Origin: a phage
Reading direction: 5' to 3' (one strand)
Assembly: GCA_018015315.1 (NCBI GenBank)
Contig: GCA_018015315.1_3629.1
DNA length: 64,000 nt
Part shown: in pieces, positions 1 to 64,000 of the stretch
Position numbering within the stretch: position 1 is the first letter of the stretch
Layout of the letters: each line of letters opens with the position of its first letter
The notes under the pieces: generated by a model
What the model saw: only the letters and a program-made list of their open reading frames with translations
What the model was told of the DNA's origin: nothing
Databases searched by the model: none
Translations under genes and position numbers: made by a program

Positions 1-660
1 ATACTCACCTAGAGGGTGTGCGGCATTAAAGATGCACAGTGGACGGCTGACGTAATAGTCTCCGGGTGTATAAAAATTGTTGAGGTCTTTCACTAGAACA
101 TTCTTATCAGTCACTTCATTTATAACATCATGCATATCGCACATCTTTATATGTTTGAGGATTCCATCCCCCGTCACAAAATAAAAACTTGCTGAGACAC
201 TTTCGGCATAGATCTTACTAGATCCGTTGTAGTTGTATTTTACTCGGATGCTAACGGGGGTTTTTCCTGTCGCGTTAGCCATCATCCAAAGAAATGGCAG
301 CTCATACTTCTCCTCTGAGGAAACAAAAGGTGAGGTAGCCAGAGATCGAAAACCTCCAGAGAAGTTGAAAGTTACAGAACCGCTCCGGCGGTATGATACC
401 GCGTATTCTACTTTTATATCGACGTACCCATTGGAATAGGTGTGTCCTTCATTATCTAAATATGTCCACTTATCAGACCCAGATACCAATCTACGCTCAA
501 TAACCTTCATCACTACAGGAATTAGTGGGTTGGTACAAACCGCTTTTGAAGTAGCTTTATCATCTAAAGCCTCGTAAATTGCAGAAAGGATGTCCCCAGC
601 TGAAAGATTGGTTGTTATGTCCTGTTTCCACCGCGTACTAAAACTGTTAAGATTTGCCAT
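1..660 (-). CDS. hypothetical protein, 5' part only (continues past window start)
   Basis: Reverse-strand frame open for all 220 codons from ATG at 660 to the window edge; AGGAG-like RBS upstream at 667-671 on the minus strand. Not in the ORF track because no stop lies inside the window. Confidence 0.5.
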   Translation of the reverse strand, partial: MANLNSFSTRWKQDITTNLSAGDILSAIYEALDDKATSKAVCTNPLIPVVMKVIERRLVSGSDKWTYLDNEGHTYSNGYVDIKVEYAVSYRRSGSVTFNFSGGFRSLATSPFVSSEEKYELPFLWMMANATGKTPVSIRVKYNYNGSSKIYAESVSASFYFVTGDGILKHIKMCDMHDVINEVTDKNVLVKDLNNFYTPGDYYVSRPLCIFNAAHPLGEY

Positions 661-736
661 GAGGGAGTGCTCCTATGTTAGTTTTATTTCTAATGGGTGC
701 ACTATATCGGAGATTTAGAGTAAAGTCAACACGTTT

Positions 737-1780
737 TTGATGTTGACATCTATTGAAACAATTGATACGATTTCTTCACTTACAGAGCACGAGAGACAAC
801 TCATGAATCTTGAAAAATATTATACACCAGAAGAGTTAGAGCGCCTGCTCAAAAAATATAGACGCAAACAGAATAATGCACGGAAACGAGATATAGAGTT
901 CGACCTGTCATGGGAAGAATACCTCCTATTTGGTAAAAAACTTTTAGGAGATGGAGTATGCGACTATACCCTTATACCTTTTGACATGCACACAGATGAA
1001 AACGGGCTGGGAAATCCTTTCTACCCATCTCTGGAGCGGATAGATGATGAAGGTCCTTATGCGGTTGATAACTGTTGTGTAGTGGGATTGAGATGCAACT
1101 CTCTAAAGGACTGTCTGGTAGATAAAAAGACTGCAGTCTTGATTAAAGACGAAACTGATCGAAAAATTGTCCAGCAGATGATGCTCCACCTGAGCGAAGA
1201 GCGTATGGAGAAATTGAAAGGTGATTATACTTTTGAAGATTTCATCTTGCAATATGGAACGGAAGAGGATAAACTAGCACTCTTTGACGAAGAAGAGGAG
1301 GAAGATATGCTACCGATGTCTAAAGTTACTTATCGTGCACCCAAGAAGCACATTTCCGACATTGTAAACGAGCCTATCACAGAAGAGATTGAAGAAATGA
1401 CGCAACAGGTGCATGAAGAGGAAAAAGAGACTCAGGAGGTCGAAGAGGAGCTTACAGAAGAGGTTCCTGCACTACCTGATGATGTTGAGATTGCCAAAGC
1501 TTACACTTTCTATTGTCAAACGTTCTACGATGTAGGTATGAAAGTTGATCTGTCGTTCAGCCAATTTAAGAGTTCGTATATTCGCAAATGCTGTGCTTTA
1601 ACTGGTGAACGTCTTGGAGCTGGACTTAAACCCCTGTTGGTGACCGACTGGAATAAAGGTTTCACTAAAGGAAACTTTATGGTAGTATCTCCAATTATGG
1701 AGAAAGCTATGACAGATCTTATGAAGACCACCCGCATGACAATGACCGAGTTGGCAGGTATTTTCAAACACGTTAAATAA
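737..1780 (+). CDS. hypothetical protein with an internally duplicated Cys-containing domain and acidic linker
   Basis: 347-aa ORF; N-terminal segment (FDLSWEEY...GVCDYT) and C-terminal segment (VDLSFSQF...KCCALTGE) look like two copies of one domain, separated by an E/D-rich stretch. Exact start uncertain. Confidence 0.5.
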   Translation: MMLTSIETIDTISSLTEHERQLMNLEKYYTPEELERLLKKYRRKQNNARKRDIEFDLSWEEYLLFGKKLLGDGVCDYTLIPFDMHTDENGLGNPFYPSLERIDDEGPYAVDNCCVVGLRCNSLKDCLVDKKTAVLIKDETDRKIVQQMMLHLSEERMEKLKGDYTFEDFILQYGTEEDKLALFDEEEEEDMLPMSKVTYRAPKKHISDIVNEPITEEIEEMTQQVHEEEKETQEVEEELTEEVPALPDDVEIAKAYTFYCQTFYDVGMKVDLSFSQFKSSYIRKCCALTGERLGAGLKPLLVTDWNKGFTKGNFMVVSPIMEKAMTDLMKTTRMTMTELAGIFKHVK

Positions 1781-1792
1781 TGACAGGGGCCA

Positions 1793-3274
1793 ATGGCCCC
1801 TTCTGGAGTTTTAATGGATATCAGAAGTTCAGAAATCATTGCCTCACAAAAAGATGATGCCCTGAGAATGTTGCAGGCTGCACGTATGTATCTCCTTGAA
1901 AAGCTGCCGTTTTATGGCACACTGCTGTCAGGATTGCAGTTCGTAGAAAACCATACATGGTGCTCCACCATGGCAACCGACCATAAACGCATCTATTACA
2001 GTCCTGAGTTCATTATGGGGTTGGCTGATGAACGTAAGGCTATTCTTAAGGCTTCTCTAACTGACGAGCAGTTTGAGATGGCTGAGGTTTTCTATTCCCC
2101 CAAATCTGTGAAAGAGGTGGCCTTTCTTCTGTCGCATGAGGTGGGGCATATTATCTGTGATCACCTGGTCCGTGGTAAAAGCTTTGAGCCGGAACTGTTC
2201 AATATTGCTTGTGATCACGTTATCAACACAGGACTTGTGGTTGACTTTAGCAAGCCTCCTTGTGTTTTCTTCCCGAAGGGGAAAAGCACTACGTTCGTGA
2301 AAGGTAAGCCTTTTGGCTTCTTAGCCAGCTGCTACTGCGATATGAAGTTTCATGGATGGATTGCTGAGAACGTTTATGCAGTTCTTGATAAGCAAAGAGA
2401 TCAGAATAACGGTAAAAGTAAGAACGGTAAAGGTGAGAACTCTCAAGGTGATAAGCGACAAACAGATGATCACATGAGTGGGAACGGTGGCACCAGTGAT
2501 GATCTTGGAAAAGCTATAGGGTATGATCAGCCACAACCTGTAATCAGCCAATCTGATAAAGATCAGGCCATGCAGGACTCTGGTGATATGCTGGAGGCAG
2601 CAATGCAAGCGTCCGGAGGCCGTTGCCCCGAGGCGGTGCGTGAGTTTGTCAAGAACAGAGGTAAGCCTGTAATCAACTATATAGACATCATTAAGCAACG
2701 CATGTTGTCTAAACGAAAGGCTGAACTGACCTACAGAAAACCTGGTCGCCGATCTGGGTCTTTGACCAGCACAATGCGAAAAGTTGGGGCTATAAACAAG
2801 AACCAGCACGTTATTGTTCCTGGTCGTAATCCGGAAAACACTATAGATATTGTGGTGGCTTTAGACGTTTCTGGCTCGATCTCTCAAAGAACTTTAAAGA
2901 AAATGTTCAATGAAATCACCGGATTGTGCAATCTGTATAAAGAGTTTAAGGTTACAATGTTCTGTTGGTCAACTGAGGTTGGAGAGGTTAAAGTATACAC
3001 TCGCGGCAACATAGACGAGATGATTAACTATGAGGTCCACTCAACATGGGGCACAACAGCTGCTTGCGTGTTCGAGTATCTGGATGCCAACATACCGAAT
3101 GCAAAAGATGTCATCGTCCTGACCGACCTATACTTTGAGCATAACTTTGAACAAAAGGTTGTTGACAACAAGTGGAAAAAGTACGATACTTTATGGGTTC
3201 TAACCGAAGGGTATAATAAAAATTATATCCCGAGCTTTGGGAAAACTGTGGAATTAATCGAGTACGCTAAGTAA
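1793..3274 (+). CDS. putative Zn-metallopeptidase / von Willebrand A domain protein
   Basis: HExxH motif (SHEVGHIICDH) in the N-terminal half; vWA MIDAS-like motif DxSGS (LDVSGSIS) in the C-terminal half; 493 aa. Confidence 0.7.
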   Translation: MAPSGVLMDIRSSEIIASQKDDALRMLQAARMYLLEKLPFYGTLLSGLQFVENHTWCSTMATDHKRIYYSPEFIMGLADERKAILKASLTDEQFEMAEVFYSPKSVKEVAFLLSHEVGHIICDHLVRGKSFEPELFNIACDHVINTGLVVDFSKPPCVFFPKGKSTTFVKGKPFGFLASCYCDMKFHGWIAENVYAVLDKQRDQNNGKSKNGKGENSQGDKRQTDDHMSGNGGTSDDLGKAIGYDQPQPVISQSDKDQAMQDSGDMLEAAMQASGGRCPEAVREFVKNRGKPVINYIDIIKQRMLSKRKAELTYRKPGRRSGSLTSTMRKVGAINKNQHVIVPGRNPENTIDIVVALDVSGSISQRTLKKMFNEITGLCNLYKEFKVTMFCWSTEVGEVKVYTRGNIDEMINYEVHSTWGTTAACVFEYLDANIPNAKDVIVLTDLYFEHNFEQKVVDNKWKKYDTLWVLTEGYNKNYIPSFGKTVELIEYAK

Positions 3275-3289
3275 GAGAGGAGGTTATTT

Positions 3290-3553
3290 ATGGCAACAGA
3301 GTTAAAATTTGCATCAAACCGTAAAACTAAGAAGTATCTGTCCTCAGTAGCTCCAGGCACTGTGGTGATGTTTGTTGATGAACTTGGGGATGTGAATACA
3401 GCACTTGTTGTAAAATCACATCCTGCAAACATATATGTTGGGGTATTTGACCTGTTCAGAAAGGTGTTTGTAGAACTACCTCACAGTTTGGTTGTTACAG
3501 AAATGGATGCCTGCATAGAAATTCTTGGCGAAGTTATGGTGGAGGAACAATAA
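3290..3553 (+). CDS. small hypothetical protein, paralog 1 of a tandem array of four
   Basis: 87 aa; GAGGAGG RBS upstream; shares size and motifs (GTVV..., V.E.D..I.ILGE) with the next three ORFs. Confidence 0.6.
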   Translation: MATELKFASNRKTKKYLSSVAPGTVVMFVDELGDVNTALVVKSHPANIYVGVFDLFRKVFVELPHSLVVTEMDACIEILGEVMVEEQ

Positions 3554-3819
3554 TGGCTACTAGCATTGTATTCAATTCTAAGGTGAAGAACAAAAAGCGT
3601 GCAGACAGTTTTCCGTGTGGGACCGTGGTAAGTTGCGACGGAGACGGCATTCAAAACATAGTTATGATTGTCAAAACAGGAGAACATTGTGTGTGGGGGT
3701 TCGATTTAGAAAATAATGAGTTGTACGATCTGCCGCCAAACATGAAAGTTACAGAGCTTGACACCAAAATTACCATCCTTGGAGAGGCAAGCTATTCAAA
3801 AGAAGGAGGAGAACAATGA
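3553..3819 (+). CDS. small hypothetical protein, paralog 2
   Basis: 88 aa; start overlaps the previous stop (ATAATGG); same motifs as paralog 1. Confidence 0.6.
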   Translation: MATSIVFNSKVKNKKRADSFPCGTVVSCDGDGIQNIVMIVKTGEHCVWGFDLENNELYDLPPNMKVTELDTKITILGEASYSKEGGEQ

Positions 3820-4079
3820 CCACAAAAATCACTATCGCAGAACCGAAAGCTAACACTCAACCTATCGAAAAGTTTAAGTGCGGTGAGGTGGTAACATTCA
3901 CACCAGATAATGAAGATGCTAAGATTTTCGCAATGGTCACAGCTGAGTGGATGTGTGACAACACCACACAGGTTCTGCGTTTTGACACCTATCTTACCGA
4001 CGAAATCAGGAACGACAAGATCGTGACTGGTGTGGATACTGAGATTGTTTTCTACAAGAGCTTTTTAGAGGGTTTCTGA
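3816..4079 (+). CDS. small hypothetical protein, paralog 3
   Basis: 87 aa; ATGA start/stop overlap with paralog 2; CGEVV motif in the same position. Confidence 0.55.
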   Translation: MTTKITIAEPKANTQPIEKFKCGEVVTFTPDNEDAKIFAMVTAEWMCDNTTQVLRFDTYLTDEIRNDKIVTGVDTEIVFYKSFLEGF

Positions 4080-4080
4080 T

Positions 4081-4314
4081 ATGGCAAAAATTCGTAAATT
4101 ATCCAGCAATCAGGTTGTGAAAGACTTTGAATCTGGAGAGATTCTGTATGTTCGTGATGCAGATGACGAATGTGAAGATCTTGTTATGTTGGTGGGGCAC
4201 GCTGAGGACGGATGCATCCAAGCTGTTTTTCTTGAAACAGCTATGGTGCACTGGATAGAGCTGGACCTGAAAGCACGAAAACCTAAAGCAGAAATCCTGA
4301 TTTACGAAGATTAA
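4081..4314 (+). CDS. small hypothetical protein, paralog 4 (more diverged)
   Basis: 77 aa; similar size and acidic character, weaker similarity to the other three. Confidence 0.5.
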   Translation: MAKIRKLSSNQVVKDFESGEILYVRDADDECEDLVMLVGHAEDGCIQAVFLETAMVHWIELDLKARKPKAEILIYED

Positions 4315-4330
4315 CAAAAAGGAGAGAGCC

Positions 4331-4780
4331 GTGTTGAGCAAACGTGAATGCGACAGCATTAGCCTGAATTCTTATAAGAAACAATGGTTTGGAGTGGAAG
4401 TTTGCCGACTGCGGCTAGGCTCCTACCTGAACTTCGTTTATTATGAAAGCGATAGTCGTATCGTTTCTTATGAAGTGTTCTACACTAAGAACACCTTCGA
4501 ACTGCGCCGTAAAGTGGATGGTGGGAGAACTACCCCCCAGAATAATTGGGAAACTATCCTACCTACAGATGTTATAGGAAGTCCACTGAATGTATCTGAA
4601 GATGAAAATCTTATGGTTCATGCTATGATGGGACTTGACAGCTTAGAGCTGGCGATCTATGATATGTCCATCGAAGCAGTTAAGCTGGACTACATCGAAA
4701 ACACTTTAGAGGAAGGTATCAAGAAGTTTCTCAGTGAGAAATTAAAAGACCACTTTCATAAGGAGCTATACCTGTTATGA
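4331..4780 (+). CDS. hypothetical protein
   Basis: 149-aa ORF, GTG start with AAGGAGAGAG RBS; same strand and tight spacing as neighbours. Confidence 0.5.
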   Translation: MLSKRECDSISLNSYKKQWFGVEVCRLRLGSYLNFVYYESDSRIVSYEVFYTKNTFELRRKVDGGRTTPQNNWETILPTDVIGSPLNVSEDENLMVHAMMGLDSLELAIYDMSIEAVKLDYIENTLEEGIKKFLSEKLKDHFHKELYLL

Positions 4781-5022
4781 AGACCCGTAAAGAACGTAAC
4801 AAAATTTTACCTGGAGCTCTAGAACACCTGATGAAGTGCAGATCTATTTGGCACTCTGCCAAGGAAGGGCAGAAGGTGGTTGTGGTTAGTGACAATACCA
4901 ACCCGTTTGGAGATTATACCACTATGATGGCCCCGTATGTCCGTGATGGTGTTGTGGAAGTGGTCCCTTACAACGGTCTGCATGAACGGCACTTTGAAAG
5001 CACTTTGCTAGTGGAGCTATAG
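4777..5022 (+). CDS. hypothetical protein
   Basis: 81-aa ORF with start/stop overlap to the upstream gene. Confidence 0.45.
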   Translation: MKTRKERNKILPGALEHLMKCRSIWHSAKEGQKVVVVSDNTNPFGDYTTMMAPYVRDGVVEVVPYNGLHERHFESTLLVEL

Positions 5023-5024
5023 TC

Positions 5025-5591
5025 ATGGCGGTCAATGTGGCTTACAACACAGGAAAGCTTGACAGAGACATTGGGTGTCTTGTCCTTTCAGATACAGAAG
5101 AGTATTGGGGTTATGGGTTGCTGTCAGACCCACACCCGAGCAACCTTGTATCAACAGTGCTATACCGCTACGACCCTGTGCCAACGGTACACGACAAAGA
5201 CATTCACGACCTCCGGATCAAGTGTCTGGAAGATCTGCTGAACAATGGTTGCAACGATCTGCGGGTAGCCAAAGAGAAGCTTACAAACATTCACAAAGAG
5301 GAAGTGATGAGCACCCTCAGTAAGAGATCAGTGCACAAAAAGATGATGCTGAACTTTGCAATGGGTATCTACATGGACGGGTATAAGGGAGGTGATCCGA
5401 TTCTCAAGCTTCGCTGCCCAACACTGTGGGAAAGAGTGGTTGACAGTAAGGACGGTACTGCCCTGCTTGAGCTACACACTGCAGGTTGGATTTGGAGGTA
5501 TGTGGACGGATACCCTCTGTGGGCATGTGGACCTGGGGAATTTGTTGACAGACCTAGCGCGGTGGTGGACTTACTATTGCAGTTTGAATAA
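5025..5591 (+). CDS. hypothetical protein
   Basis: 188-aa ORF in the operon frame series; shorter overlapping ORFs in other frames judged spurious. Confidence 0.5.
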   Translation: MAVNVAYNTGKLDRDIGCLVLSDTEEYWGYGLLSDPHPSNLVSTVLYRYDPVPTVHDKDIHDLRIKCLEDLLNNGCNDLRVAKEKLTNIHKEEVMSTLSKRSVHKKMMLNFAMGIYMDGYKGGDPILKLRCPTLWERVVDSKDGTALLELHTAGWIWRYVDGYPLWACGPGEFVDRPSAVVDLLLQFE

Positions 5592-5648
5592 AAAGGTGAG
5601 TTATAAGGTATTCATACACCTACCAACAATACAACAGGAGAGACTGAG

Positions 5649-5924
5649 ATGACGAAAGAAGAGGCCGACGTATTAGATTTTGCACTAGAGGCTACGCAGG
5701 AGGCTTTGGTGTTAGCTTGGAAAATGAACCAGCGTGCTGCAGAATGCAACCGCCGCATCAATGAGATTCTGGGCATGTCCATGTATGATTTCACTATGCA
5801 TGCTGGAGAGATTCCTGAATTAACTGCAGAGATGAATGATCTTGACAATAAGATTAATATCATTCTGAAGACAGCAGAAACAACTCACCAAACCGCCCGT
5901 AAATTTATCAACGAGAAGGTGTGA
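5649..5924 (+). CDS. hypothetical protein
   Basis: 91-aa ORF; AGGAGAGA RBS upstream. Confidence 0.5.
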   Translation: MTKEEADVLDFALEATQEALVLAWKMNQRAAECNRRINEILGMSMYDFTMHAGEIPELTAEMNDLDNKINIILKTAETTHQTARKFINEKV

Positions 5925-6400
5925 ATATGGACTACAGCTACTGCGGGGAAGAAGTTCCTTTTAACTACAGCAATCTTACCACGAGCAATCCATATGAGAC
6001 TCGCCACGGCACACACATCATTGCCATTGACTTTGATGGAACGTTTAATGCGAGCCCTTTCATCTTCTCCCGCCTGATCAGGGATCTGAAGAAGGAGAGG
6101 TGGACAGTCTACCTTGTGACTTCTCGGTTCATCACTCAAGACAACGTGGACATTGAATATTGGCGCAAGGAGCTTGATGTTGGGGTGTTTTATACTGGCG
6201 GTGTTCAGAAGGCAGCCTACCTGGCGCAGTTTGATATCTACCCAGATATCTGGATTGATGATTCTCCGGCATGTATTCCGGCTAAAAATCAGTTAGAGTT
6301 TGCAATGAAGGAGATTGAGTACAAGTCTGATGCTAAGCGGAACGGATGGCCCTTTATTATTGAAGATTACCCAGACCCTGAGCCGGAGAAAGAGCCATGA
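5921..6400 (+). CDS. HAD-superfamily phosphatase (putative nucleotidase or 3'-phosphatase)
   Basis: HAD motif I DxDGT (IAIDFDGTF), motif II (VYLVTSR), motif IV (IWIDDS); 159 aa. Confidence 0.65.
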   Translation: MNMDYSYCGEEVPFNYSNLTTSNPYETRHGTHIIAIDFDGTFNASPFIFSRLIRDLKKERWTVYLVTSRFITQDNVDIEYWRKELDVGVFYTGGVQKAAYLAQFDIYPDIWIDDSPACIPAKNQLEFAMKEIEYKSDAKRNGWPFIIEDYPDPEPEKEP

Positions 6401-6567
6401 AACGAAGATATCATTACCTGATGTGGAAGTTATATCATGGTGCTGCTAAAGCTTACCGCACCGTGTTTAGCAATGACAATCACTGCATTATGTTACACCT
6501 TACCGCCATTAAACATCACAATGAGTGGATTCGTGCAATCGTGATAGGTGACAAAGACTTTAAGTAA
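6397..6567 (+). CDS. small hypothetical protein (56 aa)
   Basis: ATG overlaps the stop of the HAD gene (ATGA); open to TAA at 6565-6567; below the track size cutoff. Confidence 0.3.
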   Translation: MKRRYHYLMWKLYHGAAKAYRTVFSNDNHCIMLHLTAIKHHNEWIRAIVIGDKDFK

Positions 6568-6618
6568 GGTATGCCTCAAAAACGTAATAGTGTGGCTTTC
6601 TAGATGGAGACTGACTAA

Positions 6619-6999
6619 ATGTGCAAGTGTAAATCATATAATTGGAAAGTGAAAGGTGCCAAGCATCCAAATGTTATCGTTGATGTGCCTAAAAAGCTCC
6701 GTGACGGCAAAAAACGTGTGTGCCTTGATAAGTGCATGGCTAAACCTATCATGAGTCTATGGGCGGCAGGATTGAAAACTCTAAACTGCTGCTGTGGTCA
6801 TAACAAAGATGTTCCAAGCATCATTATCCCAGAAGATGCAGATCCTAAAGCTTATGCCAAAATACTGACCCGCTATCCCAGCACCTTCCTGATCGGAAAA
6901 TGGTGTCACGATGAACTTCAATGGTGGATAGCCTATGGTAGTATAGGCACTACTTTTGGCTTCCCAGCTTTGTCAGAGCGCTATGTCAAAGTGTCATAA
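6619..6999 (+). CDS. Cys-rich hypothetical protein (possible Zn-binding)
   Basis: 126-aa ORF with CKCK, CLDKC and CCCGH cysteine clusters. Confidence 0.5.
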   Translation: MCKCKSYNWKVKGAKHPNVIVDVPKKLRDGKKRVCLDKCMAKPIMSLWAAGLKTLNCCCGHNKDVPSIIIPEDADPKAYAKILTRYPSTFLIGKWCHDELQWWIAYGSIGTTFGFPALSERYVKVS

Positions 7000-7007
7000 T
7001 AGAATTT

Positions 7008-7028
7008 AAGGCCTCAAACGAGGCCTGT
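7008..7028 (+). terminator. putative hairpin terminator after the 6619..6999 gene
   Basis: AGGCCTC-AAAC-GAGGCCT perfect 7-bp stem; downstream T-tract is weak. Confidence 0.35.
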
Positions 7029-7103
7029 GCCTTCATAAATTGCCCCACCCTATGTGATTGCCTTCCTGAAACAAACACCCTCTTAAATCGCTTAAAATTA
7101 AGC

Positions 7104-7132
7104 TTGACATCAACGCAGAATTTTTATATGAT
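7104..7132 (+). promoter_or_regulatory. sigma70-like promoter
   Basis: TTGACA (7104-7109), 17-bp spacer, TATGAT (7127-7132); about 30 bp upstream of the 7163 start. Confidence 0.55.
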
Positions 7133-7162
7133 TATCCCACCAACCAAGCAGAGGAGACTGTC

Positions 7163-7570
7163 ATGGATAATCTTACAAATATAAAAGTCGAAATTGTTAA
7201 GCTAAAATTCTTAGGCTTTCGAGACCCCAGCTCTATAACAGCTATAATCATGGATACCCATTTTACAGCAGGCAAGGAATACACTGCCGTCCGTTATACT
7301 TGCGGGGATCATAAATCTGCCTACAGTGTTAATACAAACCTCGGTGAGGGATATTTTATCCGTGATATTACGGATCATTTGTGGGGAATGTGGGAGTTGG
7401 TGAAGGAAGAGGGTAACTCACTCCCCAAAGAGATTTGGGTGCATACCTTCCACACAGGTAAGTTTGGAGGCACGGAACATAAATCTATTCACTACGATGA
7501 AGAAAGCGCCCTCAAGCAACAAGCTGTTCTTGGCGGGTCTGTAGAAAAATTTATTAAATGCGAGGACTGA
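7163..7570 (+). CDS. hypothetical protein
   Basis: 135-aa ORF downstream of the promoter; AGAGGAG RBS. Confidence 0.55.
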   Translation: MDNLTNIKVEIVKLKFLGFRDPSSITAIIMDTHFTAGKEYTAVRYTCGDHKSAYSVNTNLGEGYFIRDITDHLWGMWELVKEEGNSLPKEIWVHTFHTGKFGGTEHKSIHYDEESALKQQAVLGGSVEKFIKCED

Positions 7571-7573
7571 TAA

Positions 7574-7774
7574 ATGGCTGATTTTTGTAAAGACTGTTCT
7601 GAAGAGTTGTTTGGTCACGATTGCGGAGATCTGGAAGGACTAATCACAGAAGATCAGTGGAAGGAAGGTTATGCAGCACCTGTTATCTGCGAAGGTTGCG
7701 GCTATATCTACGTTGACCACAAAGGTAAACGCGTCCAGCCGTCTGAAGATGGGTCGTGTTGGGAATATTATTAA
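7574..7774 (+). CDS. small Zn-ribbon-like protein
   Basis: 66 aa with CxxC...CxxC (CKDC, CEGC). Confidence 0.5.
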   Translation: MADFCKDCSEELFGHDCGDLEGLITEDQWKEGYAAPVICEGCGYIYVDHKGKRVQPSEDGSCWEYY

Positions 7775-7786
7775 TTATAAAAAGAA

Positions 7787-7810
7787 AGGGGCCGTTTGGC
7801 CCCTTTTTAT
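7787..7810. terminator. bidirectional rho-independent terminator between convergent genes
   Basis: AGGGGCC-GTTT-GGCCCCT stem flanked by A-tract on one side and T-tract on the other, so a U-run follows the hairpin on both strands. Confidence 0.7.
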
Positions 7811-7820
7811 TTACCCTCCG

Positions 7821-10800
7821 TTAACGAGAGAAAGTTGCATAAGCTTCAAGATCATACTGCTGATCACCAGGAAGCATGGCACCTATGGAGCCAAACCCCA
7901 TGACCCTGCCTTCTACTGCCAACTGCAGTCTGAACCCTACCCATCCGGAACTTCTTGCAGCCTCGATGTTATCGCTATACCCGAAAGTAGCAAGCTCGTC
8001 AACTCCAGATCCGAACAGCAACTGGATCTGATTTCTCGGAAGCCCTATAATTTCAGGAATATATGCTCCGAAGTACACCATTTGCCCTACTTTAGGACCG
8101 CTGCCATACTCCATCGGTCTGCTTGCAGAGAAAGTCTTCATTCCTGAAGTCCCTGCCGGATTTGGGTATGCCCCGTTTGTTGCTCTGCCTATCCACATTC
8201 TCCACTGTGGTGTCATCTGTTTGACAGTGAAAGATGTTGAAGACGTCTTGCGGCCTGCATCATCCGTAACTACAAACGTTATGTTGACATTACCGGGCGC
8301 TTTAAATGTTACCAGTCCTGTGTTAGCATCAACAGTTGCTATGCCAGTATTACTACTTTCCCAAGTCTTTCTGATCCCTGTTACGTTGGAAGGGGTGATA
8401 GAGGGTTCCTGCATCTGCAGTTTACCGCCAACAATACCTATGCCATTGCCAGGGTTATACAACACCCCAACCTCATCTACAATATTCCCAGCCTTGAGGC
8501 TGTATTTTCTTGAGAAGTTGTAGGTTCCGTTATAAGTATGTGTCCCTGAGAATGTGACATCGGCCTTGCCGTGGGAGATGCAAACCAAAGCATACTTCCT
8601 GTCAGGCAATGTAGCCCCGGTCTCTGGGTGAGTTTTACCCACTTGGAACACGCCAGGATCGGTAGAGTCGTGGCTATCCCTGATAGAGCTTGGACCACCC
8701 ATTAACTGAGACAAGCAATCCCTTACCCACGTCCAGTTATTATCACTGGAGAAGTCAACAGTCAAATCAAACACAACCCACTCGTTAGGCTTCCAAACAG
8801 GTGTTGTAATAGACTTGCCTACGCCACCACCCTGAAGGGTAGATGACTGCTCAGTGATCAATGCTGCATAAGCCAAAGTCCCTAAACGCAAGGTCTGGCT
8901 TGCGGTTCTCACCACCTTAGAATCGGCATCTGTGAAGTTGTTGATAACCTGGAAGGTGCCATAAGTGTTTTTACAGGTGATTCTTGCATTCAGTGTGTCA
9001 ATCTTTCTCACATCTGCCATGGCAGTGTTAGACACAGAGAAGTCAGAAGCTTTGGCTGAGTTTGCTGCAACAACCGGAACAACGTTAAGAGTTGCGTTGA
9101 ACTGGCAAGCAGGAGTAACCAGCAGCCTGTTATCACCTATTTGCTTCCATGAAACACTTTGAACAGGTAGATTCCATTTGATACCTGAGAAAACTTTAGC
9201 AACCCTTGGTCCCAGAGCTCCAGTCCTGTTGTCTTTACAACACATAGACATGGTGATCGTTGACGGAGTGGCCTGACCAAACAATTGCTGTGCTTTTGCA
9301 GAAGACATGGTGTAGAAATTGTCCTTAACAAACTCATCAGCTGCTAACGATCCGTCAGATTTCCACCACTGCACCTGATACCCTGTCTTATCCCAGCCCC
9401 CAACCTGCTTCAAGTCTTCCCAAGAGATTTCCAGATCTCCCGTGGTAGGATTGATTGCAGCAGTCCCTGGTGTGCCGGATGACCACAATGGAATATCGAA
9501 CCACGCTGGTTTAACAGATTGCACTGCGTTAGGACCTATTGCAGCAGCAAGTTGTTGGCCCATCAATACGCGAGCATCTTTTACCAGACCCCACTCAATC
9601 ATGGATCCAGAGTAACCTTCTTTCTTGTAGGCCGAGGATCCGTTTAAGTGGATAAGTCTGCTTGTGCCGAAGTTATACGCTCCACCACCGTTGTCGTCTG
9701 CAAAGTTGTACACAATTCTATCCCTGGTGTCTTTCCACGCTCTACCACCTATTTCATAGTTGTGGTCATAGCAACGTTGCAGTGTTGTCCAGCAAATGAT
9801 AGCCATCCTTCTGCCATTGCTGAAGCCGAAGGCATTATCGTTAAGCTCTCTCCACAAATAGCAGTTGGTAGTCCACATGGCTCTGTGGATGTTAAACCAG
9901 TTGACAGATCTTGCAGCATTGTTGTAGTCGGTTCCCTCTAGAGTAGGCCACACTGCATTAACCAGCATGTCTTCTGTCCCCGCATCCATCAGGAATCCTC
10001 TTACCTTTTTACCCATTCCTACTCTGTCTTTAGCAATCCAGCTGCCAAACAGTCTCAGTTTGGGGCCAATAACAGTTTCCTCCGGATGCTCAAGAGAAAC
10101 ATATTTCAAGTGTACTGTAGGATCACCATAGGTGCCATCGCAGACACTTTTGTGCATGTTTTCACCAAGGTCCAGACGAATACCTGTAAGAGTTTTTGTG
10201 TTGTCTGTGAGTTTGTCTGTCAAGTCAAACTCATACCACCACCATCCAGCACCTAACAATACCTTCTTACAACGCTGTGCATCTGTATCAGATATTCTCT
10301 TATCCCCTGCAAAAGGCGAATCTGCAAATTGGTAGTGCAGAGCAATTTCAAACGGGTGTGTTGATGTTCCGTTTTCAGCAGGAACTTGCTTACCTATCAG
10401 GTCGCACTTAATGATCATCACGACACGTCTGTATCCATTGGCTACCGGAACGTCGAACGGATACTTCTCTCCGTTCATATTTGCATGGACAGACGAGAAG
10501 ACTATATACGGGTCAACAGCATTACCCAGGGTTTCAGGACCAGGGATCATTTTGTATTTCTTGACTTGCCCCATAATATAGTCGCTGCCATAGGTTGCAG
10601 CCTCGAAGCAAGATCCCCCGTTAGGTAGTTCCCCCGGACCCCAGAAAAATGCGCCATAACAGTTATAAAACCACTTGTTAGGGTCGTATTTGTTCTTGAA
10701 GGTCTGAACCTCGTTGGCCTGTTTTGTCAAGAAAACCTGCGTATCTGTGAAGATTGCAGGGTTTACTCTCGCCTGACGCGGAGGGTAACCTGTAGTCTGG

Positions 10801-13457
10801 TTAAACCACTGATTACAAGAGATATCTCTCATATAGTCATAATCGGAATATTTGTTTGCATCTTCGTTCCAACACAGGTTCAGGTTGGTGCCGCCCATGC
10901 ACACAATATATTCTGTGACATATTTATCACTTCTGGTTGGGATTCCTATGAACCATCTGTTAACAGGCTCGTCCCAAGCTGTCCGCTCATCTTTAACGCA
11001 GATAGCGATCCAGTCATGTGTTCCTGTTTTCTTGCACACATCGCGCTTCATACCATAATAAAACTCTTTAGTATTTGGCTCAGGTGCATTTATCAGGTAA
11101 CTCCACGCCTGATTTGCATAGGTTCCATTGGTGCGAGGATCATGGTCAAAGGCATACATGATGATCCTTTCTCCACCAAGATGTTCACCGAGGGTAACTT
11201 TGATGTTTACATCACCGTAACCGTTACGAACTATATCCATATTGTCAATAGAGATGCCTCTAGGGGTGTAGGCAATTTTCAGAGAACTATCTTCACTGGT
11301 ACCACCCAGAGTAATACCTATATTGTTTGTTGTTCCATCAACATATTTTACTGTAGCTTCCCAACGTATCCCGAAATACCCTGCGTTGTGGCTAACAACT
11401 TTCAGTGTGCGAGCACCTGGGTGAGGCTTACCAGGATCAGGCCATGGATCAGCATGCTCGTGCACTGTTAACGATGTTCCGTTCTGCTCGTTAACCTGCA
11501 GCATCTTCCCGCCTTTGCCGTTAGGGTTGAACTCCCACAAGGCTTGTGTTTTCACAAGATTGTCATAGATACTGCGTCTCTGGTCGTAGATCTCCTGGGT
11601 CACATCATACGTGGTAGATCCGGCATCTTGCCTGTGAAGCCTAACCATATATGCTGTATCGCTTTCTGGAGCAGGCTGAGAGCCGTTAAGCCCAAAGTAT
11701 ACAGTATCGTTTACATGGAACTGTTTCTTCCTGCCAACAGTGTGCCATTTGCCGTCTGACGGATATGCAGGAACTATAATGTTCCAGTTTAAGTTTCGTG
11801 TGGTGTGGGTTCTTCCAGCGCCATGTTTATCATGATAGGTGATCTTGACAGAATACAGACCGCGTCTGTTGATGTTACGGTTATGCTGGGTAACCACAAT
11901 CTCGTTAGCACCGCCATGGTTCCAGTTAGTAGAGAACTGATAGTTTGCATCTGTAACAACAGTACCTGCAGCGTTCACGAGCTCAATCTTGTCAATAATG
12001 AACGTAGCACCCTCCGGTTGAGGTTTCAACTTCATTTTGACAGTGTCGCCAATGTATATATTGCTAACACTGCTTACACCATTGACATCAAAGATGTCTT
12101 CGATACTCCAGCTATCTACCGGAACATTTTTATACCAATTCTCAGGAATCTCTGTGAACCCTTGGCTGTTAAGTCTGCCGCCGAACAGGTTATTAGATCC
12201 TGAAAAACTACCACGTGGTATTCCTGACCACCAAAGCTTTCCATTTACCACACAGAATGTGCCTAAGAAACCTTCCCTGTGGATCCCTTGAAAATAAACG
12301 CTTTCTGTCCAGCTTACTGGCTCTGTCTGTTCAACAAACTTAGCTGTTGCCAGCGCTCTGTAATGAATAAAATTGGCCCTAGGATTATTATTAGCAGATT
12401 GAGCACCAATATCGTTACACAGGTTTCTGGAGAAACCACGGTACTGTTTTGTACCATTATTGAAGAAAATTCCACTAGTCCCGTACCCGCGAGCCATAAT
12501 TACTTCATGGGTATAGGTGATGTTAAGGCTTCTCCACGTGTCGTCACCCCAAACATCCTGACCATAAAACACATTAACAAGTTGTTGGTCATCAGGTTTG
12601 TGCATCCTTTCTGTGGCTATAATTGCCCCGTTAGGACCACACATAAACCCTTTCCACTCCTCATCTGCAGGAATGCCTCTCAAATCGTTACGAGTAATCT
12701 GCACAGGAGGCCAAACAAGGTCGTTTCTATTGTTATTTCTCAGAAAGTCGTATCCAGCAATCCAGAAACCTCTAGGACCACCGAAAATAACAGAGTTGTC
12801 ATGCACCTCGCAGTTGATGCTTGGGTTTTTCCAAGGTCCTGTTTCAGGATTTTCCGATGTCTCACCAATCTTTACAGGGGTTGCATGCTGATTTTTATCT
12901 ACATGCAAAGATCCGTAGGTGTTGTTACCAGATCCATATAGGTTAAGTATGCCAGTGCCTTCTGCCTCTGCAATAACCCAGACAGTGTTGTTAATACCAC
13001 CCATCACCTCAATAAGGCGCTCTGGGTGGGTGTCAAGGTGCAACCCTTTAACAATCTGTTCCGGAAGAGGTGTCCACTCGTTTACGCAAACATCATTACC
13101 GCCTGCCGCAGTGGATCCGATAAGACCTGCAGTGCAGCCGATGTAGAAAAACTGGTTATCAAAAGTCCGGATCACAAACGCACGGTCTGCTCTCCACACA
13201 TGATCAACATTCCAGGCTGTTTCGCTTGGGTAGTTTATAGGGTTACGATCCCCAGTGCGACACTCCCCGAACTTGTTATAGCCCGTAATATTAAGCTGAC
13301 CATCATCAAAAAGTATAGCTAAGCTATTTACATAGGATACTGTGTTGCTTGTACCATCACTGTTGTCTATTGGGTATGACAGAACAGCAAGTTCCTTAAT
13401 TCCACCCCTCTTATCGAGGAAATGACGACCAAGTTTTAGCAAAGGGATTGGAAGCAT
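7821..13457 (-). CDS. giant tail fiber / virion-associated protein (1878 aa)
   Basis: 5.6 kb ORF at the distal end of the tail-fiber block; bacterial Ig-like segment near the C-terminus; GGAG RBS upstream. Confidence 0.65.
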   Translation of the reverse strand: MLPIPLLKLGRHFLDKRGGIKELAVLSYPIDNSDGTSNTVSYVNSLAILFDDGQLNITGYNKFGECRTGDRNPINYPSETAWNVDHVWRADRAFVIRTFDNQFFYIGCTAGLIGSTAAGGNDVCVNEWTPLPEQIVKGLHLDTHPERLIEVMGGINNTVWVIAEAEGTGILNLYGSGNNTYGSLHVDKNQHATPVKIGETSENPETGPWKNPSINCEVHDNSVIFGGPRGFWIAGYDFLRNNNRNDLVWPPVQITRNDLRGIPADEEWKGFMCGPNGAIIATERMHKPDDQQLVNVFYGQDVWGDDTWRSLNITYTHEVIMARGYGTSGIFFNNGTKQYRGFSRNLCNDIGAQSANNNPRANFIHYRALATAKFVEQTEPVSWTESVYFQGIHREGFLGTFCVVNGKLWWSGIPRGSFSGSNNLFGGRLNSQGFTEIPENWYKNVPVDSWSIEDIFDVNGVSSVSNIYIGDTVKMKLKPQPEGATFIIDKIELVNAAGTVVTDANYQFSTNWNHGGANEIVVTQHNRNINRRGLYSVKITYHDKHGAGRTHTTRNLNWNIIVPAYPSDGKWHTVGRKKQFHVNDTVYFGLNGSQPAPESDTAYMVRLHRQDAGSTTYDVTQEIYDQRRSIYDNLVKTQALWEFNPNGKGGKMLQVNEQNGTSLTVHEHADPWPDPGKPHPGARTLKVVSHNAGYFGIRWEATVKYVDGTTNNIGITLGGTSEDSSLKIAYTPRGISIDNMDIVRNGYGDVNIKVTLGEHLGGERIIMYAFDHDPRTNGTYANQAWSYLINAPEPNTKEFYYGMKRDVCKKTGTHDWIAICVKDERTAWDEPVNRWFIGIPTRSDKYVTEYIVCMGGTNLNLCWNEDANKYSDYDYMRDISCNQWFNQTTGYPPRQARVNPAIFTDTQVFLTKQANEVQTFKNKYDPNKWFYNCYGAFFWGPGELPNGGSCFEAATYGSDYIMGQVKKYKMIPGPETLGNAVDPYIVFSSVHANMNGEKYPFDVPVANGYRRVVMIIKCDLIGKQVPAENGTSTHPFEIALHYQFADSPFAGDKRISDTDAQRCKKVLLGAGWWWYEFDLTDKLTDNTKTLTGIRLDLGENMHKSVCDGTYGDPTVHLKYVSLEHPEETVIGPKLRLFGSWIAKDRVGMGKKVRGFLMDAGTEDMLVNAVWPTLEGTDYNNAARSVNWFNIHRAMWTTNCYLWRELNDNAFGFSNGRRMAIICWTTLQRCYDHNYEIGGRAWKDTRDRIVYNFADDNGGGAYNFGTSRLIHLNGSSAYKKEGYSGSMIEWGLVKDARVLMGQQLAAAIGPNAVQSVKPAWFDIPLWSSGTPGTAAINPTTGDLEISWEDLKQVGGWDKTGYQVQWWKSDGSLAADEFVKDNFYTMSSAKAQQLFGQATPSTITMSMCCKDNRTGALGPRVAKVFSGIKWNLPVQSVSWKQIGDNRLLVTPACQFNATLNVVPVVAANSAKASDFSVSNTAMADVRKIDTLNARITCKNTYGTFQVINNFTDADSKVVRTASQTLRLGTLAYAALITEQSSTLQGGGVGKSITTPVWKPNEWVVFDLTVDFSSDNNWTWVRDCLSQLMGGPSSIRDSHDSTDPGVFQVGKTHPETGATLPDRKYALVCISHGKADVTFSGTHTYNGTYNFSRKYSLKAGNIVDEVGVLYNPGNGIGIVGGKLQMQEPSITPSNVTGIRKTWESSNTGIATVDANTGLVTFKAPGNVNITFVVTDDAGRKTSSTSFTVKQMTPQWRMWIGRATNGAYPNPAGTSGMKTFSASRPMEYGSGPKVGQMVYFGAYIPEIIGLPRNQIQLLFGSGVDELATFGYSDNIEAARSSGWVGFRLQLAVEGRVMGFGSIGAMLPGDQQYDLEAYATFSR

Positions 13458-13469
13458 TGTGTTCTCCAG

Positions 13470-13497
13470 ATAAGAAAACCGCCCCGTCAGGAGCGGT
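13470..13497 (-). terminator. rho-independent terminator after the 581-aa fiber gene
   Basis: 7-bp stem with one G-U pair, UGAC loop, then UUUUCUUAU on the minus-strand transcript. Confidence 0.5.
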
Positions 13498-13505
13498 TAG
13501 ATATA

Positions 13506-15251
13506 TTAACGTTGTGCAATTACTACGTCTACAATATCACCAACACCACAATACGTTAATTGCAGCAAGGTAACACTGTTAGCCTTGTTGTTAATAACAG
13601 GTGTTGCCGACAGGATAGCATACTTATCGTGCAAAGTCACGTTGTGACCTACAGCATCCTGAATGACATAGATAACTGCAGTGAATGGATAAGGTTTATC
13701 TTCCGCTGATGTCCCAGGCCACTGACCTATTGTAAAATCCCCTTTAGCGTGGACAACATACATACTGGCCTGCCCGTTAGGTGTCCATGTCCCACTGGAC
13801 GCGTCAACCTCCTCTAAATCAAAATCTACCTTTCCTGCGTGGAAAGTAGGGGCAGTAATGGTTTTACCCGCCTCAATTTCTTGAGAGGTGGTTATCTTAC
13901 CGCTGGAGTTAATGCCATTACAAACAAAGTTGACATTAGAGAAGTCTGGCAGCCACCCAGTCACTGTGCCGGATATTTCAAGGTTGTGAAGGTAGGTGGT
14001 TCCCGTACCTGCTGCGTTTAAACTAACATCTCCATTTACCTGCAAGTTTCGGGTAACGTTGCAGTTTTCAGAGTTTGCAGTTGTTGCAGTTAAAGTGGTG
14101 GTTGTCAGCTCGGTAATTGTACCTTTATTAGCTGTAAGCCCTTCTCCTTCAAAAGTTGCACGCTCATTAACTCTTAAGGTATTCAGAGCTATGTTTTGGA
14201 TAGAGGCCGTACCTCGAATAACTACAGACCCGCCAACCTCCAAATCGCCATTTATCAATGCATCACCAGTGCTTTCAATATAGCTAGGGTAGATCATGGT
14301 GCCATCGACAGAGTATGTTATCCCTGTAACGGTACCTGTCACCTCAAGGTTCTTAACCCTGGTGGTCCCATCGACCTGCAATGTCGGTTCGGTTGCTGCC
14401 TTCATGGCATTACCACGAATGTACACGTAGTCAAAAAAGTTATTACCCAGACCATCAAAATGCACATCGTTATTATTAGCCACTGGTTTCCCAGAAGTTA
14501 TAGTGTCAGCTATAACCCTGTGGGTGGACACTTCATGAGGTTGCAGCTCTGTACTTCTCCAGTCTGCATGCTTAGGATCGCTCCACGCAAAAGTAAGTGT
14601 AGAAGTATTTGCCGTGAGGATTAGATTCCTAAAGCGTGCAGTAGAATCTGCCCCATTAACAGGTCCATGTAAGGTAAGGGTGCCACCAACTATGGTGTTA
14701 GCAAGTTCTGTAAGACCTTTTACCACCAAAGACCCTACAGTAACCTTCATCCCCTCCATAGCTTCAAATATGCTATCTACATAGTCAACAACAAACTCTG
14801 TGTTTGCTATAGACTCAGACTTATCGTCCATTGGAGGCGTAGGTACTCGCGGGTCACCTTCGAACCTTGGGCTGTTAAGTTTTGCGTAGTATTTTGCCAT
14901 TACTGCAGAGTCGGTATATAATCTCCAGTTTGGAGATTGTGAAGGATCTGCTGGCATTCTAACCGGGTTAGATTTTGATGCTGCGGGAGCGTACCACCAC
15001 TGAGGGCCTGTGTCCCCTTTAAACTCATATAGCTGGTTAAAAACTGTTGTGGATGCACCATACGCCCAAGGGATCGGCGGCGTTTTAAAATAAAGGGTGT
15101 CAAGCATGGCTTTTCGTACCGTAGGGATGGTGGTCCCATCCTCTACGACAACTTCATCCACAGCGTTACCGTTGACAATCAGGTGCAAACGTTCAGAATC
15201 AACAATTACTTGATCTACCGCCTGCTCAAAGCTTGTCATGTCTTGCGCCAT
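13506..15251 (-). CDS. tail fiber protein
   Basis: 581 aa; Thr/Gly/Asn-rich repetitive beta-strand-like sequence typical of fibers; sits in the fiber gene block. Confidence 0.6.
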   Translation of the reverse strand: MAQDMTSFEQAVDQVIVDSERLHLIVNGNAVDEVVVEDGTTIPTVRKAMLDTLYFKTPPIPWAYGASTTVFNQLYEFKGDTGPQWWYAPAASKSNPVRMPADPSQSPNWRLYTDSAVMAKYYAKLNSPRFEGDPRVPTPPMDDKSESIANTEFVVDYVDSIFEAMEGMKVTVGSLVVKGLTELANTIVGGTLTLHGPVNGADSTARFRNLILTANTSTLTFAWSDPKHADWRSTELQPHEVSTHRVIADTITSGKPVANNNDVHFDGLGNNFFDYVYIRGNAMKAATEPTLQVDGTTRVKNLEVTGTVTGITYSVDGTMIYPSYIESTGDALINGDLEVGGSVVIRGTASIQNIALNTLRVNERATFEGEGLTANKGTITELTTTTLTATTANSENCNVTRNLQVNGDVSLNAAGTGTTYLHNLEISGTVTGWLPDFSNVNFVCNGINSSGKITTSQEIEAGKTITAPTFHAGKVDFDLEEVDASSGTWTPNGQASMYVVHAKGDFTIGQWPGTSAEDKPYPFTAVIYVIQDAVGHNVTLHDKYAILSATPVINNKANSVTLLQLTYCGVGDIVDVVIAQR

Positions 15252-15260
15252 GATTTCTCC

Positions 15261-15527
15261 TTAAGCTTTTTGCTCTTCGTTTTTAACGTGGTCAGGGTGC
15301 TGGCAACCCCACCGGAGCGAGATGAATTTGCTAATAAGCTGGGGGCAGGCTACTGAAGGTGCATATATCCACGCATACCATTCAGGAAGCGTATCATTAT
15401 ACCCCATATGAATAAACACCCCAGTCATCACCGCCATGCCTATGTTCGACCATAGCTTAGATTGGGATACTTTCGTAGGGTCATCAGATGCCGCAACCAG
15501 TCCCCATAAAAACTGAGTTAGTTTCAT
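15261..15527 (-). CDS. small membrane protein (candidate holin-like or fiber-associated)
   Basis: 88 aa; hydrophobic segments (LWSNIGMAVMTGVFIHMGY, WYAWIYAPSVA) and charged C-terminal tail (HVKNEEQKA). Confidence 0.4.
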   Translation of the reverse strand: MKLTQFLWGLVAASDDPTKVSQSKLWSNIGMAVMTGVFIHMGYNDTLPEWYAWIYAPSVACPQLISKFISLRWGCQHPDHVKNEEQKA

Positions 15528-15538
15528 TTACCCTCTTT

Positions 15539-16585
15539 TTAAGCATAAGATATAGTGATCCATTGACCATTTACAAGTTTTTGGATAGCACCTGTCCAGT
15601 AGTCACCTTGATAAGGGTGTTTATAAGCGTAGTTACCAGAGCACATCACATGTCCAGGGTAGACTCTTGACTCTCTGTAGGTGGTTTTGAAACGGTTTGC
15701 TATCCTTACATCATCAACCCCTCTGCTAGGCATAGGAATAGTAAGGTTACCACTACTGTCTGCGCCGTTACCATTTACCCTGCGGACCACGTTTCTTCCA
15801 CCAACTGTTGCATATTGGCCCCTGACGGTTTCATCGTTACAATCAACTCTTCCACCTATTTGAGCGCTTCCGCAGGATTGTTGTCCATTAACAGTGGCTC
15901 TTGGTATAGTAACTGCATTGGCATTTGCAGAGGAACTTTTTGCATCGTTGCATTCAAGATTTCCTTGGATAGCCAGTCTTGCACGGTTGGCAGTTATAGC
16001 ATTGAGCTTCATAGCCGAAAACACAGGATGCCCACCAGAAGGTTGAAATCTCCAACGGAACCCGTCTATTTGGTGAGAAGGATCATCAAGGTCTGTGCCG
16101 TCAGCACCGCCGATGTTGTCCATAATCCAGAAGTCCATAGTCGTCTTGTCTGGAGTTATGGTGGTATATATTGCCGCATTGTCTGTTGACGCAGATGCAA
16201 ACTCGATTCTTTGAAGACCTAAAGTTTGAGTCTGAGTCATTATGTCTCCAGACTTGTCAACATACAGATCGTCCATTTCTTCAGGCGAGTATACATTGAG
16301 AACTTGACGTGCAGCAGCTTTGTCTGGAACGTCTGCTAGATTATTAGTGACCCTTAAGAATCTATTGTCCCATCCTGGGACAACATCCTCTGTTAAATGC
16401 TTTAACCACGCAGAAAGCATGTGAAGTTCAAAGTTAACAACTTCACATGCCACTCTTTGTGTCATATCCCAACCTTTCAATCTCTCTTCTTTTTTTGGTT
16501 GAGATTTATTCAACTCTCCCGTATTTTCAAGCACAACATCCTGATTGGCCCAAATATCAAGAGGGATAACTGGTTTAGTCATCAC
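15539..16585 (-). CDS. tail fiber protein, paralog A
   Basis: 348 aa; N-terminal region and C-terminus (QKLVNGQWITISYA) paralogous to 17597..18637; KSGDxMTQ motif like the GDTMTG motif common in phage fibers. Confidence 0.65.
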   Translation of the reverse strand: MMTKPVIPLDIWANQDVVLENTGELNKSQPKKEERLKGWDMTQRVACEVVNFELHMLSAWLKHLTEDVVPGWDNRFLRVTNNLADVPDKAAARQVLNVYSPEEMDDLYVDKSGDIMTQTQTLGLQRIEFASASTDNAAIYTTITPDKTTMDFWIMDNIGGADGTDLDDPSHQIDGFRWRFQPSGGHPVFSAMKLNAITANRARLAIQGNLECNDAKSSSANANAVTIPRATVNGQQSCGSAQIGGRVDCNDETVRGQYATVGGRNVVRRVNGNGADSSGNLTIPMPSRGVDDVRIANRFKTTYRESRVYPGHVMCSGNYAYKHPYQGDYWTGAIQKLVNGQWITISYA

Positions 16586-16671
16586 GTTCTCCTGAGAAAA
16601 TTCCTTAGGACTATTTTAACACTTTAGGGAACAAAATGCAAGAACGGAGTCCTTTCCGTCCTGACCTTTGT

Positions 16672-16986
16672 TTACCTTTTACTATGCTCTACAAGCATGT
16701 GCAAAATCTTTTGTACATCAGCTCTGATGCCGGAGACATCTGTCCTAACATCCTGCTTAAGGTCGTTAATATCGGCCTCTAGCTTGCTTAACCGAGTCTC
16801 GATAATAGAATCAAGTTTATCTTTTGTAACCATACTGTTTTTCACTAAGATGAGGTCTTTCTCCAGTTCATCCAACCTCTTGGAAATGCCTTTCCATTTG
16901 GTGTGCCACTGGTTGAAAGCCCATACACAGATCGGGACAACGGTACCCATGCAGATACCGTACAATGCCGCCAAATCCAACTCCAC
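16672..16986 (-). CDS. membrane-anchored coiled-coil protein
   Basis: 104 aa; one N-terminal hydrophobic helix (LAALYGICMGTVVPICVWAF) followed by heptad-like charged sequence. Confidence 0.4.
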   Translation of the reverse strand: MELDLAALYGICMGTVVPICVWAFNQWHTKWKGISKRLDELEKDLILVKNSMVTKDKLDSIIETRLSKLEADINDLKQDVRTDVSGIRADVQKILHMLVEHSKR

Positions 16987-16997
16987 AACACCTCCTC

Positions 16998-17582
16998 TTA
17001 GAGGGTAGGTCGCTCCGGGAAGAAAATGTCAGGGGCTTTAGATGTATCTATTTCAAGAAGTTTTACCCTGTACATTTTCAAATCTCTGATGTTACGTTTC
17101 TGGTCATCAGTAAGATCATATTCAAGGTCAATCATGTCTTGATAGGCACCAATTCTAGCAGTAGCCCAAGCAAGTTCTGTCTCTATGACACCCTCTGCCT
17201 GTTGAACAAAGAATTCATTGTCTGTGACAAATTCATCACCAACTAAACGCAAAGCGTCGTGGTGAAGCATAATGTTTTCTGGTACCTCTTCTTTTTTGGC
17301 GATAACCACACGAAGACCTGGAGCAGGCCATAGGGCATCAGGTTCTTCTGTAGATGTCTTAAGAATTCCCTTCTCGTCAACAAGTAGGAAGATACAACCA
17401 GGATTTTCTTGTCGTAATGTTCGTGACTGCACATACCAATCGCCATCATCATTACGTAAAAAATACCCAGTGTATGCGGTGTAATCCTCAACCTCTTGAG
17501 GGGTCAGCTCCTTGGTTCCCTTGTTGGGGAGGTATTCGCCAGATCCCGGTTGGTAAAGTTTAAACTCTTGAAGTATTTTCAT
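16998..17582 (-). CDS. tail fiber assembly protein (Tfa-like chaperone)
   Basis: 194 aa; C-terminus (LKMYRVKLLEIDTSKAPDIFFPERP) matches the conserved C-terminal signature of tail-fiber-assembly proteins; directly downstream of a fiber gene. Confidence 0.7.
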   Translation of the reverse strand: MKILQEFKLYQPGSGEYLPNKGTKELTPQEVEDYTAYTGYFLRNDDGDWYVQSRTLRQENPGCIFLLVDEKGILKTSTEEPDALWPAPGLRVVIAKKEEVPENIMLHHDALRLVGDEFVTDNEFFVQQAEGVIETELAWATARIGAYQDMIDLEYDLTDDQKRNIRDLKMYRVKLLEIDTSKAPDIFFPERPTL

Positions 17583-17596
17583 GCTAGTCCTCCGAT

Positions 17597-18637
17597 CTAT
17601 GCATAATTAACAGTGATCCATTGACCATTTACAAGTTTTTGTAAAGGTCCTGCCCAGTAGGTTGAACCACGCATCTCTTTTTTGTCACCGAAATGCCAAC
17701 CTGTGACAACGTAGCCGTTGCGAATTGGAGATTCGGAAACGCCGTCAACAAGTCTTGCACCGATTCTGATGTCTTGCACACCTGTCTGCGGGATAGTGAT
17801 CGTTACATCACCGTTGCCGTTAGCTGTCACTCCATTCACGGAGCGCACCACATTTCTGTTACCGACAACACAGTGCTGGCTTCTTACAACCATACTGTCA
17901 CAACTTGCACCACCATTAATATATACTGACCCAGCCGTCAACTGACTAGCCACATTACAGTTGGTGAATGTTGCTGTATTGCTGATAGTAAGGTTATTGC
18001 ACCTCATGTTATCGACAACTTCAACATTGCCTACCACTTTCAACAGCGCACGGTTAGCCGTGATCGCGTTAAGGTACATCAAAGTGAACTCTGGATTAAT
18101 ATCCGGCTGAGTTGGCTGGAATCTCCAACGAAACGCATCTACTGTAGATGTACCACCATCATCAAACGACCCAATATTATCACTTAACCCGAAGTCGAGA
18201 GTTGTCTTATCTGGGCCAATAGTTGTCTCTATCCAAGCCTTATCTGTCTCGGCAGCTTTAAAGTTGATACGTTGCAAACCCAATGGGCCTGTCATTGTAT
18301 CACCTGTAACTTTTACATACCTGGCGTCTGCCTCTTCCTTAGTAATAATCCCAAGGTTTCTACGGGCAACAGGAATGTTCAAAAGATCACTCAAGTTATT
18401 ATCACGTACCAGATAACGGCCTTCTTGAGCGGGGATCTGCTCGTCAGCAATGTATTTTGCCCAAGTTCCGAGCATATTGAAAATATAGTTAAGTTCTTCA
18501 CATGAGGGCTTTTGACCAAGATCCCAACCTTTTCTCCACAAATCATCAATCGGGCGTAGCCTGTTCTGTCTGTGGGTGTTAGGCAGAACCTGATCCTCCT
18601 CTGCCCAAATCTCTAATGGAAAACTAGGTTTTGACAT
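17597..18637 (-). CDS. tail fiber protein, paralog B
   Basis: 346 aa; VTGDTMTGPL motif; C-terminus QKLVNGQWITVNYA nearly identical to paralog A. Confidence 0.7.
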   Translation of the reverse strand: MSKPSFPLEIWAEEDQVLPNTHRQNRLRPIDDLWRKGWDLGQKPSCEELNYIFNMLGTWAKYIADEQIPAQEGRYLVRDNNLSDLLNIPVARRNLGIITKEEADARYVKVTGDTMTGPLGLQRINFKAAETDKAWIETTIGPDKTTLDFGLSDNIGSFDDGGTSTVDAFRWRFQPTQPDINPEFTLMYLNAITANRALLKVVGNVEVVDNMRCNNLTISNTATFTNCNVASQLTAGSVYINGGASCDSMVVRSQHCVVGNRNVVRSVNGVTANGNGDVTITIPQTGVQDIRIGARLVDGVSESPIRNGYVVTGWHFGDKKEMRGSTYWAGPLQKLVNGQWITVNYA

Positions 18638-18649
18638 TTTATCTCCTGA

Positions 18650-20722
18650 TTATGAGAAGTCTGGCGGGACAACATCCTCTACATACCCTTTCAGAGCAAC
18701 CTGCCCCATATGAAGCACGGTAGAATCTCTAGCGGTAACAGTGATGCTGTCAGACATTACTTGCGGATATGCCCACACATACTGTTTTACCTCAGGGTAT
18801 CTATACTCTATAGTTGCCATGTTTCCGCAAATACATCTCCATAAAAATTCTTGGTAATTCCTGGTTGGGTCGTAGCCATATACCGGAGCAAGCTCTTTAC
18901 TAGGAACGAACCCTGCAAGGTATTGTATTTCAGACGGTTGCCAACCTAACTTAACGATAGGTATGTTTACAGACTCTTTTGCCTTTTCAATACCTCCCTG
19001 CATCACCCAATCGTAGCACTCAGTGCAGAAGAAATCAAGAGCACCTGCTTCCTTTTTATATTGGTCAGCAAGGTTCAGCTTTTGCGTAAGCTCGGTTTCC
19101 ATAATGGTTGGGAAAAACAGCAAAGCTGTCATCTGAGCTGATGCAGCGTGTGCTTTTATTGCCTTTGAAATAGCAGCAATACGAGCGCCAAGCTTACCAC
19201 GACAAAATGCTACATACTTGTCGTAAACACCGCCAGTTTTAGGATCGTCAATAGTCCCAATATCTAAGGCATACTCTCCTGTCTCATCATAAAACGCCTG
19301 TTTTGTAGGGTAATCATAAATACAAGGTCTACGAGTATCGGTATTGTACCACCACCACGGTTCACCAACCTGCATAATCACTGGCAGGTTGTTTCTCATA
19401 GCGACTGATGCAAAATTCTTAAATACTGCAGTAAGGAAATTCATACCCTCTTCAATGGTTGGAGACAGGAGGTAGCTACAAGGTGTATATCCTGTTTTAG
19501 CGTAGTTATCATTCCAGTCTCTTTGGGTCCATTCCAACGGGCAGGCATCGCTGTAAAGCTCAAAACTTACAGACTGCATAACGTCGAAGTTATGTCGTTT
19601 GGCATTGTACATAAAATCATCATGCCATTTATAAGCTGCAGCGTTTAGCGCCCCTGTTCTGTTTATAGACCATTGGGTTCCTGACCATGTGTAGTCATAA
19701 TAATGACTCATACCAACATAATGGTTTATGGTTCCGGTATAGCCCAGACGCTTGATATTGTTCAACACCCTTAAAGGAGATACGTTCCACATATCGTCAT
19801 ATGCGGTGCAGATCCCAACGTCGTGCTCTTTAACCTGAATATTGTTAAGTTGCATCATTTTCCAGCCCGTGTCTGGCTGAAGCAGATCTAGGCGCAACTC
19901 ACACTCTACATTTTCCGTTCTCGGGTCTGTGCTATTACTTACCCAGTCTTTAGGCATGAGCGGTATTAAAATTCTTCTCACCTGTCGAGGATCAACACCC
20001 ATCATGTTGTTGTTCTGATCCATCCCGACGCAGTCCTCGAAATCAATATGAATCTCTGCAACATTCTTATCCTCTGAGATGCTGACAGCATATTGAGCTA
20101 AAGGAACATAGATGATTGTACCATCAACAAGGTCTACAGTCATAATCATCTTTTCAGGAGTGGAGAAGTTGCTGGCATTGGTTATTGACATTCTGAACCA
20201 AAGCTTGGTGTTTCTCATCTCATAGTGATCATCAAACCCAATACCGAAATGGTCATACTTGTCAACTGTTTCCCAAATGCACCCAGCCATACCTCCATAT
20301 GTTCTTGACACTAAACGGTTAATACAACAGTTGTCATCTGCAACAATACAGGTACTTTCAGTCTGCTGAGTGGTTGTAACCCAATATCTTGGGTGAAACA
20401 TTCTCTCCTCGACAGTATCCCAAGATATTCTGTCAAGATTCTCATCTGAAACTATTGTACATTTCGCCCTTTGTGTCCCAATCATCACCCCTTGAGATTT
20501 TGATGAAAACTCCATAAAGAAGCTTCTTGGTAACCTGTTGGGTAATTTGTCAACAATTTCCACTGGGATTTCAATACTGGTTGCCCCAACTGGGATAGTT
20601 ATATCGCCCTCAACATGATCATAATCCCTACCAGGAACGGCAGTATCCTGAACTGTGCGGTAATGAAACCGTGCAGCCATTGTAGAGTAATCACGGTAAG
20701 GTTTAAAAACAGCTGTTGCCAT
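18650..20722 (-). CDS. tail-associated protein with Calx-beta-like N-terminal segment
   Basis: 690 aa; N-terminal DYDHVEGDITIPVGATSIEIPVEIVDK resembles a Calx-beta repeat; Trp/Tyr-rich remainder suggests a carbohydrate-active fold. Confidence 0.5.
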   Translation of the reverse strand: MATAVFKPYRDYSTMAARFHYRTVQDTAVPGRDYDHVEGDITIPVGATSIEIPVEIVDKLPNRLPRSFFMEFSSKSQGVMIGTQRAKCTIVSDENLDRISWDTVEERMFHPRYWVTTTQQTESTCIVADDNCCINRLVSRTYGGMAGCIWETVDKYDHFGIGFDDHYEMRNTKLWFRMSITNASNFSTPEKMIMTVDLVDGTIIYVPLAQYAVSISEDKNVAEIHIDFEDCVGMDQNNNMMGVDPRQVRRILIPLMPKDWVSNSTDPRTENVECELRLDLLQPDTGWKMMQLNNIQVKEHDVGICTAYDDMWNVSPLRVLNNIKRLGYTGTINHYVGMSHYYDYTWSGTQWSINRTGALNAAAYKWHDDFMYNAKRHNFDVMQSVSFELYSDACPLEWTQRDWNDNYAKTGYTPCSYLLSPTIEEGMNFLTAVFKNFASVAMRNNLPVIMQVGEPWWWYNTDTRRPCIYDYPTKQAFYDETGEYALDIGTIDDPKTGGVYDKYVAFCRGKLGARIAAISKAIKAHAASAQMTALLFFPTIMETELTQKLNLADQYKKEAGALDFFCTECYDWVMQGGIEKAKESVNIPIVKLGWQPSEIQYLAGFVPSKELAPVYGYDPTRNYQEFLWRCICGNMATIEYRYPEVKQYVWAYPQVMSDSITVTARDSTVLHMGQVALKGYVEDVVPPDFS

Positions 20723-21408
20723 TAACCCTCCTGTCTAGTTGCGTTTACTGTAATACTTTCACAATAAATGGTTGTGGTGTCCCAATCAGGTCTTACGTCA
20801 GGAACATACAGCAAAGTAGCCAGCCCACCAACTCCGAATTGGTTTTCTTCCCACACTGATCCGAAGCCAAGAGCTGCAGAGTCACCTTCAAAACCAAAAG
20901 CTTGCCCTTGCGATTCTGTAAGACGCAAATGACAAGGCAGTGGTAGCATGTCTAAGATCTGATCAATAGACTGCAATATGTCAAAGCAAGTTTTTCTAAT
21001 ATTTATGTCAAACCTGAAGTTGTCTCCTTTCCACGTATCGAAATTGTTTCTTCCGAACAATTGTCGCAAGGTGGAGATGACATCTTCGCGAGTCCCGCCC
21101 CTTGATGCTGCGGCCTGCTGAATAATTAGTGTGGCACGAAAATCAGCATCTGAAAGTCCATTCCTAAGAATACCGAGTTGATTACCAACTTCGTCAAGGT
21201 ATCTTCCGCTGGCATTATTAAGCAATCTTCCTTCAGCCAAACCTACCAGCATCTTATCAACATCCTCCAACCTTTTAAGGTACACGGTTAAGAATGTGAC
21301 TAAATTAACCTTCTCAGCCAGAAAATCTCCAGGCAGGTAGTCAAGACCTCCCTGAACAAAATCTGGCAGAGTGTGGATGTGGTTAACATCCGACTTAATC
21401 TCTGCCAT
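20722..21408 (-). CDS. hypothetical tail/baseplate protein
   Basis: 228-aa ORF, start/stop coupled to the downstream gene. Confidence 0.5.
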   Translation of the reverse strand: MAEIKSDVNHIHTLPDFVQGGLDYLPGDFLAEKVNLVTFLTVYLKRLEDVDKMLVGLAEGRLLNNASGRYLDEVGNQLGILRNGLSDADFRATLIIQQAAASRGGTREDVISTLRQLFGRNNFDTWKGDNFRFDINIRKTCFDILQSIDQILDMLPLPCHLRLTESQGQAFGFEGDSAALGFGSVWEENQFGVGGLATLLYVPDVRPDWDTTTIYCESITVNATRQEG

Positions 21409-21419
21409 ATCTCGCCGCC

Positions 21420-22910
21420 TTAAATAGTTTGTTGGAAAGTTATATTACTTTCATCGAGGTCAAACACCTCGGTCATGTTTGCAACAATATCGTTTGCAGT
21501 GTAAGCTTCATCAGAAGCCCCCACAGGTTTAACTTGAATTACCAGTCTATTAAATCTACCTATCGACACAGCAGCAGATGCAGCACCAACCAATTGGATA
21601 TTGTACAACGTATCTGCAACATCCAGTCCGTTAACAACCTGCAAAAGAGCCTCTACAATGGCATCTTTTTCGGTTGTGGAAAGCGCAGCACCGGAGTAGG
21701 TAATTCTTACATCCAGGCGGTAGGTATTTGCCTTGGAATAATAAATTCTTTCAGTTTGACCGTCAGATGTAGTTACATCGTAGAAAATATTACCATAAGT
21801 TCTGTTCGTACAGGCTATAGTTTGGTAAAGTGCTTGGCAAATGTCCTCCGTTGCACCACCAAACACAACCACTTGGAACTTGTAAGGAGGTATACCTTTA
21901 GCATCAGTTTTATCGGTGTTGTTGGAGAACACTCTCACTTTCTCAACACCTTTCACCTCGCTTACCGCGCTAAGGATTGCAGGACGGGTAGCCTTCGATG
22001 TTAACTGTTTAGTGCTGGAAGCTCTTAAGCGATACTCGGAATCTTTCTCAACATCCCTGCCCTCGTTGAATCTTTCGCGGTTGGTAAGCTTGATAAATCC
22101 ACTGGGAGTAGGTGACATTGTTGTCACGGTTTCTGCCTCTCTTGACAGCTCACCAGCCTCGTTAGCGATAACATCCAAGGTGATGGTTCTTTCCCCTACA
22201 ATCGGGGATACTCTGAAATCTACCCTACTATTAAGTCCAACTTGATCAAGATTCGAATTGTACCCTATCCACAACGTTCCTGTCAACATATCGATCTGAA
22301 TCAAATCGTCGTTCAACAGGGTTGTATTATCGACAATGAATTGCTTAATCTCTCCGTAAAAGCTTGGCAGATCAGAAGAGTCCAGAGCCTTATCTGTTAA
22401 AACCAAACTTTTTGTTTTGATACTTCCATCTGTCTGGTTGGTAATTTGAAAGTTGTATTTACCAATCCTTAGGTCTGGAGCATTTATTCTGTGGGCAATA
22501 AGATTCCCTGCCACTTGCACATCATTACTAAGAACAAAGTTGCCACTATCCAGCGTATAAGTTTTGGAATCATAAATCATATTGTACGGCACAGTTGTGT
22601 TGATCGTCAACTGGCAGGTACCTGATGATTTAGAACGGCCTCTTCGGTAAATACCTTGTCTTCCAAGAAGTTCGTCTAGGTAAATACCTTCTGCCCCATA
22701 CAGCGTCTGTGATGCGTATACAGATGCTGCCATAAGAATAAGTTGATACTCTCGCTCGTTGAAGATAGTGGTCAGCTTATCTGCAACGGAGTTACTCTGT
22801 ACGTTGAAGTTTTCGCCAAAAGCACGGATCAGGCTTTGCTTAGTTTCAACGATTAGGTCATTTAGGGTTGGTATAACGAAACCAGCCTCTGTCAATCCAT
22901 ACTTAGCCAC
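21420..22910 (-). CDS. putative baseplate or tail fiber structural protein
   Basis: 496 aa; GTG start with GGAGGAG RBS just downstream of a strong promoter; first gene of a fiber sub-operon. Confidence 0.5.
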   Translation of the reverse strand: MAKYGLTEAGFVIPTLNDLIVETKQSLIRAFGENFNVQSNSVADKLTTIFNEREYQLILMAASVYASQTLYGAEGIYLDELLGRQGIYRRGRSKSSGTCQLTINTTVPYNMIYDSKTYTLDSGNFVLSNDVQVAGNLIAHRINAPDLRIGKYNFQITNQTDGSIKTKSLVLTDKALDSSDLPSFYGEIKQFIVDNTTLLNDDLIQIDMLTGTLWIGYNSNLDQVGLNSRVDFRVSPIVGERTITLDVIANEAGELSREAETVTTMSPTPSGFIKLTNRERFNEGRDVEKDSEYRLRASSTKQLTSKATRPAILSAVSEVKGVEKVRVFSNNTDKTDAKGIPPYKFQVVVFGGATEDICQALYQTIACTNRTYGNIFYDVTTSDGQTERIYYSKANTYRLDVRITYSGAALSTTEKDAIVEALLQVVNGLDVADTLYNIQLVGAASAAVSIGRFNRLVIQVKPVGASDEAYTANDIVANMTEVFDLDESNITFQQTI

Positions 22911-22943
22911 GTCACTCCTCCGGTATGAAAATCTCTACAAGGT

Positions 22944-22972
22944 ATTTTACCAAATTTTGTAACAATAGTCAA
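22944..22972 (-). promoter_or_regulatory. sigma70-like promoter
   Basis: Minus strand: TTGACT (22967-22972), 17-bp spacer, TAAAAT (22944-22949); followed by GGAGGAG RBS. Confidence 0.55.
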
Positions 22973-22983
22973 TCTGAGCATAA

Positions 22984-23008
22984 AAATAAACCCCGCCGAA
23001 GCGGGGCT
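22984..23008 (-). terminator. rho-independent terminator after the 1279-aa gene
   Basis: CCCCGC-CGAA-GCGGGG perfect stem followed by UUUAUUUUUAU on the minus transcript. Confidence 0.7.
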
Positions 23009-23015
23009 TTAAAGG

Positions 23016-26000
23016 TTAGTCGTGAGACTCGTTCCAAGGTCCCTGGAAGCTGGAGTTAGAACGACTAACAACCACAGTAGGACAGGATATTGTAATACCT
23101 GTCACGTTTGACGTTGACCACGGGGTGTAGATTTCAATAATAATGTCTATAGTCTGTTCACCTAGACCTGTTATCCCAACTGCACACATGCCATCGTTGT
23201 CGTTTCCGTACTTCTTGCCAGCAAGGAGTTGATGACCAGCTATCCACGCATTTAGTTGGGAGTTGGCACGAGTACCGTTCAGTTTAAAGAAGAATGTTAC
23301 GTTCTTACCTTGACCTGAAACGTTATCTACGTATCTCCACCTCCAACGGCAAACCCTCTGCTGGGAGTTATATACTGGAGCACAATCTCCGTAAGTCCTG
23401 TGTGCAACAATTGCACCTTCAAACTGGTTAGCACGAATAACAGAAGCTTCTACACGACCACGGAATGTACCTCCGGTTGCATCTATGGTGCCTCTAAAGC
23501 TACCATTATTGGCATAAACATCTCCACGGAAGGTACCACTAGTGGCGTTAACTGCCCCTGTGAAGTTACCAGAACTGGCGTTAATGTTGCCTTTCACCCA
23601 CACATCCATAAATTGGGCATGCCCGTTCTTGTTAATATACCAACCGTATTTATGGTACCCGTTGCCATCGTAGTTGTTTGACGAAATTTCTTGTGCAATC
23701 TTGGCAGAGGAGATCGTGCCATTCTCTATAAAAGCGTCTTTCAAGAACGCTTGGTTGTTCTTGATTGCGAAAGCAAGGGTTGCTGTTCCGTTTCCGGGGT
23801 TGTATACCGCAAAGTTGTTTGCACTAACCATGAAGTATGATTGAACTTGTCCCCCAGACCCCTCCATGCCCAGCTGGATACCTGCAACATACTTATTCCC
23901 TGCGGAGTCTACCTGTATCTTTGTTCCCCATTGAGCATTTACTTTGCCCTCTAAGTCGGTTACAGCCTTAGATGTTGTAGCTACTGCAGCTCTAAGCTCA
24001 GATACATCACCAACATCATCAATTATTTCCTGTTTAGCAACCGCAAGTTCTTGGCGAATAGCTGACGCGGTACCGTTAATAAGATCCACAGTGGCTTTAT
24101 TAGTATCAGAAATTGTAGCATCAAGTGCTGTTTTTGTGGAGGTAAGTTTCCCATCCAAGTCCTTAATTGCCTGCTTGTTGGTAGAGATCTCTCCACGGGC
24201 AGAAGTTATCTGCTCTGACAGTGCAGATGTTTTCTGATTCAATAAATCTGTGGTGGCCTTATTGGTATTAGCGATCAAAGTATTGAGATCAGTTTTTGCA
24301 GTGGTTATCTTACCATCTAACGTGGTATAGTTCTTAGATACCGTCACATTTGTCTGACTGATCTTTTGATCCAGGGTTTCAGAGGTCTTGTTCAAAAGAT
24401 CCACTGTTGCCTTGTTGGTGCTTAGGATACTTGCATCAAGCTCTGTTCTCTGAGTATTGATCTTGCCATCTAGAGTTTTATCTCCAGCAAGGTATCCGCT
24501 CTCAACACCCCCTATTTGCTCTACCAGCTCACCCTTGGCGGCAACCAATTTTTCATCTAAAGCCTCTGTCTTTTTGTTCAAAAGATCAGTAGTTGCTTTA
24601 TTGGTTGTCTCGATCAGGGATGCCAGTCTACCACTTTCAGTGTTCAGGTCGTTAGTAAACTTATTTTGTGCAGCAACAAGTTTCTTATCCAGTGCTGTAA
24701 TGTTACCATTGACATCCTCAAACTTCTGAGTTGTCTCTGTAACTACCGCGCCTATCCTATCCCCGAGTTGCTGGAATGCTTCATCTACCCTACCATCCAT
24801 GTATTTATTGAGCTCTGTGACCCGATTTTCAACCTCTTCGATAGAGGAATCTAAAGTGCTCATCAACTCTTTATAAGTTTCTGTCTTTTTAAATTCAGCA
24901 TCTATCTGAGGCATCAGATCTTCAATGGATGTATAGCAGCGTGCAGCGCATTCTACAAACTGAGAACTACCAAAAGCGTTTGTGGTTCTAATGTACCAAT
25001 AATAAATCTTATCGTTCTGCAGACCTTCAGATGTCCAAGTTGAACCAACACCCATACGCGTGGCTTTTGAAGTAACGGTTGCATCACTGGTATCTGGCAA
25101 TCTTGTCATCCCAGATGTCCAAAAGTCGTACTGGGTGCTTACACTAGCCAAGTCTCTGCTGTGCGGGATCAGGGTAATAGCAAAGTATCCCTGTTTAACC
25201 TCCACAGAAACAGGAGCTTCAGGTGCCTGAATGTTGAACTCACAATATGCTTCCGGAGATACACCACCTTTATAAGATGTTGCAACAACAGTGGCTGTGT
25301 AGAATCCTTTAGTCAGACCCTCAACACGGACAAACTGCTCAACTGTCTGTGCTGTCCAAACAATCTCTCCGTTCTTTCTTACCTGCACAATATTTTGAGC
25401 GTATGTCCCAACGTTGTCCCAAGCCAAAACACCGTGAGTTACTTCTCCAGCTTGGAGAACGGAATATCTGAAGTTTTGCGGTTGAGCTACACCAGATGGA
25501 GATATTGGAATATCTACATCGCCAGAATCCGGAAGTTGCCCTGTGGCATCATTCCACTCTTTAGCATCTTGACGAAGTTTTACCTTGACACCGCCCTTTT
25601 TAGTAAACTCCCATTCAAGAACTCTCATTTCTTGGCCCACTATACCAATACTTGGGAGGTCCATTGTAACGTAACGACCAGGTTTAAATTTGAAACCTCG
25701 CATATTGCAGGTGACTTCAATAATCCTGCCAGCTCTGGCACGTCTTAGGAAGATTGCAGAAACACGCTGAGCTTGATAAGGACTGGTAACAAAGCGATAG
25801 TCTATATCGATTATCTTTCTTTCTCCATCCTTCTCTATCCACTCTGGGACAAACACTGATGGAAAATCTGTTTCAGAATACCCTTTGGTCGGACTAGTGA
25901 ATCTGCCAGTTATTGTGTTGGATCTTTTGTCAAATGAGGCTTCCGGATAGATCTTAACCTCACCACAGACACAGTCCTCACTCAATGTCATTGTTGCCGG

Positions 26001-26855
26001 ACCATAGTATGCACCAACCAGCAAACCATACTTACCAGCAACATAACTAAGGTCTGCACCGCAAGCTTTCAGCATTTCTGCCATAATACTTGCTGGGGCC
26101 TCATCCATGTCAAACTCACCGTTAATGGTGTAACGTCGCTCACTGGTTCCGTCAGCGTTTTTTACTGCCTCGTCGCATATGTTGGCAGCCTCCTTAAAGG
26201 ACTCCCAGTTGATGGTTTCGTCAGGACATTTAAGGTACGTTCTTAAATAGTCTAGGATCACCAAGGCAGCGTTATTGGTATACACCTCTTTACTGATACG
26301 AGGATCATAGCATTTTTTACCAACCTTGACAAGTGTAACGTTTGGCAACCCAAAAGGAAACTTGTTAGGGTCAAACCTGAAGCTGGCACGTAGCCAACTG
26401 ATCCCTCTACCTATCATGTCTGGTGACCATGATGGGCAGTGTGTACCCATGAAAGGATCAGATGTTTTTCTGTCGTTATGTAGCTCCCACGATACCAGAT
26501 CTCCATACGAGGAAATAGGATTACCGTCGATAAGTATATCTTCTATACCTTCCAGAGGGTGATTGGCAAGAACAATAGCACAATGGAGGGTTCTGTCGCT
26601 ATCCTGCTCCAAAAACGCAAGCAATCCGGATGTGCGTGTCTTCCCATACACTACAGAGCAGGGTGCAGCAGAAGATCTGAGAAGCTTTTGTCTATCTTGC
26701 TGACTTCTGTAAGATTTGTTGCCCTCAAAAATCTTATCCAGAGTTCTGGTGGTAACAGTGTTCAGGCTGTCAGCCAGAGCTGCCTTGGATGCGTTCCAGT
26801 CATAACTTGAAGATCTTGCAGAAGCAACGATGTTATCAATCATTGCAATTGGCAT
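23016..26855 (-). CDS. central tail fiber / host-specificity (J-like) protein with internal tandem repeats
   Basis: 1279 aa; about five ~38-aa repeats (TNKATTDLLNKKTEALDEKL and variants) in the middle; C-terminal Gly/Asn/Thr-rich fiber-like region. Confidence 0.6.
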   Translation of the reverse strand: MPIAMIDNIVASARSSSYDWNASKAALADSLNTVTTRTLDKIFEGNKSYRSQQDRQKLLRSSAAPCSVVYGKTRTSGLLAFLEQDSDRTLHCAIVLANHPLEGIEDILIDGNPISSYGDLVSWELHNDRKTSDPFMGTHCPSWSPDMIGRGISWLRASFRFDPNKFPFGLPNVTLVKVGKKCYDPRISKEVYTNNAALVILDYLRTYLKCPDETINWESFKEAANICDEAVKNADGTSERRYTINGEFDMDEAPASIMAEMLKACGADLSYVAGKYGLLVGAYYGPATMTLSEDCVCGEVKIYPEASFDKRSNTITGRFTSPTKGYSETDFPSVFVPEWIEKDGERKIIDIDYRFVTSPYQAQRVSAIFLRRARAGRIIEVTCNMRGFKFKPGRYVTMDLPSIGIVGQEMRVLEWEFTKKGGVKVKLRQDAKEWNDATGQLPDSGDVDIPISPSGVAQPQNFRYSVLQAGEVTHGVLAWDNVGTYAQNIVQVRKNGEIVWTAQTVEQFVRVEGLTKGFYTATVVATSYKGGVSPEAYCEFNIQAPEAPVSVEVKQGYFAITLIPHSRDLASVSTQYDFWTSGMTRLPDTSDATVTSKATRMGVGSTWTSEGLQNDKIYYWYIRTTNAFGSSQFVECAARCYTSIEDLMPQIDAEFKKTETYKELMSTLDSSIEEVENRVTELNKYMDGRVDEAFQQLGDRIGAVVTETTQKFEDVNGNITALDKKLVAAQNKFTNDLNTESGRLASLIETTNKATTDLLNKKTEALDEKLVAAKGELVEQIGGVESGYLAGDKTLDGKINTQRTELDASILSTNKATVDLLNKTSETLDQKISQTNVTVSKNYTTLDGKITTAKTDLNTLIANTNKATTDLLNQKTSALSEQITSARGEISTNKQAIKDLDGKLTSTKTALDATISDTNKATVDLINGTASAIRQELAVAKQEIIDDVGDVSELRAAVATTSKAVTDLEGKVNAQWGTKIQVDSAGNKYVAGIQLGMEGSGGQVQSYFMVSANNFAVYNPGNGTATLAFAIKNNQAFLKDAFIENGTISSAKIAQEISSNNYDGNGYHKYGWYINKNGHAQFMDVWVKGNINASSGNFTGAVNATSGTFRGDVYANNGSFRGTIDATGGTFRGRVEASVIRANQFEGAIVAHRTYGDCAPVYNSQQRVCRWRWRYVDNVSGQGKNVTFFFKLNGTRANSQLNAWIAGHQLLAGKKYGNDNDGMCAVGITGLGEQTIDIIIEIYTPWSTSNVTGITISCPTVVVSRSNSSFQGPWNESHD

Positions 26856-27280
26856 TAATACCTCCAGACATCAACAACGATAGAATCTTTCATGTCGAAC
26901 ATAAAGACCCCTTTATCACCTTTCGCCCAAATCTGGTTGTTCCAGAACACACCAGCGGTGAGCCCGTTCAGACCTTCGAAAATGACAATATCTCCACGCT
27001 GAACCTGTTTAGGAGTATCCAGCCGAGTCATAAAGAGATCAAAAATAGTAGGCAGGTGTGTGGTTTTGAAACGGAGCATGCACCATCTTTTGCTTTCCAA
27101 CTCTGTTTTATACGTTCCTTCGAAGTTAGAAAGAAAATCTGTTCCGTACTGGGCATCAACACACTTAGCTGCAAAGGTGCAACAATCGTGGAATCCCCAT
27201 TCAAAAGGTATGGTGGCCTCTTCGTCAAACACTTTCCACAATCTTTCTTGCCAATCCACTAAACGAGGGTGTGTGCTCAT
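26855..27280 (-). CDS. hypothetical tail protein (possible peptidase-like fold)
   Basis: Start moved to the second ATG (MSTHPRL), which has a GGAGG RBS; HDCC and GDIVIF motifs faintly resemble NlpC/P60-type proteins. Confidence 0.45.
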   Translation of the reverse strand: MSTHPRLVDWQERLWKVFDEEATIPFEWGFHDCCTFAAKCVDAQYGTDFLSNFEGTYKTELESKRWCMLRFKTTHLPTIFDLFMTRLDTPKQVQRGDIVIFEGLNGLTAGVFWNNQIWAKGDKGVFMFDMKDSIVVDVWRY

Positions 27281-27846
27281 TAAACCTCCCAAATGATCGG
27301 GCGGCTCGCCACCTGATCCACATATTTAAAAAATCTGTCATTATCGTTTCTTGAGCTGTGGCTTTCCTCCGTGTACCTATAAGGAAAACCTCTTAACCAA
27401 CTGTTGAAGATGGAAGAGATGGATATGGACAAAGCACTATTCTCACCTGTCTGAATAGCCATATCTGTTATAAGGCCGTCAAACAAGCCATTAGTTGTAA
27501 CAGGCAGACCATTCTCCATAGCGGTAATGTACAACGTGGCACGACAACCAGAATACTCCGTCTTCAGCAGATCACCAACATACTTAGGATCAAACCCGTT
27601 CAATGTTGCTACCACAGATCCGAAGTTGGTGGCATCTTTCTCAGACACAGCAGTTAATGTTGCTGATCCACCTATCCCTATAAAATGTTGCCCCTCAATT
27701 ACTACAACACCAGTGCCTGAGCACACCCTGACAGTTCCTGTCGGTAGCTCCAGCTTTGCAGCAATTAAGATCTCAACACCATCAAGCTCCAGCTTTTCAA
27801 GAAATAAATTATCTAATGGCGCTCTGATCATCTTAGAAATCCTCAA
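27280..27846 (-). CDS. hypothetical tail protein
   Basis: 188-aa ORF; coupled to neighbours. Confidence 0.5.
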   Translation of the reverse strand: MRISKMIRAPLDNLFLEKLELDGVEILIAAKLELPTGTVRVCSGTGVVVIEGQHFIGIGGSATLTAVSEKDATNFGSVVATLNGFDPKYVGDLLKTEYSGCRATLYITAMENGLPVTTNGLFDGLITDMAIQTGENSALSISISSIFNSWLRGFPYRYTEESHSSRNDNDRFFKYVDQVASRPIIWEV

Positions 27847-28423
27847 AGAAGTTGATAACTATATTATCACCTTTTTGCATAGCATCGACTTTTTGCTTAA
27901 TTTTATAAATATCTCTGATATGAAACCTACCCTTTGGGGATTGAGTTATTATCTTCATAGTATCCCCTGCGGCAATAGGTTTCCTAAGTCTTGGAGATAT
28001 GCTTATAACAGCAGCCCCAACACCATCGCTGCGTACTGGAGCTGTTACTACTTTCAACTCATCGTTCACAGATATTTTATCACCAGCTCTGGCTATGTCT
28101 CTGTTTGGCTCCCACCCGACCGTCTTCAAAAAATCGTCGTTACCAGTAGGCCCAAGAGCGATTGGCTCATTAGCTGTTACCGAGTGACCGTAAGTTTTAA
28201 TGAGAAATATGTTCCCATCTTTATATACCTGATCAACAAAGCTCTTAAGCTCTAACAACTGTGACTCGCTGATATTGGAAACCGTCAAAGTGCCTTTCCA
28301 GTTAGGTGTGGCATAGGTTACTTTTTGCGTTTTACCTGTAAACGGACTTTTAAACGTAACAATATCTGCTAGCAGCTCCAATCTAATATCTGGAAGGTAT
28401 CTAGGCCTTTCCCATAAAAACAT
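27833..28423 (-). CDS. hypothetical tail protein
   Basis: 196-aa ORF; GGAGG RBS; preceded by a promoter-like element. Confidence 0.5.
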   Translation of the reverse strand: MFLWERPRYLPDIRLELLADIVTFKSPFTGKTQKVTYATPNWKGTLTVSNISESQLLELKSFVDQVYKDGNIFLIKTYGHSVTANEPIALGPTGNDDFLKTVGWEPNRDIARAGDKISVNDELKVVTAPVRSDGVGAAVISISPRLRKPIAAGDTMKIITQSPKGRFHIRDIYKIKQKVDAMQKGDNIVINFFEDF

Positions 28424-28454
28424 TGTGCCTCCAGGTTAAACAATCATGATAGTT

Positions 28455-28483
28455 ATTTTACCAGATTTTAAGTTAATACGCAA
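28455..28483 (-). promoter_or_regulatory. candidate extended -10 promoter
   Basis: Minus strand: TGG-TAAAAT (-10 at 28455-28460) with weak -35 TTGCGT 17 bp upstream. Confidence 0.35.
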
Positions 28484-28485
28484 TA

Positions 28486-28515
28486 TAAACAAAAAGCCCC
28501 CGCCGAAGCGAGGGC
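28486..28515 (-). terminator. rho-independent terminator after the 110-aa gene
   Basis: 8-bp stem with one G-U pair, UUCG loop, then UUUUUGUUUAU. Confidence 0.55.
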
Positions 28516-28520
28516 AATAC

Positions 28521-28853
28521 TTAAAATACTTCCAAGGTAGACGCTGGAGGGTCGAACATGTTCAATTTCATCGACTCTACAACTTTTCCGCTTTTTGAGA
28601 TAATGTTTTCTGCACCTTCGTCCAGAGTTAAAACATTAACATAAAACAATTCGCTTTTCTCACAAACAGGATAGACAACCATGTTGCCAAACTCATCTTC
28701 TGCCTCATAGGTATCTCCCGTCTCTGTGTAAACAAAGCCAGCAACCTCTACAAGAAGTGTGTTTTGCAACACCTCATTTTCGTAAAAGCCGATTTCATCC
28801 ATGAAACCGTTAAAGTCCTCCCTGTCAGTGAACCCGAGGGTAAAGGTATTCAT
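28521..28853 (-). CDS. small acidic protein (possible tailspike chaperone)
   Basis: 110 aa; ATGA-coupled to the 1479-aa gene upstream. Confidence 0.45.
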   Translation of the reverse strand: MNTFTLGFTDREDFNGFMDEIGFYENEVLQNTLLVEVAGFVYTETGDTYEAEDEFGNMVVYPVCEKSELFYVNVLTLDEGAENIISKSGKVVESMKLNMFDPPASTLEVF

Positions 28854-31800
28854 TATTCAACACTCTCCATCATAAGTTGGGTATCTGTCAGCGCAGAGTT
28901 CCAAACTCTTATGTCCTTAATATGACCAAACAAATGTCTTTCTCCTGTTGCCGTTTGACCACCGATACGGATGAAAGCTCCTCCTGCCAGGAACTCCCAA
29001 GAAGACTGTGTTTCAGTGCTCACCAGTCCGTTAGCAAAAGAGCAAGTTTTACCGTCTTCTTTTATCCTGAACCCCATCTTCAGTTTACGCGCTTTAGCCA
29101 TCTCGTAGACACGTCTGTTTGACCCTCCAATATCGCAGTATGGATACCCATCCTCTGCAATATTTGTTGCAGAACCAAACCCGAGAATAAAAGCTGCGCT
29201 CGTCTGGTGTCCTTCTGTGTCTATAACCCTAGGGGCTGCGTTAGGAGCTTTGCCCCAACCTCTCCAGTTAGCATCCACAGTAGCGGCGATAGTGAACGGT
29301 CTAGGTGCTAAGTTATCCGTCATCGGGAATTTGCAAAGGTCTGCCGCTCTAGTTACAGGTGAAGATCCTGTGGGAATAAACGAGGACTCGCAAGAACCTA
29401 ACTCAAATTGAGGTATTGCAACATCAACCCAATCCCCTACAACATGCTGAGCACCTTCAGGTGGAGAAATCTGGAACTGGCACCCGATATTCTTGTCAGA
29501 GGCCACTGCCTCAAACGTAGCGGCAATCCTTACCCAAGCAGGTCCGGCTGTTTGCCATCTCTCAGCTTTTACTTTAATTCTCCCAGCTGCACCACCTGTT
29601 GTTTTAACTTCAAGTGTTGACAGGTTAACATAAGCGTCACCTTGGAATACTGTGGTGGATCCGTCATACATGTCGAATCTTACACGTAATCTCTGGTTCG
29701 CTTTACCTCCCCTTGCAATAATAGACCCAGTACAGAATTTCTCAGCACCTGTCACATCGGCACCTCTGGTGGCTGGAACTGTAGCAAGGTTTAACGCTGT
29801 TGTTTCCACACCGGATGCAGTGTTTACTGTAAATCTTGCACCTTTTGTGCCGTTGGTGTTTGTTACAGTACCACCAACAGTAATCTGTTGACTGGCTCCC
29901 CACTTGCTAGGATCTTCACTGTTGAGCATCAGGTTTGTCCTTTGCCCTTCAATGAGCAAACCATCTCTTTCGAAACGAGGTTGGTTAGCCTGTGCAACAA
30001 CCATAACACCACGTTTAGTGAAATAGGTCGCTGTAGACGGTCTGGAGAACACCATCTCACCTTCACCTAATACAGGTTTCAGGTTAGAAGTCAAAGGCAA
30101 CCACAAGTCAGGCATCACCGGAGCAGTTGTGCTTTCTGGGAAGCTTGTTCTCTTCCACTGGCTCCAAGCCATTCCGTTTCCAATGTTATTGTAATACCTT
30201 TCCCATGTTCCGCCAAGATACATCTTGTAGATCTGGATACAACCAGTGCCTTCGTTAGCAGAGTTTCTCAGCACGATCAGTGTGCCAGCCATCTGCTGTC
30301 CCGGCGGGTAGTTTCTTTCCGCTGTGGCGTTGGCATTTGCCTCTTGATGGTAAATACCTTCACGATCTGCCTTGTAATCGTTAAGGTTGTTAGTTCCCAA
30401 TCCTTGACCACGGTGCTGAATAACCTTGTTCCACGCTCTGTGGTTTCCCTGCTCTATGGAACGGGTATACAACTGGTCTAAACGACCTGCGATCTGGAAG
30501 GCATAGTTTCCAGAGAATGCCACAGACAACCCACCAACAACCATCGAACCTTCAGGTCCGTTGACATTGCCAGCCATTATTTTGGACGGGTTATTGTTGC
30601 CGAACTGGTTGTTCCAGTCAGCCCCTGTGTGGCATACAAAACCACCAGGTGCAGAGAAAGTGCCGTCTTTGTTGAAGTTATAGAATCTATGAGCAGAACC
30701 TACAACATCACGAACAATAACTTGACCCGCTTCTGGAGTAGATCTAAACTCCGCTTGACCTTTGAGATCAGCACCATTACCACATTTAGAGGTAAACGTA
30801 CCGTTAGTTAGATCCTCTGTTCCATCCGATGCACACTGGAATCCTGCATTAGAGAATAACGCCTTTCTAGGACTTCCGTAGCACAGATAGTCAATACCGT
30901 CTGCCCAGAGCTCAACTTTAGGCATGTTCATTTTGCTCATCACCGCATAGCGTTCAGCTGAGCCTATATAGTGCCACTGTGTGCCACCACCAGTGTAGAA
31001 TCCAGAGGTACCTTTGAAGTCAACAATAGGTCTGGTGTTGGTATTGTTATCTCCAAGAACAGCAAGATTCAAATCTGCCGACTGGAGAGGTGCAACAAAC
31101 TTAACCCCGTCCTGATTGTTTGTTACAGAACCAACCTGGTAGTCTTGTTCTTTGGTAAACACCTCTAAAACATTTCTACTTGCGTATATGCTGACAGGGA
31201 AAGCACGCGCCTCTGCATAGAAAGCAACATATTCTTGTTTACCCCTTGTTGGAGCAACCATCCCAAGAATTGCTTTTTCATTCTGGTAGAAATTTACTAC
31301 TCCGTAGAAAGAGTCCCCTCTATCTGTCCACCCACCAGTTCTATAATGACACTGTAAGGTAGCACAGTTCATGGGGTCACCACCAGATGACGACCTAGTA
31401 ACTATGGTAATATCGGTGCCAGTAGCTGGAGCATAATACGGATCTGTTCTAACTATAATTGGGTAGTATTTCCCATCTTCCATCCCTGCGGTTCTTGGCA
31501 GCGTTAAGAAATCTTTTACGCCTGCAGCTATAGGAACTCTAAACAGATTCTGAGCCTCTGCCAAAGTTGTAGCCCCAGTACCACCTGCGGCTTGCGGTAA
31601 AGGTTCCCACTTGGCCTTCCGGTTGTTATAAACACCCCATTCCAGAGTGCCGTTACCGGATTCATCCATCCCGCCATCCCAGATGACCATCTTGGCGGCT
31701 TTCTTGGATCCCCAGAAGCCTCTTTCTGCTCCTGAACTACGGATCCACTCTCCGAGTCCCCAGTTTGTCAGCTGACCAGTAAGATCCCCAACCTGCATGT

Positions 31801-33292
31801 ATTTAGGGCAGTCTAGCACGCCGTCTTCGCGGAAACCTAAATATCTATGGGTTTCAGATCCTTTTGCACCTTTGTGCAGGTGGATTGTCAACCAAGCCTT
31901 ATTGTCGTTTCTTACCTCAGAATAGATCCTATAACCATGCTCAAGAACACCATCAGTATTATATTTATCTCCATGGAGAATACCTGAGGCAGATTTAACA
32001 TCTCCAGAGTATTGAGCTAAGTAAAGGTGCCCGAAGGCTGGTGAGTTGTTTTTACCAAGGCCGATATGAGATCTGAAGGTATCATCGTTACGAGGTCTGA
32101 CCATCGGCTGCCATGCAGTCCACTGATTTGTGTTGGCCTGATAGGTTCTCAAATACCAAACATCTACGTTAGAGAATGGATAGTATTCCTGACGACAACC
32201 TGCACCGCCGTTAGCATTGTTCTGCCAAACAATCAGGTGACCAGCACCAGAACCTGCTGGGTAACCATTTGCCTCGGTGGCATTGGCAGTCATGGGCTGG
32301 TAGTATACACCATCCTGATTGCCAGTCAAATTGTTAATATTGAAATTTGCCTCAAGGGCTGCACGTTGTTTATAAAAAGTTCCTAAATTAATACGTGCAC
32401 CTGCGGCATCTCTGGCACCTGTACCACCTTGCTCTATAGCAAGAGGTTGCCATGAAGATGTCTGTTGGTTCCACATGCCCCAACGACCTGTTGCATCAAG
32501 CTGCAAGTACCCGGCTGTGTTTACATCATCACCAGCACGAATAACGGTTCTTGTTGGGCTGTTTGCCTCTAGGCGTTTAAATTCATCACGAAGTGCTATT
32601 CTTTTTGTTGTTGCTACACCGTTGGTTACTGCAATGGTGTACATAGCTCCGGAGGTAGCGCCACGGAAAATACCATCAACAGTTGTAGTATCACGACGAG
32701 ATACCACACCGTTCAGGAATTTTTCACCAGCTGCTACAGAAGGGTAGTTAGTAGTTCTTCCCTCTTCAATAACTGCAGGGCCAACAAAATTGACAAGGTG
32801 AATAACATCGCCTACAGTGTGCACGGTACCAAAATCTACCCGCTGTGCAAGTGCTTTAGCATCGTTGGCGGTCTTAACTGTAACATCCATTACATCCTGG
32901 ACAGACTGGCCTTCAGCTGTCATAATCATGGATGCGCCAATAGTTGATTCCAGCTCCTCTCTTAATGATGGATCTGTATATACCATCCATGCAGCATCAG
33001 TAATCCCACCATCGGAGTACGGTGAAGATAGTGCAGGAACGGTGTGCGGAAATTCGCCTTTCCAACGCAGGTAGAGGTCTTCCTCTTCGAAGTAGGCAAA
33101 ATCCATTGGGCCGTTTAACTTACCACCTTCCTTAAAGGAGATTACATGAGAAACAGTCCCATCCACATGGACAACATCGCCAATTTTTACACGACGGGTC
33201 AGGTCTGGTTGTTGAACAACCAGGTAATCATCCTCTGTCACTGCGGTAGTGGCAGGAAGAGATTCAATTCTGACAACTTTAATATCAGCCAT
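28853..33292 (-). CDS. large tailspike / tail fiber protein (1479 aa)
   Basis: N-terminal ~100 aa homologous to the 222-aa protein at 35927..36595 (DDYLVVQQPDLTRRVKIGDVV / FKEGGKLNGPMDFAY); long Gly/Thr/Asn-rich body. Confidence 0.65.
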   Translation of the reverse strand: MADIKVVRIESLPATTAVTEDDYLVVQQPDLTRRVKIGDVVHVDGTVSHVISFKEGGKLNGPMDFAYFEEEDLYLRWKGEFPHTVPALSSPYSDGGITDAAWMVYTDPSLREELESTIGASMIMTAEGQSVQDVMDVTVKTANDAKALAQRVDFGTVHTVGDVIHLVNFVGPAVIEEGRTTNYPSVAAGEKFLNGVVSRRDTTTVDGIFRGATSGAMYTIAVTNGVATTKRIALRDEFKRLEANSPTRTVIRAGDDVNTAGYLQLDATGRWGMWNQQTSSWQPLAIEQGGTGARDAAGARINLGTFYKQRAALEANFNINNLTGNQDGVYYQPMTANATEANGYPAGSGAGHLIVWQNNANGGAGCRQEYYPFSNVDVWYLRTYQANTNQWTAWQPMVRPRNDDTFRSHIGLGKNNSPAFGHLYLAQYSGDVKSASGILHGDKYNTDGVLEHGYRIYSEVRNDNKAWLTIHLHKGAKGSETHRYLGFREDGVLDCPKYMQVGDLTGQLTNWGLGEWIRSSGAERGFWGSKKAAKMVIWDGGMDESGNGTLEWGVYNNRKAKWEPLPQAAGGTGATTLAEAQNLFRVPIAAGVKDFLTLPRTAGMEDGKYYPIIVRTDPYYAPATGTDITIVTRSSSGGDPMNCATLQCHYRTGGWTDRGDSFYGVVNFYQNEKAILGMVAPTRGKQEYVAFYAEARAFPVSIYASRNVLEVFTKEQDYQVGSVTNNQDGVKFVAPLQSADLNLAVLGDNNTNTRPIVDFKGTSGFYTGGGTQWHYIGSAERYAVMSKMNMPKVELWADGIDYLCYGSPRKALFSNAGFQCASDGTEDLTNGTFTSKCGNGADLKGQAEFRSTPEAGQVIVRDVVGSAHRFYNFNKDGTFSAPGGFVCHTGADWNNQFGNNNPSKIMAGNVNGPEGSMVVGGLSVAFSGNYAFQIAGRLDQLYTRSIEQGNHRAWNKVIQHRGQGLGTNNLNDYKADREGIYHQEANANATAERNYPPGQQMAGTLIVLRNSANEGTGCIQIYKMYLGGTWERYYNNIGNGMAWSQWKRTSFPESTTAPVMPDLWLPLTSNLKPVLGEGEMVFSRPSTATYFTKRGVMVVAQANQPRFERDGLLIEGQRTNLMLNSEDPSKWGASQQITVGGTVTNTNGTKGARFTVNTASGVETTALNLATVPATRGADVTGAEKFCTGSIIARGGKANQRLRVRFDMYDGSTTVFQGDAYVNLSTLEVKTTGGAAGRIKVKAERWQTAGPAWVRIAATFEAVASDKNIGCQFQISPPEGAQHVVGDWVDVAIPQFELGSCESSFIPTGSSPVTRAADLCKFPMTDNLAPRPFTIAATVDANWRGWGKAPNAAPRVIDTEGHQTSAAFILGFGSATNIAEDGYPYCDIGGSNRRVYEMAKARKLKMGFRIKEDGKTCSFANGLVSTETQSSWEFLAGGAFIRIGGQTATGERHLFGHIKDIRVWNSALTDTQLMMESVE

Positions 33293-33327
33293 TCTTTCTC
33301 CTGAAAGGGGGCAAACAGCCCCCTATG

Positions 33328-35925
33328 TTAAAGGTACAATCCACGGTATTGAGCATAAAGGCCCAGACCGCGAAGGATTTCGCCAGAGTGATAGCCCACC
33401 GGATCAGAAACTGCCCAGCAGCCGTTTAAAACATTATCCCCATTGATGAAGTGGTGCTTTTGCAGTAGCTTCATACAGGCTTCTACAACAATGTCTATTT
33501 GAGGTATTGTCTCTGAATACCCGCACAGACCTAGCCAGCAGCAACCTGCAAGCCATTCACCTACCACCCACATCCTGTCCCCTCTGTCTTGATAAGAATA
33601 TCCCCCAGAGGTGTTAAAGTCTGTAGGCAGATTTCCTGAATGAGATGACTGGAATCTGTTGAGGAACCATGCCCATTTCTGGCAGAACAGGAATAATCTT
33701 TCATCAACAGGTTCTTTATGTTTCTTGAGCTCATAGATTGTGCGGCACGCAGCAACAAAAGATCTTGACTGGAGCTTAGAGTTATCTACCATCTCCCACC
33801 AACCAGTCAGCCCTTCATTACCTCTCTGCCATACATAACGCGAGGCAACTGGACCCTCTGTCTTAAATGTATTATTATACCAGACTTGAGCGTCATACAG
33901 AAAGCCTATTGTATTTGACAATCTATGGCGATCTATGTTTTCTGCACCCATGCAGTATACTGCTGGGTATTGCATGCCAGGGTAGGGCCAATTTGGCTTT
34001 TCCTCTAAGAGATAGTTTTCCTTATCTATCACCTTTCCGGCAGGGAACACACCTGGTGTGTGCCTGTATGCACCTTGCTTGTAGTTTCTGACATAGCAAT
34101 CACCAACCTTAGCGGTTGATTCTGTCTTGCTTGCCATCCATACGCTAAACCATATTAGATAAGCATCCCTATCTGCAATATAGAACTGCGGCAGCGTGTT
34201 TACGCAGTACAGATCAAACAAGCCATTACCTATCTGCCTGTCGCTTAGGCTGAAATCTACAGAGGTGAGCCCCTTAGGATTAGCAAAGAAAGGTTTAATC
34301 TCTTCTTCGGTGTGATGAGGTTGTGTCGGATCTAGTTTGAAATCTCCTAGAGTAAGAGTTTCTGTTATCCATTGTCCATTAGTGGCATATAGATCAGCAT
34401 ACCATAACCACCTATCTTTGTCAAGAAATTTGACCCTTACCATCTCATCATCTGATCGATAAGTTACTGAGTTTAAAGAAATCTCTCTCCCAAAATTGAA
34501 AGTTACTTTACCTCTTGCTATATTACAACGGGTGAAGTTGTCAGAGTGGTTGTAAATGTCGGTATCATACTGCATACTAACACTAGCGCCACCGCTTACG
34601 ACAATGTTTTCCTCTTTAGGTAAGAGATACGGATTACCGTCTTTACCAACTACCTCTACGAAATCAGTAACCTTGGCAACTATTTCTGTTACCTCTGCCC
34701 CTCCAAAAGGAACCCCTATCCTGTACTGTTTTTTGTTATTGTTGCCATCATTAAGGATGAAATGTGGCTGGAACAGAACCCCTTCTCCTCCGAAATTCAT
34801 AACAATTTCAGCATCTCTGCCTATTTTGTATGTAGTCCCTTTTTGAATTATTTCGCAAGGCTGGCGTGCGTTCATTCTAAAATTGATATACCCGTCACTG
34901 TCCCTGCTCATGGCAGGAACTGTTCCTGCAACAAGGCAAGTACCATCTGTAAACGGTGCCTTAATCAACGTGGTCTTCCTAAACAGTTTGTCGTAGGCGT
35001 TTATATCACTGAAATTAAGCAATTTGTTGTAAGACTGTTTAAACGCGGTGTAATACTTTTCCTCACCTGTCAAGGTGTAGAGTTGATAACAAGCGTCACA
35101 CCACATTTCTTCCCCGTCCAACTCTGGGGCCTGATTATCTGCAACCACGTTTATAGGATTTACAATTACAGGGGATCCTGCAGGTATCACCGATCCGCCC
35201 TGCTCTTGAGGTAATCTTACACAATAGGTCACCTTGTGGCTGCCTGTAACACCCTTATCTTGTAATTGGATTGTGCCGAACTCTACAGACGTATGACCAC
35301 TGTCGGCTATGCTACCGTTAGCCCAATAGCGGTTACCATCCCATGCTATGTACCACTCAACCCACCAACTTAATCCGGATGTTGTCCAATCTGGGTTAGC
35401 ATCTGTGCCACCGTAAACATCAGAGTCTACAGTGTTTCTTCCTAACACACCGTTATACGCTTGGAATGCCTTGTCAAGGTATTCCCCCCATGTCGGAGAT
35501 CCAGCTGGGATTTTTCCTCTACCGTTGGTAAAAGACACCACCACATCTTTAAACCCACCATGTGATGGAACCCCATCTGTGGATAGAGGGTAGTGGGACA
35601 ATCTTTGCATTTTACTTTCTACTGCATATGCACCCAGAAGATGGCTATTGTAAGCTTCCCAAGCATCTTTTGCCCTATCCAGATAGAAATCGCTTTTCGA
35701 TGCCCTGTATGCTTCAATGTATCCCAGAATCAACACAGCTTGGGACTCATGCATTGCCCAATCATTATTTATCTTATTACCTGCCCACCCTGCAGCTATA
35801 AGACCATCAGGGTTTACTAGCTTATTTTGTGTAGAGGTGTTGGTAATACCTGTGTTGTTATCGAGGCACTTCCTGTGCCCCTCAATCATCTGAAATACGT
35901 TATCAATGTTATGTTGAATACGCAT
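33328..35925 (-). CDS. virion-associated putative glycoside hydrolase / depolymerase
   Basis: 865 aa, rich in aromatic residues; lacks the shared N-terminal anchor domain; coupled 1 nt after the 222-aa gene. Confidence 0.5.
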   Translation of the reverse strand: MRIQHNIDNVFQMIEGHRKCLDNNTGITNTSTQNKLVNPDGLIAAGWAGNKINNDWAMHESQAVLILGYIEAYRASKSDFYLDRAKDAWEAYNSHLLGAYAVESKMQRLSHYPLSTDGVPSHGGFKDVVVSFTNGRGKIPAGSPTWGEYLDKAFQAYNGVLGRNTVDSDVYGGTDANPDWTTSGLSWWVEWYIAWDGNRYWANGSIADSGHTSVEFGTIQLQDKGVTGSHKVTYCVRLPQEQGGSVIPAGSPVIVNPINVVADNQAPELDGEEMWCDACYQLYTLTGEEKYYTAFKQSYNKLLNFSDINAYDKLFRKTTLIKAPFTDGTCLVAGTVPAMSRDSDGYINFRMNARQPCEIIQKGTTYKIGRDAEIVMNFGGEGVLFQPHFILNDGNNNKKQYRIGVPFGGAEVTEIVAKVTDFVEVVGKDGNPYLLPKEENIVVSGGASVSMQYDTDIYNHSDNFTRCNIARGKVTFNFGREISLNSVTYRSDDEMVRVKFLDKDRWLWYADLYATNGQWITETLTLGDFKLDPTQPHHTEEEIKPFFANPKGLTSVDFSLSDRQIGNGLFDLYCVNTLPQFYIADRDAYLIWFSVWMASKTESTAKVGDCYVRNYKQGAYRHTPGVFPAGKVIDKENYLLEEKPNWPYPGMQYPAVYCMGAENIDRHRLSNTIGFLYDAQVWYNNTFKTEGPVASRYVWQRGNEGLTGWWEMVDNSKLQSRSFVAACRTIYELKKHKEPVDERLFLFCQKWAWFLNRFQSSHSGNLPTDFNTSGGYSYQDRGDRMWVVGEWLAGCCWLGLCGYSETIPQIDIVVEACMKLLQKHHFINGDNVLNGCWAVSDPVGYHSGEILRGLGLYAQYRGLYL

Positions 35926-35926
35926 C

Positions 35927-36595
35927 TTAGATAGCTCCTGCGATAATCAGTGCCCCGTACCAAGTTAACCCGTTGTCGTAGGTTTCCAACTTGAAAATAT
36001 CTGTTGCACCAGCTGTAAATGTTAGGATAGGATCTCTTCCGTAGGACCATTTAACATTACCAGGCCAATAGACTTTGTTGCCGCCAGAGGTCTGAGTAAT
36101 GCATACGGTTATAGTTCTCGCCACCCCTTCAAGACCTTCTGTTTGATTTTCAAAAGAGATTGTGGTATTTGAAGTTAGTCGAACCTTAAAGGTATCCGCA
36201 ACTTCAAGATCCATATCAAGCTGACCACCGATAGATCCGTAATCAACTATTCTGCCAGAAGAAGTTGCAGCAAGCTCACCAAAAACAGACCAGGCATTTG
36301 CAGACACGCCCCCAGCACCCTCTACGGTGGAGTCTGGGAGGATTATTTTAGGATAATCCCCGTTCCACGTGTAGTAGCGCTTAGTCTCTGGGTCATAAGC
36401 AAAGTCCTTCTTGCTCTTAAGATAACCACCCTCTGTGAAATAGACTATCTTAGTAATACTAAGATCGTTGACAACATCGTCAATCTTAGCCTTTCTTGTC
36501 CCATCAGTCTGGTTGACAACCAAGAAGTCATCACTCAGGACTGTTTCTGCATCTTCAAGATCTGGAATTGGTATTGTAGGATAAGCTACAGCCAT
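35927..36595 (-). CDS. tailspike N-terminal anchor-domain protein
   Basis: 222 aa; N-terminus homologous to that of the 1479-aa tailspike. Confidence 0.55.
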   Translation of the reverse strand: MAVAYPTIPIPDLEDAETVLSDDFLVVNQTDGTRKAKIDDVVNDLSITKIVYFTEGGYLKSKKDFAYDPETKRYYTWNGDYPKIILPDSTVEGAGGVSANAWSVFGELAATSSGRIVDYGSIGGQLDMDLEVADTFKVRLTSNTTISFENQTEGLEGVARTITVCITQTSGGNKVYWPGNVKWSYGRDPILTFTAGATDIFKLETYDNGLTWYGALIIAGAI

Positions 36596-36604
36596 GATTT
36601 CTCC

Positions 36605-37321
36605 TTAGTTAACATCAATAGCACGACCAGACTGGTTGGCAATAGCCTCATCATTGGAGGTAGCAATAACACCAGAGTATTCGCGCTCATCTGGAGCAAG
36701 CGTCCAGGTATTGCGGTTAATGGTTTGTTCTGCCTCAGTCATCAGCAGATCTTTATCCTGAGTCAACAGAGAGCCTACAGGGATCGGGTTTTCCATCTCA
36801 GGGCCAGCATACTGGTTCCACCATGTGGCATCTCCTGTTCTAGGCAATCTGAAGTTGATCAGATAGTACAGTTTATTAGCCCACTTAATCCAACCCTCAT
36901 CATCACAGAGAGAGGTTGTCCCAGAATCAGGCTGTGGGTAGGTGAACTGATCAAGACCTACGAAAGCCAGCCTTACAATCTCGTTCTCTTTGGTAACAAC
37001 CTCAAAGAACGCTTGGTATGTTCTCGATCTTCGATCCATGGTAGACTGGAAGTTTATGATGTTTAGCACATCCGGCTCTTGTCTTGCCACTTCCATGATC
37101 TTGTTATCAAGAACAGTCTTCATGACCTTCTTACTGAGAAAGTCCATATAAGGGAAGCCAAACAACTCGTCAAAGTACCAGCTCCCCTTCCACGTATTAA
37201 ACCTCATCCACAAGCGCTGGCGCAGACTTACCTGGTTTGAATCTATCAACTCAAGACCTTTGTCTATCGCCAAATCGCCTGTCTGTGGGTCCATCAATAT
37301 ATCACTATAAAGCGTAGCCAT
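36605..37321 (-). CDS. baseplate wedge protein (gp25/GPW-like N-terminal domain)
   Basis: 238 aa; N-terminal GDLAIDKG...LRQRLWMRFNTWKGSWYFDELFGFPY resembles the GPW/gp25 family signature. Confidence 0.55.
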   Translation of the reverse strand: MATLYSDILMDPQTGDLAIDKGLELIDSNQVSLRQRLWMRFNTWKGSWYFDELFGFPYMDFLSKKVMKTVLDNKIMEVARQEPDVLNIINFQSTMDRRSRTYQAFFEVVTKENEIVRLAFVGLDQFTYPQPDSGTTSLCDDEGWIKWANKLYYLINFRLPRTGDATWWNQYAGPEMENPIPVGSLLTQDKDLLMTEAEQTINRNTWTLAPDEREYSGVIATSNDEAIANQSGRAIDVN

Positions 37322-37333
37322 GAAAGCCCTCTA

Positions 37334-38011
37334 TTAGTGCGGTCCACTTGTCTCGCCATCAGGGCAAGAGTGGGTATGACCTTTATATTCTGCATAGAAT
37401 GAATCCAAATCCACGCCAGCAGCAGTTATAATTCTACCAGATGGGTCTATTGTAGCACCATTCATTCTGATATTTCCATCCACAGCAGCTCGCAAATTGG
37501 CAGCACCGTTAGTGAAAGAGAACTCTCCGCTGCTGTCGCACCGTAATGTCCCACCAGGTGTTTGAAGCTCAAAATCACCAGAAGGTGTCAGTTTAAAATA
37601 AACCCTATCATTCCATAACTCTACGTTATCAGGATCGATCTGTAAAGCGTTTGAGTCTGAATGAACAGAGGTGATTGCCCACCCAGGAAACAGGCCGTGA
37701 GTTTGTTGATCATCGTTATTGTTTTCATTTCTCTCTGAAAACTGCAATCCTACAACATCTCCAGCCTTAATAGGAAGTGTTAACCTTGCCTTTCCGCTGT
37801 TTGCAGACATCACCTGAATTGGAACGTCATAGATAAGAGGGTATCTCTCCACATCCCCGTCATCAAACGTGGTTTCAGCAATTGGCTGCACGGCTGCAGA
37901 AGGGATACTGTAGTCTACACTGACAACTCTGGCCCTGATACTGGTGTGGTAGTCCCTCATTATTTTTTCTATGAAGGATCTTACAGCAGCATCTTTCCTA
38001 TTTATTGCCAT
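37334..38011 (-). CDS. putative baseplate central spike protein
   Basis: 225 aa; position in the baseplate block; C-terminal HTHSCPDGETSGPH suggests a metal-binding apex. Confidence 0.45.
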   Translation of the reverse strand: MAINRKDAAVRSFIEKIMRDYHTSIRARVVSVDYSIPSAAVQPIAETTFDDGDVERYPLIYDVPIQVMSANSGKARLTLPIKAGDVVGLQFSERNENNNDDQQTHGLFPGWAITSVHSDSNALQIDPDNVELWNDRVYFKLTPSGDFELQTPGGTLRCDSSGEFSFTNGAANLRAAVDGNIRMNGATIDPSGRIITAAGVDLDSFYAEYKGHTHSCPDGETSGPH

Positions 38012-39015
38012 TATACCTCCTCAGTTTTGTCAACAACTCCACCCACTGTTTCCCCAAGGCCAAGCTCTGTAGTGTAATCACCACCTTCTATGGTGCCCTT
38101 ATGATGCACCGTGATCACCTTATAGAAGCCTGTATATTGCTTGCTTTTAAGATAAATAGTGGACTCTGGGAGGATAGCTCCGTTAAGGCATGTGGTTACA
38201 GTAAGGCCAACATCCTCTCTCGGGTTTTTCTTTTTCTTTTTAGATGTCGAACCACCTTTGGCAGCAGCTTTAGCTTTTCGTTTTTTAGCAGGTTCTGGGT
38301 TTTTAGGGGTAGGAGACCCGTGCATCCCAGACTCTGCACTTATTTCAAACACAGAGTCTTTGAACCTTTTTCCAACCTTGGTCCAATACAAAGCCCCATC
38401 CTGAACGCTAAATGTGGAGTTGGTCAGCCTTGCAAACCTGCGGAGGTTCTCTGCAGTGTTTCCAGAGAAAGCCATAGAGTATTGCAAAGTCTGGTTTCCA
38501 AAACCAACAACCCTACCTTTTGGCAAGTTCATATCCTTCAGCAGGTCATTAAGCACAGAGTTCAGAGGTGTGCCTTTCTGATAAGATCTTGTGCTTTGGC
38601 ACTTAATGATGTTCTCAGTGCCATCCCCGAAGATGAACTTAGTTTTTCTGGTCGGACCTTCCCATCTGTCTTCAACAAACTCCACAGTTCCGGAGAATAT
38701 TAACTGGTTCTCATCATCATAGCCAGCCTCAAACATAACTGCAAGGGCATCAGCCTGATGCATATCCAGATAGTTAACTGTATCGTCAGACAGGTTGTAA
38801 ACTGTCACATAACCTTTGTTTGGCTCTTTGGTATTGTCCTTTTGTATGTCAAACTCTATATTGGCAGCACCAGTGTCTGAGCTAACTTCATAAACTCCGG
38901 AATCACTCTCCCCTTTCTTTTCAACAGATTTTGGGATATTGGTTTTTGATTTACCACCATGCTCTACCGGACGACCAAACAATAATCGCCATGTTCTACG
39001 TCTGTACTCTGCCAT
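38011..39015 (-). CDS. putative baseplate hub protein
   Basis: 334 aa with a Lys-rich linker; ATGA-coupled. Confidence 0.45.
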   Translation of the reverse strand: MAEYRRRTWRLLFGRPVEHGGKSKTNIPKSVEKKGESDSGVYEVSSDTGAANIEFDIQKDNTKEPNKGYVTVYNLSDDTVNYLDMHQADALAVMFEAGYDDENQLIFSGTVEFVEDRWEGPTRKTKFIFGDGTENIIKCQSTRSYQKGTPLNSVLNDLLKDMNLPKGRVVGFGNQTLQYSMAFSGNTAENLRRFARLTNSTFSVQDGALYWTKVGKRFKDSVFEISAESGMHGSPTPKNPEPAKKRKAKAAAKGGSTSKKKKKNPREDVGLTVTTCLNGAILPESTIYLKSKQYTGFYKVITVHHKGTIEGGDYTTELGLGETVGGVVDKTEEV

Positions 39016-39395
39016 TATTCTAACCCTTGCTGTTCCTTGTAAAGATCAACCGGGGTGCCGTATACAAGTTGTAGCTCAGATCTCGCCCCAAGGTTATATC
39101 TTCCAACTCTACCCCAATATTGATCGTCTTTAAACGACAGCACCATCAGTCTTCCTTTCGGTAAATCATCTCTGTAATGCAGTCCGTCTAAAATATCTTG
39201 GCAAGCTGTTACTTTTCTGGTTACTAAAGGGCTATCACCTACTGGACCAAGAGATAACCACCAGGACTCATCCCTCTCATTCCATTGCATACGCATTTCA
39301 TACGTTTCATTGTCTAAAACAACACGCATGGTTTGGTCAGGAAAGCCGTCAATGTCCCACACAAAGGTGATTATGCACCAATCTTTAAGCTCCAT
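39015..39395 (-). CDS. hypothetical tail protein
   Basis: 126-aa ORF. Confidence 0.45.
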   Translation of the reverse strand: MELKDWCIITFVWDIDGFPDQTMRVVLDNETYEMRMQWNERDESWWLSLGPVGDSPLVTRKVTACQDILDGLHYRDDLPKGRLMVLSFKDDQYWGRVGRYNLGARSELQLVYGTPVDLYKEQQGLE

Positions 39396-39407
39396 TATAC
39401 GCTCCCC

Positions 39408-40319
39408 TTATTTCCCGTTAACTTTGTTGTAGTTTCCCTGCTCAGATGGGACTATGGTAGAAGGTCTTCCATATTCCTGATAATACCAATCCGCAGCCGA
39501 TTGGGTAACACCGTTTTCATCTGTCCACATCATAGATTTGTATGGCTGCCACTCCTCTGCAGCGTTTGTGGATGCAGTGTCTGCGAATGCTCCTGTGTCC
39601 CTCTTGTTACCTACGTTACTACCATTCTTACAGTCGTTGACAGCGCCTTTTTGTTGGGTCTTGCCTACTTTCTTAGGATTGCTGTATACAGTTGCATTAA
39701 CAACCTTATTCAAGTAGAATGTGCGGAACTCTGTAAGTTCTACATCAAACACCATTGCAGCGCCTTCACCAACAGACTTGTTGGCAGAAAGACTGGTTAT
39801 GATGTAGTTCTCAAGAAGTCTCTCCTCGGTAACCAAAGAAACCAACTGTCGCTTATTGATAATCTCAGTCAAAGCCTCCAATGCAGCGCCTGGTCGCATA
39901 GATGCTGCAGGGTTTTTAGAGTCAGTATTCCTATCAATGTAGTTTTGCTCATAGATTATGTGTGGGGATGTATTTACCCTACCAGTAAAAGAAAATACAC
40001 CATCTTTAATTACAGCGTGGTCTGACAGGGTAGATTTATCTTCCACCGCAAACCCAGTCTTATCAACAGAATGTTTGAAAGAGTAATTCTCAACCTGATC
40101 GAAGATAATGGCAAGATCGTTAGTAAAGTTTTTACCCTTCATCTCCGTATTGCGACCGCCATAGTTAAGACCGCTGACAAACATAGTGTACTTTACATCG
40201 CTTTCAGTTTGCTGCTCTGCCTTTTCAGCCTTTGGAGATTTAACCTCTTGAGGCTTGTACAGGTCTTTTTCATCAACTATATTGCTTGGCATAACCTCTC
40301 CAGGACACTCCGATACCAT
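39408..40319 (-). CDS. hypothetical tail protein (distal tail)
   Basis: 303-aa ORF immediately downstream of the tape measure gene. Confidence 0.5.
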   Translation of the reverse strand: MVSECPGEVMPSNIVDEKDLYKPQEVKSPKAEKAEQQTESDVKYTMFVSGLNYGGRNTEMKGKNFTNDLAIIFDQVENYSFKHSVDKTGFAVEDKSTLSDHAVIKDGVFSFTGRVNTSPHIIYEQNYIDRNTDSKNPAASMRPGAALEALTEIINKRQLVSLVTEERLLENYIITSLSANKSVGEGAAMVFDVELTEFRTFYLNKVVNATVYSNPKKVGKTQQKGAVNDCKNGSNVGNKRDTGAFADTASTNAAEEWQPYKSMMWTDENGVTQSAADWYYQEYGRPSTIVPSEQGNYNKVNGK

Positions 40320-40361
40320 CTAAATATTGTATCATAAAATAGCCGTTTTTACAACACCGAT

Positions 40362-40386
40362 AAAATAAAGGGGGCCGGAGCCCCCC
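40362..40386 (-). terminator. intra-operon hairpin terminator/attenuator after the tape measure gene
   Basis: GGGGGC-CGGA-GCCCCC perfect stem followed by a U/A-rich run. Confidence 0.45.
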
Positions 40387-40397
40387 TGCACAGTTTA

Positions 40398-42734
40398 TTA
40401 CCAAAGGTCGGTAGACATGAAGTTGATATCTTTATTGTTCTCCCACTCAAGTTTTGCATCAAATATTTTGTTAAACTCACCCTCATCTATTGAAATCGTG
40501 ATTTTCCCATCACTGATCTCTAAAGGTAGCATTTCCATAGTTCTTAATTGAGAAGCAAAACCAGGGCCACCCGGCAACGGAAGAGTCCCGCCAGGCAAGG
40601 TGTCCAAAGGATTAACAAACCCGTTACCTCCCGATATGATATCTTTGCGAATCATATCGCTGATAGTATCCAGCTGCTGATTTCTTTCACTTAGTGGGTT
40701 GTAACGGTCATTAAATAATTCCCCGGCGCTTAGTATTGTACCGATAATACCCAGCTTACCGAGCAGACCAACTTTGCCACCAGGTGTCTTGAGGCCACCT
40801 CCACCTTTTCCTGCCGGAGCTCCACCACCAGACCCTTCTGTAGTAGCGGCACCCGCTGCTCCAGCTGCACCCCTTAGAGAGTTAAGGAATTTAAAGGTTT
40901 TTACAAGCATGGATGCCATGACAAAACCTTTTGTTAGGGCGTTGACTACCAGCATGATGGCAGCAGCAAACCCTGCCCATTTAGCATAGCTAAAGGTGTC
41001 ATGAAGCTCTTCAGAATATTCCTTCGTCTTAGCTGTTATGAATCCCCATTTAATCCCCCATTCAAGGAAAAACATGCGGATCTTGACTATAGTGTTGTTT
41101 AGTTCACCAACTACCCAGTTAAGGCCTCTCACAAACCCGCTAACAAAATCACCAGAGGCATCCCACACAAATTGCAGAGTCTCACCAGTGCGGATTAGTG
41201 TATAATAGAACTCTGTTAGTTCGTCAGACCAACGGGTGAACAGTTTCTGACGAGTCAGTTCGATGAAGGTTTTCAGTCTGTTTTCTGCCAGCACGTTAGA
41301 CTTCTGCATTCTTTCATAACCAGCTGCAGATGCCTCGTTCATGTACTTAGCCACATACTTCATGATCTTGGCTGTTTTAACCTCACCTTTCTTCATCATG
41401 TCCATGAACTGATCCATGGAGAGTTCAGAAAGACCAAAAGCCTCTTTGGTGGCCTTGATAAAAGGTTCGTATGCACCAGGCAATGCTTCAGCAAGTTGTT
41501 GCTTCAGTTCTTCGGACATTACTTGTCCCTTGCCAAGCATCTGTTGGATTGCCATAATACCGCGCTGGTATTTTACCTCATCGGCACCATAAGCAGCAGC
41601 ATACTGGGAGTATGCAGAAAACAGCTCATGCACTTCCTGATTTGTCATCTGGTTTTTGGCGTTTACCGACATCTGGGCGTAACCTTGAAGACCAGATTTG
41701 AGATCAAAACCAAGACGCATAGCCTCTTGCTGGACAAACGCAACCTCACTGTTAGCTTTGTTTGGATCTCCAGTAACAGCTGTAAGAGCAGCACTTGCCC
41801 CCTCCATCATGTGACCGGATCTGTTAACCGCAGCAAATCCAGAAAAAGCCGTATACGCAGCTGTTGCATTAATAACAGATCTACGTAGGTCTCTCATGGC
41901 ATCGCCTAGTGTAAGCGTTTGGCTGGTGGCGCTTTTAAACCCAGACTGCAGCGCTGACAGGTGGGCGTTAAAGGTTGACTTCTTCATCTCCCCGCGAGCA
42001 AACCTGGACTCTAACTCTGAGTATCCTGGCAAGCTTCCACGGAATCCGGCCCCATACTTGGCAGAAAGTCTTATCGCTGAGTTGTAGAGGTGGGTTCTCC
42101 TTGCCTCACGATCCGACATAAGCCTATTATCCATACCAGCTTTACTGTCTCTTCTTAGCTGTCTATGATAACGATTCATAGCGGCTGTCTGAGCTTTCAC
42201 AAGGTTAGGGTCGGAAGCCACACCACCCATATTAGGGTTACCGGGGATATATTTGAAAGATTTGGCATTAGCCAAAACTCTTGCCTTAGGTGCCTTATAA
42301 CCACCGTAAGACACTGGTGCAGATTTGGCAGCCTTTTTGGCCTCTTTAGCTTGCTGCTGGTAGAACTTACGCATCCTAGCCATTTCTGGATTTTTAGCGG
42401 TAAGATTACCTACAGCTTGTTTACGTCTCGCATTCTCCCTACGTTCTATTGCAGCCCTTACTGCAGCCTCTTTCTTGGCCTGTGCTACGCTCTCTCTGTG
42501 CAGTTTAGCATTTGCCTGAGATTGCTGTCTGGCAACCCTCTGCATTGTCTGCTGGGTTTTAACAGCTACCGCCTGCCATCTACTCATGGGGTTGGATGAG
42601 TTAAAATCCTCGCCCAGTTTCCTGAACTCCCTCCCAATACTGCGAATTTTCTCTACAGCTTTTTTGTAGGAGGAGTTCTCTATCTCAAAGCCAATCTTGT
42701 TGACTGTTGTGGCAACTATTTTGTTTGTAGCCAT
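40398..42734 (-). CDS. tail tape measure protein
   Basis: 778 aa; Ala/Lys/Gln-rich helical N-terminal half, hydrophobic segment, Gly-rich stretch; directly downstream of the chaperone genes. Confidence 0.8.
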   Translation of the reverse strand: MATNKIVATTVNKIGFEIENSSYKKAVEKIRSIGREFRKLGEDFNSSNPMSRWQAVAVKTQQTMQRVARQQSQANAKLHRESVAQAKKEAAVRAAIERRENARRKQAVGNLTAKNPEMARMRKFYQQQAKEAKKAAKSAPVSYGGYKAPKARVLANAKSFKYIPGNPNMGGVASDPNLVKAQTAAMNRYHRQLRRDSKAGMDNRLMSDREARRTHLYNSAIRLSAKYGAGFRGSLPGYSELESRFARGEMKKSTFNAHLSALQSGFKSATSQTLTLGDAMRDLRRSVINATAAYTAFSGFAAVNRSGHMMEGASAALTAVTGDPNKANSEVAFVQQEAMRLGFDLKSGLQGYAQMSVNAKNQMTNQEVHELFSAYSQYAAAYGADEVKYQRGIMAIQQMLGKGQVMSEELKQQLAEALPGAYEPFIKATKEAFGLSELSMDQFMDMMKKGEVKTAKIMKYVAKYMNEASAAGYERMQKSNVLAENRLKTFIELTRQKLFTRWSDELTEFYYTLIRTGETLQFVWDASGDFVSGFVRGLNWVVGELNNTIVKIRMFFLEWGIKWGFITAKTKEYSEELHDTFSYAKWAGFAAAIMLVVNALTKGFVMASMLVKTFKFLNSLRGAAGAAGAATTEGSGGGAPAGKGGGGLKTPGGKVGLLGKLGIIGTILSAGELFNDRYNPLSERNQQLDTISDMIRKDIISGGNGFVNPLDTLPGGTLPLPGGPGFASQLRTMEMLPLEISDGKITISIDEGEFNKIFDAKLEWENNKDINFMSTDLW

Positions 42735-42747
42735 GGTTTCCTCATAA

Positions 42748-42786
42748 TAAAAAGGGCCAGATCCCAGAAAAGGAATCCGGCCCTTA
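42748..42786 (-). terminator. hairpin (terminator or RNA-stability element) just upstream of the tape measure RBS
   Basis: 9-bp stem with one G-U pair, then UUUUUAUUAU, then GAGGAA RBS and ATG. Confidence 0.4.
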
Positions 42787-42788
42787 GA

Positions 42789-43037
42789 TTATCCTCTCCT
42801 GCGCTTAGCTTTCGCAGCAGCTGCGGCAGCCTTCTGCTCCCGCTCCATTTCCCTGTTTTGGACGGTATCTAGGAATTCTTCAATATCAAGATACTCACAG
42901 AGCTTCAGGAAATACGCCATATCTGCAAGATTTAGCGATTCAAAATTTTCCCCTTTGAAATTCTTGAGCACCCTGCACCAAAGAAAGTCGAACCAGTTGA
43001 GTGAACTGTTCTTGGCTGCCCACTCACTGGCCCTCAC
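42789..43037 (-). CDS. putative tail assembly chaperone (second ORF)
   Basis: 82 aa, GTG start; sits between the first chaperone ORF and the tape measure gene, as lambda T-like ORFs do. Confidence 0.4.
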   Translation of the reverse strand: MRASEWAAKNSSLNWFDFLWCRVLKNFKGENFESLNLADMAYFLKLCEYLDIEEFLDTVQNREMEREQKAAAAAAKAKRRRG

Positions 43038-43048
43038 AACAACCTTGC

Positions 43049-43522
43049 TTATTCCTGCTCTTCCGGAGTCTGATCCAGGTTGTTCACCTGCTGAATCATA
43101 CCCATCTGCTGTAACATCTCCAGAAGGCTTCCTAAACCGTCTTGTGTGAAAAAACAGCCGTAGTTAACCTCCAGAACCTTACCTGCCAGCTTAATCATCT
43201 CCAGCAGATGCCCCGCAAACACAACATCCGGGTTAAGCTTATCCACACCATCTACGGTAATATCTTCGAACAAGATTTTAAATAGCTCTTCAATAGAGTT
43301 ATCATCAAGTTCTTGGAACAGGTAAGCCAGAGCAGTAGGAAGGACCTCTGCCATGTTCTGACCGCCTGAGATAATAGATCCACCGATAGCACCTAGCGGG
43401 ACAGCCACAATCTTACCGATTTTAGGCATGTTTTTCATTGCTTTCATCGGTCCCCAATGGGTGATCACAAAGTTGTGCCCTGCTAAATCAATCTCTGTTG
43501 TAGGTCTAAAGTTTATAGCCAT
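43049..43522 (-). CDS. putative tail assembly chaperone
   Basis: 157-aa acidic protein between the tube and tape measure genes. Confidence 0.5.
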   Translation of the reverse strand: MAINFRPTTEIDLAGHNFVITHWGPMKAMKNMPKIGKIVAVPLGAIGGSIISGGQNMAEVLPTALAYLFQELDDNSIEELFKILFEDITVDGVDKLNPDVVFAGHLLEMIKLAGKVLEVNYGCFFTQDGLGSLLEMLQQMGMIQQVNNLDQTPEEQE

Positions 43523-43635
43523 TTTATAGCATCCTTATTAGTCATGTTGTGCACCATATTTGTGTATTTTACCATGATTAGGGTGCATTGTCAATTTAAC
43601 CTTTCAAGCAATTCAAGAACGTGTGTCAAAACCAT

Positions 43636-43668
43636 AAAAGCAAAAAGCCCCACCCGAAGGTGAGGCTT
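43636..43668 (-). terminator. rho-independent terminator after the tail tube gene
   Basis: Stem with UUCG tetraloop followed by UUUUUGCUUUU. Confidence 0.65.
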
Positions 43669-43683
43669 ATGCTAAAGTTGCCC

Positions 43684-44157
43684 TTAGATAATACCTGCAA
43701 GACCTGCTAGGCCAGTAAGAGCACCAGTGATGTTATCACGGTTGAGCCATGCATCCAGAATACCGATATCCCAGTCCAGTTGACCTACTTCGGTTCCGTA
43801 AGTCAGGTCAGGCTGTTTCTGGATCCAACCGATTGTGGAAATACCAGGACCCTGGCTACCTTCCAGCAGAACCGGGAAGAATACCAGACCAGTAATCGAT
43901 GCCTGTTTCTGCCAGTCAGAAAGGTAAGCGTTCCATACAGAAGTGTTCTGCAAAGATACAGTCATAACACCAGATTGGTTACGAGACAGGGCCGCAGACA
44001 TTTCGCCATCCACACCAACGTGAGGGTAGATGTTGTCTTCGTTTCTTGAAACAACGATCTTGGTGTCAGCAGCGAAGCCAGTGACACGCTGCTGCATCAG
44101 GTACAGTTTGACCTTTTTAGGATCATAAGCATAAGGAGTTAAAATTTGAGTTTCCAT
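43684..44157 (-). CDS. tail tube protein
   Basis: 157 aa, directly downstream of the putative sheath gene and followed by a strong terminator. Confidence 0.6.
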   Translation of the reverse strand: METQILTPYAYDPKKVKLYLMQQRVTGFAADTKIVVSRNEDNIYPHVGVDGEMSAALSRNQSGVMTVSLQNTSVWNAYLSDWQKQASITGLVFFPVLLEGSQGPGISTIGWIQKQPDLTYGTEVGQLDWDIGILDAWLNRDNITGALTGLAGLAGII

Positions 44158-44167
44158 CTAGTCTTCC

Positions 44168-45544
44168 TTATTCAGTCATTGCAACAGCATTGGTGGATTT
44201 AGAACCAACTTTGTCCAGAAGGACGTTGATCCGGATACGAACGAAGTGCAGGGCGTTGTTATACACCAGTTCTACTTTCACACCTTCCAGAACACGAGCA
44301 GCCAACTGATTGGTTGGAATCTCTGCACGTTTAGGAACTGTGATGATCGGGTCGTAGAACACATTGTTGTCTTCGTCAAAACCTGTCAGGATCGCACCAT
44401 TCTTAATGCCAGTGTTGATTGGGTTGTTCATCAGGACAGACTTGATAACCGGAAGATCATCATCAGACATCTTCATGCTTAAACCCATGTTGGAGCGACG
44501 ATGCATGTACCCAAACATAGATTCTTCAGATCTGAACTTGATCCAGTGTGCAAAACGAATAGCGTCTGCATACTGACCTGAAGCACACTTACCTTCCCAG
44601 AAAGCACCAACACCGTTAATCATTCTGTAGAAGTTAACGTGGTTTTCCCAAATAGCCATACGCTGAGTTAAAGTCAGAGACGGTGCAATCACACCTGGCA
44701 TCTGTTTTAAGTGCAAGCTGTCGCCGTAAGACGGATCGTTGGATGCCATAGCACCTATGATACCACCCTCCGGGAAGTCCTTATCTGCACGAGGATCGTA
44801 CATGCCGACACTGTCATATTGTGCAGCTTTCAGTTTGGTGGCGATGTTATTATCTTTACCCGTCACATCTTCTGCAGTAGAGTAGACATGCAGCTTGTAG
44901 TTAGCCTGAGCCCACTTAGCACATGCTTCAATGTCGGTGTGGTCTTCATGGCACAGGAAGTACCAATTGTCACGCTCAGCATTGATCTTATCAACTACTG
45001 TAGAAGGTTTTTCAGCATTGGCGATATTTTTGATTGTATAGTTACCAGTATGGTAACCAACAGTACAGTCACCAGTGATGGTGAGAACACCTTCAGAAGC
45101 CTCTACAGTGATATCGTCCAAGTTATCATCTGCTTCGATTTTAGTCTTCATTGACTCTGCAATCTGAGTTGCAGCTGTTCCACCAGAGATAGGGACTATC
45201 AAAGAGGTATTGTAGCTACCTTTTGCAATAGTCATTACGACATCGGTATCAGCTGCGGCAGCAATACCTTTAAAATCTACAGTGGTCTTTTCTTTGGCCT
45301 GTCTGCCGATCATAACGTATTGTGGAGGGAATACACCACCAAAAGCTTTTGCTGCAAACTCATACGCTGCAGAGCCTTGTGCGAAACCATCTTCCACCAT
45401 CTGATCCAGCTCTGCATATACGCGAGCTCGCTCAGTAAAGTTGTTGTGGATAGCGATGAACAGGGGAGTTTCGAAACCTACAGTGTCAATAGGCTGGGTT
45501 CCGAGGTTAACTGTAACATCTACCACTTTATCTAAATATGGCAT
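44168..45544 (-). CDS. tail sheath protein
   Basis: 458 aa; sheath-tube-chaperone-tape measure gene order. Confidence 0.6.
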   Translation of the reverse strand: MPYLDKVVDVTVNLGTQPIDTVGFETPLFIAIHNNFTERARVYAELDQMVEDGFAQGSAAYEFAAKAFGGVFPPQYVMIGRQAKEKTTVDFKGIAAAADTDVVMTIAKGSYNTSLIVPISGGTAATQIAESMKTKIEADDNLDDITVEASEGVLTITGDCTVGYHTGNYTIKNIANAEKPSTVVDKINAERDNWYFLCHEDHTDIEACAKWAQANYKLHVYSTAEDVTGKDNNIATKLKAAQYDSVGMYDPRADKDFPEGGIIGAMASNDPSYGDSLHLKQMPGVIAPSLTLTQRMAIWENHVNFYRMINGVGAFWEGKCASGQYADAIRFAHWIKFRSEESMFGYMHRRSNMGLSMKMSDDDLPVIKSVLMNNPINTGIKNGAILTGFDEDNNVFYDPIITVPKRAEIPTNQLAARVLEGVKVELVYNNALHFVRIRINVLLDKVGSKSTNAVAMTE

Positions 45545-45616
45545 TTGTTTCCTCTTAATATCTGTGCACGGATATCAAACACGCAGTGTAATCATTACAC
45601 TACACAATTATAACGA

Positions 45617-46168
45617 TTACTGACCACTGTCTGTAACCGCTTTACCAGAATTGGGTGAAGGGAAGTGTGTGGTTATTTCAGCCTTAATTCCCTGAAGATC
45701 CTCAAAAGCCCCAATGTCTGTTTCAACAAACCTTACGTTAAATGTCAGCATCACAGTGGCTCTATTTTCATACGTCTGCTTATTCAACGGCACTCTTTGA
45801 GGTGAGATTGTTGAATTGTTAGAGTAGGCAAAGCACGATCCCAGAGGGAAATACTTGTCATAAAACATTGGAAGGTTTATTGCTTGCAATACTCTGCTAA
45901 GTGCAGCATATGCCCTGCCACGATAAGCTGTTAACAGATAAGTAACAGTGTAGCTGTGGGTGACGTAAGCATTACCCTCCGCATCTTGAAACTCATTATC
46001 TTCCCAAGTGGTGGGATTGATCGCCAAGGTTTGTAAAAGCACAAACTCACCTTCCGGCTTCGGTATGGTAGAGCTTTCTGCCAGAACTACAGTTCTTCCT
46101 GTGGCAACCTTGACAAGCTTAGCAATGATTGTTTCAAGATCAGAAAAAACTTTTTCGAAAGCTTCCAT
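45617..46168 (-). CDS. putative tail completion / terminator protein
   Basis: 183-aa ORF between head and tail genes. Confidence 0.4.
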   Translation of the reverse strand: MEAFEKVFSDLETIIAKLVKVATGRTVVLAESSTIPKPEGEFVLLQTLAINPTTWEDNEFQDAEGNAYVTHSYTVTYLLTAYRGRAYAALSRVLQAINLPMFYDKYFPLGSCFAYSNNSTISPQRVPLNKQTYENRATVMLTFNVRFVETDIGAFEDLQGIKAEITTHFPSPNSGKAVTDSGQ

Positions 46169-46593
46169 CAGTCTTCTCCTTCAGGCTCTTCTACCACAAA
46201 AAATCTATATCTCCCACCACCAGAGGTAACATATGCATCGCATTTTAAAACGGTAAACCATTTCAAGTCACCACGGATGTCAGGCAGCTGAATTTGATCA
46301 GCCATTGCATATGTTCCTTCATCTGGACTATACAACTTGGTTGAGGAGTAGACTGTAAAAGCCTCGTACTGTCTGTCACCTTCTGGATTTATTTGAGAGG
46401 AGTAATCTTTAGCTGCCCTTCCTGTCAACGGCTGCACAACACACTCTAAGACATCAAACTCTTCATACTCAAGTTCTAACCCCTCGTTAGCAAAAGGACC
46501 ACCAACTGTTTTGTTATACACTCTGTGGCGACCTTTGAATGTTTTACGGGGTATTAGCCTGTTCTTTCCTATCAGCTTATAACCTGCTGCCAC
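46168..46593 (-). CDS. putative head-tail joining protein
   Basis: 141-aa ORF, ATGA-coupled. Confidence 0.4.
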   Translation of the reverse strand: MAAGYKLIGKNRLIPRKTFKGRHRVYNKTVGGPFANEGLELEYEEFDVLECVVQPLTGRAAKDYSSQINPEGDRQYEAFTVYSSTKLYSPDEGTYAMADQIQLPDIRGDLKWFTVLKCDAYVTSGGGRYRFFVVEEPEGED

Positions 46594-46602
46594 TCAACCC
46601 CC

Positions 46603-47079
46603 TTATTTTTGCTGTCCAATTTTAAAGGTTGCAGATTCCAGCAGCACATCGTAATGCCGCATAGCCTCGTTGAAGCCCTTCTCTTGTGCCCACTGCTCAC
46701 TAACAGTAGGGTTACTAAACTGACCAGCCTCAATAACAAACTGGATAGCTTTGGCCCCTGTGTCCCCCATCTGCTTAAGAATAGCCTCTGCACTTGATCC
46801 TCTAGCCATAGCTCTCAACAATTTTTCTGTCAAGGTCTGTAGTTGAGTGCTGTGAAATGCAAAAGCTGTCTCCATGAAATTGCGAACAGGCAGCCCGTTC
46901 CAACCGAAGTTGTGAATGGCTGCCAATGTTGCCATATTTAAGCCTGACGGGTGAGGTTCGTCATAAAAGCCGTAGGTTATTGTTTTACTTTCAAGTCTCA
47001 CAAGTTCTTTGTAGAAGCGATCTAAACGCTTTAGGTTGAACCTTGTTTGACATTTAACCTTTAGCATTATATCTCTCAC
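46603..47079 (-). CDS. putative head completion / connector protein
   Basis: 158-aa ORF in the head-tail joining block. Confidence 0.4.
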   Translation of the reverse strand: MRDIMLKVKCQTRFNLKRLDRFYKELVRLESKTITYGFYDEPHPSGLNMATLAAIHNFGWNGLPVRNFMETAFAFHSTQLQTLTEKLLRAMARGSSAEAILKQMGDTGAKAIQFVIEAGQFSNPTVSEQWAQEKGFNEAMRHYDVLLESATFKIGQQK

Positions 47080-47120
47080 TAATGTATTTTACCACAAAGA
47101 TACATCAAAAGCAACAATTT

Positions 47121-47741
47121 TTAAAAACTGCGTTTGCGTCTTGGGTGGCGAGGAGGTTGGTTATTTAGACCGCTGATAGGTGTAATCCCCTGGACATCGA
47201 ACGGTCCGTTGCTGTTTTCATTAAATTTAACCCGAATTCCTTCGTCTACACGAACACCACCAATGATAATCATTCTGCTGTAAGCATCTAGCTCAGAATC
47301 TACATAATCTGGGTGTGCCAGCAGCCAATCAAGAAAATCTTTCCACTGAGCGTAGGAAGATCCACCACGAATCTCTATGGTCTCATCACCTATTTTTTCC
47401 AGACGAGAAGTTATACTTGCATTACCGCTGGAAACTTCCTGCATCATCAGCCACCGCACAAGCTGCACAAGCACATTGTACTTAAGCAGGGGTAGCTTAT
47501 CAGGGTCTGCCGGATAATTTAGTTTCAACTTCTCCATGTCAAGGAATGTTTTAATTACCCCATCAGGGAGTGTTTCCTCATCAACATTTCCAAGCAATAA
47601 CCTCATAATATCAATAAGAGGTTGGTCTGGATCAGGTTCTGGGGGCACAGGATCTTCTTTTGGTGGTTCTTCTGGGGTATCGACTACACCATCATGGTTA
47701 GGCGGTGACGGGATAATCTCTTCATCTTCATACCATGCCAT
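47121..47741 (-). CDS. hypothetical virion protein with Pro/Glu/Asp-rich N-terminal linker
   Basis: Start set at the internal ATG (MAWYEDEE); the longer track ORF would run through the terminator hairpin. Confidence 0.45.
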   Translation of the reverse strand: MAWYEDEEIIPSPPNHDGVVDTPEEPPKEDPVPPEPDPDQPLIDIMRLLLGNVDEETLPDGVIKTFLDMEKLKLNYPADPDKLPLLKYNVLVQLVRWLMMQEVSSGNASITSRLEKIGDETIEIRGGSSYAQWKDFLDWLLAHPDYVDSELDAYSRMIIIGGVRVDEGIRVKFNENSNGPFDVQGITPISGLNNQPPRHPRRKRSF

Positions 47742-47754
47742 TTGAAAATACCTC

Positions 47755-47790
47755 GTAAAAATAAAGCCCCATTCCTGATTTGGAAGGGGC
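47755..47790 (-). terminator. putative terminator
   Basis: GCCCC...GGGGC stem with a bulge, followed by a U-rich run. Confidence 0.4.
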
Positions 47791-47800
47791 CTTAACAAAA

Positions 47801-48655
47801 TTATGCCAGTGCAGCCTCAAAATCTTTCATCATATTTTGGAAAGTTTTTGCCTTACTTAAGGTAACACCGTGCTCTTTAGCGAAGGTTTGGAGTGCATCT
47901 TTCGAACCACTTTTGTCATCTTCGTTGTTAAGAGCTGCGGCTTGGTGCAGTATGGCATCAACATCGCCGTGAGAAGATCTTGATTCTTGTGCCTGCTCAG
48001 GATCCTGTTCAGTACCTTCCGTACCCTCCTGTGCGGTCGGGCCTGGTGATTCCTCACTGCCACCACCAGGTTCAGTAGGGCCTACAGGTGGCTCCGGCTC
48101 TGGTTCAGGTTCTGGGGCTACTGTAGAAGTCAGCCCAAGATTTACAACCTGAGAACGTTTCTTAGGCCACTCAATGGTGAAAGTCTGGGTATCTTCTGCA
48201 TAAGCAACATCGCATTGCTCATCGTTTATGGTCACTTTTTTGGGCATCCCTTCAGGGTCCCACAGATGGCCCTCTGCCACTGAAACTTTGAAAGCGGCAT
48301 CTACCTCTTTAAACACTGACGGGGTGAGTGTGATATTGACATCACCGCTTTGCAGTGTTAAAGTGCTTTCATCAAGGTTCTCTGTGAAGAACAGAAGAAT
48401 AACACCCATACGGATAGTTGAGATACCAGTATCAATTGGCAGGCCTGTGTGTTTTGCAATCTTCTCGAAGAAGTCTACAATCGTTCTGCATGGATAGTGA
48501 ACACTTCCAATAACGAACTCTGTTGGTGGCAGCAGGGCTGATAAACCAACATTGATTTCTGGATTGTATTGTGCTAAAAATTGATAAAAACTTAACTGAT
48601 TGTTGAAAACTCTTAATAGAGGATCATACTCGACTGGATATACAACTCTATTCAC
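47801..48655 (-). CDS. hypothetical head-associated protein with PEPEPEPEP linker
   Basis: 284 aa; two domains joined by a Pro/Glu repeat and Gly/Glu/Thr-rich region. Confidence 0.5.
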   Translation of the reverse strand: MNRVVYPVEYDPLLRVFNNQLSFYQFLAQYNPEINVGLSALLPPTEFVIGSVHYPCRTIVDFFEKIAKHTGLPIDTGISTIRMGVILLFFTENLDESTLTLQSGDVNITLTPSVFKEVDAAFKVSVAEGHLWDPEGMPKKVTINDEQCDVAYAEDTQTFTIEWPKKRSQVVNLGLTSTVAPEPEPEPEPPVGPTEPGGGSEESPGPTAQEGTEGTEQDPEQAQESRSSHGDVDAILHQAAALNNEDDKSGSKDALQTFAKEHGVTLSKAKTFQNMMKDFEAALA

Positions 48656-48680
48656 GGGACACTCCTGTTAAACCCTAATA

Positions 48681-48713
48681 AATAAAAAGGGGAGGGGGAG
48701 AACCCCCTCCCCA
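48681..48713 (-). terminator. strong rho-independent terminator after the capsid gene
   Basis: Perfect 10-bp stem GGGGAGGGGG/CCCCCTCCCC with AGAA loop, followed by UUUUAUUUAUU. Confidence 0.75.
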
Positions 48714-48736
48714 TATGGGATGAATCACCTTAGTGA

Positions 48737-49753
48737 TTAGTCACCACCTTTCAGAGTTGCTTTAACAACCAGCTCTGGACGGGTGTTAACTGCCAGCATA
48801 GAGGTTTCAGATTCGATTTTCTGTTCTCTCAGGTAGGCAGAGTGTTTATACCACATATACAGCTCTTGAGCTGGGGTATTTGCATCTTCCACAGTGTCAG
48901 CCGGGGCAAAGTGCAGCTGGAACATCTGATCGATACCCATAGGCATCAGGCGAGCCTCACCGTCCGGAATGTTGCCAGAAATATCTTCGATAAAGGTCAT
49001 ACCCTTGTGTTCAAACACACGGTAAATGCTTTGTTCGCCACCTGCACCCAGACGACGACGCAGCGGTTCCTGAGAAGAGCTGTAGTAGGTGTAGGCCAGC
49101 TCTACCAGTGGGTGATGAACCAGTGCAGAGAAGAATTTCGGAGAGCACAGCGCGATGATGTTATAAGCACCAGCGTTGTCACCAGCCTGCAGAGCAATGT
49201 GCAGACGTGCATCTTCGATTACTTCCATCGGGTCCTGTGCTGCATTTTTAGGATCGATTTCGATAGATTTCTGAGAAACGCCCCACAGCGTGTAATAGTC
49301 ATACTGGCAAGTTTTGTCACCAGGTGCATAGGATTTACCCAGAATTGCAGAAAAAAGAGCTTTTTCACGCAGGGTTTCGTGGCTCAGACGAATACGACGA
49401 ACTACACGAGTAACCACGTCTTGCACAGTTTTCGGTGCATCTGGGGTGAAGTAGCGACGAAAGTTCTGAACGTCCGCAGCAGTAATGCCCTTATCCAGCG
49501 GGAAGAACGGGATGTTCAGGTTTTTGATCTGTGCACGTTCGCTATCAACGTAGTTACGTTCACCACCACGACGGCGAGCGGCGATATCACCAACCACTTC
49601 ATCAACACGTTCGATCTGTGCGATTGTTGAGGTGCCGAGATGGGTTTCAAACAGATCCATACCAGTGATCAGGCGATATTGGCGCGGAACCAGTTCAAGA
49701 GTAGCACCTAAATCAACAATACCAAAATCATCTTTACGCATTATTTTCTCCAA
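48737..49753 (-). CDS. major capsid protein (putative)
   Basis: 338 aa; follows scaffold and decoration-like genes; flanked by the strongest terminator in the window. Confidence 0.65.
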   Translation of the reverse strand: MEKIMRKDDFGIVDLGATLELVPRQYRLITGMDLFETHLGTSTIAQIERVDEVVGDIAARRRGGERNYVDSERAQIKNLNIPFFPLDKGITAADVQNFRRYFTPDAPKTVQDVVTRVVRRIRLSHETLREKALFSAILGKSYAPGDKTCQYDYYTLWGVSQKSIEIDPKNAAQDPMEVIEDARLHIALQAGDNAGAYNIIALCSPKFFSALVHHPLVELAYTYYSSSQEPLRRRLGAGGEQSIYRVFEHKGMTFIEDISGNIPDGEARLMPMGIDQMFQLHFAPADTVEDANTPAQELYMWYKHSAYLREQKIESETSMLAVNTRPELVVKATLKGGD

Positions 49754-49787
49754 ATAACTTTAAAATTTGTTTCCCAAAGATCTAGGA

Positions 49788-50162
49788 TTATTCCTGAACT
49801 TTGTTGCCTTTGGCTTCGAGAGCTTCCAGAACTGCAGCAGGTGCAGCTTCGCCGCTGGCTACTTTCAGGTGTTTTTTAGCGAAAGTAACGCCACGAACAG
49901 CAACGACTAATTTGTATTTCTGACCCACAGTCAGAGGCTCTGCCAGATTAACTTTGCCAGCAGAGTCCGGCAGAAGTGCACGGTCAACCAGAACACCAAA
50001 TGTGTCTGTACCATCTTTGTTAGCCAGAGTGCCAGTTTTGGTAACTACTGCGCCAGCAACGTGATCAGCAGTAAGGGTAATTTCAATCTCTTTAAAGTTG
50101 AAACCTGCATCGCTTGCATCTACTTTGCCGAGCACGATATCAGAATATTGAGTGGTGATCAT
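49788..50162 (-). CDS. putative head decoration / stabilisation protein
   Basis: 124-aa Ala/Val/Gly-rich protein immediately upstream of the capsid gene. Confidence 0.4.
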   Translation of the reverse strand: MITTQYSDIVLGKVDASDAGFNFKEIEITLTADHVAGAVVTKTGTLANKDGTDTFGVLVDRALLPDSAGKVNLAEPLTVGQKYKLVVAVRGVTFAKKHLKVASGEAAPAAVLEALEAKGNKVQE

Positions 50163-50183
50163 TATTTTCCCCTATTAAGCAGA

Positions 50184-51164
50184 TTATTTATTAGATTCTT
50201 TACGTGCACGAGCCAGAGCTTTAGCGACGTTTTCAGCAATAATATCTTCAGCAGATTTAGCAATGTCATCTACTACGACATCACCATCTTTGCCTTGCTC
50301 GGTGGTTGCGAACTCTTCTTTAGCTTTTTCAACTTTAGCTTCCAGTTCAGCAATACGAGCTTGAGCTTTTTCCAGCAATTCAACAACAGGAGCGTTAGCT
50401 TTATCCAGCATGAATTCGACCAGAGATGCGTGGTCTTCTTCAGTGGTGAAGCTTAACGCCTGAGCTTTTTCCAGCATTTTAGCTTTTTCAACTTCTACCT
50501 GAGCCTTGATGATTTCTTCAGCTTTTTCATTGGTAGCTTTCAGTTCTTCGAACTGTTTCAGCAGGTCCAGGTACTCTTGAGACTTGGTTACGTCTTCCAC
50601 CGGATTCTCCTCGGTATTTGCGGATTTATCAACATTGTCCACAGCGTCTGTAACAACTTCTTCTGTGGTTTCCTGCGCCGCTTTAATAAGTTTCCCTTCT
50701 TCATCGAAGAGATCAGCGGTCATCTGCTCAAAAACTTGTTGGGTTTTCAACAGAGTGTATTGGTCAACAATACTTAAATCTTTACCTTCTTTAGCAGCTT
50801 TGTGAATGGTTACGTTATCACAACGTTCTTCTAACCACTGCACACAAGCCTCTGCATCAGCCTGTGCCCACTCCCAATCTGGGTGTTCTTTTGCCCAAGC
50901 TTCTTCCTCAATCTCGAACCCAAGCAGGTGAGCCAGTGCCTTAGCATCGTCATACCACATATCGAAAAAACGACGCAGGTATTCTTCAAAACTGAGCTCC
51001 ACAGTAACTTGGCGAAGTGCCTTAACAATATCGTCTGTTAACTGCTCAGGCTTAAGATCGCTCTTCATTAAAAGAGATACAGGCCGATTGTTAGCGCTAT
51101 AGCCTTGCGCCTTATGGCACAGGGCAATACCCTTCTCTTTAATAGTGATTGTTTTTTCAGACAT
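50184..51164 (-). CDS. scaffolding protein
   Basis: 326 aa, highly acidic and Ala/Glu/Lys-rich; located between the protease-position gene and the capsid gene. Confidence 0.6.
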   Translation of the reverse strand: MSEKTITIKEKGIALCHKAQGYSANNRPVSLLMKSDLKPEQLTDDIVKALRQVTVELSFEEYLRRFFDMWYDDAKALAHLLGFEIEEEAWAKEHPDWEWAQADAEACVQWLEERCDNVTIHKAAKEGKDLSIVDQYTLLKTQQVFEQMTADLFDEEGKLIKAAQETTEEVVTDAVDNVDKSANTEENPVEDVTKSQEYLDLLKQFEELKATNEKAEEIIKAQVEVEKAKMLEKAQALSFTTEEDHASLVEFMLDKANAPVVELLEKAQARIAELEAKVEKAKEEFATTEQGKDGDVVVDDIAKSAEDIIAENVAKALARARKESNK

Positions 51165-51595
51165 TATTCATTGCCCTCTTCTACAACACTGATCCCGAAA
51201 TTTACATTGGTAATTTCGCCCGTCTCTTCATCAACATTACCTGTTGCCTGAATGCTTAGGCCACCAACAATGCCAGCCTTCTTAGCTTCCCATAATTCAG
51301 GATTATTGTATTTAACTTTAGCAACCCAAGAGCCAGCCTTGATGACCTGCTCAGTACCAATTACTACAACATCAAACTCTTCTTGAATCCACGTCTTTTC
51401 AATAGTGAAAGCATCTGTAGAGGTCAAGTGGAAAAGGTTTTCAGAAACTAGGCCTGCGGCGTATGCTGCGTCCCAATTATCTTTAGCCTTTTTGATGGTG
51501 TCTTTACTCATCCACTCACCGTGAGCGTCTTTAGTGTCCGGTTCGTAGATGATTTCGTAGGAAATCATTTCTTCCTGTGGCATCTTATTCCCCAT
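51164..51595 (-). CDS. putative prohead protease / head morphogenesis protein
   Basis: Sits in the portal-protease-scaffold position; the track ORF (start 51736) overlaps the portal gene by 85 nt, so an internal ATG start is assumed. No catalytic motif identified. Confidence 0.35.
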   Translation of the reverse strand: MGNKMPQEEMISYEIIYEPDTKDAHGEWMSKDTIKKAKDNWDAAYAAGLVSENLFHLTSTDAFTIEKTWIQEEFDVVVIGTEQVIKAGSWVAKVKYNNPELWEAKKAGIVGGLSIQATGNVDEETGEITNVNFGISVVEEGNE

Positions 51596-51650
51596 GTGGA
51601 TTATTTTATCACGCCAAAGGAGGTTTTGCAACCCCCTGTGTTGATAATTT

Positions 51651-53207
51651 TTAATTTTCCATGTTGGATATGGAATTATCTCTGGTTGATGACATCTTAG
51701 AAGTGCCGTTGCCAGCGGATCCTGCAGCCATTCCATCGCCAGCCCTACTGATGTCCTGGCCCAAGAGCTTCATTAGCTCTTCCTGATCCATGTCCTCGTC
51801 AAATCTTTCATCAAACCCACCTACTTCAAGAATCTTATTAATTACTGCAGGAGTTTTTGGCAAGTAACCTACAGCACCGATCCTCTGGACAAACTTGGAG
51901 AAGCTCTCCATGTCCACCTCTTCAATCAGGCCAGGTTTCAGTTTAGGCATATCATCATCTTCAAGGATGATACCATTCAATGCCAGAAGCTGTGGAATAA
52001 GATCTTTATTGAAGGCCTCAGTGATAATATCTATATCACGCTGAACAAAATGACCATGGATAGACTGTTTTGACTCAGACAGAGAGAAGGATCCGACGTT
52101 ATCGTTACCGAGGTTAATAAAGCCAGCACCGAAACGGTCAAGAATCGCCTTCTTACGGGCATCAATCAAATCTTTAGTTGAATACTGCTTGCCCATACCG
52201 TCAACCCCCTTCAGGGTCATGGAGTAAAGCTCTTTACCAGACTTATCTCTATCAGACGGAAGTATAAAGAAACTTTGCTCCCCACTATGGGCGTTTGCTG
52301 CGTCAAGCATAAGATCTGCAACCATTCTCCCTTCCATTGAATTCGGGTCAATACTGGCCTTGTTCAAAATATTGGAAGGAATTTTCAGCTCAAGCACACC
52401 ACCAAGGTCTTTGGAACAGCCAACAACCTCAAGGTTTTCAATCAAAACTTTCTCACGGAAAGATCTGTAGCAACCTATCATCGGTGACACACCTGCAGGG
52501 TTAGATTCTGTTCCTGACAGAGTCATGAGCATAAGCTTTTTAGCAGGGATGAAAATTTCAGGCTCATTAAAGCCTTTTGAAGGCATTGCAGCGAGAGGAC
52601 CAGCCCAGCGTGCATTCTGCGTGTTTAGAAATGCATTAGGTGATTGATAAATACCTGTCAGTGTTCTACTATTCTTGTCAAAGACAAACGGCTCTGATCT
52701 GGACAAACTGGCCTGTGGTCGGAACGCAATCTTATCAATAAGAAGCATCCCGGCGTATTTACCTTCTTTCTCTCTGCGGTATACTTTCTCAAACAGTGAA
52801 AAACCATACTCGTTAAAGGTAGCTGCGCTTCTTGCAATATCTCGAAGAGTTTGTTGGTTTGCCAAATTACGCAAAGAATACTCTATAAGCTCGGCAGCTT
52901 TCTTAGAGTCTTCACTTTTAACATTATAAAGGATCTTAAAATCATTAAATGCTTTCGTGATGAAAACATATTTTGTATCTAAGGCAGTAGCAACTGTGGA
53001 ATCACATTTCATAGTCTCCACTGTGGCAATCAGTTGAGGCCAACGCAATTCCTCAACCATCATAGATTGTGATTCTGCCATAATTTGGGAAAGTGCGCCA
53101 GAACCGATCTCACTCATACGAACATTATGAGTTGGTGCGCCTGCGTTCCCAGATTTATTCACAGTTTTGGCTGTGGCGTTGTGTTTCCTGCGGTTCTTTT
53201 TGGACAC
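51651..53207 (-). CDS. portal protein
   Basis: 518 aa, immediately downstream of the terminase large subunit gene; basic N-terminus and acidic C-terminus. Confidence 0.65.
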   Translation of the reverse strand: MSKKNRRKHNATAKTVNKSGNAGAPTHNVRMSEIGSGALSQIMAESQSMMVEELRWPQLIATVETMKCDSTVATALDTKYVFITKAFNDFKILYNVKSEDSKKAAELIEYSLRNLANQQTLRDIARSAATFNEYGFSLFEKVYRREKEGKYAGMLLIDKIAFRPQASLSRSEPFVFDKNSRTLTGIYQSPNAFLNTQNARWAGPLAAMPSKGFNEPEIFIPAKKLMLMTLSGTESNPAGVSPMIGCYRSFREKVLIENLEVVGCSKDLGGVLELKIPSNILNKASIDPNSMEGRMVADLMLDAANAHSGEQSFFILPSDRDKSGKELYSMTLKGVDGMGKQYSTKDLIDARKKAILDRFGAGFINLGNDNVGSFSLSESKQSIHGHFVQRDIDIITEAFNKDLIPQLLALNGIILEDDDMPKLKPGLIEEVDMESFSKFVQRIGAVGYLPKTPAVINKILEVGGFDERFDEDMDQEELMKLLGQDISRAGDGMAAGSAGNGTSKMSSTRDNSISNMEN

Positions 53208-53309
53208 AAGCTTTACCCCTCAAAACAGTATAACAAAATAGCCCTCGTGTTAGAGGGCTAGTATCTCCGATTAATCTATTCTACCACATCTAATTAAGAT
53301 TGGCAACAC

Positions 53310-54857
53310 TTAGATAAAACGCTTGAACATAGAAGGTGATGAGATTGATGGAATCACACAAGGAAGTGCTACCTCCTCTTTCTCCAGGAAATTAATTGCA
53401 GAAGCTACACAGTCAGCCCAGTCGTCTTTTCTGTTAAATGTTGATCTTTCCCCGTTGAATTTTTCAAGTTCGGTCAGAAATGCTTCCAGAGTATCAGGAT
53501 GGAAACTGGATTTTACAATCCTCACCATCCCTTGTTGGGCAAGATTGGCAAAAGGTGAGAACCTTGTCAGTTTAGACTTGTTGGAAGGCATTGGGTCTTC
53601 TTCAACCCTGAACCCTTCTGCGAGCAAGGATCTGGATGAGGTTAAGAACTCACTCTTACCTGCCTGACCAGGGTCCACAGAGAATACGATTATACAATCA
53701 TCACCATCAAACTGCGCCTGTTTCCTGATGATCACATCTCGTTCACCAGCCTTTTTACAGAACTTGCCTTCCAGACCTGTGGAATACCTCCCGTCATCCA
53801 CGTTTTCAGGACAATAATCCCCTGACAGGTAATAAAATCCGTCGCTATCTTTACTTACCTTAACACTGGCGGTAAAGTCAGGAAATTTATTACCGGAAGT
53901 TCTCTCGGTTCCTGCCTTATCCCATGCCCTGCAAGATACTGATCCAAGGGGTACTCTATCGGCATCACGAAGGAAAGATCTTTGAAAATAGTTTGCACCC
54001 TCAGGCTTTGCAAACCAGTTACCATGGAGAAGCTGAGCTTTTTCCAGCTCTGGTAGACCTTCGAGGAAAGCAAGGTATTCTGGGTTGTCTCTCAAACAGA
54101 CAGGATTATCGAATATTGTTGCGCCTATGAACGAGAATGACAACGGTCTTGGCTTGATCTCCACACCCAGTCCGTTAACCGTGGTGTATTTCTCTATCAA
54201 CTCTTCCTTAGAGTCTCCCCAAATAAATTCACCGTCGCGTCGGATAAAATATCTTTTCTTACCACATTTCTCCGGATCTGGATACCCTTCATCGTCCAAC
54301 CACCATCTAACCAGTTTGGCAAGCATGTGTTCTGAATCAGGGTTACAGCTGATAACCATCCTTGATGGATACTTTGACTGAGATCGCAGACGAGACATCA
54401 GGTAGTCTATCTGCTCCCATTCGAACTGCGTGCCCTCATCGAAGCAAACCATGGTGTACTCAAGCCCCTGATGGTTAAGCTTATCTTGTACATACTCCAT
54501 GTGGCAGTATTTTACAACAGCTCCCTTTTTGCTTCTATCCCACTTGCCAGTGCTCGGATCAAACCGTGGAAAAATGAACTTATGATCCTTCTCTCTAAAC
54601 TTTGGCTTAATGTTTTCAGGCAGATCACTATAAATAGCTACTGCTTTAGGCCATAGTCCACCCTCACCTTCCAACTGCGGGGTTGTTCTTCGGAACATAA
54701 CCACAGAGCTGTGGGGGTCATCAATAATTTTAAGCGGCATCAACTGCAAGAGGAACGACTTGCCAGACCCTGCGGCACCGCCGATTACCAAAATATCTGC
54801 ATCGTTTTCGAGGATCATCTTCTGCTTTTCAGAACACGGTCCGTAAATCTTAGACAT
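53310..54857 (-). CDS. terL: terminase large subunit
   Basis: Walker A (VIGGAAGSGKS) near the N-terminus, Walker B-like hhhhDE (MVCFDEG), acidic C-terminal nuclease-like domain; 515 aa. Confidence 0.85.
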   Translation of the reverse strand: MSKIYGPCSEKQKMILENDADILVIGGAAGSGKSFLLQLMPLKIIDDPHSSVVMFRRTTPQLEGEGGLWPKAVAIYSDLPENIKPKFREKDHKFIFPRFDPSTGKWDRSKKGAVVKYCHMEYVQDKLNHQGLEYTMVCFDEGTQFEWEQIDYLMSRLRSQSKYPSRMVISCNPDSEHMLAKLVRWWLDDEGYPDPEKCGKKRYFIRRDGEFIWGDSKEELIEKYTTVNGLGVEIKPRPLSFSFIGATIFDNPVCLRDNPEYLAFLEGLPELEKAQLLHGNWFAKPEGANYFQRSFLRDADRVPLGSVSCRAWDKAGTERTSGNKFPDFTASVKVSKDSDGFYYLSGDYCPENVDDGRYSTGLEGKFCKKAGERDVIIRKQAQFDGDDCIIVFSVDPGQAGKSEFLTSSRSLLAEGFRVEEDPMPSNKSKLTRFSPFANLAQQGMVRIVKSSFHPDTLEAFLTELEKFNGERSTFNRKDDWADCVASAINFLEKEEVALPCVIPSISSPSMFKRFI

Positions 54858-55144
54858 TAACCTCTCTCCTTTGGAAACAGTGTTCTAATATAGTCTTGCA
54901 AAATGATCAATTTAGCTCTATCATTGCTACAAGACAAATTATTATCCCTCATAATGCCAGAATTTACTGCATCTGGAGCACCTTTCTTCAAAGGCATAGC
55001 TTTAGCAGGTGGTTTCATGGCACCTTCCGGGGGTTTAACAATCAACCTTCCTACATCTGGAGGGTCAATCTTGTATTCTCTCTCAACGCTGGTTGCACAC
55101 CCACATAATAACAAGCACACAATAAACAGTGTAGCAACTCTCAT
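54857..55144 (-). CDS. o-spanin (Rz1-like outer-membrane lipoprotein)
   Basis: 95 aa; signal peptide with lipobox LLLCGC; Pro-rich mature part; overlaps the i-spanin stop by 4 nt. Confidence 0.6.
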   Translation of the reverse strand: MRVATLFIVCLLLCGCATSVEREYKIDPPDVGRLIVKPPEGAMKPPAKAMPLKKGAPDAVNSGIMRDNNLSCSNDRAKLIILQDYIRTLFPKERG

Positions 55145-55539
55145 CTACCCTCCTGATTAATACTCTCATTATAAATATCTATAAGCTGATCAGGGAGTGT
55201 TGACTTCTTACCCTCAGGTGACTGGAGGTAAATAATCTGCTTTTCTTTACCTGCCTTCTCAGCCATATTTAATTTATCCTGTAGATCAGAAAGGGATTTT
55301 TCAAGGTTTTTAACCTCCTCTGCGTGGCCCATTTTAATTTTGTCGGCCTGCTTTTGTTGCTGATCAAGGATCCGTTCCCACTTTAACTCTGTTGCTGACA
55401 CACCTTCTTGGTAGGCATCATTAAGCTTAGAGTTAAACCAATACACGGCCCCAAGATAAGCTGTACCTATCGCAGCTGCAAAAACTAAACCTTTTATGAT
55501 CCCTCTATACCTGCTCAGCCATGTTAAAACTGAAATCAT
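55141..55539 (-). CDS. i-spanin (Rz-like)
   Basis: 132 aa; N-terminal TM helix (GLVFAAAIGTAYLGAVYWF) followed by coiled-coil-like charged sequence. Confidence 0.6.
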   Translation of the reverse strand: MISVLTWLSRYRGIIKGLVFAAAIGTAYLGAVYWFNSKLNDAYQEGVSATELKWERILDQQQKQADKIKMGHAEEVKNLEKSLSDLQDKLNMAEKAGKEKQIIYLQSPEGKKSTLPDQLIDIYNESINQEGR

Positions 55540-55554
55540 TTTAAGGCTCCAGAA

Positions 55555-55590
55555 ACGAAAAAACCCCGCAGCTATACAGCTAACGGGGCG
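55555..55590 (-). terminator. rho-independent terminator
   Basis: CCCCG...CGGGG stem with structured loop, followed by UUUUUU. Confidence 0.5.
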
Positions 55591-55644
55591 GGTTAAAATT
55601 GAGTAACCTAAATAGATCGAAACTAACTAAAAGGAGACTAATAC

Positions 55645-55914
55645 TTATCGAGGCACTCGGTGGATGATTCTAACAGTAACTGCATTTTCATTCATCAAGT
55701 ATGCATCTACATCTCTGTAAATATAAAACTTCTGCTCACTATCAACAACACAAGCTACCGCCCCTTCAGAGTTGTCTTCAAAAAAGACCACCACTGCATC
55801 GCAGCTGAGTTCATGATATGACTCTCGAAGATTTACAGCCAGAGGATTGAAATCGTCACGAAAATCTACGGTATGGGTTGGATTTACACGCTCTACAATT
55901 TTAAGTGTATACAT
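55645..55914 (-). CDS. hypothetical protein
   Basis: Start set at the internal ATG (MYTLKIVERV); the longer track ORF would overlap tRNA-Pro. Confidence 0.45.
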   Translation of the reverse strand: MYTLKIVERVNPTHTVDFRDDFNPLAVNLRESYHELSCDAVVVFFEDNSEGAVACVVDSEQKFYIYRDVDAYLMNENAVTVRIIHRVPR

Positions 55915-55960
55915 TTTAAAGGTTCCTTTTGTTTGTATATGTTTAAAGTATAACTGAAAG

Positions 55961-56037
55961 TGGTCTCCACGGAGTGATTCGAACACTCGACCTCCTGATC
56001 CCAAATCAGGCGCTCTACCAAGCTGAGCTACGCGGAG
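55961..56037 (-). tRNA. tRNA-Pro (anticodon UGG)
   Basis: Hand-folded cloverleaf: acceptor CTCCGCG/CGTGGAG, D-stem GCTC/GAGC, anticodon stem CCTGA/TCAGG, loop TTTGGGA, T-arm GAGTG-TTCGAAT-CACTC, CCA encoded. Confidence 0.75.
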
Positions 56038-56048
56038 TATTTACTATT

Positions 56049-56123
56049 TGGTGGCCCTGGGTGGAATTGAACCACCGTCTGGCGATTATGAGTCGCTTGC
56101 TTGAACCTTCCAGCTACAGGGCC
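56049..56123 (-). tRNA. tRNA-Met (anticodon CAU; could be Ile-lysidine type)
   Basis: Acceptor GGCCCTG/CAGGGCC, anticodon loop CTCATAA, T-arm GGTGG-TTCAATT-CCACC, CCA encoded; D-stem only 3 bp. Confidence 0.65.
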
Positions 56124-56124
56124 T

Positions 56125-56200
56125 TGGTGCTGATGGCAGGACTTGAACCTGCAACATATTGATTACAAATCAATTGCACTACCAATTGTGCTACATCAGC
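56125..56200 (-). tRNA. tRNA-Thr (anticodon UGU)
   Basis: Perfect cloverleaf: acceptor GCTGATG/CATCAGC, D-stem GCAC/GTGC, anticodon stem ATTGA/TCAAT, loop TTTGTAA, T-arm GCAGG-TTCAAGT-CCTGC, CCA. Confidence 0.8.
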
Positions 56201-56205
56201 AAAAA

Positions 56206-56304
56206 GGTGCTAGGTGATGGAATCGAACCATCTATGTATTCAACGACTACCTCGTCTATTTTCAGGATTAAAAATCCTCGCCCTTGCCAAAGGGCTTACC
56301 TAGC
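56206..56304 (-). tRNA. atypical tRNA-like gene (possible anticodon UUU, ~30-nt extra region)
   Basis: Perfect acceptor (GCTAGGT/ACCTAGC), D-arm (GCCC-TTTGGCAA-GGGC) and T-arm (GATGG-TTCGATT-CCATC), but 4-bp anticodon stem and an unusually long region before the T-arm. Confidence 0.4.
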
Positions 56305-56402
56305 TCAGTATGTTGACCATGTTGCTAGTCGGCGATGACGACTGTAACATTTGATAATCCGGTTCTGCTTCCGGCTTTCGCTTAATTACAAGGTCAACAA
56401 TG

Positions 56403-56493
56403 TGGCAGAGGATAATGGAATCGAACCATCATCGAGTCATCCTCAACGGGACGGTTTTCAAGACCGCTTGAGCACCATTGCTCCCTACCCTCT
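56403..56493 (-). tRNA. tRNA-Ser (anticodon UGA), long variable arm
   Basis: Anticodon arm GCGGT-CTTGAAA-ACCGT, variable-arm hairpin, T-arm GATGG-TTCGATT-CCATT, acceptor AGAGGGT/ATCCTCT with one G-U pair, CCA encoded; D-arm spacing unusual. Confidence 0.6.
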
Positions 56494-56610
56494 TTTATTA
56501 TAAACAATACTGATAATGACACTGATTTTCGAGCAGTTAGTGACTAGTATAAACGACGATAAATACCAATGCCATTATCTGTATGATTTATGCATCTAAA
56601 AATATAAATT

Positions 56611-56697
56611 TGGTGGGGAGTGGTGGAGTCGAACCACCCGAGTCGCAATGACAATAGATTTACAGTCTACACCGCTACCTCTACGGGATAACTCCCC
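56611..56697 (-). tRNA. tRNA-Tyr (anticodon GUA), long variable arm
   Basis: Acceptor GGGGAGT/ACTCCCC, anticodon arm GTAGA-CTGTAAA-TCTAT, T-arm GGTGG-TTCGACT-CCACC, CCA encoded. Confidence 0.7.
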
Positions 56698-56701
56698 AAT
56701 T

Positions 56702-56776
56702 TGGCACCCCGTACTGGACTCGAACCAGTGTCAACGGCTTAGAAGGCCGCTGCTTTATCCACTAAGCTAACAGGGC
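56702..56776 (-). tRNA. tRNA-Arg (anticodon UCU)
   Basis: D-stem GCTT/AAGC, anticodon arm GCGGC-CTTCTAA-GCCGT, T-arm ACTGG-TTCGAGT-CCAGT, CCA encoded. Confidence 0.75.
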
Positions 56777-56872
56777 ACTGGGTGGCTTTCTTTTACACCT
56801 TAGCCGCCAGAAAAGGTGGGAGACCATGTTTACAATATTACACTGTTAAGCAAAGTTTGTCAAGAAAATATT

Positions 56873-57211
56873 TTAGCTATTGCTAACAGGCTGTATTTCT
56901 GTGGTGAATGGCATAAAAGGTGCTGGTTTTTCAGCCTCTTCTACTACCACCTCTTCCTCTTCACCAAACATCTCATCATATTCTTCCTGCATTCGGTCTG
57001 CCTTATCAAGAACATACTCTGCAATGCTTTGACGAATATTTTGTTTGGTTTTCGGGTCCAACATCAGCTCTCTTAGAACTTTGTGAGCTTCTGGAACCAT
57101 CGCTATAAAAGATTCCTTCATATCAAGGATGTTCTTCTCTAGCTGAATGGCGTTGGACTCCTCTTTCAGAGGTCTGCCTCTACGGCGACGCTTTTTAGTT
57201 GTATCCGCCAT
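56873..57211 (-). CDS. small protein with basic N-terminus and acidic C-terminus
   Basis: Start at the internal ATG (MADTTKKRRRRGRP) with GGAGG RBS, 25 bp downstream of a consensus promoter. Confidence 0.55.
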   Translation of the reverse strand: MADTTKKRRRRGRPLKEESNAIQLEKNILDMKESFIAMVPEAHKVLRELMLDPKTKQNIRQSIAEYVLDKADRMQEEYDEMFGEEEEVVVEEAEKPAPFMPFTTEIQPVSNS

Positions 57212-57239
57212 GTTTCCTCCATTATCACGTGATAGGTGG

Positions 57240-57268
57240 ATTTTATCATAGCAAATACTGATTGTCAA
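57240..57268 (-). promoter_or_regulatory. near-consensus sigma70 promoter
   Basis: Minus strand: TTGACA (57263-57268), 17-bp spacer, TAAAAT (57240-57245). Confidence 0.6.
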
Positions 57269-57555
57269 GTTCGCCGCAGGGTGGTATTCCCTGCGACTTG
57301 TCCAGCGTCCTGGACCAGCAAGACCCAACAAGTGGGTTACCAGAGCCCATTACCGCGCTTTGGCTAGACCTTATTACAGGTTGGCTGGGGTCACATCGTC
57401 ATGTGCTGGCTGCCCCTACCATTTTAAGTGTGGTGCACTATCAAGCTCTCTAAGGGGAACTCAGCCTTCTCCGAACCCTGTTTCAAAGCATCCGGAGATA
57501 AAGCCATCAAATTCATCTTTAAATTGGATATTCATCATGATACACGAAAACAACC

Positions 57556-57798
57556 TCATTGTAAAGCACAAATAAATAAAACATACTTAATTTGTTTGTT
57601 ATCAGGCTCAGGGTAGAAGTAGAAGATCTTGCTATCACCGATCTGAACACCACCATCCCAACAGCATAGCCCATAACCCGTATTCATACAAGCTAAGTCG
57701 TTGGCAAAATCTATTGCATCATCCAGTGCACGAAATTCACCTTCATCTTCTAAATAATCCTCATTCATGGAACGAAAAACGAGCTTAACCTTAAACAT
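57556..57798 (-). CDS. hypothetical protein
   Basis: 80-aa ORF. Confidence 0.45.
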   Translation of the reverse strand: MFKVKLVFRSMNEDYLEDEGEFRALDDAIDFANDLACMNTGYGLCCWDGGVQIGDSKIFYFYPEPDNKQIKYVLFICALQ

Positions 57799-57874
57799 AG
57801 CATTACCTGTAGACCTCGTAAGTTAAAATTGTATCACATCATATTGCAGATCTTATCAGGTAACATTATTTTTG

Positions 57875-58084
57875 TCAACAGATTCCGGCCTTATCTCGCC
57901 TGTCTGTGTATTCTTTAATCGCAACCTCATCTGCATTAGTGACCAGGTCTTCAAAGTAACTCTCAAGCTCCTCGTCAATGTCAGGAGACCAGCCCTTTTT
58001 CCTGTCAGTGTGAATCGCAGACTTGTTAAACTTAGTACAGTTCTTTGCTACCGGATTGTTCATTAAGCACCCCTCAGCGTTCAT
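57875..58084 (-). CDS. hypothetical protein
   Basis: 69-aa ORF overlapping the upstream gene end by 11 nt. Confidence 0.4.
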   Translation of the reverse strand: MNAEGCLMNNPVAKNCTKFNKSAIHTDRKKGWSPDIDEELESYFEDLVTNADEVAIKEYTDRRDKAGIC

Positions 58085-58652
58085 AGTAAATCTTATTTAA
58101 CATTACCTCATCCTTTGCAGAAAGGATATCTAGATATGCATCACCGAATCTACCTGCAACAACCTCTGCATGATACATCACTTCGTTAATATCGTCAAGA
58201 GTGATAACTGGATGACCGTATCTCTCTGAGTATTGTCTCAGAGTGCGATGTAGGGAGTCATCATCATAGGCAGACTTTTTAATATCACAAACACGACGAA
58301 TAGCCTTGATGTCGAAAAACCCTGTACGATACCAACCAAGAAAAAGGTTTCGTGCAGTGTCAACATCTACATCAATACCATTAAGAACCTTATCTACAAG
58401 ATAGCTGTCATCCTTTGGACCAGCTTCCTTAGTGCGAATGTAGTTGCCATCTTTTCCAGGTGACATCTCCTTCTCATCACCAACCTGCATGCCATCATTT
58501 GGCGGTGTTAGCCACTTATCCGGATGCTTACGATCACGAGCGTTAGAATGATTACGCTGGAAACCAGGCTTCCACTTGAAAGTTTTCTCCATCTGTTCTT
58601 CATTCTGATAACGTTTTGCAATCTTTTCACGGTCATCTTTGCGTGAACCCAT
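58074..58652 (-). CDS. hypothetical protein
   Basis: 192-aa ORF with GAGGAGG RBS. Confidence 0.55.
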   Translation of the reverse strand: MGSRKDDREKIAKRYQNEEQMEKTFKWKPGFQRNHSNARDRKHPDKWLTPPNDGMQVGDEKEMSPGKDGNYIRTKEAGPKDDSYLVDKVLNGIDVDVDTARNLFLGWYRTGFFDIKAIRRVCDIKKSAYDDDSLHRTLRQYSERYGHPVITLDDINEVMYHAEVVAGRFGDAYLDILSAKDEVMLNKIYYER

Positions 58653-58780
58653 AGCTGCCTCCTCTTCAAGTTATAGAAAAACTCACTGTATCACTTTGTA
58701 ACGAGCTTTTCTATCAAACTGGTGCGATTGCATTACCTGGTATAGTTTATATAGCTGTGGAGCGATTTAGGGGCCTTCTT

Positions 58781-59025
58781 GTCAGTTTCCACACATAAAC
58801 TTCATCCAAGCTCGCGCGGGAGACTCTCAACCGACTCCTTACGGCGCTGGCAAGCTTTCGTCGGTGGTCCACATCAGTGCTCGGCCTTTGGCCTGCGCTA
58901 TCGCTTCGCTCCCACACATGTTAACAGACCTGCATGTATGCACTTCTGTTATTGTGTGCACCAAGGAGGCCCGGCATCTCGCCCATCGTAGGCGAGTGCC
59001 AATGAAGGGCCGACACTACCTATAG
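58781..59025. ncRNA. candidate structured non-coding RNA (GC-rich island, strand unknown)
   Basis: About 245 bp of GC-rich sequence in an AT-rich intergenic gap; ends can pair (GGCCTTC...GAAGGGCC); several internal hairpins; no credible ORF or RBS. Confidence 0.3.
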
Positions 59026-59155
59026 TAAGTAATAATTTTAAAACATGGTACTTAGGATCTAGTATATTCTACATAAGTTAAGTATATGTACTTAGTACCA
59101 TAAGTACTAGATCTTTTATTTTTTATTATTTAGTTATTTTAGTTATATTCTTTAT

Positions 59156-59236
59156 GTGTCCGTATCACGGACAGTTAGTGTCCGTATTACGGGCAGATGT
59201 GTCCGCGTGACGGACAGTAGTGTCCGTATCACGGAC
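59156..59236. repeat. array of four palindromic iterons (TGTCCGT-NNN-ACGGACA)
   Basis: Units start at 59156, 59178, 59199, 59220 (21-22 bp periodicity); units 1 and 4 identical, 2 and 3 differ by 1-2 bases; beside an AT-rich stretch with inverted repeats (GATCTAGTA 59055-59063 / TACTAGATC 59104-59112). Confidence 0.7.
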
Positions 59237-59312
59237 AGTTACTGACCTCTGTTCCAGAGCGAACATAAAACATACGAATCCTTATAGTACAGATATTTAA
59301 GTTTTTACTGGT

Positions 59313-59663
59313 CTAACCAGTTGTTGACATTCGAATAACCTCTTCTGGTGGCAAAACTTTGGAAAATGTACATCTTTTACCTCTCCCTTGTGTGGATATT
59401 TCAACCACTCCTGCACATTCTAAAGTTTTAACGCACGCTGCTGCTTTTGTTTTCTTTATCCCAACATCTGCTGCAATTTTCCTTGTGCTTGGTGTGAAGC
59501 GTGAATTTCCTCCAAGCTTATACCAGTTGTGCAGGTAGCAGTATACGATCTTGTCATATAAGTCAAGAACAACAACCTCCCCAGTTGTGTCATTCAAAAC
59601 TTTTGACATAGACAGTATTTCAAGGGGGACTTTAAGATATAGCAGCTTATCCCCATCTTTCAT
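59313..59663 (-). CDS. putative helix-turn-helix DNA-binding protein
   Basis: 116 aa; HTH-like segment TRKIAADVGIKKTKAAACVKTLECAGVV; adjacent to the iteron array. Confidence 0.55.
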   Translation of the reverse strand: MKDGDKLLYLKVPLEILSMSKVLNDTTGEVVVLDLYDKIVYCYLHNWYKLGGNSRFTPSTRKIAADVGIKKTKAAACVKTLECAGVVEISTQGRGKRCTFSKVLPPEEVIRMSTTG

Positions 59664-59710
59664 ATCTCCTGATTCTCCTTGTGTGGCAATTTTCTTTAAA
59701 ATAGCAGGGA

Positions 59711-60265
59711 TTACTCCCCGCTGTCAATAGCAAGACTCATTGCAATAAGGTATGCCTCTTCTAATGGTAAGAGTCTCCCCCACACATCCCAACCGACATC
59801 AAACTGCCTGCCAAACAACTGCTGTGTGGTTCCGTGAGCATGACCGAACAGTTGGACTGATCCGTGAGGCTTTCTGTTCCACTTTGCAAACTGGTAATGG
59901 CTCATACAGATCAAATTCTTGTTGTGGCGAAGCTCGTAATAATCTACAACCTCATGACCGAACTCTTTCATAATTCTGACAGTCGTCCTTGTGTCATGGT
60001 TACCACGAACAAGAATAATATGTCCGTTCAACATATTTAGAACATCTGGGAGCAATTTGTTGATATTCTTATCATTAGTGCACGCAATATCTCCCAAGTG
60101 AAACACAGTGTCTGCAGGCGACACAACAGAGTTCCACTCGGCGATGATTCCCGCATTCATACTGTCAAGATTGTGATCATACTGAGATCTGTGTTTTTGA
60201 CATGAATCAAACTCCATGACCCGCTGGTGGAGAAAGTGTGTGTCGCTTGTTACAAAGTATTTCAT
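59711..60265 (-). CDS. calcineurin-like metallophosphoesterase
   Basis: Start at the internal ATG (MKYFVTSDTHF); motifs D-x-H (SDTH), GD (HLGDIA), GNHD (RGNHDT), GHxH (GHAHG). Confidence 0.7.
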   Translation of the reverse strand: MKYFVTSDTHFLHQRVMEFDSCQKHRSQYDHNLDSMNAGIIAEWNSVVSPADTVFHLGDIACTNDKNINKLLPDVLNMLNGHIILVRGNHDTRTTVRIMKEFGHEVVDYYELRHNKNLICMSHYQFAKWNRKPHGSVQLFGHAHGTTQQLFGRQFDVGWDVWGRLLPLEEAYLIAMSLAIDSGE

Positions 60266-60272
60266 ACATTCC

Positions 60273-60683
60273 TCATTTAAGTTTAATGCAGTTTTTAAGC
60301 TGGCGTTCCATACGATCCACAACCTTGTCTGGAACATCATGAATGCTTTTATTACCGTGGCGGTTTTCAACCACGATCACGGTATAACTATACCCATGAC
60401 TGATTGCCATGTCAACATATTCCTGCACATGTTTTTCTTTTGTAAACGTATTACTTACCACGATACGGTCGTATCCCATACGCATCATATCTTCTACGTT
60501 ATCTTTGCACCATTTTGCTGCGAGTGTTACTTTACTTGCATCCCAGTTGTAATTGCCGTCATCGTCATACCAGAACATATCGTTCTCAAAATGTGGATAC
60601 AGACCTTCTAAAGATAGCGCATTTGCCAGTGTTGATTTGCCAGACCCTGGCAGACCACGCACGATATATAGCATTTTAGACAT
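60273..60683 (-). CDS. P-loop polynucleotide kinase-like protein
   Basis: Start at ATG (MSKMLYIV) with GGAGG RBS; Walker A GLPGSGKST at residues 10-18; ~136 aa, the size of a standalone 5'-kinase domain. Confidence 0.65.
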   Translation of the reverse strand: MSKMLYIVRGLPGSGKSTLANALSLEGLYPHFENDMFWYDDDGNYNWDASKVTLAAKWCKDNVEDMMRMGYDRIVVSNTFTKEKHVQEYVDMAISHGYSYTVIVVENRHGNKSIHDVPDKVVDRMERQLKNCIKLK

Positions 60684-60711
60684 AGCAATCCTCCGTTTTA
60701 ATTTTAATGAT

Positions 60712-60740
60712 AGTATACCTAACTGTTTTGTTAATTTCAA
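60712..60740 (-). promoter_or_regulatory. sigma70-like promoter for the kinase/phosphoesterase pair
   Basis: Minus strand: TTGAAA (60735-60740), 17-bp spacer, TATACT (60712-60717). Confidence 0.55.
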
Positions 60741-60783
60741 GTGTTGACACTAGGTTATTTGTGTGGCAGGATAGACTGACAAA

Positions 60784-61719
60784 ATGACAAATGAGGAACG
60801 TATGATGAAGTATTTTAATGCAGATGACCTAGTAGACAAAGGTCTTGTAACCAGTCGGTATTATCCAGATCTTGGATTAAAGATCTATAAATATGCCAGA
60901 AAAGTATTCTACAACAATCTGTGGCATTTGTCTCCGCGTTTACTGGAGTGCCGAGGTATTGTTGTTGGCAATGAGGGGAATGTTGTGGCATGGCCTTTCA
61001 CAAAAGTATTCAACTTAGGAGAAAACTCCACCAACCTACCGGACAGTAAACTTGTTACTGCGGTAGAGAAAAAGAACGGATTCCTCGGTGTGGTATCATC
61101 TCATAAAGGTGAACTATTGTTCTCAACAACCGGGTCTCTTGATTCTCCATATTGTAACCTTGCAAAGGAAACCATCCAAGAGCAATGTGGTAATTTAGAT
61201 CTTATCAAGAAGGTTATGGGCAATGAAAACATGACATTCATGTTTGAAATTTGTCACCCTTCAGATCCGCATATTGTTCAAGAAGACCATGGCGCATATT
61301 TGATAGGTTGCAGATATAATGATTCTGGAATAATGCTACCAGAAGCAGCTTTAGATGGGATTGCCAAATACCTTGGTGCAAAACGTCCTCACACTGTGCG
61401 TGAAATCCCGTTCAGCTATGCAAAAGAATTAGCTGCAGAAACAAGGGGCGAAGGGTATATGATCCGTAAGCCTTACTACCCTTATGACCTGCAGCTGAAG
61501 ATCAAGTCTCCATACTATTTGGCACGGAAGGCCGTAATGAGAGGTAAAGCATGGAAGATTTGGGATGACGATATTTTTAAACGTGTTGACGAGGAGTTTT
61601 ACGGTATGGTAAAATTTATTCGTAGCAACTATACAGAAGATGTGTGGAATTGCTTATTAGAGCAGGAGCGTCGCGAGATACTGGACTGCTATTTCCACAA
61701 CGAGGACTACATGAAATGA
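60784..61719 (+). CDS. RNA ligase (Rnl-like nucleotidyltransferase)
   Basis: 311 aa; candidate motif I lysine in VEKKNGFLG (KxxG); divergent from the kinase/phosphoesterase operon. Confidence 0.6.
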   Translation: MTNEERMMKYFNADDLVDKGLVTSRYYPDLGLKIYKYARKVFYNNLWHLSPRLLECRGIVVGNEGNVVAWPFTKVFNLGENSTNLPDSKLVTAVEKKNGFLGVVSSHKGELLFSTTGSLDSPYCNLAKETIQEQCGNLDLIKKVMGNENMTFMFEICHPSDPHIVQEDHGAYLIGCRYNDSGIMLPEAALDGIAKYLGAKRPHTVREIPFSYAKELAAETRGEGYMIRKPYYPYDLQLKIKSPYYLARKAVMRGKAWKIWDDDIFKRVDEEFYGMVKFIRSNYTEDVWNCLLEQERREILDCYFHNEDYMK

Positions 61720-62066
61720 AGAAGTGGATTGTGTGGCTTGATGATTTTAGAGATCCGTCAGATTATGGACTCCCAGACGCTCTGTGGCTAAAGAATTCTT
61801 CTGAATTTATGGATTTTCTTAATGATAAGAGAAAGCTCTACAGACGCGTATCTGAATGGTATTTTGACAATGATCTAGGTGAAGTTCTTGAAGGGTACGA
61901 CTGCTTCTCTGCGCTAGAGGAGAAACTTGTATTCGGAAAGCCACCACTTATTGACAACGTGATTATTTTCGTGCATACTTCTAATCCATCGGCAGCTCGT
62001 AAATTTATGCTTGCTGCTGACTCATTCAAGAAGTTTGGAATAGAGATCAAACAAAACATCTACTGA
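61716..62066 (+). CDS. hypothetical protein coupled to the RNA ligase
   Basis: ATG overlaps the ligase stop (ATGA); 117 aa. Confidence 0.5.
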   Translation: MKKWIVWLDDFRDPSDYGLPDALWLKNSSEFMDFLNDKRKLYRRVSEWYFDNDLGEVLEGYDCFSALEEKLVFGKPPLIDNVIIFVHTSNPSAARKFMLAADSFKKFGIEIKQNIY

Positions 62067-62074
62067 GGACACTT

Positions 62075-62836
62075 ATGCGACGACTGATTATTATCTCCGG
62101 TGCTGGTTTGAGCGCTGAATCTGGTATTCCCACTTTCCGATCTGGTAGCACTGCAATGTGGGAGAATTTCAGCATCGATGAGGTGTGCAACATCCACACC
62201 TTTGCCAAGAACTACTATAAGGTGCATGACTTTTACAATGCACGTCGTGTAGCTCTGGGCAGTGTTGATCCTAACCTTGCACATCTTCGGATCGCTGAGT
62301 GGTATTCCCGCTGGTCTGGTCGTGTGATCAACCTTACCACCAATGTAGATGATTTGCTGGAGCGTGCTGGTGTAAAACATGAAGATATTTTACATGTCCA
62401 CGGGTATTTGCCTGAAATCACCTACGAAGATGCTGAAGGTAATGATGTAATTAAAAATATCGGATACACGGAGGTAGATACAGGCAAGTATACCTGGGTT
62501 AAGCCCAATGTAGTGTTCTTCGGTGAGGTTGCTCCTAAGTATACAGACATGTATGACCTGTTGACATCTCTCACAAGCAATGATATGGTGATCCTAGTAG
62601 GTTGTTCTAACACAGTTATTAATTTTAACTGGGAATTGTTTCCTGCTACTTGTAAAGGCACAAAACTGCTGATTGTAAACAAGTATGACTCGCAGAGTGC
62701 AGATGGAAGTGGCATTTCACGTAGCGACCTTTATCAATATGAGGATCGCGGGATCCCTGTATGGTTTAACGGTGCTGTTGACGCTTTCTCTGATAAAGCA
62801 TTTATTGAAACTGTAGAAAACTTTATGGAACTTTAA
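62075..62836 (+). CDS. Sir2-family (sirtuin-like) NAD-dependent enzyme lacking the Zn-ribbon
   Basis: Sirtuin motifs GAGLSAESGIPTFRS, FYNARR, TTNVDD, HVHG, VVFFGE, ILVGCS; the CxxC...CxxC zinc module is absent. Confidence 0.75.
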   Translation: MRRLIIISGAGLSAESGIPTFRSGSTAMWENFSIDEVCNIHTFAKNYYKVHDFYNARRVALGSVDPNLAHLRIAEWYSRWSGRVINLTTNVDDLLERAGVKHEDILHVHGYLPEITYEDAEGNDVIKNIGYTEVDTGKYTWVKPNVVFFGEVAPKYTDMYDLLTSLTSNDMVILVGCSNTVINFNWELFPATCKGTKLLIVNKYDSQSADGSGISRSDLYQYEDRGIPVWFNGAVDAFSDKAFIETVENFMEL

Positions 62837-62849
62837 AAGGAGACCTTTA

Positions 62850-63563
62850 ATGCTGAATACTAAACTGATCGACAACCTGGAAAAACTGTCTCAGCCTGAA
62901 AACTACCTTTGGTCTGCCAACTGGGTGGAAAACTGGAACCGTGTGGCAGCTAAAGTGAAAAAATCATACACACCATTCGAATTACAGCTTAGCTTCATTG
63001 AGGAAGAGTTCAATGAGGTTTTGGAAGAGCTGGAGAAAGGTGATGGTGGAGATCACCTGCTAAAAGAGGCCTGCGATCTTCACGTTGTCACAAGTTATGC
63101 CGCTTATCTTGTTAATGATAATCACGAAAAGTGGTCAAACCTGTTTGATAATCCACGAGGTCTTAAGTTCAAGATCGGTGAGTTCTATGATACACTGATC
63201 GCTGCGAAAAACACATCCAAGCAAAGAGCGTCAGCTTACCGCTTAGCGGAGTTGTCAACAGCTTTGCTGTTCCAGCTTCGCGGCGATGTGTGTGGGATGA
63301 TGCGGAAGGTTCTCAAATCTAATGACAGTAAGTTTGCACGGATCAACCATCTACGATATTCTCACAGTGCCAGTGCAGATATGTCTACTGAATTGCTCAT
63401 AGAGTTAGAGATTGAAGATCTTGAGCGTCGTTTTGGTGGTCGCTACGAAGGTTTCGTTGCTAAAGAGGAGTTCTACAACGGTAATAAAGTTATTATATTC
63501 CTTGACAGTAAAGGTAAGATTATGAAGCCTTCGAGCTTCAAGGATGTAACAGAGTATATTTAA
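62850..63563 (+). CDS. MazG-like nucleoside triphosphate pyrophosphohydrolase
   Basis: 237 aa; EEEFNEVLEELEKGD...KEACD acidic metal-binding motif typical of all-alpha NTP pyrophosphatases. Confidence 0.55.
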   Translation: MLNTKLIDNLEKLSQPENYLWSANWVENWNRVAAKVKKSYTPFELQLSFIEEEFNEVLEELEKGDGGDHLLKEACDLHVVTSYAAYLVNDNHEKWSNLFDNPRGLKFKIGEFYDTLIAAKNTSKQRASAYRLAELSTALLFQLRGDVCGMMRKVLKSNDSKFARINHLRYSHSASADMSTELLIELEIEDLERRFGGRYEGFVAKEEFYNGNKVIIFLDSKGKIMKPSSFKDVTEYI

Positions 63564-63625
63564 CAACATAGCCGGGATTACCCGGCTTTACTTATTATGG
63601 AAAGTATGCAGTGAGGTAGTTAGTT

Positions 63626-63934
63626 ATGTACAAGCATTCCAGAGATCTTGAAAAAGATGCTGTGTTTGGCGACCAGATGAAGGAGCTGATCAAACTTATA
63701 GGTAGAATGGAAGATAAGTTTGACACTAAAATCTACATCGATAGCAAGATCTTCAACCACAAAATATGGACAAATGTGTGTGTTGGGCTACATGGTGATA
63801 AAGATATTGTAAATTTGGTTGTAATAAAGTTCATAGTGTGGCAGAATAGGACTATACGTTATTCCGATCCACACTTACTTGTTTATCCTATAAAAGACCT
63901 ACTACAGAAGGAGGACTGCAATGCCGTTATTTAA
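63626..63934 (+). CDS. hypothetical protein
   Basis: 102-aa ORF. Confidence 0.45.
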   Translation: MYKHSRDLEKDAVFGDQMKELIKLIGRMEDKFDTKIYIDSKIFNHKIWTNVCVGLHGDKDIVNLVVIKFIVWQNRTIRYSDPHLLVYPIKDLLQKEDCNAVI

Positions 63935-64000
63935 TCTTGCTAAACCTGTAGAAGCACACCAGTTTGATGGAAGCTCTTCATCAGTATCTGATCTGCAACG
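63921..64000 (+). CDS. hypothetical protein, 5' part only (continues past window end)
   Basis: ATG at 63921 with AAGGAGGA RBS; frame open to the window edge. Confidence 0.4.
   Translation, partial: MPLFNLAKPVEAHQFDGSSSSVSDLQ

Follow-up and report, generated by a model that had tools for sequence, protein, structure and literature searches.

In phages T4 and T7 the holin genes (gene t and gene 17.5, respectively) lie directly after the tail-fibre genes. They set a precedent for holin genes located in the late structural operon, behind fibre and fibre-chaperone genes and at a distance from the endolysin. The T4 holin T has one transmembrane (TM) segment and a large periplasmic domain. Canonical two-TM 'class II' holins are small proteins that form a helical hairpin with a predicted N-in/C-in topology and a charged, variable C-tail; they are transcribed late and their slot is beside soluble endolysins. 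In T7-like and SP6-like phages the spanins adjoin the terminase. Spanins in this position have been described for SP6 and VP4 (PMC7344957).

Extra membrane factors have a precedent in Lcc6 of Shewanella LambdaSo, a 65 aa protein that acts with a pinholin and a SAR endolysin (bioRxiv 10.1101/2024.01.23.576932). The releasin of phage Mu, gp25, belongs to Pfam family DUF2730 (PF10805), which has been reported only from transposable phages (Chamblee et al. 2022, PMC9239132). It is a protein of ~100 aa with an N-terminal TM segment, a predicted N-out/C-in topology, hardly any periplasmic part and a cytoplasmic domain of ~75 aa that is helical and turns at its centre, and its gene follows the spanins and precedes the gp26-like and TerS genes. 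The holin of rV5-type phages has been reported as unidentifiable (PMC6658697), and gp129 has been proposed for this role from topology alone (PMC3606486). Here we compare two small genes of an rV5-like phage with these systems. The sequence comparisons lead us to a reading for which we put the chances slightly above even, namely that gp29 is the holin, that gp31 is a releasin-like accessory factor and that both have been displaced into the late tail-fibre operon.

The window, a stretch of 64,000 nucleotides, is from an E. coli phage and is rV5-like Vequintavirus DNA (~98% identity). Two small ORFs had been noticed among its fibre genes, and both were confirmed together with their coordinates. 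The 88-aa ORF (15261..15527, minus strand), identified from the ORF and its translation, is the orthologue of rV5 gp29 and the candidate holin. It has a good Shine-Dalgarno site, GAGGG, ahead of an ATG start. The 104-aa ORF (16672..16986, minus strand), also good in this respect with GAGGAGG ahead of a GTG start, is the orthologue of rV5 gp31 and the candidate releasin-like lysis accessory factor. The lateral fibre gene (13506-15251) flanks the 88-aa ORF, a short tail fibre gene (15539-16585) lies between the two small ORFs, the Tfa chaperone gene (16998-17582) adjoins the 104-aa ORF and a second short tail fibre gene is at 17597-18637. Both ORFs are annotated in close relatives (rV5 gp29 and gp31; RudolfGeigy bas52_0038 and bas52_0036) and both genes are conserved over hundreds of phage records. 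We found no lysis-protein label for either protein in databases or literature.

The spanin genes are ~38 kb away from both small genes, as the earlier note had it. The o-spanin lipoprotein, the rV5 gp66 orthologue (54857..55144, minus strand), has an LLCGC lipobox, and the i-spanin stop codon falls within its gene. The i-spanin, the rV5 gp67 orthologue (55141..55539, minus strand), has a basic N-terminus, a TM segment and a coiled coil; this spanin family has been described for rV5 (PMC6139136). As in T7-like and SP6-like phages, the spanins are next to the terminase. The statement that no endolysin is visible in the window also holds, since tblastn with rV5 gp89, the endolysin, gave no match in it; by synteny the endolysin gene probably lies ~2 kb past the right end of the window. 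rV5 gp89 has no SAR domain or hydrophobic N-terminal segment and a holin is therefore needed. The neighbour of the endolysin gene, rV5 gp90, was considered as a holin and rejected, as it resembles a secreted or lipoprotein-like acidic protein. In contrast with canonical holin genes, the 88-aa gene is at least 38 kb from the spanins and apart from the endolysin in this genome. That neither small gene is near the endolysin or the spanins here is a point against a holin reading.

The 88-aa protein had been described as having hydrophobic segments and a charged C-tail. The tail is present (HPDHVKNEEQKA) and hydrophilic, but the two segments are only moderately hydrophobic, with Kyte-Doolittle values of 1.05 (the maximum) and 1.0 (family means, 1.2 and 1.0). 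When TM topology was checked, as had been suggested for both proteins, the 104-aa protein gave a strong TM segment. For the 88-aa protein AlphaFold2 gave a helical hairpin (helices 22-43 and 49-73, mean pLDDT 79), but for rV5 gp29 neither TMHMM nor Phobius returned a TM domain. Octopus and Phobius did call one in PVP-SE1 gp42, and some family members have a third, N-terminal TM segment. Across 72 family members K and R are concentrated in both flanks and scarce in the loop, which is acidic, and the C-tails vary, with many D, E, K and R residues. Our prediction for the 88-aa protein is a membrane hairpin of two helices, N-in/C-in, that ends in a charged C-tail. In size, predicted hairpin fold and topology, and charged variable tail it is like the canonical class II holins, and its predicted late promoter would also give it their late transcription. 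It is likened to T4 T by gene position alone and is predicted to differ from it in TM number and in lacking a large periplasmic domain. The weakness of its hydrophobic segments and the TMHMM/Phobius miss in rV5 speak against a holin.

Unlike canonical holins, the 88-aa protein has no Pfam or NCBIfam match and its hydrophobicity is unusually low. Pfam and NCBIfam scans of both small proteins gave just sub-threshold coiled-coil noise and no named holin family, PDB sequence searches gave nothing meaningful, and a word-index homologue search found close relatives only. Foldseek searches of BFVD returned uncharacterised family members only for the AlphaFold2 model of the 88-aa protein, and no significant match for that of the 104-aa protein. 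BFVD matches labelled 'Holin' had E values above 1 and are not evidence. A literature search for a named Neisserial holin family gave nothing relevant, and the paper on an ASEC2201 'holin' is unrelated.

The 88-aa protein matches the phrog_1322 profile (E 2.7e-32; residues 1-87 of an 87-position profile). The family has members in 374 phage records and forms 74 representative clusters at 50% identity among 1.84e9 proteins, ranging from Neisseria prophages up to 150-kb myophages. Through its relatives only, the protein appears to be remotely linked to Pfam DUF2644 (PF10841). The window protein itself does not match DUF2644 even at E values up to 10, and 4 of the 72 family representatives match it, at 6e-5 or weaker. 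Contig annotations include precomputed DUF2644 matches for P0023 (49% identity with the window protein), P0036, P0041 and, weakly, P0040, and the homologue in E. coli phage BUCT618 carries a DUF2644 annotation. A literature search on DUF2644 found no discussion of its biology, and the family has no assigned function. That the 88-aa protein falls short of DUF2644, and the 104-aa family of DUF2730, counts against the reading as holin and releasin-like factor.

The phrog_1322 profile also matches Ralstonia RS138 ORF27 (8.6e-23), an 80-aa protein of Pseudomonas phage Bise (1.2e-19) and the BUCT618 'DUF2644' protein (8.6e-17). Each of these is encoded between an endolysin and an Rz-like spanin, and the endolysins differ in type (transglycosylase-like, M15/VanY peptidase and GH108). 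Related loci were searched for with a 21-sequence subset of the 72-sequence family alignment, and 53 Mu-like prophage and small-phage loci were scanned with a profile built from the large-myophage homologues only. This profile picked exactly one ORF per locus in the 53 loci, with E values of 1e-14 to 1e-5; the runner-up was at 0.016. The upstream neighbour is a peptidoglycan hydrolase (endolysin) in 33 of 39 cases, representing six Pfam types, and the downstream neighbour is an Rz-like spanin in at least 28 of 43. None of the 39 upstream neighbours has a hydrophobic N-terminus (signal or SAR domain), which implies that they are soluble enzymes and that a holin is needed. In 14 loci the family member starts between -4 and +12 nt from the endolysin stop, and on one metagenomic contig a Peptidase_M15_4 gene is followed by DUF2644. 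Judged by gene order, this endolysin-X-Rz position is the classical holin slot. The 88-aa homologues share this canonical slot, and the soluble endolysins beside them belong to six enzyme types.

Where the endolysin is soluble, most cassettes show no small membrane-protein ORF between endolysin and spanin other than the 88-aa-like gene. In some Neisseriaceae cassettes a second small membrane ORF adjoins it, and cassette position is unable to tell a holin from an antiholin. Both observations bear on a rival reading in which the two small proteins do act in lysis but gp129, encoded outside the window and proposed as holin in PMC3606486, is the true holin of rV5-like phages. The 88-aa protein would then be an antiholin or would regulate the membrane step in another way, with the 104-aa protein as a second regulator. 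rV5 gp129 looks the part, since both of its TM segments are strongly hydrophobic (Kyte-Doolittle 2.6 and 2.5) and its tail is very basic, and it remains the textbook-looking alternative to a gp29 holin; the second ORF of the Neisseriaceae cassettes and the ambiguity of position would also suit it. However, gp129 occurs in a single genus, Vequintavirus (116 records), and was not named a holin by the BASEL annotators. The PVP-SE1, Certrevirus and phi92-like relatives have no gp129, need a holin and have kept the 88-aa family, and most cassettes have the 88-aa-like gene alone. On this balance we regard gp129 as the true holin as unlikely, and prefer gp29.

The second small protein had been described as a single-pass coiled-coil protein, and our analysis agrees. 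At its N-terminus the 104-aa protein carries a strong TM segment, residues ~3-25 (Kyte-Doolittle 19-residue mean of 1.9), and the rest is helical and coiled-coil-like. Its N-terminus is acidic (MELD) and the TM segment is followed by a basic flank (HTKWKGISKR). This order of acidic N-terminus, TM segment and basic flank is kept in all the 104-aa homologues, and by the positive-inside rule only the topology is predicted to be N-out/C-in single-pass. AlphaFold2 models two helices (5-50 and 55-103, pLDDT 88) as a helix-turn-helix hairpin with an MVTK motif in the turn. The protein matches phrog_5345 (E 8e-49). It was tried as an i-spanin (Rz) and rejected: its charge distribution is reversed in comparison with the genuine i-spanin at 55141-55539, and hhalign against an Rz alignment gave a probability of just 0.1%. 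No lipoprotein ORF was seen adjacent to or embedded in its gene.

The 104-aa gene is 3' of the Tfa chaperone gene in most lineages, the exception being metagenomic contig L013. An HMM of the TM + coiled-coil proteins from prophages was run on 504 ORFs and its top seven matches were the seven after-Tfa proteins, with E values from 9.6e-8 down to 0.079 (the window protein); reciprocal matches reached 2.4e-5. The hhalign probability for the 104-aa family was 69% against the TM + coiled-coil proteins of prophage lysis cassettes and 0.1% against the Rz control. In two of the prophage-type loci (L024 and L032) the gene order is endolysin, 88-aa-like gene, Rz/Rz1, TM + coiled-coil gene, gp26-like gene and TerS. 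As far as gene order tells, the TM + coiled-coil gene of these loci occupies the slot of Mu gp25, so that prophage relatives of the 104-aa protein are encoded between the spanins on one side and the gp26-like and TerS genes on the other. The 104-aa protein is also like Mu gp25 in length, N-terminal TM segment, predicted topology, near lack of a periplasmic part and helical cytoplasmic domain with a central turn, and a pairwise alignment of the two is colinear. In profile searches the likeness is fainter. HMMER with PF10805 found no match in the 104-aa protein, six relatives or 21 prophage TM + coiled-coil proteins (Mu gp25 itself, 2.5e-13), and hhalign of the 104-aa family against DUF2730 gave probabilities of 14-21% only. 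In contrast with the Mu system, the partner endolysin gp89 has no SAR domain, and the 104-aa gene is in a large virulent myophage and not within five genes 3' of the endolysin. LambdaSo Lcc6 is likened to it by description and differs in size and partners. Homologues of both small proteins in Mu-like endolysin-spanin cassettes, found by synteny comparison, support and sharpen the suggestion in the earlier note that the pair could be holin/antiholin-like.

There is a predicted late promoter, P030, at 16598..16634 on the minus strand, where the window sequence equals P030 of rV5 Table S4 save one base. The unit from P030 comprises the short-tail-fibre paralogue, the 88-aa gene and the lateral fibre gene. 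A terminator-like hairpin (16641..16662, minus strand; a consensus match only) with an 8-pair stem and the tail TGCATTTTGT lies directly 3' of the 104-aa gene and closes the unit begun at the baseplate promoter. Both small genes are predicted to be expressed late from their position 3' of the predicted late promoters P036 and P030. Virion data do not include the products. Peptides of either small protein were not found in rV5 shotgun MS data, phi92 gp144 is missing from the near-complete phi92 cryo-EM model, and CB7_33-35, which we equate by synteny with the three small genes, are missing from the 26-protein CB7 virion proteome in which the neighbours 31, 36 and 37 were detected. These absences count against both proteins being minor virion components, for example baseplate-borne membrane-active proteins inserted in the host envelope at infection. 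A few GenBank records name homologues 'structural protein', 'virion structural protein' or 'tail fiber protein', but these labels look transferred from neighbouring genes, and we consider this the least probable of the explanations.

Absence from virions is also what is expected of chaperones. The two proteins may instead be unpackaged membrane-anchored assembly factors that work with Tfa at the inner membrane to hold or fold the short tail fibres or baseplate parts. The place of both genes in the fibre/Tfa/baseplate module is invariant in Vequintavirinae, Stephanstirmvirinae and Plateaulakevirus, they are predicted to be co-transcribed late with fibre genes, and small coiled-coil fibre chaperones such as T4 gp57A exist. 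A fixed place in this module over such large evolutionary distances is an observation against lysis that would also suit an assembly role. The fibre-assembly option raised in the earlier note rests on position in this genome only, and it is weakened because small phages keep both families in the lysis cassette and not in the tail module, and because the proteins are missing from the virion proteomes and the phi92 model. In the small Mu-like phages and prophages with both families the cassettes precede the terminase genes and are distant from the tail genes, the 88-aa family has endolysin or spanin neighbours in the large majority of the 53 loci, and in phi92-like phages the 88-aa homologue adjoins neither Tfa nor a short-fibre gene. 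We think an assembly role improbable. Elsewhere, in Menderavirus, an 88-aa family member is alone inside the replication module, which does not favour a lysis role. A further idea is that lysis waits on the final step of assembly: the cytoplasmic 104-aa hairpin might sense free short-tail-fibre/Tfa complexes or finished baseplates at the membrane and license or restrain the holin, a lysis-timing checkpoint of large virulent myophages that would keep the pair in the fibre operon. We give this only a very slim chance.

Superinfection exclusion, which had also been suggested, found no support. The proteins would then be exclusion or host-takeover 'morons' that block phage entry or mask a receptor in the style of T5 Llp or Cor. 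PHROGs places phrog_1322 in the category 'moron, auxiliary metabolic gene and host takeover', but this is a mere label derived from 'membrane protein'. Exclusion genes often adjoin receptor-binding genes in other phages. However, neither protein has a signal peptide or lipobox, as Llp/Cor-type proteins would, and both are predicted to be transcribed in late units. The 'lipoprotein' label of the phi92-like homologues is wrong because there is no Cys in them. The families are found in phages of Escherichia, Klebsiella, Aeromonas, Ralstonia, Pseudomonas and Neisseria, six genera with unrelated receptors, and within the late lysis operon of temperate phages. An exclusion role is very unlikely.

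Returning to gp29 as holin and gp31 as releasin-like factor, the 88-aa protein would build up in the inner membrane at a late stage, folded as a helical hairpin with N-in/C-in topology. On triggering, it would open holes through which the soluble lambda-R-type endolysin (rV5 gp89) could reach the cell wall, and the spanins encoded at 54.9-55.5 kb would then disrupt the outer membrane. The 104-aa protein, a putative membrane-tethered cytoplasmic helical hairpin with the build of the Mu gp25 releasin and its slot in homologous cassettes, would most likely modulate or assist the membrane step, through holin timing or triggering or through endolysin release. Our analysis shows which families the proteins belong to, what topology is predicted for them, which genes surround theirs and that virion proteomes lack them; from these we infer hole formation, lysis timing and any contact between gp29 and gp31.

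rV5-, PVP-SE1- and phi92-like phages are among the commonest coliphage isolates and are components of therapy cocktails. A holin function for gp29 would give a role to a DUF-type family that is widespread (74 clusters), would allow hundreds of genome annotations to be corrected and would open the lysis timing of these phages to engineering. If gp31 is a relative of the releasin, releasin-like proteins would extend beyond transposable phages and SAR endolysins, which would bear on the question of Chamblee et al. (PMC9239132) about the roles of non-Mu-type proteins.

The 6 kb at 13000-19000 of the window are 97-98% identical to Vequintavirus genomes including rV5, RudolfGeigy, Murica and many more. 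At least 16 GenBank 'Campylobacter phage' records (MG0656xx, host C. jejuni) also show ~98% identity to this stretch, which points to mislabelled hosts or to contaminated preparations. The tail-fibre cluster is on the minus strand throughout and appears, in order of transcription, as the rV5 gp34 orthologue (18650-20722), a short tail fibre gene (gp33, 17597-18637), the Caudo_TAP fibre chaperone gene (Tfa; gp32, 16998-17582), the 104-aa ORF (gp31, 16672-16986), an 86-nt gap, a second short tail fibre gene (gp30, 15539-16585), the 88-aa ORF (gp29, 15261-15527), the lateral fibre gene (gp28, 13506-15251) and gp27 (1878 aa, 7821-13457). The two short tail fibres are paralogues (42% identity as reported for rV5), and there is a Tfa gene downstream of gp33 only, with none directly after gp30. 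Within the 86-nt gap 3' of the 104-aa gene there are a terminator-like hairpin (16662-16641) and a sequence listed in the rV5 paper as putative late promoter P030. This suggests that the 104-aa gene is the last of a unit expressed from late promoter P036, which precedes the baseplate gene, and the 88-aa gene would be in the next late unit, between the short and lateral fibre genes; P030 and P036 are that paper's predictions, not measured promoters.

The 104-aa protein has a hydrophobic segment at residues ~3-25 (Kyte-Doolittle 19-residue mean 1.9) and the remainder is helical and charged; the earlier note described it as a single-pass coiled-coil protein. AlphaFold2 gives long helices at 5-50 and 55-103 (pLDDT 88). 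An acidic N-terminus of 4-12 residues, the TM segment and a basic flank are common to all homologues, which are predicted to be N-out/C-in, opposite to the window's genuine i-spanin. The AlphaFold2 model of the 88-aa protein, made with 72 sequences of its family, has a short helix at the N-terminus and a hairpin (helices 22-43 and 49-73, pLDDT 79). The basic residues per 20 over the 72 members (3.2 and 2.9 in the flanks, 0.44 in the loop) predict an N-in/C-in hairpin. The protein is only moderately hydrophobic (maximum 1.05); in the rV5 paper TMHMM and Phobius gave no TM domain in gp29 and one in gp31. Both ORFs have good ribosome-binding sites and are annotated in relatives. The spanins are located at 54857-55539, apart from the two small genes, and there is no endolysin in the window, synteny placing the rV5 endolysin gp89 ~2 kb past the right end. 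Taken together, these data confirm the observation in the earlier note of two small membrane proteins among fibre genes, for which it had suggested that they could have a holin/antiholin-like, exclusion or fibre-assembly role.

The 88-aa protein matches phrog_1322 over its full length, and 74 clusters of its family were recovered when 1.84 billion representative proteins were searched with a profile. Members share the motif S-H-T-K-(F/L)-W-(S/A)-N-(I/V)-(G/A) before helix 1 and a segment (S/A)-K-(F/W)-(L/I) closing helix 2, followed by a variable charged tail; some have an extra N-terminal TM segment. Pfam DUF2644 is matched by 4 of 72 scanned representatives and, in precomputed matches, by several members, one with 49% identity to the window protein, which itself falls below DUF2644 in a Pfam scan. 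No member of the family is called a holin in any source record.

In small phages the family is found in lysis cassettes. Ralstonia phage RS138 has an endolysin-like gene (ORF26), a family member (ORF27) and Rz (ORF28); Pseudomonas phage Bise has an M15/VanY endolysin, a family member, an Rz-like gene, more small genes and TerS; and E. coli phage BUCT618 has a GH108 endolysin, DUF2644 and DUF2681 (an Rz-like PHROG). Scanning bacterial genomes, one for each species, added 50 loci, mostly Mu-like prophages of Betaproteobacteria. A profile made from large-myophage homologues only picked out a single ORF in each of 53 loci (E 1e-14 to 1e-5; runner-up 0.016). The upstream neighbour is a peptidoglycan hydrolase in 33 of 39 cases, of six Pfam types (GH108 with PG_binding_3, CHAP, Amidase_2, Amidase_3, VanY and GH19), and a hydrophobic N-terminus is seen in 0 of the 39, which makes these soluble enzymes in need of a hole-forming holin. 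At least 28 of 43 downstream neighbours match Rz-like spanin PHROGs, and in 14 loci the endolysin stop is within -4 to +12 nt of the family member's start. A small, late, two-helix membrane protein with a charged tail, in the slot between interchangeable soluble endolysins and spanins, is what a holin looks like in operational terms.

Other small ORFs were seen in these regions. RS138 ORF30 (L010:6023-6244; 73 aa), between lysis genes and terminase, is built the other way round, with its coiled coil at the N-terminus and its TM segment at the C-terminus. The Neisseria and Kingella prophages (L039-L062) have an extra 55-66-aa ORF between the endolysin and the 88-aa-like gene, kept in many cassettes, with a signal-like N-terminus and a very basic C-terminus (e.g. 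...SGVAAAKRAAKKKRRK). Additionally, Stenotrophomonas phage Moby has an unannotated family member (L012:6001-6273) inside its DNA-replication module, in the opposite orientation to the genes around it and with an annotated terminator downstream, a context unlike the tail-fibre or lysis-cassette settings.

The 104-aa protein also has relatives in such cassettes. In Bise a 92-aa protein of the same architecture (phrog_462) follows the Rz-like gene, and in ~25 of 50 prophage loci the 88-aa-like gene is followed, 0.5-1.4 kb downstream, by a TM plus coiled-coil ORF. When an HMM of these prophage proteins was run against 504 ORFs from the window and six related phage loci, the top seven matches were the seven proteins encoded after Tfa (phAPEC8, 9.6e-8; VEcB, 3.1e-6; Aeromonas, 4e-4; PcCB7V, 1.8e-3; PVP-SE1, 3.5e-3; a metagenomic relative, 0.044; and the window protein, 0.079); below these came an unrelated match at 0.32. 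The reverse HMM found prophage proteins at 2.4e-5 and weaker. The hhalign probability among the three groups is 67-71%, in comparison with 0.1% against an Rz alignment, a TM plus coiled-coil control, and a turn motif, [Y/M][A/V]TK[A/E/D][E/K]L, is shared at the break between the two AlphaFold2 helices.

Two prophage loci (L024 and L032) have the order endolysin, 88-aa-like gene, Rz (with Rz1), TM plus coiled-coil gene, gp26-like gene, TerS. The order in Mu is lys, 23, 24, 25, 26, 27, with 23.1 overlapping 23 (PMC9239132), and the TM plus coiled-coil gene therefore sits where Mu has gp25. This protein was shown by Chamblee et al. to be a membrane-tethered cytoplasmic protein, N-out/C-in, of the DUF2730 type, needed for release of the Mu SAR endolysin and named releasin; they also noted DUF2730 types alongside non-SAR endolysins, where their role is unknown (PMC9239132). 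The 104-aa protein is releasin-like in build and its relatives share the gp25 slot, and the sequences lend weak support to homology: BLASTP gives a colinear alignment with gp25 (21% identity, pairwise E 0.047) and hhalign a probability of 14-21%, and HMMER finds no DUF2730 match. We therefore call the protein 'releasin-like' and not a member of DUF2730.

By tblastn, 374 phage records have a match to the 88-aa protein (Vequintavirus, Seunavirus, Certrevirus, Klebsiella and Proteus relatives, the phi92-/phAPEC8-like Stephanstirmvirinae and Aeromonas Plateaulakevirus) and 224 to the 104-aa protein. PVP-SE1 and Certrevirus have the order short fibre, Tfa, 104-aa homologue, ~155-aa multi-spanning membrane protein, 88-aa homologue, fibre; in the metagenomic relative the counterparts of the two small genes directly adjoin, downstream of the baseplate gene; and in phi92-like phages the TM plus coiled-coil protein is directly after Tfa and the 88-aa homologue (phi92 gp144) upstream of a baseplate wedge gene. 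This shared synteny shows that the two families travel together in large virulent myophages. The 'lipoprotein' label (phrog_15210) of L004:9933-10274 and L005:9941-10276, in phi92-like and phAPEC8-like phages, is wrong: these proteins have no cysteine and, like the 104-aa protein, an N-terminal TM segment and coiled coil. The multi-spanning protein (phrog_7451, 152-157 aa; L003:6312-6785, PVP-SE1 gp43, and L007:4519-4977 in Certrevirus) is found in Seunavirus and Certrevirus, has 4 TM domains annotated in PVP-SE1 and is labelled 'serine protease' in one record. Its slot is taken in rV5-like phages by the second short-tail-fibre paralogue (15539-16585), which has a predicted late promoter of its own. 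The multi-spanning protein may be a third membrane component of lysis.

We considered four alternatives to a holin and releasin-like pair, ranked by weight. A membrane-anchored role in fibre or baseplate assembly, the second of these, is the only reading that accounts for the fixed position in the tail module, but it leaves unexplained the place of both families in small-phage lysis cassettes. Superinfection exclusion ranks third, and last are minor virion components. The rV5 shotgun MS tables contain 0 of 6 expected tryptic peptides of the 88-aa or 104-aa protein, although MS easily misses small hydrophobic proteins. In the CB7 virion proteome CB7_31, CB7_36 and CB7_37 are present and CB7_32-35 absent, the latter probably being, by synteny with PcCB7V, Tfa and three small membrane proteins. 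A cryo-EM study of phi92 (2026), in which nearly all baseplate and fibre components were built, does not include gp144, gp148 or gp149. The two proteins are probably not virion parts.

The rV5 endolysin gp89 is a lambda-R-like lysozyme-family enzyme without a hydrophobic N-terminal segment, so a holin is still needed in rV5-like phages. Kropinski et al. proposed gp129 from topology alone, and this protein is found in the genus Vequintavirus only. The alternative given most weight keeps the lysis role and swaps the parts, with gp129 as holin and gp29 as antiholin. The endolysin neighbour gp90 (L067:2110-2316 in rV5; 68 aa, acidic) has a signal-peptide- or lipoprotein-like N-terminus and its own sigma-70-type promoter.

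Holin genes do occur in late structural operons, as with T4 gene t, which follows gene 38, and T7 gene 17.5, which follows gene 17, and the spanin genes are beside the terminase gene here as in SP6 and VP4. We consider the chances slightly better than even that gp29 is the holin and gp31 a releasin-like accessory, both displaced into the late tail-fibre operon. Both would be made late, along with the fibres; gp29 would build up in the inner membrane and trigger, forming holes that let gp89 out, and the spanins would then finish lysis. The TM-tethered gp31, with its helical hairpin in the cytoplasm, may tune or assist the membrane step. Holins and releasins are kinds already known. What is new is that phrog_1322, with its link to DUF2644, and the TM plus coiled-coil family are given putative holin and releasin-like roles, so that the membrane step still missing from rV5-like lysis now has candidates.

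Follow-up and report, generated by a model that had tools for sequence, protein, structure and literature searches.

Among broad-host-range coliphages, the rV5-like phages are some of those isolated most often. They serve in O157 typing and as components of therapy cocktails. To predict or engineer their host range, it is important to know which of their many fibres binds the terminal receptor.

Much about their short tail fibres has already been described. The 42–44% paralogy of the two fibres, the single chaperone, the homology to S and U of phage Mu and the idea of two LPS chemotypes were published in 2013 and 2021 (PMC3606486, PMC8594841). Kropinski et al., who in 2013 proposed "two chemotypes of LPS" for the rV5 fibres, also reported an HHpred similarity of the rV5 fibre to T4 gp12 and found gp30, gp32 and gp33 (both fibres and the Tfa protein) in the rV5 virion proteome (PMC3606486). 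In the BASEL annotation of Vequintavirus phages, "short tail fiber protein" appears twice, together with "tail fiber chaperone" (PMC8594841). Maffei et al. favoured in 2021 a shared secondary receptor and read the absence of allelic variation as compatible with it (PMC8594841).

On K-12, every one of the tested Vequintavirinae depends on waaC and waaG (PMC8594841, PMC7229145). This dependence is a property of the whole phage, not of an individual fibre.

Here we describe a stretch of 64 kb (the window) which comes from an rV5-like Escherichia coli phage, a myophage of the genus Vequintavirus. The DNA of the studied locus is about 98% identical to many published Vequintavirus genomes. The rV5 genes gp30, gp32 and gp33 are found in the same order and with the same sizes (347, 194 and 346 aa), and the rV5 DNA is 98% identical to the window. 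We observed no difference of substance between the window and rV5 or the BASEL phages; it is another isolate of the genus. Its two genes of about 347 residues, STF-A and STF-B, are the short tail fibre paralog pair published earlier for rV5-type phages, which makes the observation real but ordinary.

We are nearly certain of the identity of the locus and of its evolutionary layout, as presented below. For the complete explanation, which blends this layout with a mechanism of two specificities and one chaperone, we have reasonable but lesser confidence.

Gene layout and transcription signals

All features given here lie on the minus strand. For comparisons we used GenBank phage records and Logan/ENA contigs; a scan of IMG/VR with the Tfa protein gave 4 loci only.

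The preliminary description of the window spoke of two fibre genes of about 347 aa, and both are indeed present. STF-B (17597–18637), the ortholog of rV5 gp33, encodes 346 aa, and STF-A (15539–16582), which corresponds to rV5 gp30, encodes 347 aa. The open reading frame of STF-A extends to 16585, which would give 348 aa from a GTG codon; the ATG at 16582 is the start annotated in relatives.

Directly upstream of STF-B lies the gene of a 690-aa fibre or baseplate protein (18650–20722; PF23845, E 5e-80, as well as PF23844 and PF03160), with Calx-beta and N4-gp65-like NCTSP TIM-barrel domains. STF-B is followed by the genes of a 194-aa Tfa-type tail fibre assembly chaperone (16998–17582; rV5 gp32) and of a 104-aa protein (16672–16986; rV5 gp31; PHROG 5345, E 8e-49). 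Downstream of STF-A we find the genes of an 88-aa hydrophobic protein (15261–15527; rV5 gp29; PHROG 1322, E 3e-32) and of the 581-aa lateral tail fibre (13506–15251; rV5 gp28; PHROG 4549, E 6e-251), whose orthologs in related contigs bear PF26208/PF26209. The lateral tail fibre is the last gene of the STF-A unit, and a terminator-like hairpin then follows at 13477–13498.

A terminator scan also revealed a terminator-like stem-loop (16641–16662) that closes the unit composed of STF-B, Tfa and the 104-aa gene. RNA folding of this hairpin gave z = −2.1, and divergent lineages retain the stem, in which both partners have changed at 4 of the 7 pairs. At 16612–16621, 30 nt upstream of the STF-A start codon, lies TGTTAAAATA, a copy of the late-promoter-like motif (TggTAaAAtA) described for rV5 (PMC3606486). 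The motif is conserved in the window, in the divergent L010 and L008 lineages and in FV3-like genomes. The pattern TGNTAAAATA occurs 7 times in the window, always on the minus strand, compared with an expectation of 0.81. A sigma-70 scan passed over this site, because its −35 hexamer matches at only 3 of 6 positions; we recognised it because it is conserved and fits the published motif. Judged by these signals, STF-A appears to have its own transcription unit, separated by a hairpin and provided with a late-promoter-like motif.

Paralogy of the two short tail fibres

STF-A and STF-B align over their full length with 44% identity (BLASTP, E 1e-95). Both cover positions 1–342 of the 342 positions of PHROG 4465, "tail fiber protein" (E 8e-166 for STF-A and 1e-171 for STF-B). 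They are true paralogs.

The identity between them, followed in 30-residue sliding windows, peaks in the middle of the proteins (residues 100–200, 53–67%) and in the collar (residues 250–280, 53%). Troughs are seen at residues 40–80, at 200–240 and in the tip at 290–320 (27–30%). The proteins had been said to differ in the middle, which turns out to be their best conserved part. The N-termini, described as shared, are 50% identical over the first 30 residues, and the first 60 residues are where STF-A strays most from the family consensus.

An almost identical C-terminal tail was seen correctly, with 13 of the last 15 residues the same in both proteins and the near-identity confined to this stretch. 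Both tails contain the QKxVNGxW strand, and this terminal motif is common to Mu gpS (5YVQ), the phiTE short fibre (9CUY) and all 30 aligned homologs. The tail is a motif of the whole Mu-S/phi92-gp147 fibre family. Since the motif is family-wide, the tail makes no special link between STF-A and STF-B at the protein level.

At the DNA level, a 30-nt tract of STF-A encoding QKLVNGQWIT (15554–15583) is matched exactly by positions 17612–17641 in STF-B. Of 11 codons that could vary synonymously, 10 are identical, against a background of 0.34 (Poisson-binomial P = 4.5e-4, calculated from codon usage). The L010 clade shows the same paralog-to-paralog identity in the tract, but with 3 different synonymous codons. 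In FV3-like genomes the signal at the 3′ ends is weaker (7 of 10 codons), and STF-A reads QKFVNG. This pattern of codons suggests that the 30-nt match is probably a short gene-conversion tract and that the 3′ ends of the two genes evolve in concert.

In a sequence search of the PDB, residues 1–108 of STF-B matched the phiTE short tail fibre (9cuy_c, E 1.5e-19), and the N-terminus of STF-A matched the joint domain of the same fibre (9CUY, E 1.2e-9). Residues 3–92 of 9CUY served as our reference for the baseplate-joint domain. At the other end, residues 286–343 of STF-B align to residues 440–501 of Mu gpS (5yvq_A). The same chain was the sole significant Foldseek match for the AlphaFold2 models of both fibres (E 5e-7 and 1e-6), which are monomer models of low confidence (pLDDT 63 and 58). 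Because of these low values the models support no reliable structural statement on the tips, and they were used for the fold search alone, not for mapping the differences between STF-A and STF-B. No chain of T4 gp12 was present among the PDB sequence matches (E up to 1) or the Foldseek matches of either fibre.

STF-B and its chaperone

By position, STF-B corresponds to the lone short fibre of sister genera and to phi92 gp147, and is their ortholog. Of 28 N-terminal positions that are conserved in the family, as judged from outgroups, it keeps 27. The STF-B tip is 55–70% identical to those of Av-05, NINP13076 and phi92-like phages, and 58.6% identical to that of 52-kb myophages.

The observation that a Tfa-type chaperone follows only this paralog was confirmed. 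Residues 122–192 of the protein encoded directly after STF-B match PF02413 (Caudo_TAP) with 45.2 bits, the gathering score being 22.1, and the protein belongs to PHROG 136 (E 9e-36). Its comparison with PDB sequences gave chance matches only. STF-A has no Tfa in cis, as the gene next downstream is that of the 88-aa hydrophobic protein, and a tblastn search with the Tfa of the window found no second copy in the 64 kb.

Between the window and its relatives, Tfa identity amounts to 21–40% in the N-domain and 17–53% in the C-domain. A modular model of Tfa proteins, with a variable N-terminal fibre-binding domain and a conserved C-terminal domain, has been published (PMC9608196). In an uncultured sister clade, differing tip types are paired with wholly different Tfa proteins (18.6% identity). 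Because tip types travel there with different Tfas, it is not self-evident that one Tfa should serve two tips that are 44% identical.

The 104-aa protein, whose gene adjoins that of Tfa in all related genera, begins, according to hydropathy, with a hydrophobic helix, and the rest of it resembles a coiled coil. Its orthologs in Av-05, NINP13076, GAP31 and Mydo are also 104 aa long and 34–35% identical.

STF-A, the derived copy

STF-A is the extra, faster-evolving copy. The order of genes in sister genera is STF, Tfa, m104, m157, m88 and LTF, whereas that of the window is STF-B, Tfa, m104, STF-A, m88 and LTF. STF-A fills the slot which in sister genera belongs to the gene of a 133–157-aa membrane protein, and neither a remnant nor a relocated version of the 157-aa gene was found in the window. 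Neighbour-joining groups the A and B clades as sisters and gives the A branch about 3 times the length of the B branch. Support for this grouping is only moderate (67.5% bootstrap), and gene conversion affecting the middle domain could have raised it artificially.

The genes downstream of the two fibres do differ, as the preliminary description had it, but the 88-aa protein is an ancestral neighbour and not a partner specific to STF-A. We considered it as an A-specific chaperone, given that one GenBank record names it "tail fibre assembly protein". Its orthologs in single-fibre genera are 50–58% identical, and an 81-aa protein of the phi92-like phage PaulScherrer, sited elsewhere in the genome, is 37% identical (E 3e-19). 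An A-specific role was rejected because the protein is kept in genera with a single fibre and is sited elsewhere in phi92-like phages.

The changes in STF-A are concentrated in the baseplate-joint domain. Only 16 of the 28 family-conserved N-terminal positions are kept, and 12 are lost within the first 60 residues, several of them through non-conservative replacements (P19E, I30K, L33E, W34R, G41T, P44V). The divergent L008 lineage already has the A-type N-terminus, and the same region makes the wedge contact in phiTE and phi92 (PMC11972413, PMC13450770). All this would fit a fibre that no longer occupies the phi92 "fibre III" position and docks elsewhere, for instance on another fibre or on the wedge at a second site, serving as a branch or adaptor. 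However, STF-A retains residues 1–20 (MxKPxxPLxIWA) and many invariant positions, it still matches the phiTE joint domain (E 1e-9), and no candidate for an alternative docking partner was identified. We consider such a relocation quite improbable.

The tips of STF-A and STF-B (the last ~55 residues) are 44% identical. The STF-A tip is of a type confined to Vequintavirus, with at most 43–45% identity elsewhere. No other part of the protein is so well conserved: a comparison of the window with the divergent L010 clade gives 95% identity for the tip and 78% for the whole protein, and the other domains across those lineages are 56–82% identical. Ratios of nonsynonymous to synonymous changes are 0.08–0.14 in both tips. 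These values argue for strong purifying selection on the STF-A tip. Both copies are functional.

The tips of the two paralogs in the L008 lineage belong to one type (89% identity). Recent gene conversion was tried as an explanation of these near-identical tips and rejected; codon identity there is at background level (0.26–0.48), which points to old shared ancestry under selection.

Receptor specificity

The reading that we prefer can be put as a working model. STF-B, together with its Tfa chaperone, would be transcribed at the end of the late unit of the baseplate wedge. STF-A is an old extra copy that arose before the Vequintavirus lineage diversified and displaced a small membrane-protein gene. 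Both would form trimeric fibres in which the N-terminal ~90 residues dock on the baseplate wedge and are followed by a shaft and a collar, the last ~55 residues being the receptor-binding tip. STF-B, with its ancestral joint and a widespread type of tip, most likely binds the LPS outer core. STF-A combines a remodelled joint and a distinct, strongly conserved tip. This difference between the copies, ancestral joint and tip in STF-B against remodelled joint and distinct conserved tip in STF-A, makes it most likely that the virion gains two different terminal-receptor specificities.

It is most likely that the single Tfa (gp32) folds the tips of both fibres and remains part of the virion. Its likely common handle is the terminal strand YWxGxxQKLVNGQWIT that the fibres share, identical in places through short gene conversion. 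We rate the combination of two specificities with one chaperone at about an even chance of being right. Two receptor specificities as such, suggested for the window and proposed already in 2013, fit the 44% identity of the tips and the conserved, genus-specific tip of STF-A; they are plausible but unproven.

Alternatively, the copies might be redundant: both fibres would target one LPS core sugar, and having two genes would raise only fibre number or robustness. The waaC/waaG dependence on K-12 is the same in two-fibre Vequintavirinae and in one-fibre phi92-like phages (PMC8594841), neither paralog has allelic variation (PMC8594841; ~116 records in our comparison), and the L008 paralogs share their tip type, as redundancy would have it. 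In Vequintavirus proper, however, the tips have diverged to 44% identity, the STF-A tip is genus-specific and kept at 95% while the other domains are at 56–82%, and the docking domain of STF-A is altered as well. Directional divergence followed by strong constraint is not what pure redundancy would predict, and we regard it as unlikely.

The preferred model of two specificities has a more specific form, in which STF-A is neofunctionalised: it would take another baseplate position and bind a second receptor, while the gene-converted strand would let one virion-retained Tfa fold both fibres. This is a tentative possibility that we would rather doubt than accept. If true, the phage would have gained a receptor specificity economically, with no additional chaperone.

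The pair had also been suggested to be a swappable receptor-binding cassette. Switching in the style of the Mu G segment (S/U versus S′/U′), or frequent horizontal exchange of tips, would suit the Mu-S-like fibres and the Mu-U/Tfa-like chaperone. Exchange of tip and Tfa is real in the uncultured sister clade, and the identical 30-nt tract of both genes could support recombination. Yet both genes run in one direction, the stretch 15200–18700 is free of inverted repeats, and the window has a single Tfa, so the features of invertible segments of the Mu G or P1 C type are missing. An invertible cassette was rejected on the grounds of strand and repeats; among the neighbouring annotated genes there is no invertase either. 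Each fibre gene is expressed from the late strand, and across ~116 Vequintavirus records STF-B is at least 98% and STF-A 94–100% identical. Within Vequintavirus we see no sign of swapping or inversion. The idea is largely refuted, and we assign it a very small probability.

Comparison with known systems

Among better-described fibres, phi92 gp147 (fibre III) is like STF-B, with a tip that is 57% identical. It is a downward-pointing short fibre on the wedge protein, and its gene is followed by that of a Tfa (gp148) and of a protein of ~110 aa. The phi92-like phages differ from the window in having a single copy and only 13–24% identity outside the N-terminus and the tip.

Mu gpS (5YVQ) is homologous to the window fibres in the C-terminal tip and the terminal QKxxNGxW strand, and the window chaperone carries the same conserved Tfa C-terminal domain as Mu gpU (TfaMu). 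Mu alternates between S/U and S′/U′ through inversion of the G segment. In contrast, the fibre genes of the window are direct and both expressed, with one chaperone, and their N-terminal two thirds are unrelated to Mu in sequence.

The N-terminal ~100 residues of the fibre of phiTE (Certrevirus, Vequintavirinae; 9CUY), a globular wedge joint, are homologous to both STF-A and STF-B. The rest of the phiTE fibre is different: it is 554 aa long, with a coiled coil and Ig-like distal domains, and flagella binding has been proposed for it. The likeness to T4 gp12 is a functional analogy, in that both are baseplate fibres for irreversible binding to the LPS core. The chaperone of T4 gp12 is gp57A, not a Tfa, and gp12 is folded under the baseplate, whereas fibres of the phi92/phiTE type point downward.

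The duplication itself is already known and is textbook matter for the genus. What our analysis adds is the positional orthology of STF-B; the slot, hairpin and late-promoter-like motif of STF-A; the losses in the STF-A joint; its genus-specific constrained tip; and the concerted evolution of the 3′ ends. Taken by domains, an ancestral copy stands next to a derived one with an altered docking domain, a private conserved tip and a putative late promoter of its own. This picture leaves existing knowledge of rV5-like phages unchanged and sharpens the experimental question.

Gene order and transcription units of the short tail fiber locus

The 8.5 kb around the locus are 97.5–98.4% identical to more than 100 GenBank Vequintavirus records, which include rV5 derivatives, LL12, Murica and BASEL phages. 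About 16–21 unannotated "Campylobacter phage" records (MG065635–MG065690, host C. jejuni) also match window positions 13000–21500, with 97.6–98.4% identity to what is an E. coli Vequintavirus locus. The records are probably mislabelled, or an E. coli phage was carried over into that data set.

Every gene of the fiber region is carried by the minus strand. In transcription order, a 496-aa wedge protein and a 228-aa baseplate protein are followed by a 690-aa fiber protein with N4-gp65-like NCTSP domains (18650–20722), the short tail fiber STF-B (346 aa, 17597–18637, rV5 gp33), its Tfa chaperone (194 aa, 16998–17582, gp32) and a 104-aa protein (16672–16986, gp31). After an 86-nt gap (16586–16671) come the second short fiber, STF-A (347 aa, 15539–16582, gp30), an 88-aa hydrophobic protein (15261–15527), a 581-aa lateral fiber and a 1878-aa Ig-domain fiber (7821–13457).

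The 690-aa protein, directly 5′ of STF-B, has a Calx-beta domain and two domains known from N4 gp65, the non-contractile tail sheath protein: its N-terminal domain and its TIM barrel. This combination matches the component lately proposed as the receptor-binding protein for NGR/ECA-type polysaccharide in Vequintavirus. Orthologs of the Ig-domain fiber lie at L010:11124–16753, L011:11124–16754 and L012:11124–16753 in a divergent clade of Logan contigs. The gene is intact in one of them (1876 aa) and its calls are split in the two others (475+183+1209 aa and 1499+391 aa); these could be frameshifts, assembly errors or true variation of the large fiber.

The sole sizeable gap of the fiber cluster is the one 5′ of STF-A. 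It holds a stem-loop (16641–16662), in which both partners of 4 of the 7 base pairs have changed in divergent lineages with pairing retained, followed by TGTTAAAATA (16612–16621), which matches the rV5 late-gene motif TggTAaAAtA. The rV5 late-promoter-like pattern TGNTAAAATA has seven copies in the window against 0.81 expected, all on the late-gene strand (the others at 22943–22952, 28073–28082, 28454–28463, 43565–43574, 47085–47094 and 51602–51611), and one copy lies just 5′ of the wedge gene. Together, these signals point to two transcription units: the wedge unit would end with STF-B, Tfa and the 104-aa gene, and STF-A would open the next.

Relationship of the two fibers

The preliminary description proposed two paralogous fibers with conserved ends and a divergent middle, only one of them followed by a Tfa. 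The paralogy is real: STF-A and STF-B are 44% identical over their full length (E 1e-95), and each aligns with the whole of PHROG 4465. A PF02413 protein indeed lies 3′ of STF-B, and no second Tfa was found within the 64-kb window. The alignment does not show the proposed pattern, however: identity is highest at residues 100–200 (53–67%) and in the collar (53%) and lowest (27–30%) at residues 40–80, 200–240 and 290–320. The last 15 residues are near-identical, as had been noted, but their motif QKxVNGxW is family-wide, common to Mu gpS, the phiTE short fiber and every aligned homolog. Thus, the sighting is correct for a known feature of a well-studied genus, with the location of the differences misdescribed.

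The N-terminus of STF-B matches the phiTE fiber (9cuy_c, E 1.5e-19) and its tip Mu gpS (5yvq_A); STF-A matches 9cuy_c more weakly (E 1.2e-9). AlphaFold2 monomer models were poor (pLDDT 63 and 58), and the sole significant Foldseek match of either low-confidence model was 5yvq_A, the Mu fiber–chaperone complex (E 5e-7 and 1e-6). A link of either fiber to T4 gp12 was not recovered at the sensitivity of the sequence and Foldseek searches used.

STF-A as an old extra copy

The one-fiber sister genera Avunavirus (Av-05), Seunavirus (NINP13076, GAP31) and Mydovirus (Mydo) share the order STF, Tfa, 104-aa protein, 133–157-aa membrane protein, ~88-aa protein and ~585-aa fiber; the phi92-like phage PaulScherrer has STF, Tfa, a 113-aa protein and a fiber. 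STF-A occupies the exact slot of the 157-aa gene, no homolog of which is left in the 64-kb window. STF-B is closer to the single-copy fibers (41–48% identity) than STF-A (38–39%), whose best match is STF-B. In a neighbor-joining tree, the A and B clades are sisters (bootstrap 67.5), with an A branch about three times longer. Synteny, similarity and tree therefore identify STF-B as the positional ortholog and STF-A as an old, faster-evolving extra copy. The two-fiber layout recurs in the Logan clade L010–L012, whose B and A share 87% and 78% identity with those of the window, and in the metagenomic contig L008, which is more divergent yet (73% for B′, 46% for A′); the duplication is thus older than those splits.

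L008 is ENA ERZ15185469 NODE_327, with its fiber genes at L008:2190–3254 and L008:116–1156. The polytopic 133–157-aa membrane protein gene lies at L003:6949–7422, L004:6997–7470, L005:6961–7434 and L006:6919–7320 in the sister genera. Three small hydrophobic proteins sit inside the tail-fiber cluster.

The description of the paralogs as having different downstream partners is misleading. The 88-aa protein after STF-A is conserved beside the ~585-aa fiber in all single-fiber genera and has a homolog upstream of the wedge genes in phi92-like phages (L007:2623–2868, 37% identity, E 3e-19). It is an ancestral neighbor, not a partner gained for STF-A. The phi92-like homolog is not beside a short fiber. 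In L008 the ortholog has 117 aa, its C-terminus being extended by a charged stretch. For the label in GenBank OR062943, "tail fibre assembly protein similar to phi92 gp144", we found no supporting evidence.

Divergence of joint domain and tip

Eight diverse outgroup fibers define 28 conserved positions within the first 60 residues. STF-B keeps 27 of these and STF-A 16, its replacements including P19E, I30K, L33E, W34R, G41T and P44V; L008 already has this A-type N-terminus. The tip of STF-B (the last ~55 residues) is of a widespread type, 55–70% identical to Av-05, NINP13076 and phi92-like tips and 58.6% to those of unrelated 52-kb myophages. The STF-A tip of Vequintavirus proper is private, its identity to any other sequence never exceeding 45%. 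Yet it is 95% conserved when the window is compared with the L010 clade, against 56–82% identity in other domains, and nonsynonymous/synonymous ratios are 0.08–0.14 for both tips. In L008, both paralogs carry a B-type tip (89% mutually identical, synonymous sites saturated, ~40–50% identity elsewhere), and therefore the private tip is a later development of the Vequintavirus lineage. Directional change, then strong constraint, is the pattern seen. As for the two receptor specificities initially proposed, a second, conserved receptor would fit this pattern better than redundancy, although this is not proof.

A possible shared chaperone for two tips

A 30-nt exact match links the fiber genes (15554–15583 in STF-A, 17612–17641 in STF-B). 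Where aligned codons specify one and the same amino acid, they are identical in 10/11 cases at the gene end and in a fraction of 0.34 in the remainder (P = 4.5e-4 from the codon usage of the locus). The L010 paralogs likewise share 10/11, with three different synonymous codons in both (CTG, GTC, CAG), which argues for short gene conversion rather than a fixed nucleotide element; in FV3-like genomes, the pattern is less clean. In TfaMu-type chaperones, a variable N-domain binds the fiber tip and a conserved C-domain drives trimerization (PMC9608196). One Tfa may thus serve both fibers by way of the terminal strand that they share, a reasonable candidate for a common handle.

In an uncultured single-fiber sister clade (~132-kb phage contigs), we observed true cassette exchange (L023:6001–7694 versus L024:6001–7639). 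Flanking genes are 97–99% identical, yet the fiber tip, beyond VQDIRL, is exchanged jointly with the entire Tfa (18.6% identity, 196 vs. 181 aa); conserved VQDIR and QKLVNGxW motifs border the variable tip. From this exchange it is clear that tip and chaperone normally vary together, and one chaperone for two tips is for this reason the weakest point of the model.

The suggestion of a swappable cassette fails for Vequintavirus itself. The fiber locus has neither inverted repeats nor an alternative orientation, and variation across ~116 genomes is minimal (B at least 98% identical, A 94–100%), which rules out a Mu-G-like switch or frequent allele exchange in this genus.

Comparison with known systems

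Kropinski et al. found gp30, gp32 and gp33 in the rV5 virion proteome (PMC3606486). Maffei et al. (2021) described Vequintavirinae sensu stricto as having two paralogous short tail fibers and one chaperone, a set homologous to the single phi92-like locus and ultimately to Mu GpS/GpU, with considerable allelic variation absent (PMC8594841). In the phiTE structure, residues 3–92 of the homologous short fiber are resolved as a globular joint seated on the wedge (PMC11972413), and 2026 cryo-EM identifies phi92 gp147 as fiber III, which is attached beneath the wedge protein and is Mu/Milano-like (PMC13450770). The duplicated short fibers of this locus are therefore already known, and both the observation and its main interpretation have been published.

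Follow-up and report, generated by a model that had tools for sequence, protein, structure and literature searches.

Old, diverged tandem repeats in the probable coiled-coil shaft of a lambda J-type fibre from an rV5-like Escherichia coli phage

The window analysed here, a 64,000-nucleotide stretch of phage DNA (contig GCA_018015315.1_3629.1), encodes a 1279-aa fibre with internal repeats (23016..26855), and the question that this locus raises is what the repeats build and whether their number sets the length of the fibre. The ORF was confirmed where a sequence-only reading had placed it; it lies on the minus strand, as do all features described below, and all coordinates are positions in the window. 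The protein matches phrog_31 ("central tail fiber J"; PHROG) at E=3e-163 across aa 143-1137, and the Pfam domains found in it are Ig_J, Ig_J_second and Phage_Tail_Tip. Its gene is 99.1% identical at the nucleotide level to that of phage MiataMamis and 93.5% to that of rV5. To judge from sequence comparison, it is the ortholog of rV5 gp37, a lambda-J-type central fibre or tip attachment protein, in a contractile-tailed rV5-like E. coli phage. In rV5, gp37 has 1279 aa and was seen in virions by mass spectrometry (PMC3606486). The placement of gp37 as a "central" fibre in the virion of a myovirus with a hub of its own is assumed here, and the virion position of the 1279-aa fibre is accordingly a putative one.

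Upstream of the fibre gene (26855..28423) lies a tail-tip set of siphovirus type, which Pfam and PHROG matches identified as genes for a DUF6950 protein (26855..27292), a phrog_2048 tail protein (27280..27846) and a distal tail protein (Dit; 27833..28423). ESCO3, a Nonagvirus phage, has these genes in the same order, and the annotation of rV5 gp38-gp40 notes similarity to siphovirus PY54. Over aa 48-1270 the fibre itself shares 45-50% identity with the J protein of a siphovirus (Nonagvirus). On gene order the fibre gene could be taken for the J gene of a non-contractile tail; this assignment was rejected, since the tape measure gene is 13 kb away with a myoviral hub set after it, and a tail sheath gene is present. 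The fibre is thus J-like, and the virion to which it belongs is contractile.

No Pfam or PDB sequence match covers aa 1-490 of the fibre; HHpred similarity to the Mu-type hub 3CDD is given in the rV5 paper (PMC3606486). Two Ig/FNIII-like domains follow (aa 493-545 and aa 547-652; 24900..25379). The first is tentative because its match to PF24421 (Ig_J; E=9e-5, 22.9 bits) falls below the curated 29-bit cutoff, the second matches PF24489 (Ig_J_second) above the curated cutoff (E=1e-30), and the pair aligns to lambda gpJ residues 666-849 (PDB 8iyk). They stand directly N-terminal to an alpha-helical shaft of 321 aa (aa 645-965; 23961..24923), which was delimited by its periodicity, the DSSP assignment of an AF2 model and its position between FNIII-2 (PF24489) and the beta-prism (PF09327), and which holds the repeat array. 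The Phage_Tail_Tip domain (aa 957-1097; 23565..23987; PF09327, E=1e-38), the equivalent of the beta-prism "central straight fibre", aligns to lambda gpJ 844-991, F2 pyocin 1082-1184 and T1 gp33, and gp24 J-like chains were also matched. Self-comparison detected another repeat of four 11-aa units (aa 1092-1135; 23451..23582; NASSGNFTGAV / NATSGTFRGDV...), with scores of 40-63 at lags 11, 22 and 33 and a shuffle maximum of 43. It is unrelated to the shaft repeats and probably forms a short beta-helix, and the homolog in ESCO3, a siphovirus related to phage 9g, is short by exactly 22 aa within it. The C-terminal domain (aa 1136-1279; 23019..23450) is presumed to be the distal receptor-binding end from its position, which is that of the lambda gpJ receptor-binding domain (PMC11101478), and is 96-97% identical across the four shaft alleles described below.

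Internal tandem repeats had been proposed with a period of about 38 aa and at least five copies; the repeats are real and far above chance, and differ from the proposal in size and number. Self-comparison using ungapped 20-aa windows gave scores of 61-77 at lags 51, 54, 62, 105 and 113 (shuffle maxima: 43 for the whole protein, 51 for the helical region alone), and no lag near 38 scored. The exact pentapeptide TNKAT occurs four times in the fibre, at spacings of 62, 51 and 54 aa. The four full copies have core blocks at aa 733-778 (24522..24659; TNKAT at aa 751; leave-one-out iE 8.6e-15), aa 795-840 (24336..24473; aa 813; 8.8e-17), aa 846-891 (24183..24320; aa 864; 1.3e-18) and aa 900-945 (24021..24158; aa 918; 4.7e-15). 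Their units begin with LD[GK]K at aa 722, 795, 846 and 900 and extend to aa 794, 845, 899 and 967 (73, 51, 54 and 68 aa), with LEGK at aa 968 ending the array, and the consensus is roughly L-D-G-K-x7-L-x3-I-x2-TNKATxDLLNxKTxALxExL. The fifth copy is a 16-aa vestige (aa 953-968; 23952..23999; ELRAAVATTSKAVTDL; leave-one-out iE 6e-4 to 5e-3) at the shaft-to-prism junction, where it is conserved in the alignments to F2 pyocin, T1 and lambda J and pairs with the lambda 841-861 segment. A weaker half-unit can still be seen at aa 715-732 (iE 0.02). At the DNA level the copies share just 45-54% identity and the longest common word is 14 nt, so the duplications are old. A DNA-level VNTR that changes by fast replication slippage was rejected on these values, and Tandem Repeats Finder reported no tandem repeat in the fibre DNA. 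The comparisons point to a ~46-residue core block, set in 51-73-aa units, that was duplicated in tandem long ago and has since diverged.

Hydrophobic residues of the shaft recur every 3.63 residues per turn (power 7.08, shuffle maximum 2.4, z about 35), and the local hydrophobic phase stays inside a band of ~78 degrees along the whole shaft, a pattern compatible with a single, unbroken coiled coil of up to ~48 nm. The same phase-coherent periodicity of 3.63 residues was found in the 3-copy and 6-copy alleles. In the AF2 model, a monomer built on a shallow alignment and of low confidence (mean pLDDT 52), DSSP assigns helix to aa 644-968 with three 3-residue breaks (aa 656-658, 791-793 and 949-951). 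Seven of the 16 Gly residues of the shaft fall within aa 775-797 (24465..24533; KGELVEQIGGVESGYLAGDKTLDG), a possible hinge between copies 1 and 2 that includes the AF2 break at 791-793 and a phase drift of about 50 degrees; with Gly so clustered the shaft may be hinged rather than one rigid rod. This segment is missing from the 3-copy allele. In the TNKAT motif, TN and the last T point to the core. Lambda gpJ (8iyk) aligns to aa 497-683 and 957-1116 of the fibre, which has ~270 extra helical residues relative to lambda, and aa 872-972 are homologous to the stretch of F2 pyocin shaft that immediately precedes the conserved junction (25vf, E=1e-17). The F2 pyocin shaft is a solved three-stranded coiled coil (PMC13455828) and the lambda AHS is a three-helix bundle (PMC11101478), and by homology with both the present shaft would pack as a parallel trimeric coiled coil. 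Where the sequence-only reading had suggested a length-tunable coiled-coil shaft, the helix and its location at the site of the three-stranded shaft in lambda gpJ and F2 pyocin (PMC11101478, PMC13455828) hold, and the parallel trimeric packing, the physical length and the selective value of that length are predictions.

The comparison of repeat number among relatives bore out the proposed expansion and contraction. Vequintavirus alleles have 2, 3, 4 or 6 copies (1174, 1199, 1279 and 1381 aa), with flanking N- and C-terminal parts that are 96-99.5% identical; allele counts per copy class were extrapolated from identity bands and five sequenced representatives, and the source of the 2-copy allele is one "partial genome" record (KP869112). 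These sister phages with 2, 3 or 6 copies point to a rod length set by gain and loss of repeats. One contraction was traced at nucleotide resolution: the 2-copy allele of O157 typing phage 14 equals that of rV5 minus exactly 315 nt, or two units, its junction falls inside a 13-nt identity in the TN(Q/K)ATVD codons, and the sequence joins rV5 copy 2 to copy 4 as an exact chimera that crosses over in AAGCCACTGTGGA. Relative to the 4-copy allele, the net differences are -80 aa (3-copy) and +102 aa (6-copy), that is 22.0 and 28.1 helical turns, so that the phase is kept. In the comparison with APECc02 (3 copies), most 150-nt windows of the flanks show 95-100% nucleotide identity, with the lowest flanking values (0.85-0.91) near the cassette boundaries and the 3' end, and identity drops to 29-59% over aa 651-950. 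The shaft is thus changed by rare microhomology events and by exchange of whole shaft cassettes. Among J-like proteins, the length of this same linker between domains lies anywhere between about 0 and 761 aa.

Taken together, we consider it likely, with a probability of about 0.75, that old diverged repeats build a J-type alpha-helical shaft, likely a parallel trimeric coiled coil, whose length is changed by repeat gain and loss and by cassette exchange. Three fibre chains are most likely packed in parallel in one coiled coil, nearly unsupercoiled and of mixed hendecad and heptad character at 3.63 residues per turn. Fully extended, this shaft would measure about 48 nm and would keep the distal beta-prism, the short beta-helix and the C-terminal binding domain apart from the Ig/FNIII domains and the putative hub part. 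Each unit would add about 7.5-8 nm, and shafts with 2, 3, 4 and 6 copies are predicted to reach about 33, 36, 48 and 63 nm, respectively. Length changes in two ways: sequence is lost or duplicated where short stretches match within the conserved TNKAT-coding motif, or recombination in the near-identical flanks swaps the whole shaft cassette. Selection might act on length itself, through reach across surface glycans or matching to other fibres.

Other readings of the array were weighed against the same evidence. Coiled coils yield spurious self-similarity, and the copies might mirror nothing but coiled-coil composition and heptad bias, the more so as composition-preserving shuffles destroy the heptad pattern and therefore under-estimate chance. 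This reading was refuted and we give it practically no credence: a profile built from any three copies finds the remaining copy (iE 5e-15 to 1e-18, or of the order of 1e-15 to 1e-18), TNKAT is repeated exactly four times, and the indels between alleles coincide with unit boundaries. A 13-repeat profile also had no positive score in ~1,290 aa of unrelated helical linkers of J-like proteins (516 and 777 aa) or in shaft aa 645-714, and the similarity is therefore not generic coiled-coil likeness. The helices might instead fold back on each other as a compact antiparallel bundle of spectrin or apolipoprotein type, in which copy number would alter bulk and not length. Such a fold would be consistent with the short AF2 helix breaks (aa 656-658, 791-793, 949-951), with Gly between units and with apolipoprotein-type matches, both precomputed in Pfam for homologous fragments and, weakly, to apolipoprotein E at aa 644-746 (E about 0.3). 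We regard it as improbable, because the hydrophobic phase is unbroken over all unit boundaries, which hairpin turns are not expected to preserve, and four to five units come with no more than three breaks; the solved homologous shafts are parallel three-stranded rods (PMC13455828, PMC11101478), and the T1 homolog is predicted to be extended, at ~37 nm (PMC11945409).

Two further readings concern the role of the array. After receptor binding the coiled coil might convert to beta-prism, as in the central fibre of F7 pyocin and, in miniature, in lambda gpJ, so that the fibre shortens, stored energy is freed or the tip is opened, and copy number determines how large the prism is, not a static length. 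The array sits where the fold-switching coiled coil does, directly upstream of the beta-prism "seed" domain (PMC12874032), and fibre aa ~943-972 align to lambda 830-861, of which 841-861 turn from helix to strand on LamB binding (PMC11101478). Marginal helix stability is argued for by the Thr content of the shaft (45 of 321 residues) and the polar T/N core layers, and the matches to the published strand signature lie, with one exception, together at aa 921-974, adjoining the junction. Nevertheless, the pattern SxSxxMxxLxS, approximated here by a regular expression transcribed from the verbal description in PMC12874032, occurs in the shaft no more often than in shuffles (3 matches, 3.25 expected, P=0.64); copies 2 and 3 have no match and copy 1 has one at chance level, at aa 763. 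With a contractile sheath and a hub of its own, moreover, the phage has no obvious need for an energy source borne by the fibre, and we consider such a conversion possible and on the whole unlikely. We are doubtful, too, that the shaft is a docking rail, on which each unit would be a candidate site for a side fibre or accessory protein and copy number would set the number of appendages. In F2 pyocin, three side-fibre trimers are attached to the shaft at a Gly kink, G955 (PMC13455828), units 2-4 each start with a conserved LDGK that combines Gly with an acidic residue, and rV5-like phages have many fibre proteins whose attachment points are not established (PMC8594841). Against this, the best-conserved residues (TN..T, L, I) lie on the core-facing stripe, as a structural repeat predicts, and the LDGK Gly is missing from the two extra units of the 6-copy allele. 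Shaft copies are also not linked to the neighbouring fibre, which has 1479 aa in both the window (4 copies) and APECc02 (3 copies) and 1272 aa in rV5 (4 copies).

If the coiled-coil shaft is merely a spacer, the locus is a tidy but ordinary case of repeat-based variation in fibre length. A copy-variable repeat shaft departs from a familiar fibre design neatly but modestly. J-type shafts have recently become important: that of lambda partly refolds on receptor binding (PMC11101478) and the long coiled coil of F-type pyocins anchors side fibres (PMC13455828) and can switch wholesale to beta-prism (PMC12874032). The locus offers a natural allelic series of one shaft (2, 3, 4 and 6 units; predicted about 33 to 63 nm) in which the remaining fibre protein is 96-99.5% identical, which is close to a ready-made experiment on shaft length versus adsorption, host range or triggering, and it illustrates two routes of shaft change, exchange of cassettes and deletion through microhomology within a conserved motif. 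Why a myovirus fibre locus should contain a siphovirus-type tip module is a puzzle in this very common group of E. coli phages. It is conceivable, if rather speculative, that rV5-like myoviruses combine a complete contractile-tail hub with a whole siphovirus-type tail-tip cassette (Dit, L-like, DUF6950, J-like) whose J has turned accessory fibre, and that repeat gain and loss retunes a triggering or adsorption device and not just a spacer.

Among known systems, lambda gpJ with its AHS (PDB 8iyk, 8xcj; PMC11101478) shares the domain order of hub part (putative in the rV5-like fibre), two FNIII/Ig domains, helical shaft, beta-prism (Phage_Tail_Tip) and distal binding domain. Sequence homology is found on either side of the shaft, and the shaft-to-prism junction is conserved. 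The lambda shaft, however, has about 53 aa (809-861) and no internal repeats, compared with 321 aa and four repeats in the rV5-like fibre, and lambda is a siphovirus whereas the rV5-like gene belongs to a contractile-tailed phage with its own hub. The central fibres of F-type pyocins (F2 PyoF10, PDB 25vf, PMC13455828; F7 CFP, PMC12874032) are J-like too, and the shaft in front of their beta-prism is likewise exceptionally long, a three-stranded coiled coil as probably here; F2 residues 986-1184 align directly to rV5-like fibre aa 872-1078 (E about 1e-17). The pyocin shaft is shorter than the rV5-like one (its fold-switching coiled coil has 163 aa) and is not described as built from tandem repeats. 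In F7 pyocin it converts to beta-prism with the SxSxxMxxLxS signature for which the rV5-like shaft is not enriched, and in F2 pyocin it bears side fibres. The central fibre gp33 of T1 (PDB 9l9p; PMC11945409), again J-like but from a siphovirus, aligns to rV5-like fibre aa 854-1113, and its flexible C-terminal 350 aa are predicted to form an extended alpha/beta fibre of ~37 nm. Its shaft has a near-exact tandem repeat of its own of about 33 aa, which is unrelated in sequence to the rV5-like repeats, shorter and much younger; no copy-number comparison for this repeat was found in the literature consulted. Tail needles of the gp26 type are parallel trimeric coiled coils. The shaft alone has a weak match to one such solved coiled coil, the needle gp26 of P22-like podoviruses (PDB 4lin), with a weak resemblance between units (LDGKITTAKTDL... 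versus LDGRVTTAENNI...), which is not evidence of homology because it combines E=9e-4 with strong compositional bias. Both proteins are helical and internally repeated, and gp26 belongs to another protein family, with another site in the virion and another role, that of plug and needle.

The window belongs to an rV5-like myovirus of the genus Vequintavirus, and its fibre gene (ORF 23016..26855, minus strand; 1279 aa) is 99.1% identical at the nucleotide level to that of phage MiataMamis and 93.5% to that of rV5, where the product is gp37, a protein of 1279 aa detected in virions by mass spectrometry (PMC3606486). Family searches placed Ig_J_second at aa 547-652 and Phage_Tail_Tip at aa 957-1097, preceded by a weak Pfam match to Ig_J at aa 493-545 (22.9 bits, below the 29-bit Pfam cutoff); phrog_31 ('central tail fiber J') was a further match of the gp37 ortholog. 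Two stretches of the protein, aa 497-683 and aa 957-1116, aligned with lambda gpJ (8iyk), and the interval between them did not. Lambda has its alpha-helical shaft (AHS) between FNIII-2 and the beta-prism, where residues 809-861 form a three-helix bundle (PMC11101478); judged by this position, the repeat array of gp37 fills an AHS about six times as long as that of lambda. The J-like protein of the F2 pyocin (25vf) aligned to aa 872-1078, covering the distal repeats and a conserved junction (...ATTSKAVTDLEGKVNAQWG...). When the shaft alone was compared with PDB sequences, the best match was a compositionally biased one to the tail needle gp26 (E=9e-4), and apolipoprotein and haemagglutinin HA2 matched only at E>0.1; homology to these proteins was not accepted.

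The sequence-only reading had proposed at least five copies of a ~38-aa tandem unit in this protein. Self-comparison using ungapped 20-residue windows revealed significant periodicity, with lags of 51, 54, 62, 105 and 113 scoring 61-77 against shuffle maxima of 43 (whole protein, 100 shuffles) and 51 (helical region alone, 200 shuffles). The ~38-aa period was not recovered: no lag near 38 scored, and the pentapeptide TNKAT, which occurs at aa 751, 813, 864 and 918, is spaced by 62, 51 and 54 aa. Four full copies were found, with 46-aa core blocks at aa 733-778, 795-840, 846-891 and 900-945 (pairwise identity 35-48%), and the fifth copy is represented by a 16-aa vestige only (aa 953-968, iE about 1e-3). 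Half a unit, weaker again, was recognised at aa 715-732. The units begin at LD[GK]K (aa 722, 795, 846 and 900) and are 73, 51, 54 and 68 aa long, and LEGK at aa 968 closes the array.

A profile built from any three core blocks recovered the fourth with iE values of 5e-15 to 1e-18. When 13 repeats drawn from three alleles were combined into a profile, neither of two unrelated helical linkers from J proteins (516 and 777 aa) scored above zero, nor did aa 645-714 of the gp37 shaft itself, so that the similarity among the repeats is not generic coiled-coil bias; together with the leave-one-out values this led us to reject chance or composition as their source. At the nucleotide level the copies are 45-54% identical with a longest common word of 14 nt (in-frame DNA comparison), and Tandem Repeats Finder, run on 22-28 kb, returned three trivial 9-14-nt arrays, none within the shaft. 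These figures point to old duplications. A second, unrelated tandem repeat follows the prism domain at 23451-23582 (minus strand; aa 1092-1135) and consists of four 11-aa units (NASSGNFTGAV, NATSGTFRGDV, YANNGSFRGTI and DATGGTFRGRV; lags 11 and 22 score 61-63, shuffle maximum 43), which probably form a short beta-helix; the homolog from a Nonagvirus siphovirus lacks exactly two of them (22 aa).

Across the shaft (aa 645-965) a single sharp hydrophobic periodicity was detected at 3.63 residues per turn (power 7.08, maximum of 500 shuffles 2.4), with no power at 3.5 residues per turn. The local hydrophobic phase, calculated in 36-aa windows, stayed within a band of ~78 degrees over all 321 residues, as predicted for one continuous amphipathic helix and not expected of hairpins. 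A unit of 51 aa makes 14.0 turns, or four hendecads and one heptad. Within TNKAT, the T/N and the last T lie on the core-facing stripe; this accounts for their being conserved and implies that the core has polar layers. The AlphaFold2 monomer model of aa 640-1279, based on a 15-sequence alignment, was of low confidence (mean pLDDT 52, pTM 0.24) and was used for secondary structure only; DSSP assigned helix to aa 644-655, 659-790, 794-948 and 952-968, followed by strands. With a rise of 0.148 nm per residue, an extended segment from PQIDAEF to AQWG (325 aa) would be about 48 nm long. Between copies 1 and 2, a Gly-rich stretch at 24465-24533 (minus strand; aa 775-797) holds 7 of the 16 shaft glycines in 23 aa; it coincides with a helix break in the model and a phase drift of ~50 degrees, is absent from the 3-copy allele, and may act as a hinge or form a kink comparable to the docking site at G955 in the F2 pyocin shaft.

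Repeats were counted in IMG/VR loci and GenBank phage records. A protein search with aa 600-1100 returned 18 mostly incomplete proteins of little use for this purpose, and tblastn with the shaft alone retrieved 115 phage records in three identity bands, from which the number of records per allele was extrapolated; the alleles themselves were taken from sequenced representatives. The repeat number varies among related genomes: two copies in O157 typing phage 14 (KP869112; 1174 aa, approx. 1 record), three in the APECc02, LL12 and FFH2 type (1199 aa, approx. 43 records), four in rV5, FV3 and the window (1279 aa, approx. 58 records), and six in NHEP1, YN3 and the IMG/VR contig L004 (1381 aa, approx. 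13 records). Eighteen GenBank records matching the window at 23016-26855 (MG065646-MG065690) are named 'Campylobacter phage' with Campylobacter jejuni as host and share 93-97% identity with rV5-like phages of E. coli across the gp37 gene; the host label looks doubtful.

In all alleles, identity to the window is 99.1-99.5% over the first 648 aa and 96-97% over the last 306 aa; in the shaft it is 57% (3-copy), 82% (6-copy) and 97-98% (2- and 4-copy). Against APECc02, most flanking windows are 95-100% identical in nucleotides, with minima of 0.85-0.91 close to the boundaries and the 3' end; identity falls to 29-59% across aa 651-950 and recovers beyond. The shaft behaves like a cassette open to exchange. 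The phase-coherent 3.63 periodicity is retained in the 3- and 6-copy shafts, whose net length differences from the 4-copy allele are 22.0 turns (-80 aa) and 28.1 turns (+102 aa), respectively; compared with rV5, these shafts are predicted to be about 12 nm shorter and 15 nm longer. The 6-copy allele carries two extra copy-1-type units of 43-45 aa at the TNKAT motif and a 14-aa insertion upstream. Repeat contraction, which the sequence-only reading had suggested, could be followed in the 2-copy allele: it equals rV5 minus exactly 315 nt (105 aa; units of 51 and 54 aa) and its sequence is a perfect chimera, with rV5 copy 2 to the left and rV5 copy 4 to the right of a switch point inside a 13-nt identity (AAGCCACTGTGGA, TN(Q/K)ATVD codons). 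It thus reads as a microhomology-mediated contraction resolved to a single base.

Elsewhere the window has genes for a tail sheath and a tape measure and, as a myoviral set collinear with phi92 gp134-gp139, for tube initiator, plug, hub and sheath initiator (38011-45544). Beyond this hub set, between fibre genes and wedge genes, sits a complete siphovirus-type tail-tip cassette of distal tail protein (Dit), phrog_2048 tail protein and DUF6950 (26855-28423, minus strand) with the J-like fibre (23016-26855, minus strand), which shows 45-50% protein identity to the tail-tip module of a Nonagvirus phage (a 9g-related siphovirus). At 26852-26858 the DUF6950 stop and the fibre gene's start codon overlap (base 26855 is common to both ORFs) and the three genes upstream also overlap or abut each other, suggesting translational coupling across the cassette. 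Because phi92, an rV5 relative, lacks the whole cassette, its cryo-EM structures are no guide to the position of gp37 in the virion, of which we found no account in the searchable literature; according to the BASEL paper, it is not clear which fibre genes of this group encode which fibres (PMC8594841). The rV5 paper mentions occasional thin fibres ~70 nm long (PMC3606486), a length compatible with, and not diagnostic of, FNIII, shaft and tip combined. At 28521-33292 (minus strand) the window carries a 1479-aa tail-fibre gene followed by a 110-aa ORF, as in APECc02, whereas rV5 has the 1272-aa gp41 there and no small ORF annotated. The fibre locus of the window is mosaic, with an rV5-type 4-copy shaft and an APECc02-type neighbouring fibre.

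The best-supported reading is that the shaft forms a parallel trimeric coiled-coil spacer, whose length would be set by the number of repeats and which would fix how far from the hub the conserved distal tip stands (the beta-prism, the beta-helix-like repeat of 4 x 11 aa and the C-terminal domain). Compact antiparallel folding of the units is disfavoured by the phase continuity. The shaft could possibly serve as a docking rail for other proteins, following the F2 pyocin precedent, but this is weakened since the conserved residues point into the core and copy number is unlinked to the neighbouring fibre allele.

A switch of the coiled coil into beta-prism, which in the F7 pyocin converts 163 aa of coiled coil (PMC12874032), is positionally attractive, and aa ~943-972 align with the lambda segment that refolds; however, SxSxxMxxLxS, an approximate regular expression transcribed from the verbal description in that paper, was not enriched in the shaft (3 matches, 3.25 expected, P=0.64). 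Of these matches, two are at aa 921-939, not far from the junction, and a subregion scan added aa 964; this suggests no more than a local switch of the lambda kind near the shaft-prism junction.

Long helical shafts are already known from J-type fibres (lambda, T1, F-type pyocins); the searchable literature yielded no account of the repeats in gp37, of their copy-number alleles or of the deletion junction. The main interest of the finding, which we consider moderate, is that the gp37 alleles provide a natural length series for a structural element under active study. In a survey of the linker between Ig_J_second and Phage_Tail_Tip (36 IMG/VR loci and GenBank records), its length was about 0 or 50 aa in some J-like proteins, 79-90 aa in Nonagvirus and other siphovirus-size loci, 225, 305 and 407 aa in the TNKAT-repeat alleles, and 500 and 761 aa in two contigs whose own helical repeats are unrelated (L031 aa 653-1168 and L024 aa 655-1431 in IMG/VR; e.g., VTEQGKELSAAVQSV). 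T1 gp33 likewise has its own near-exact ~33-aa repeat (REVIATETEALSREIDQLKAQIGDDIQASLTDI) in the same segment (PDB 9l9p chain S, residues ~920-1000), and length variation by internal duplication therefore recurs at this place in J-type proteins.
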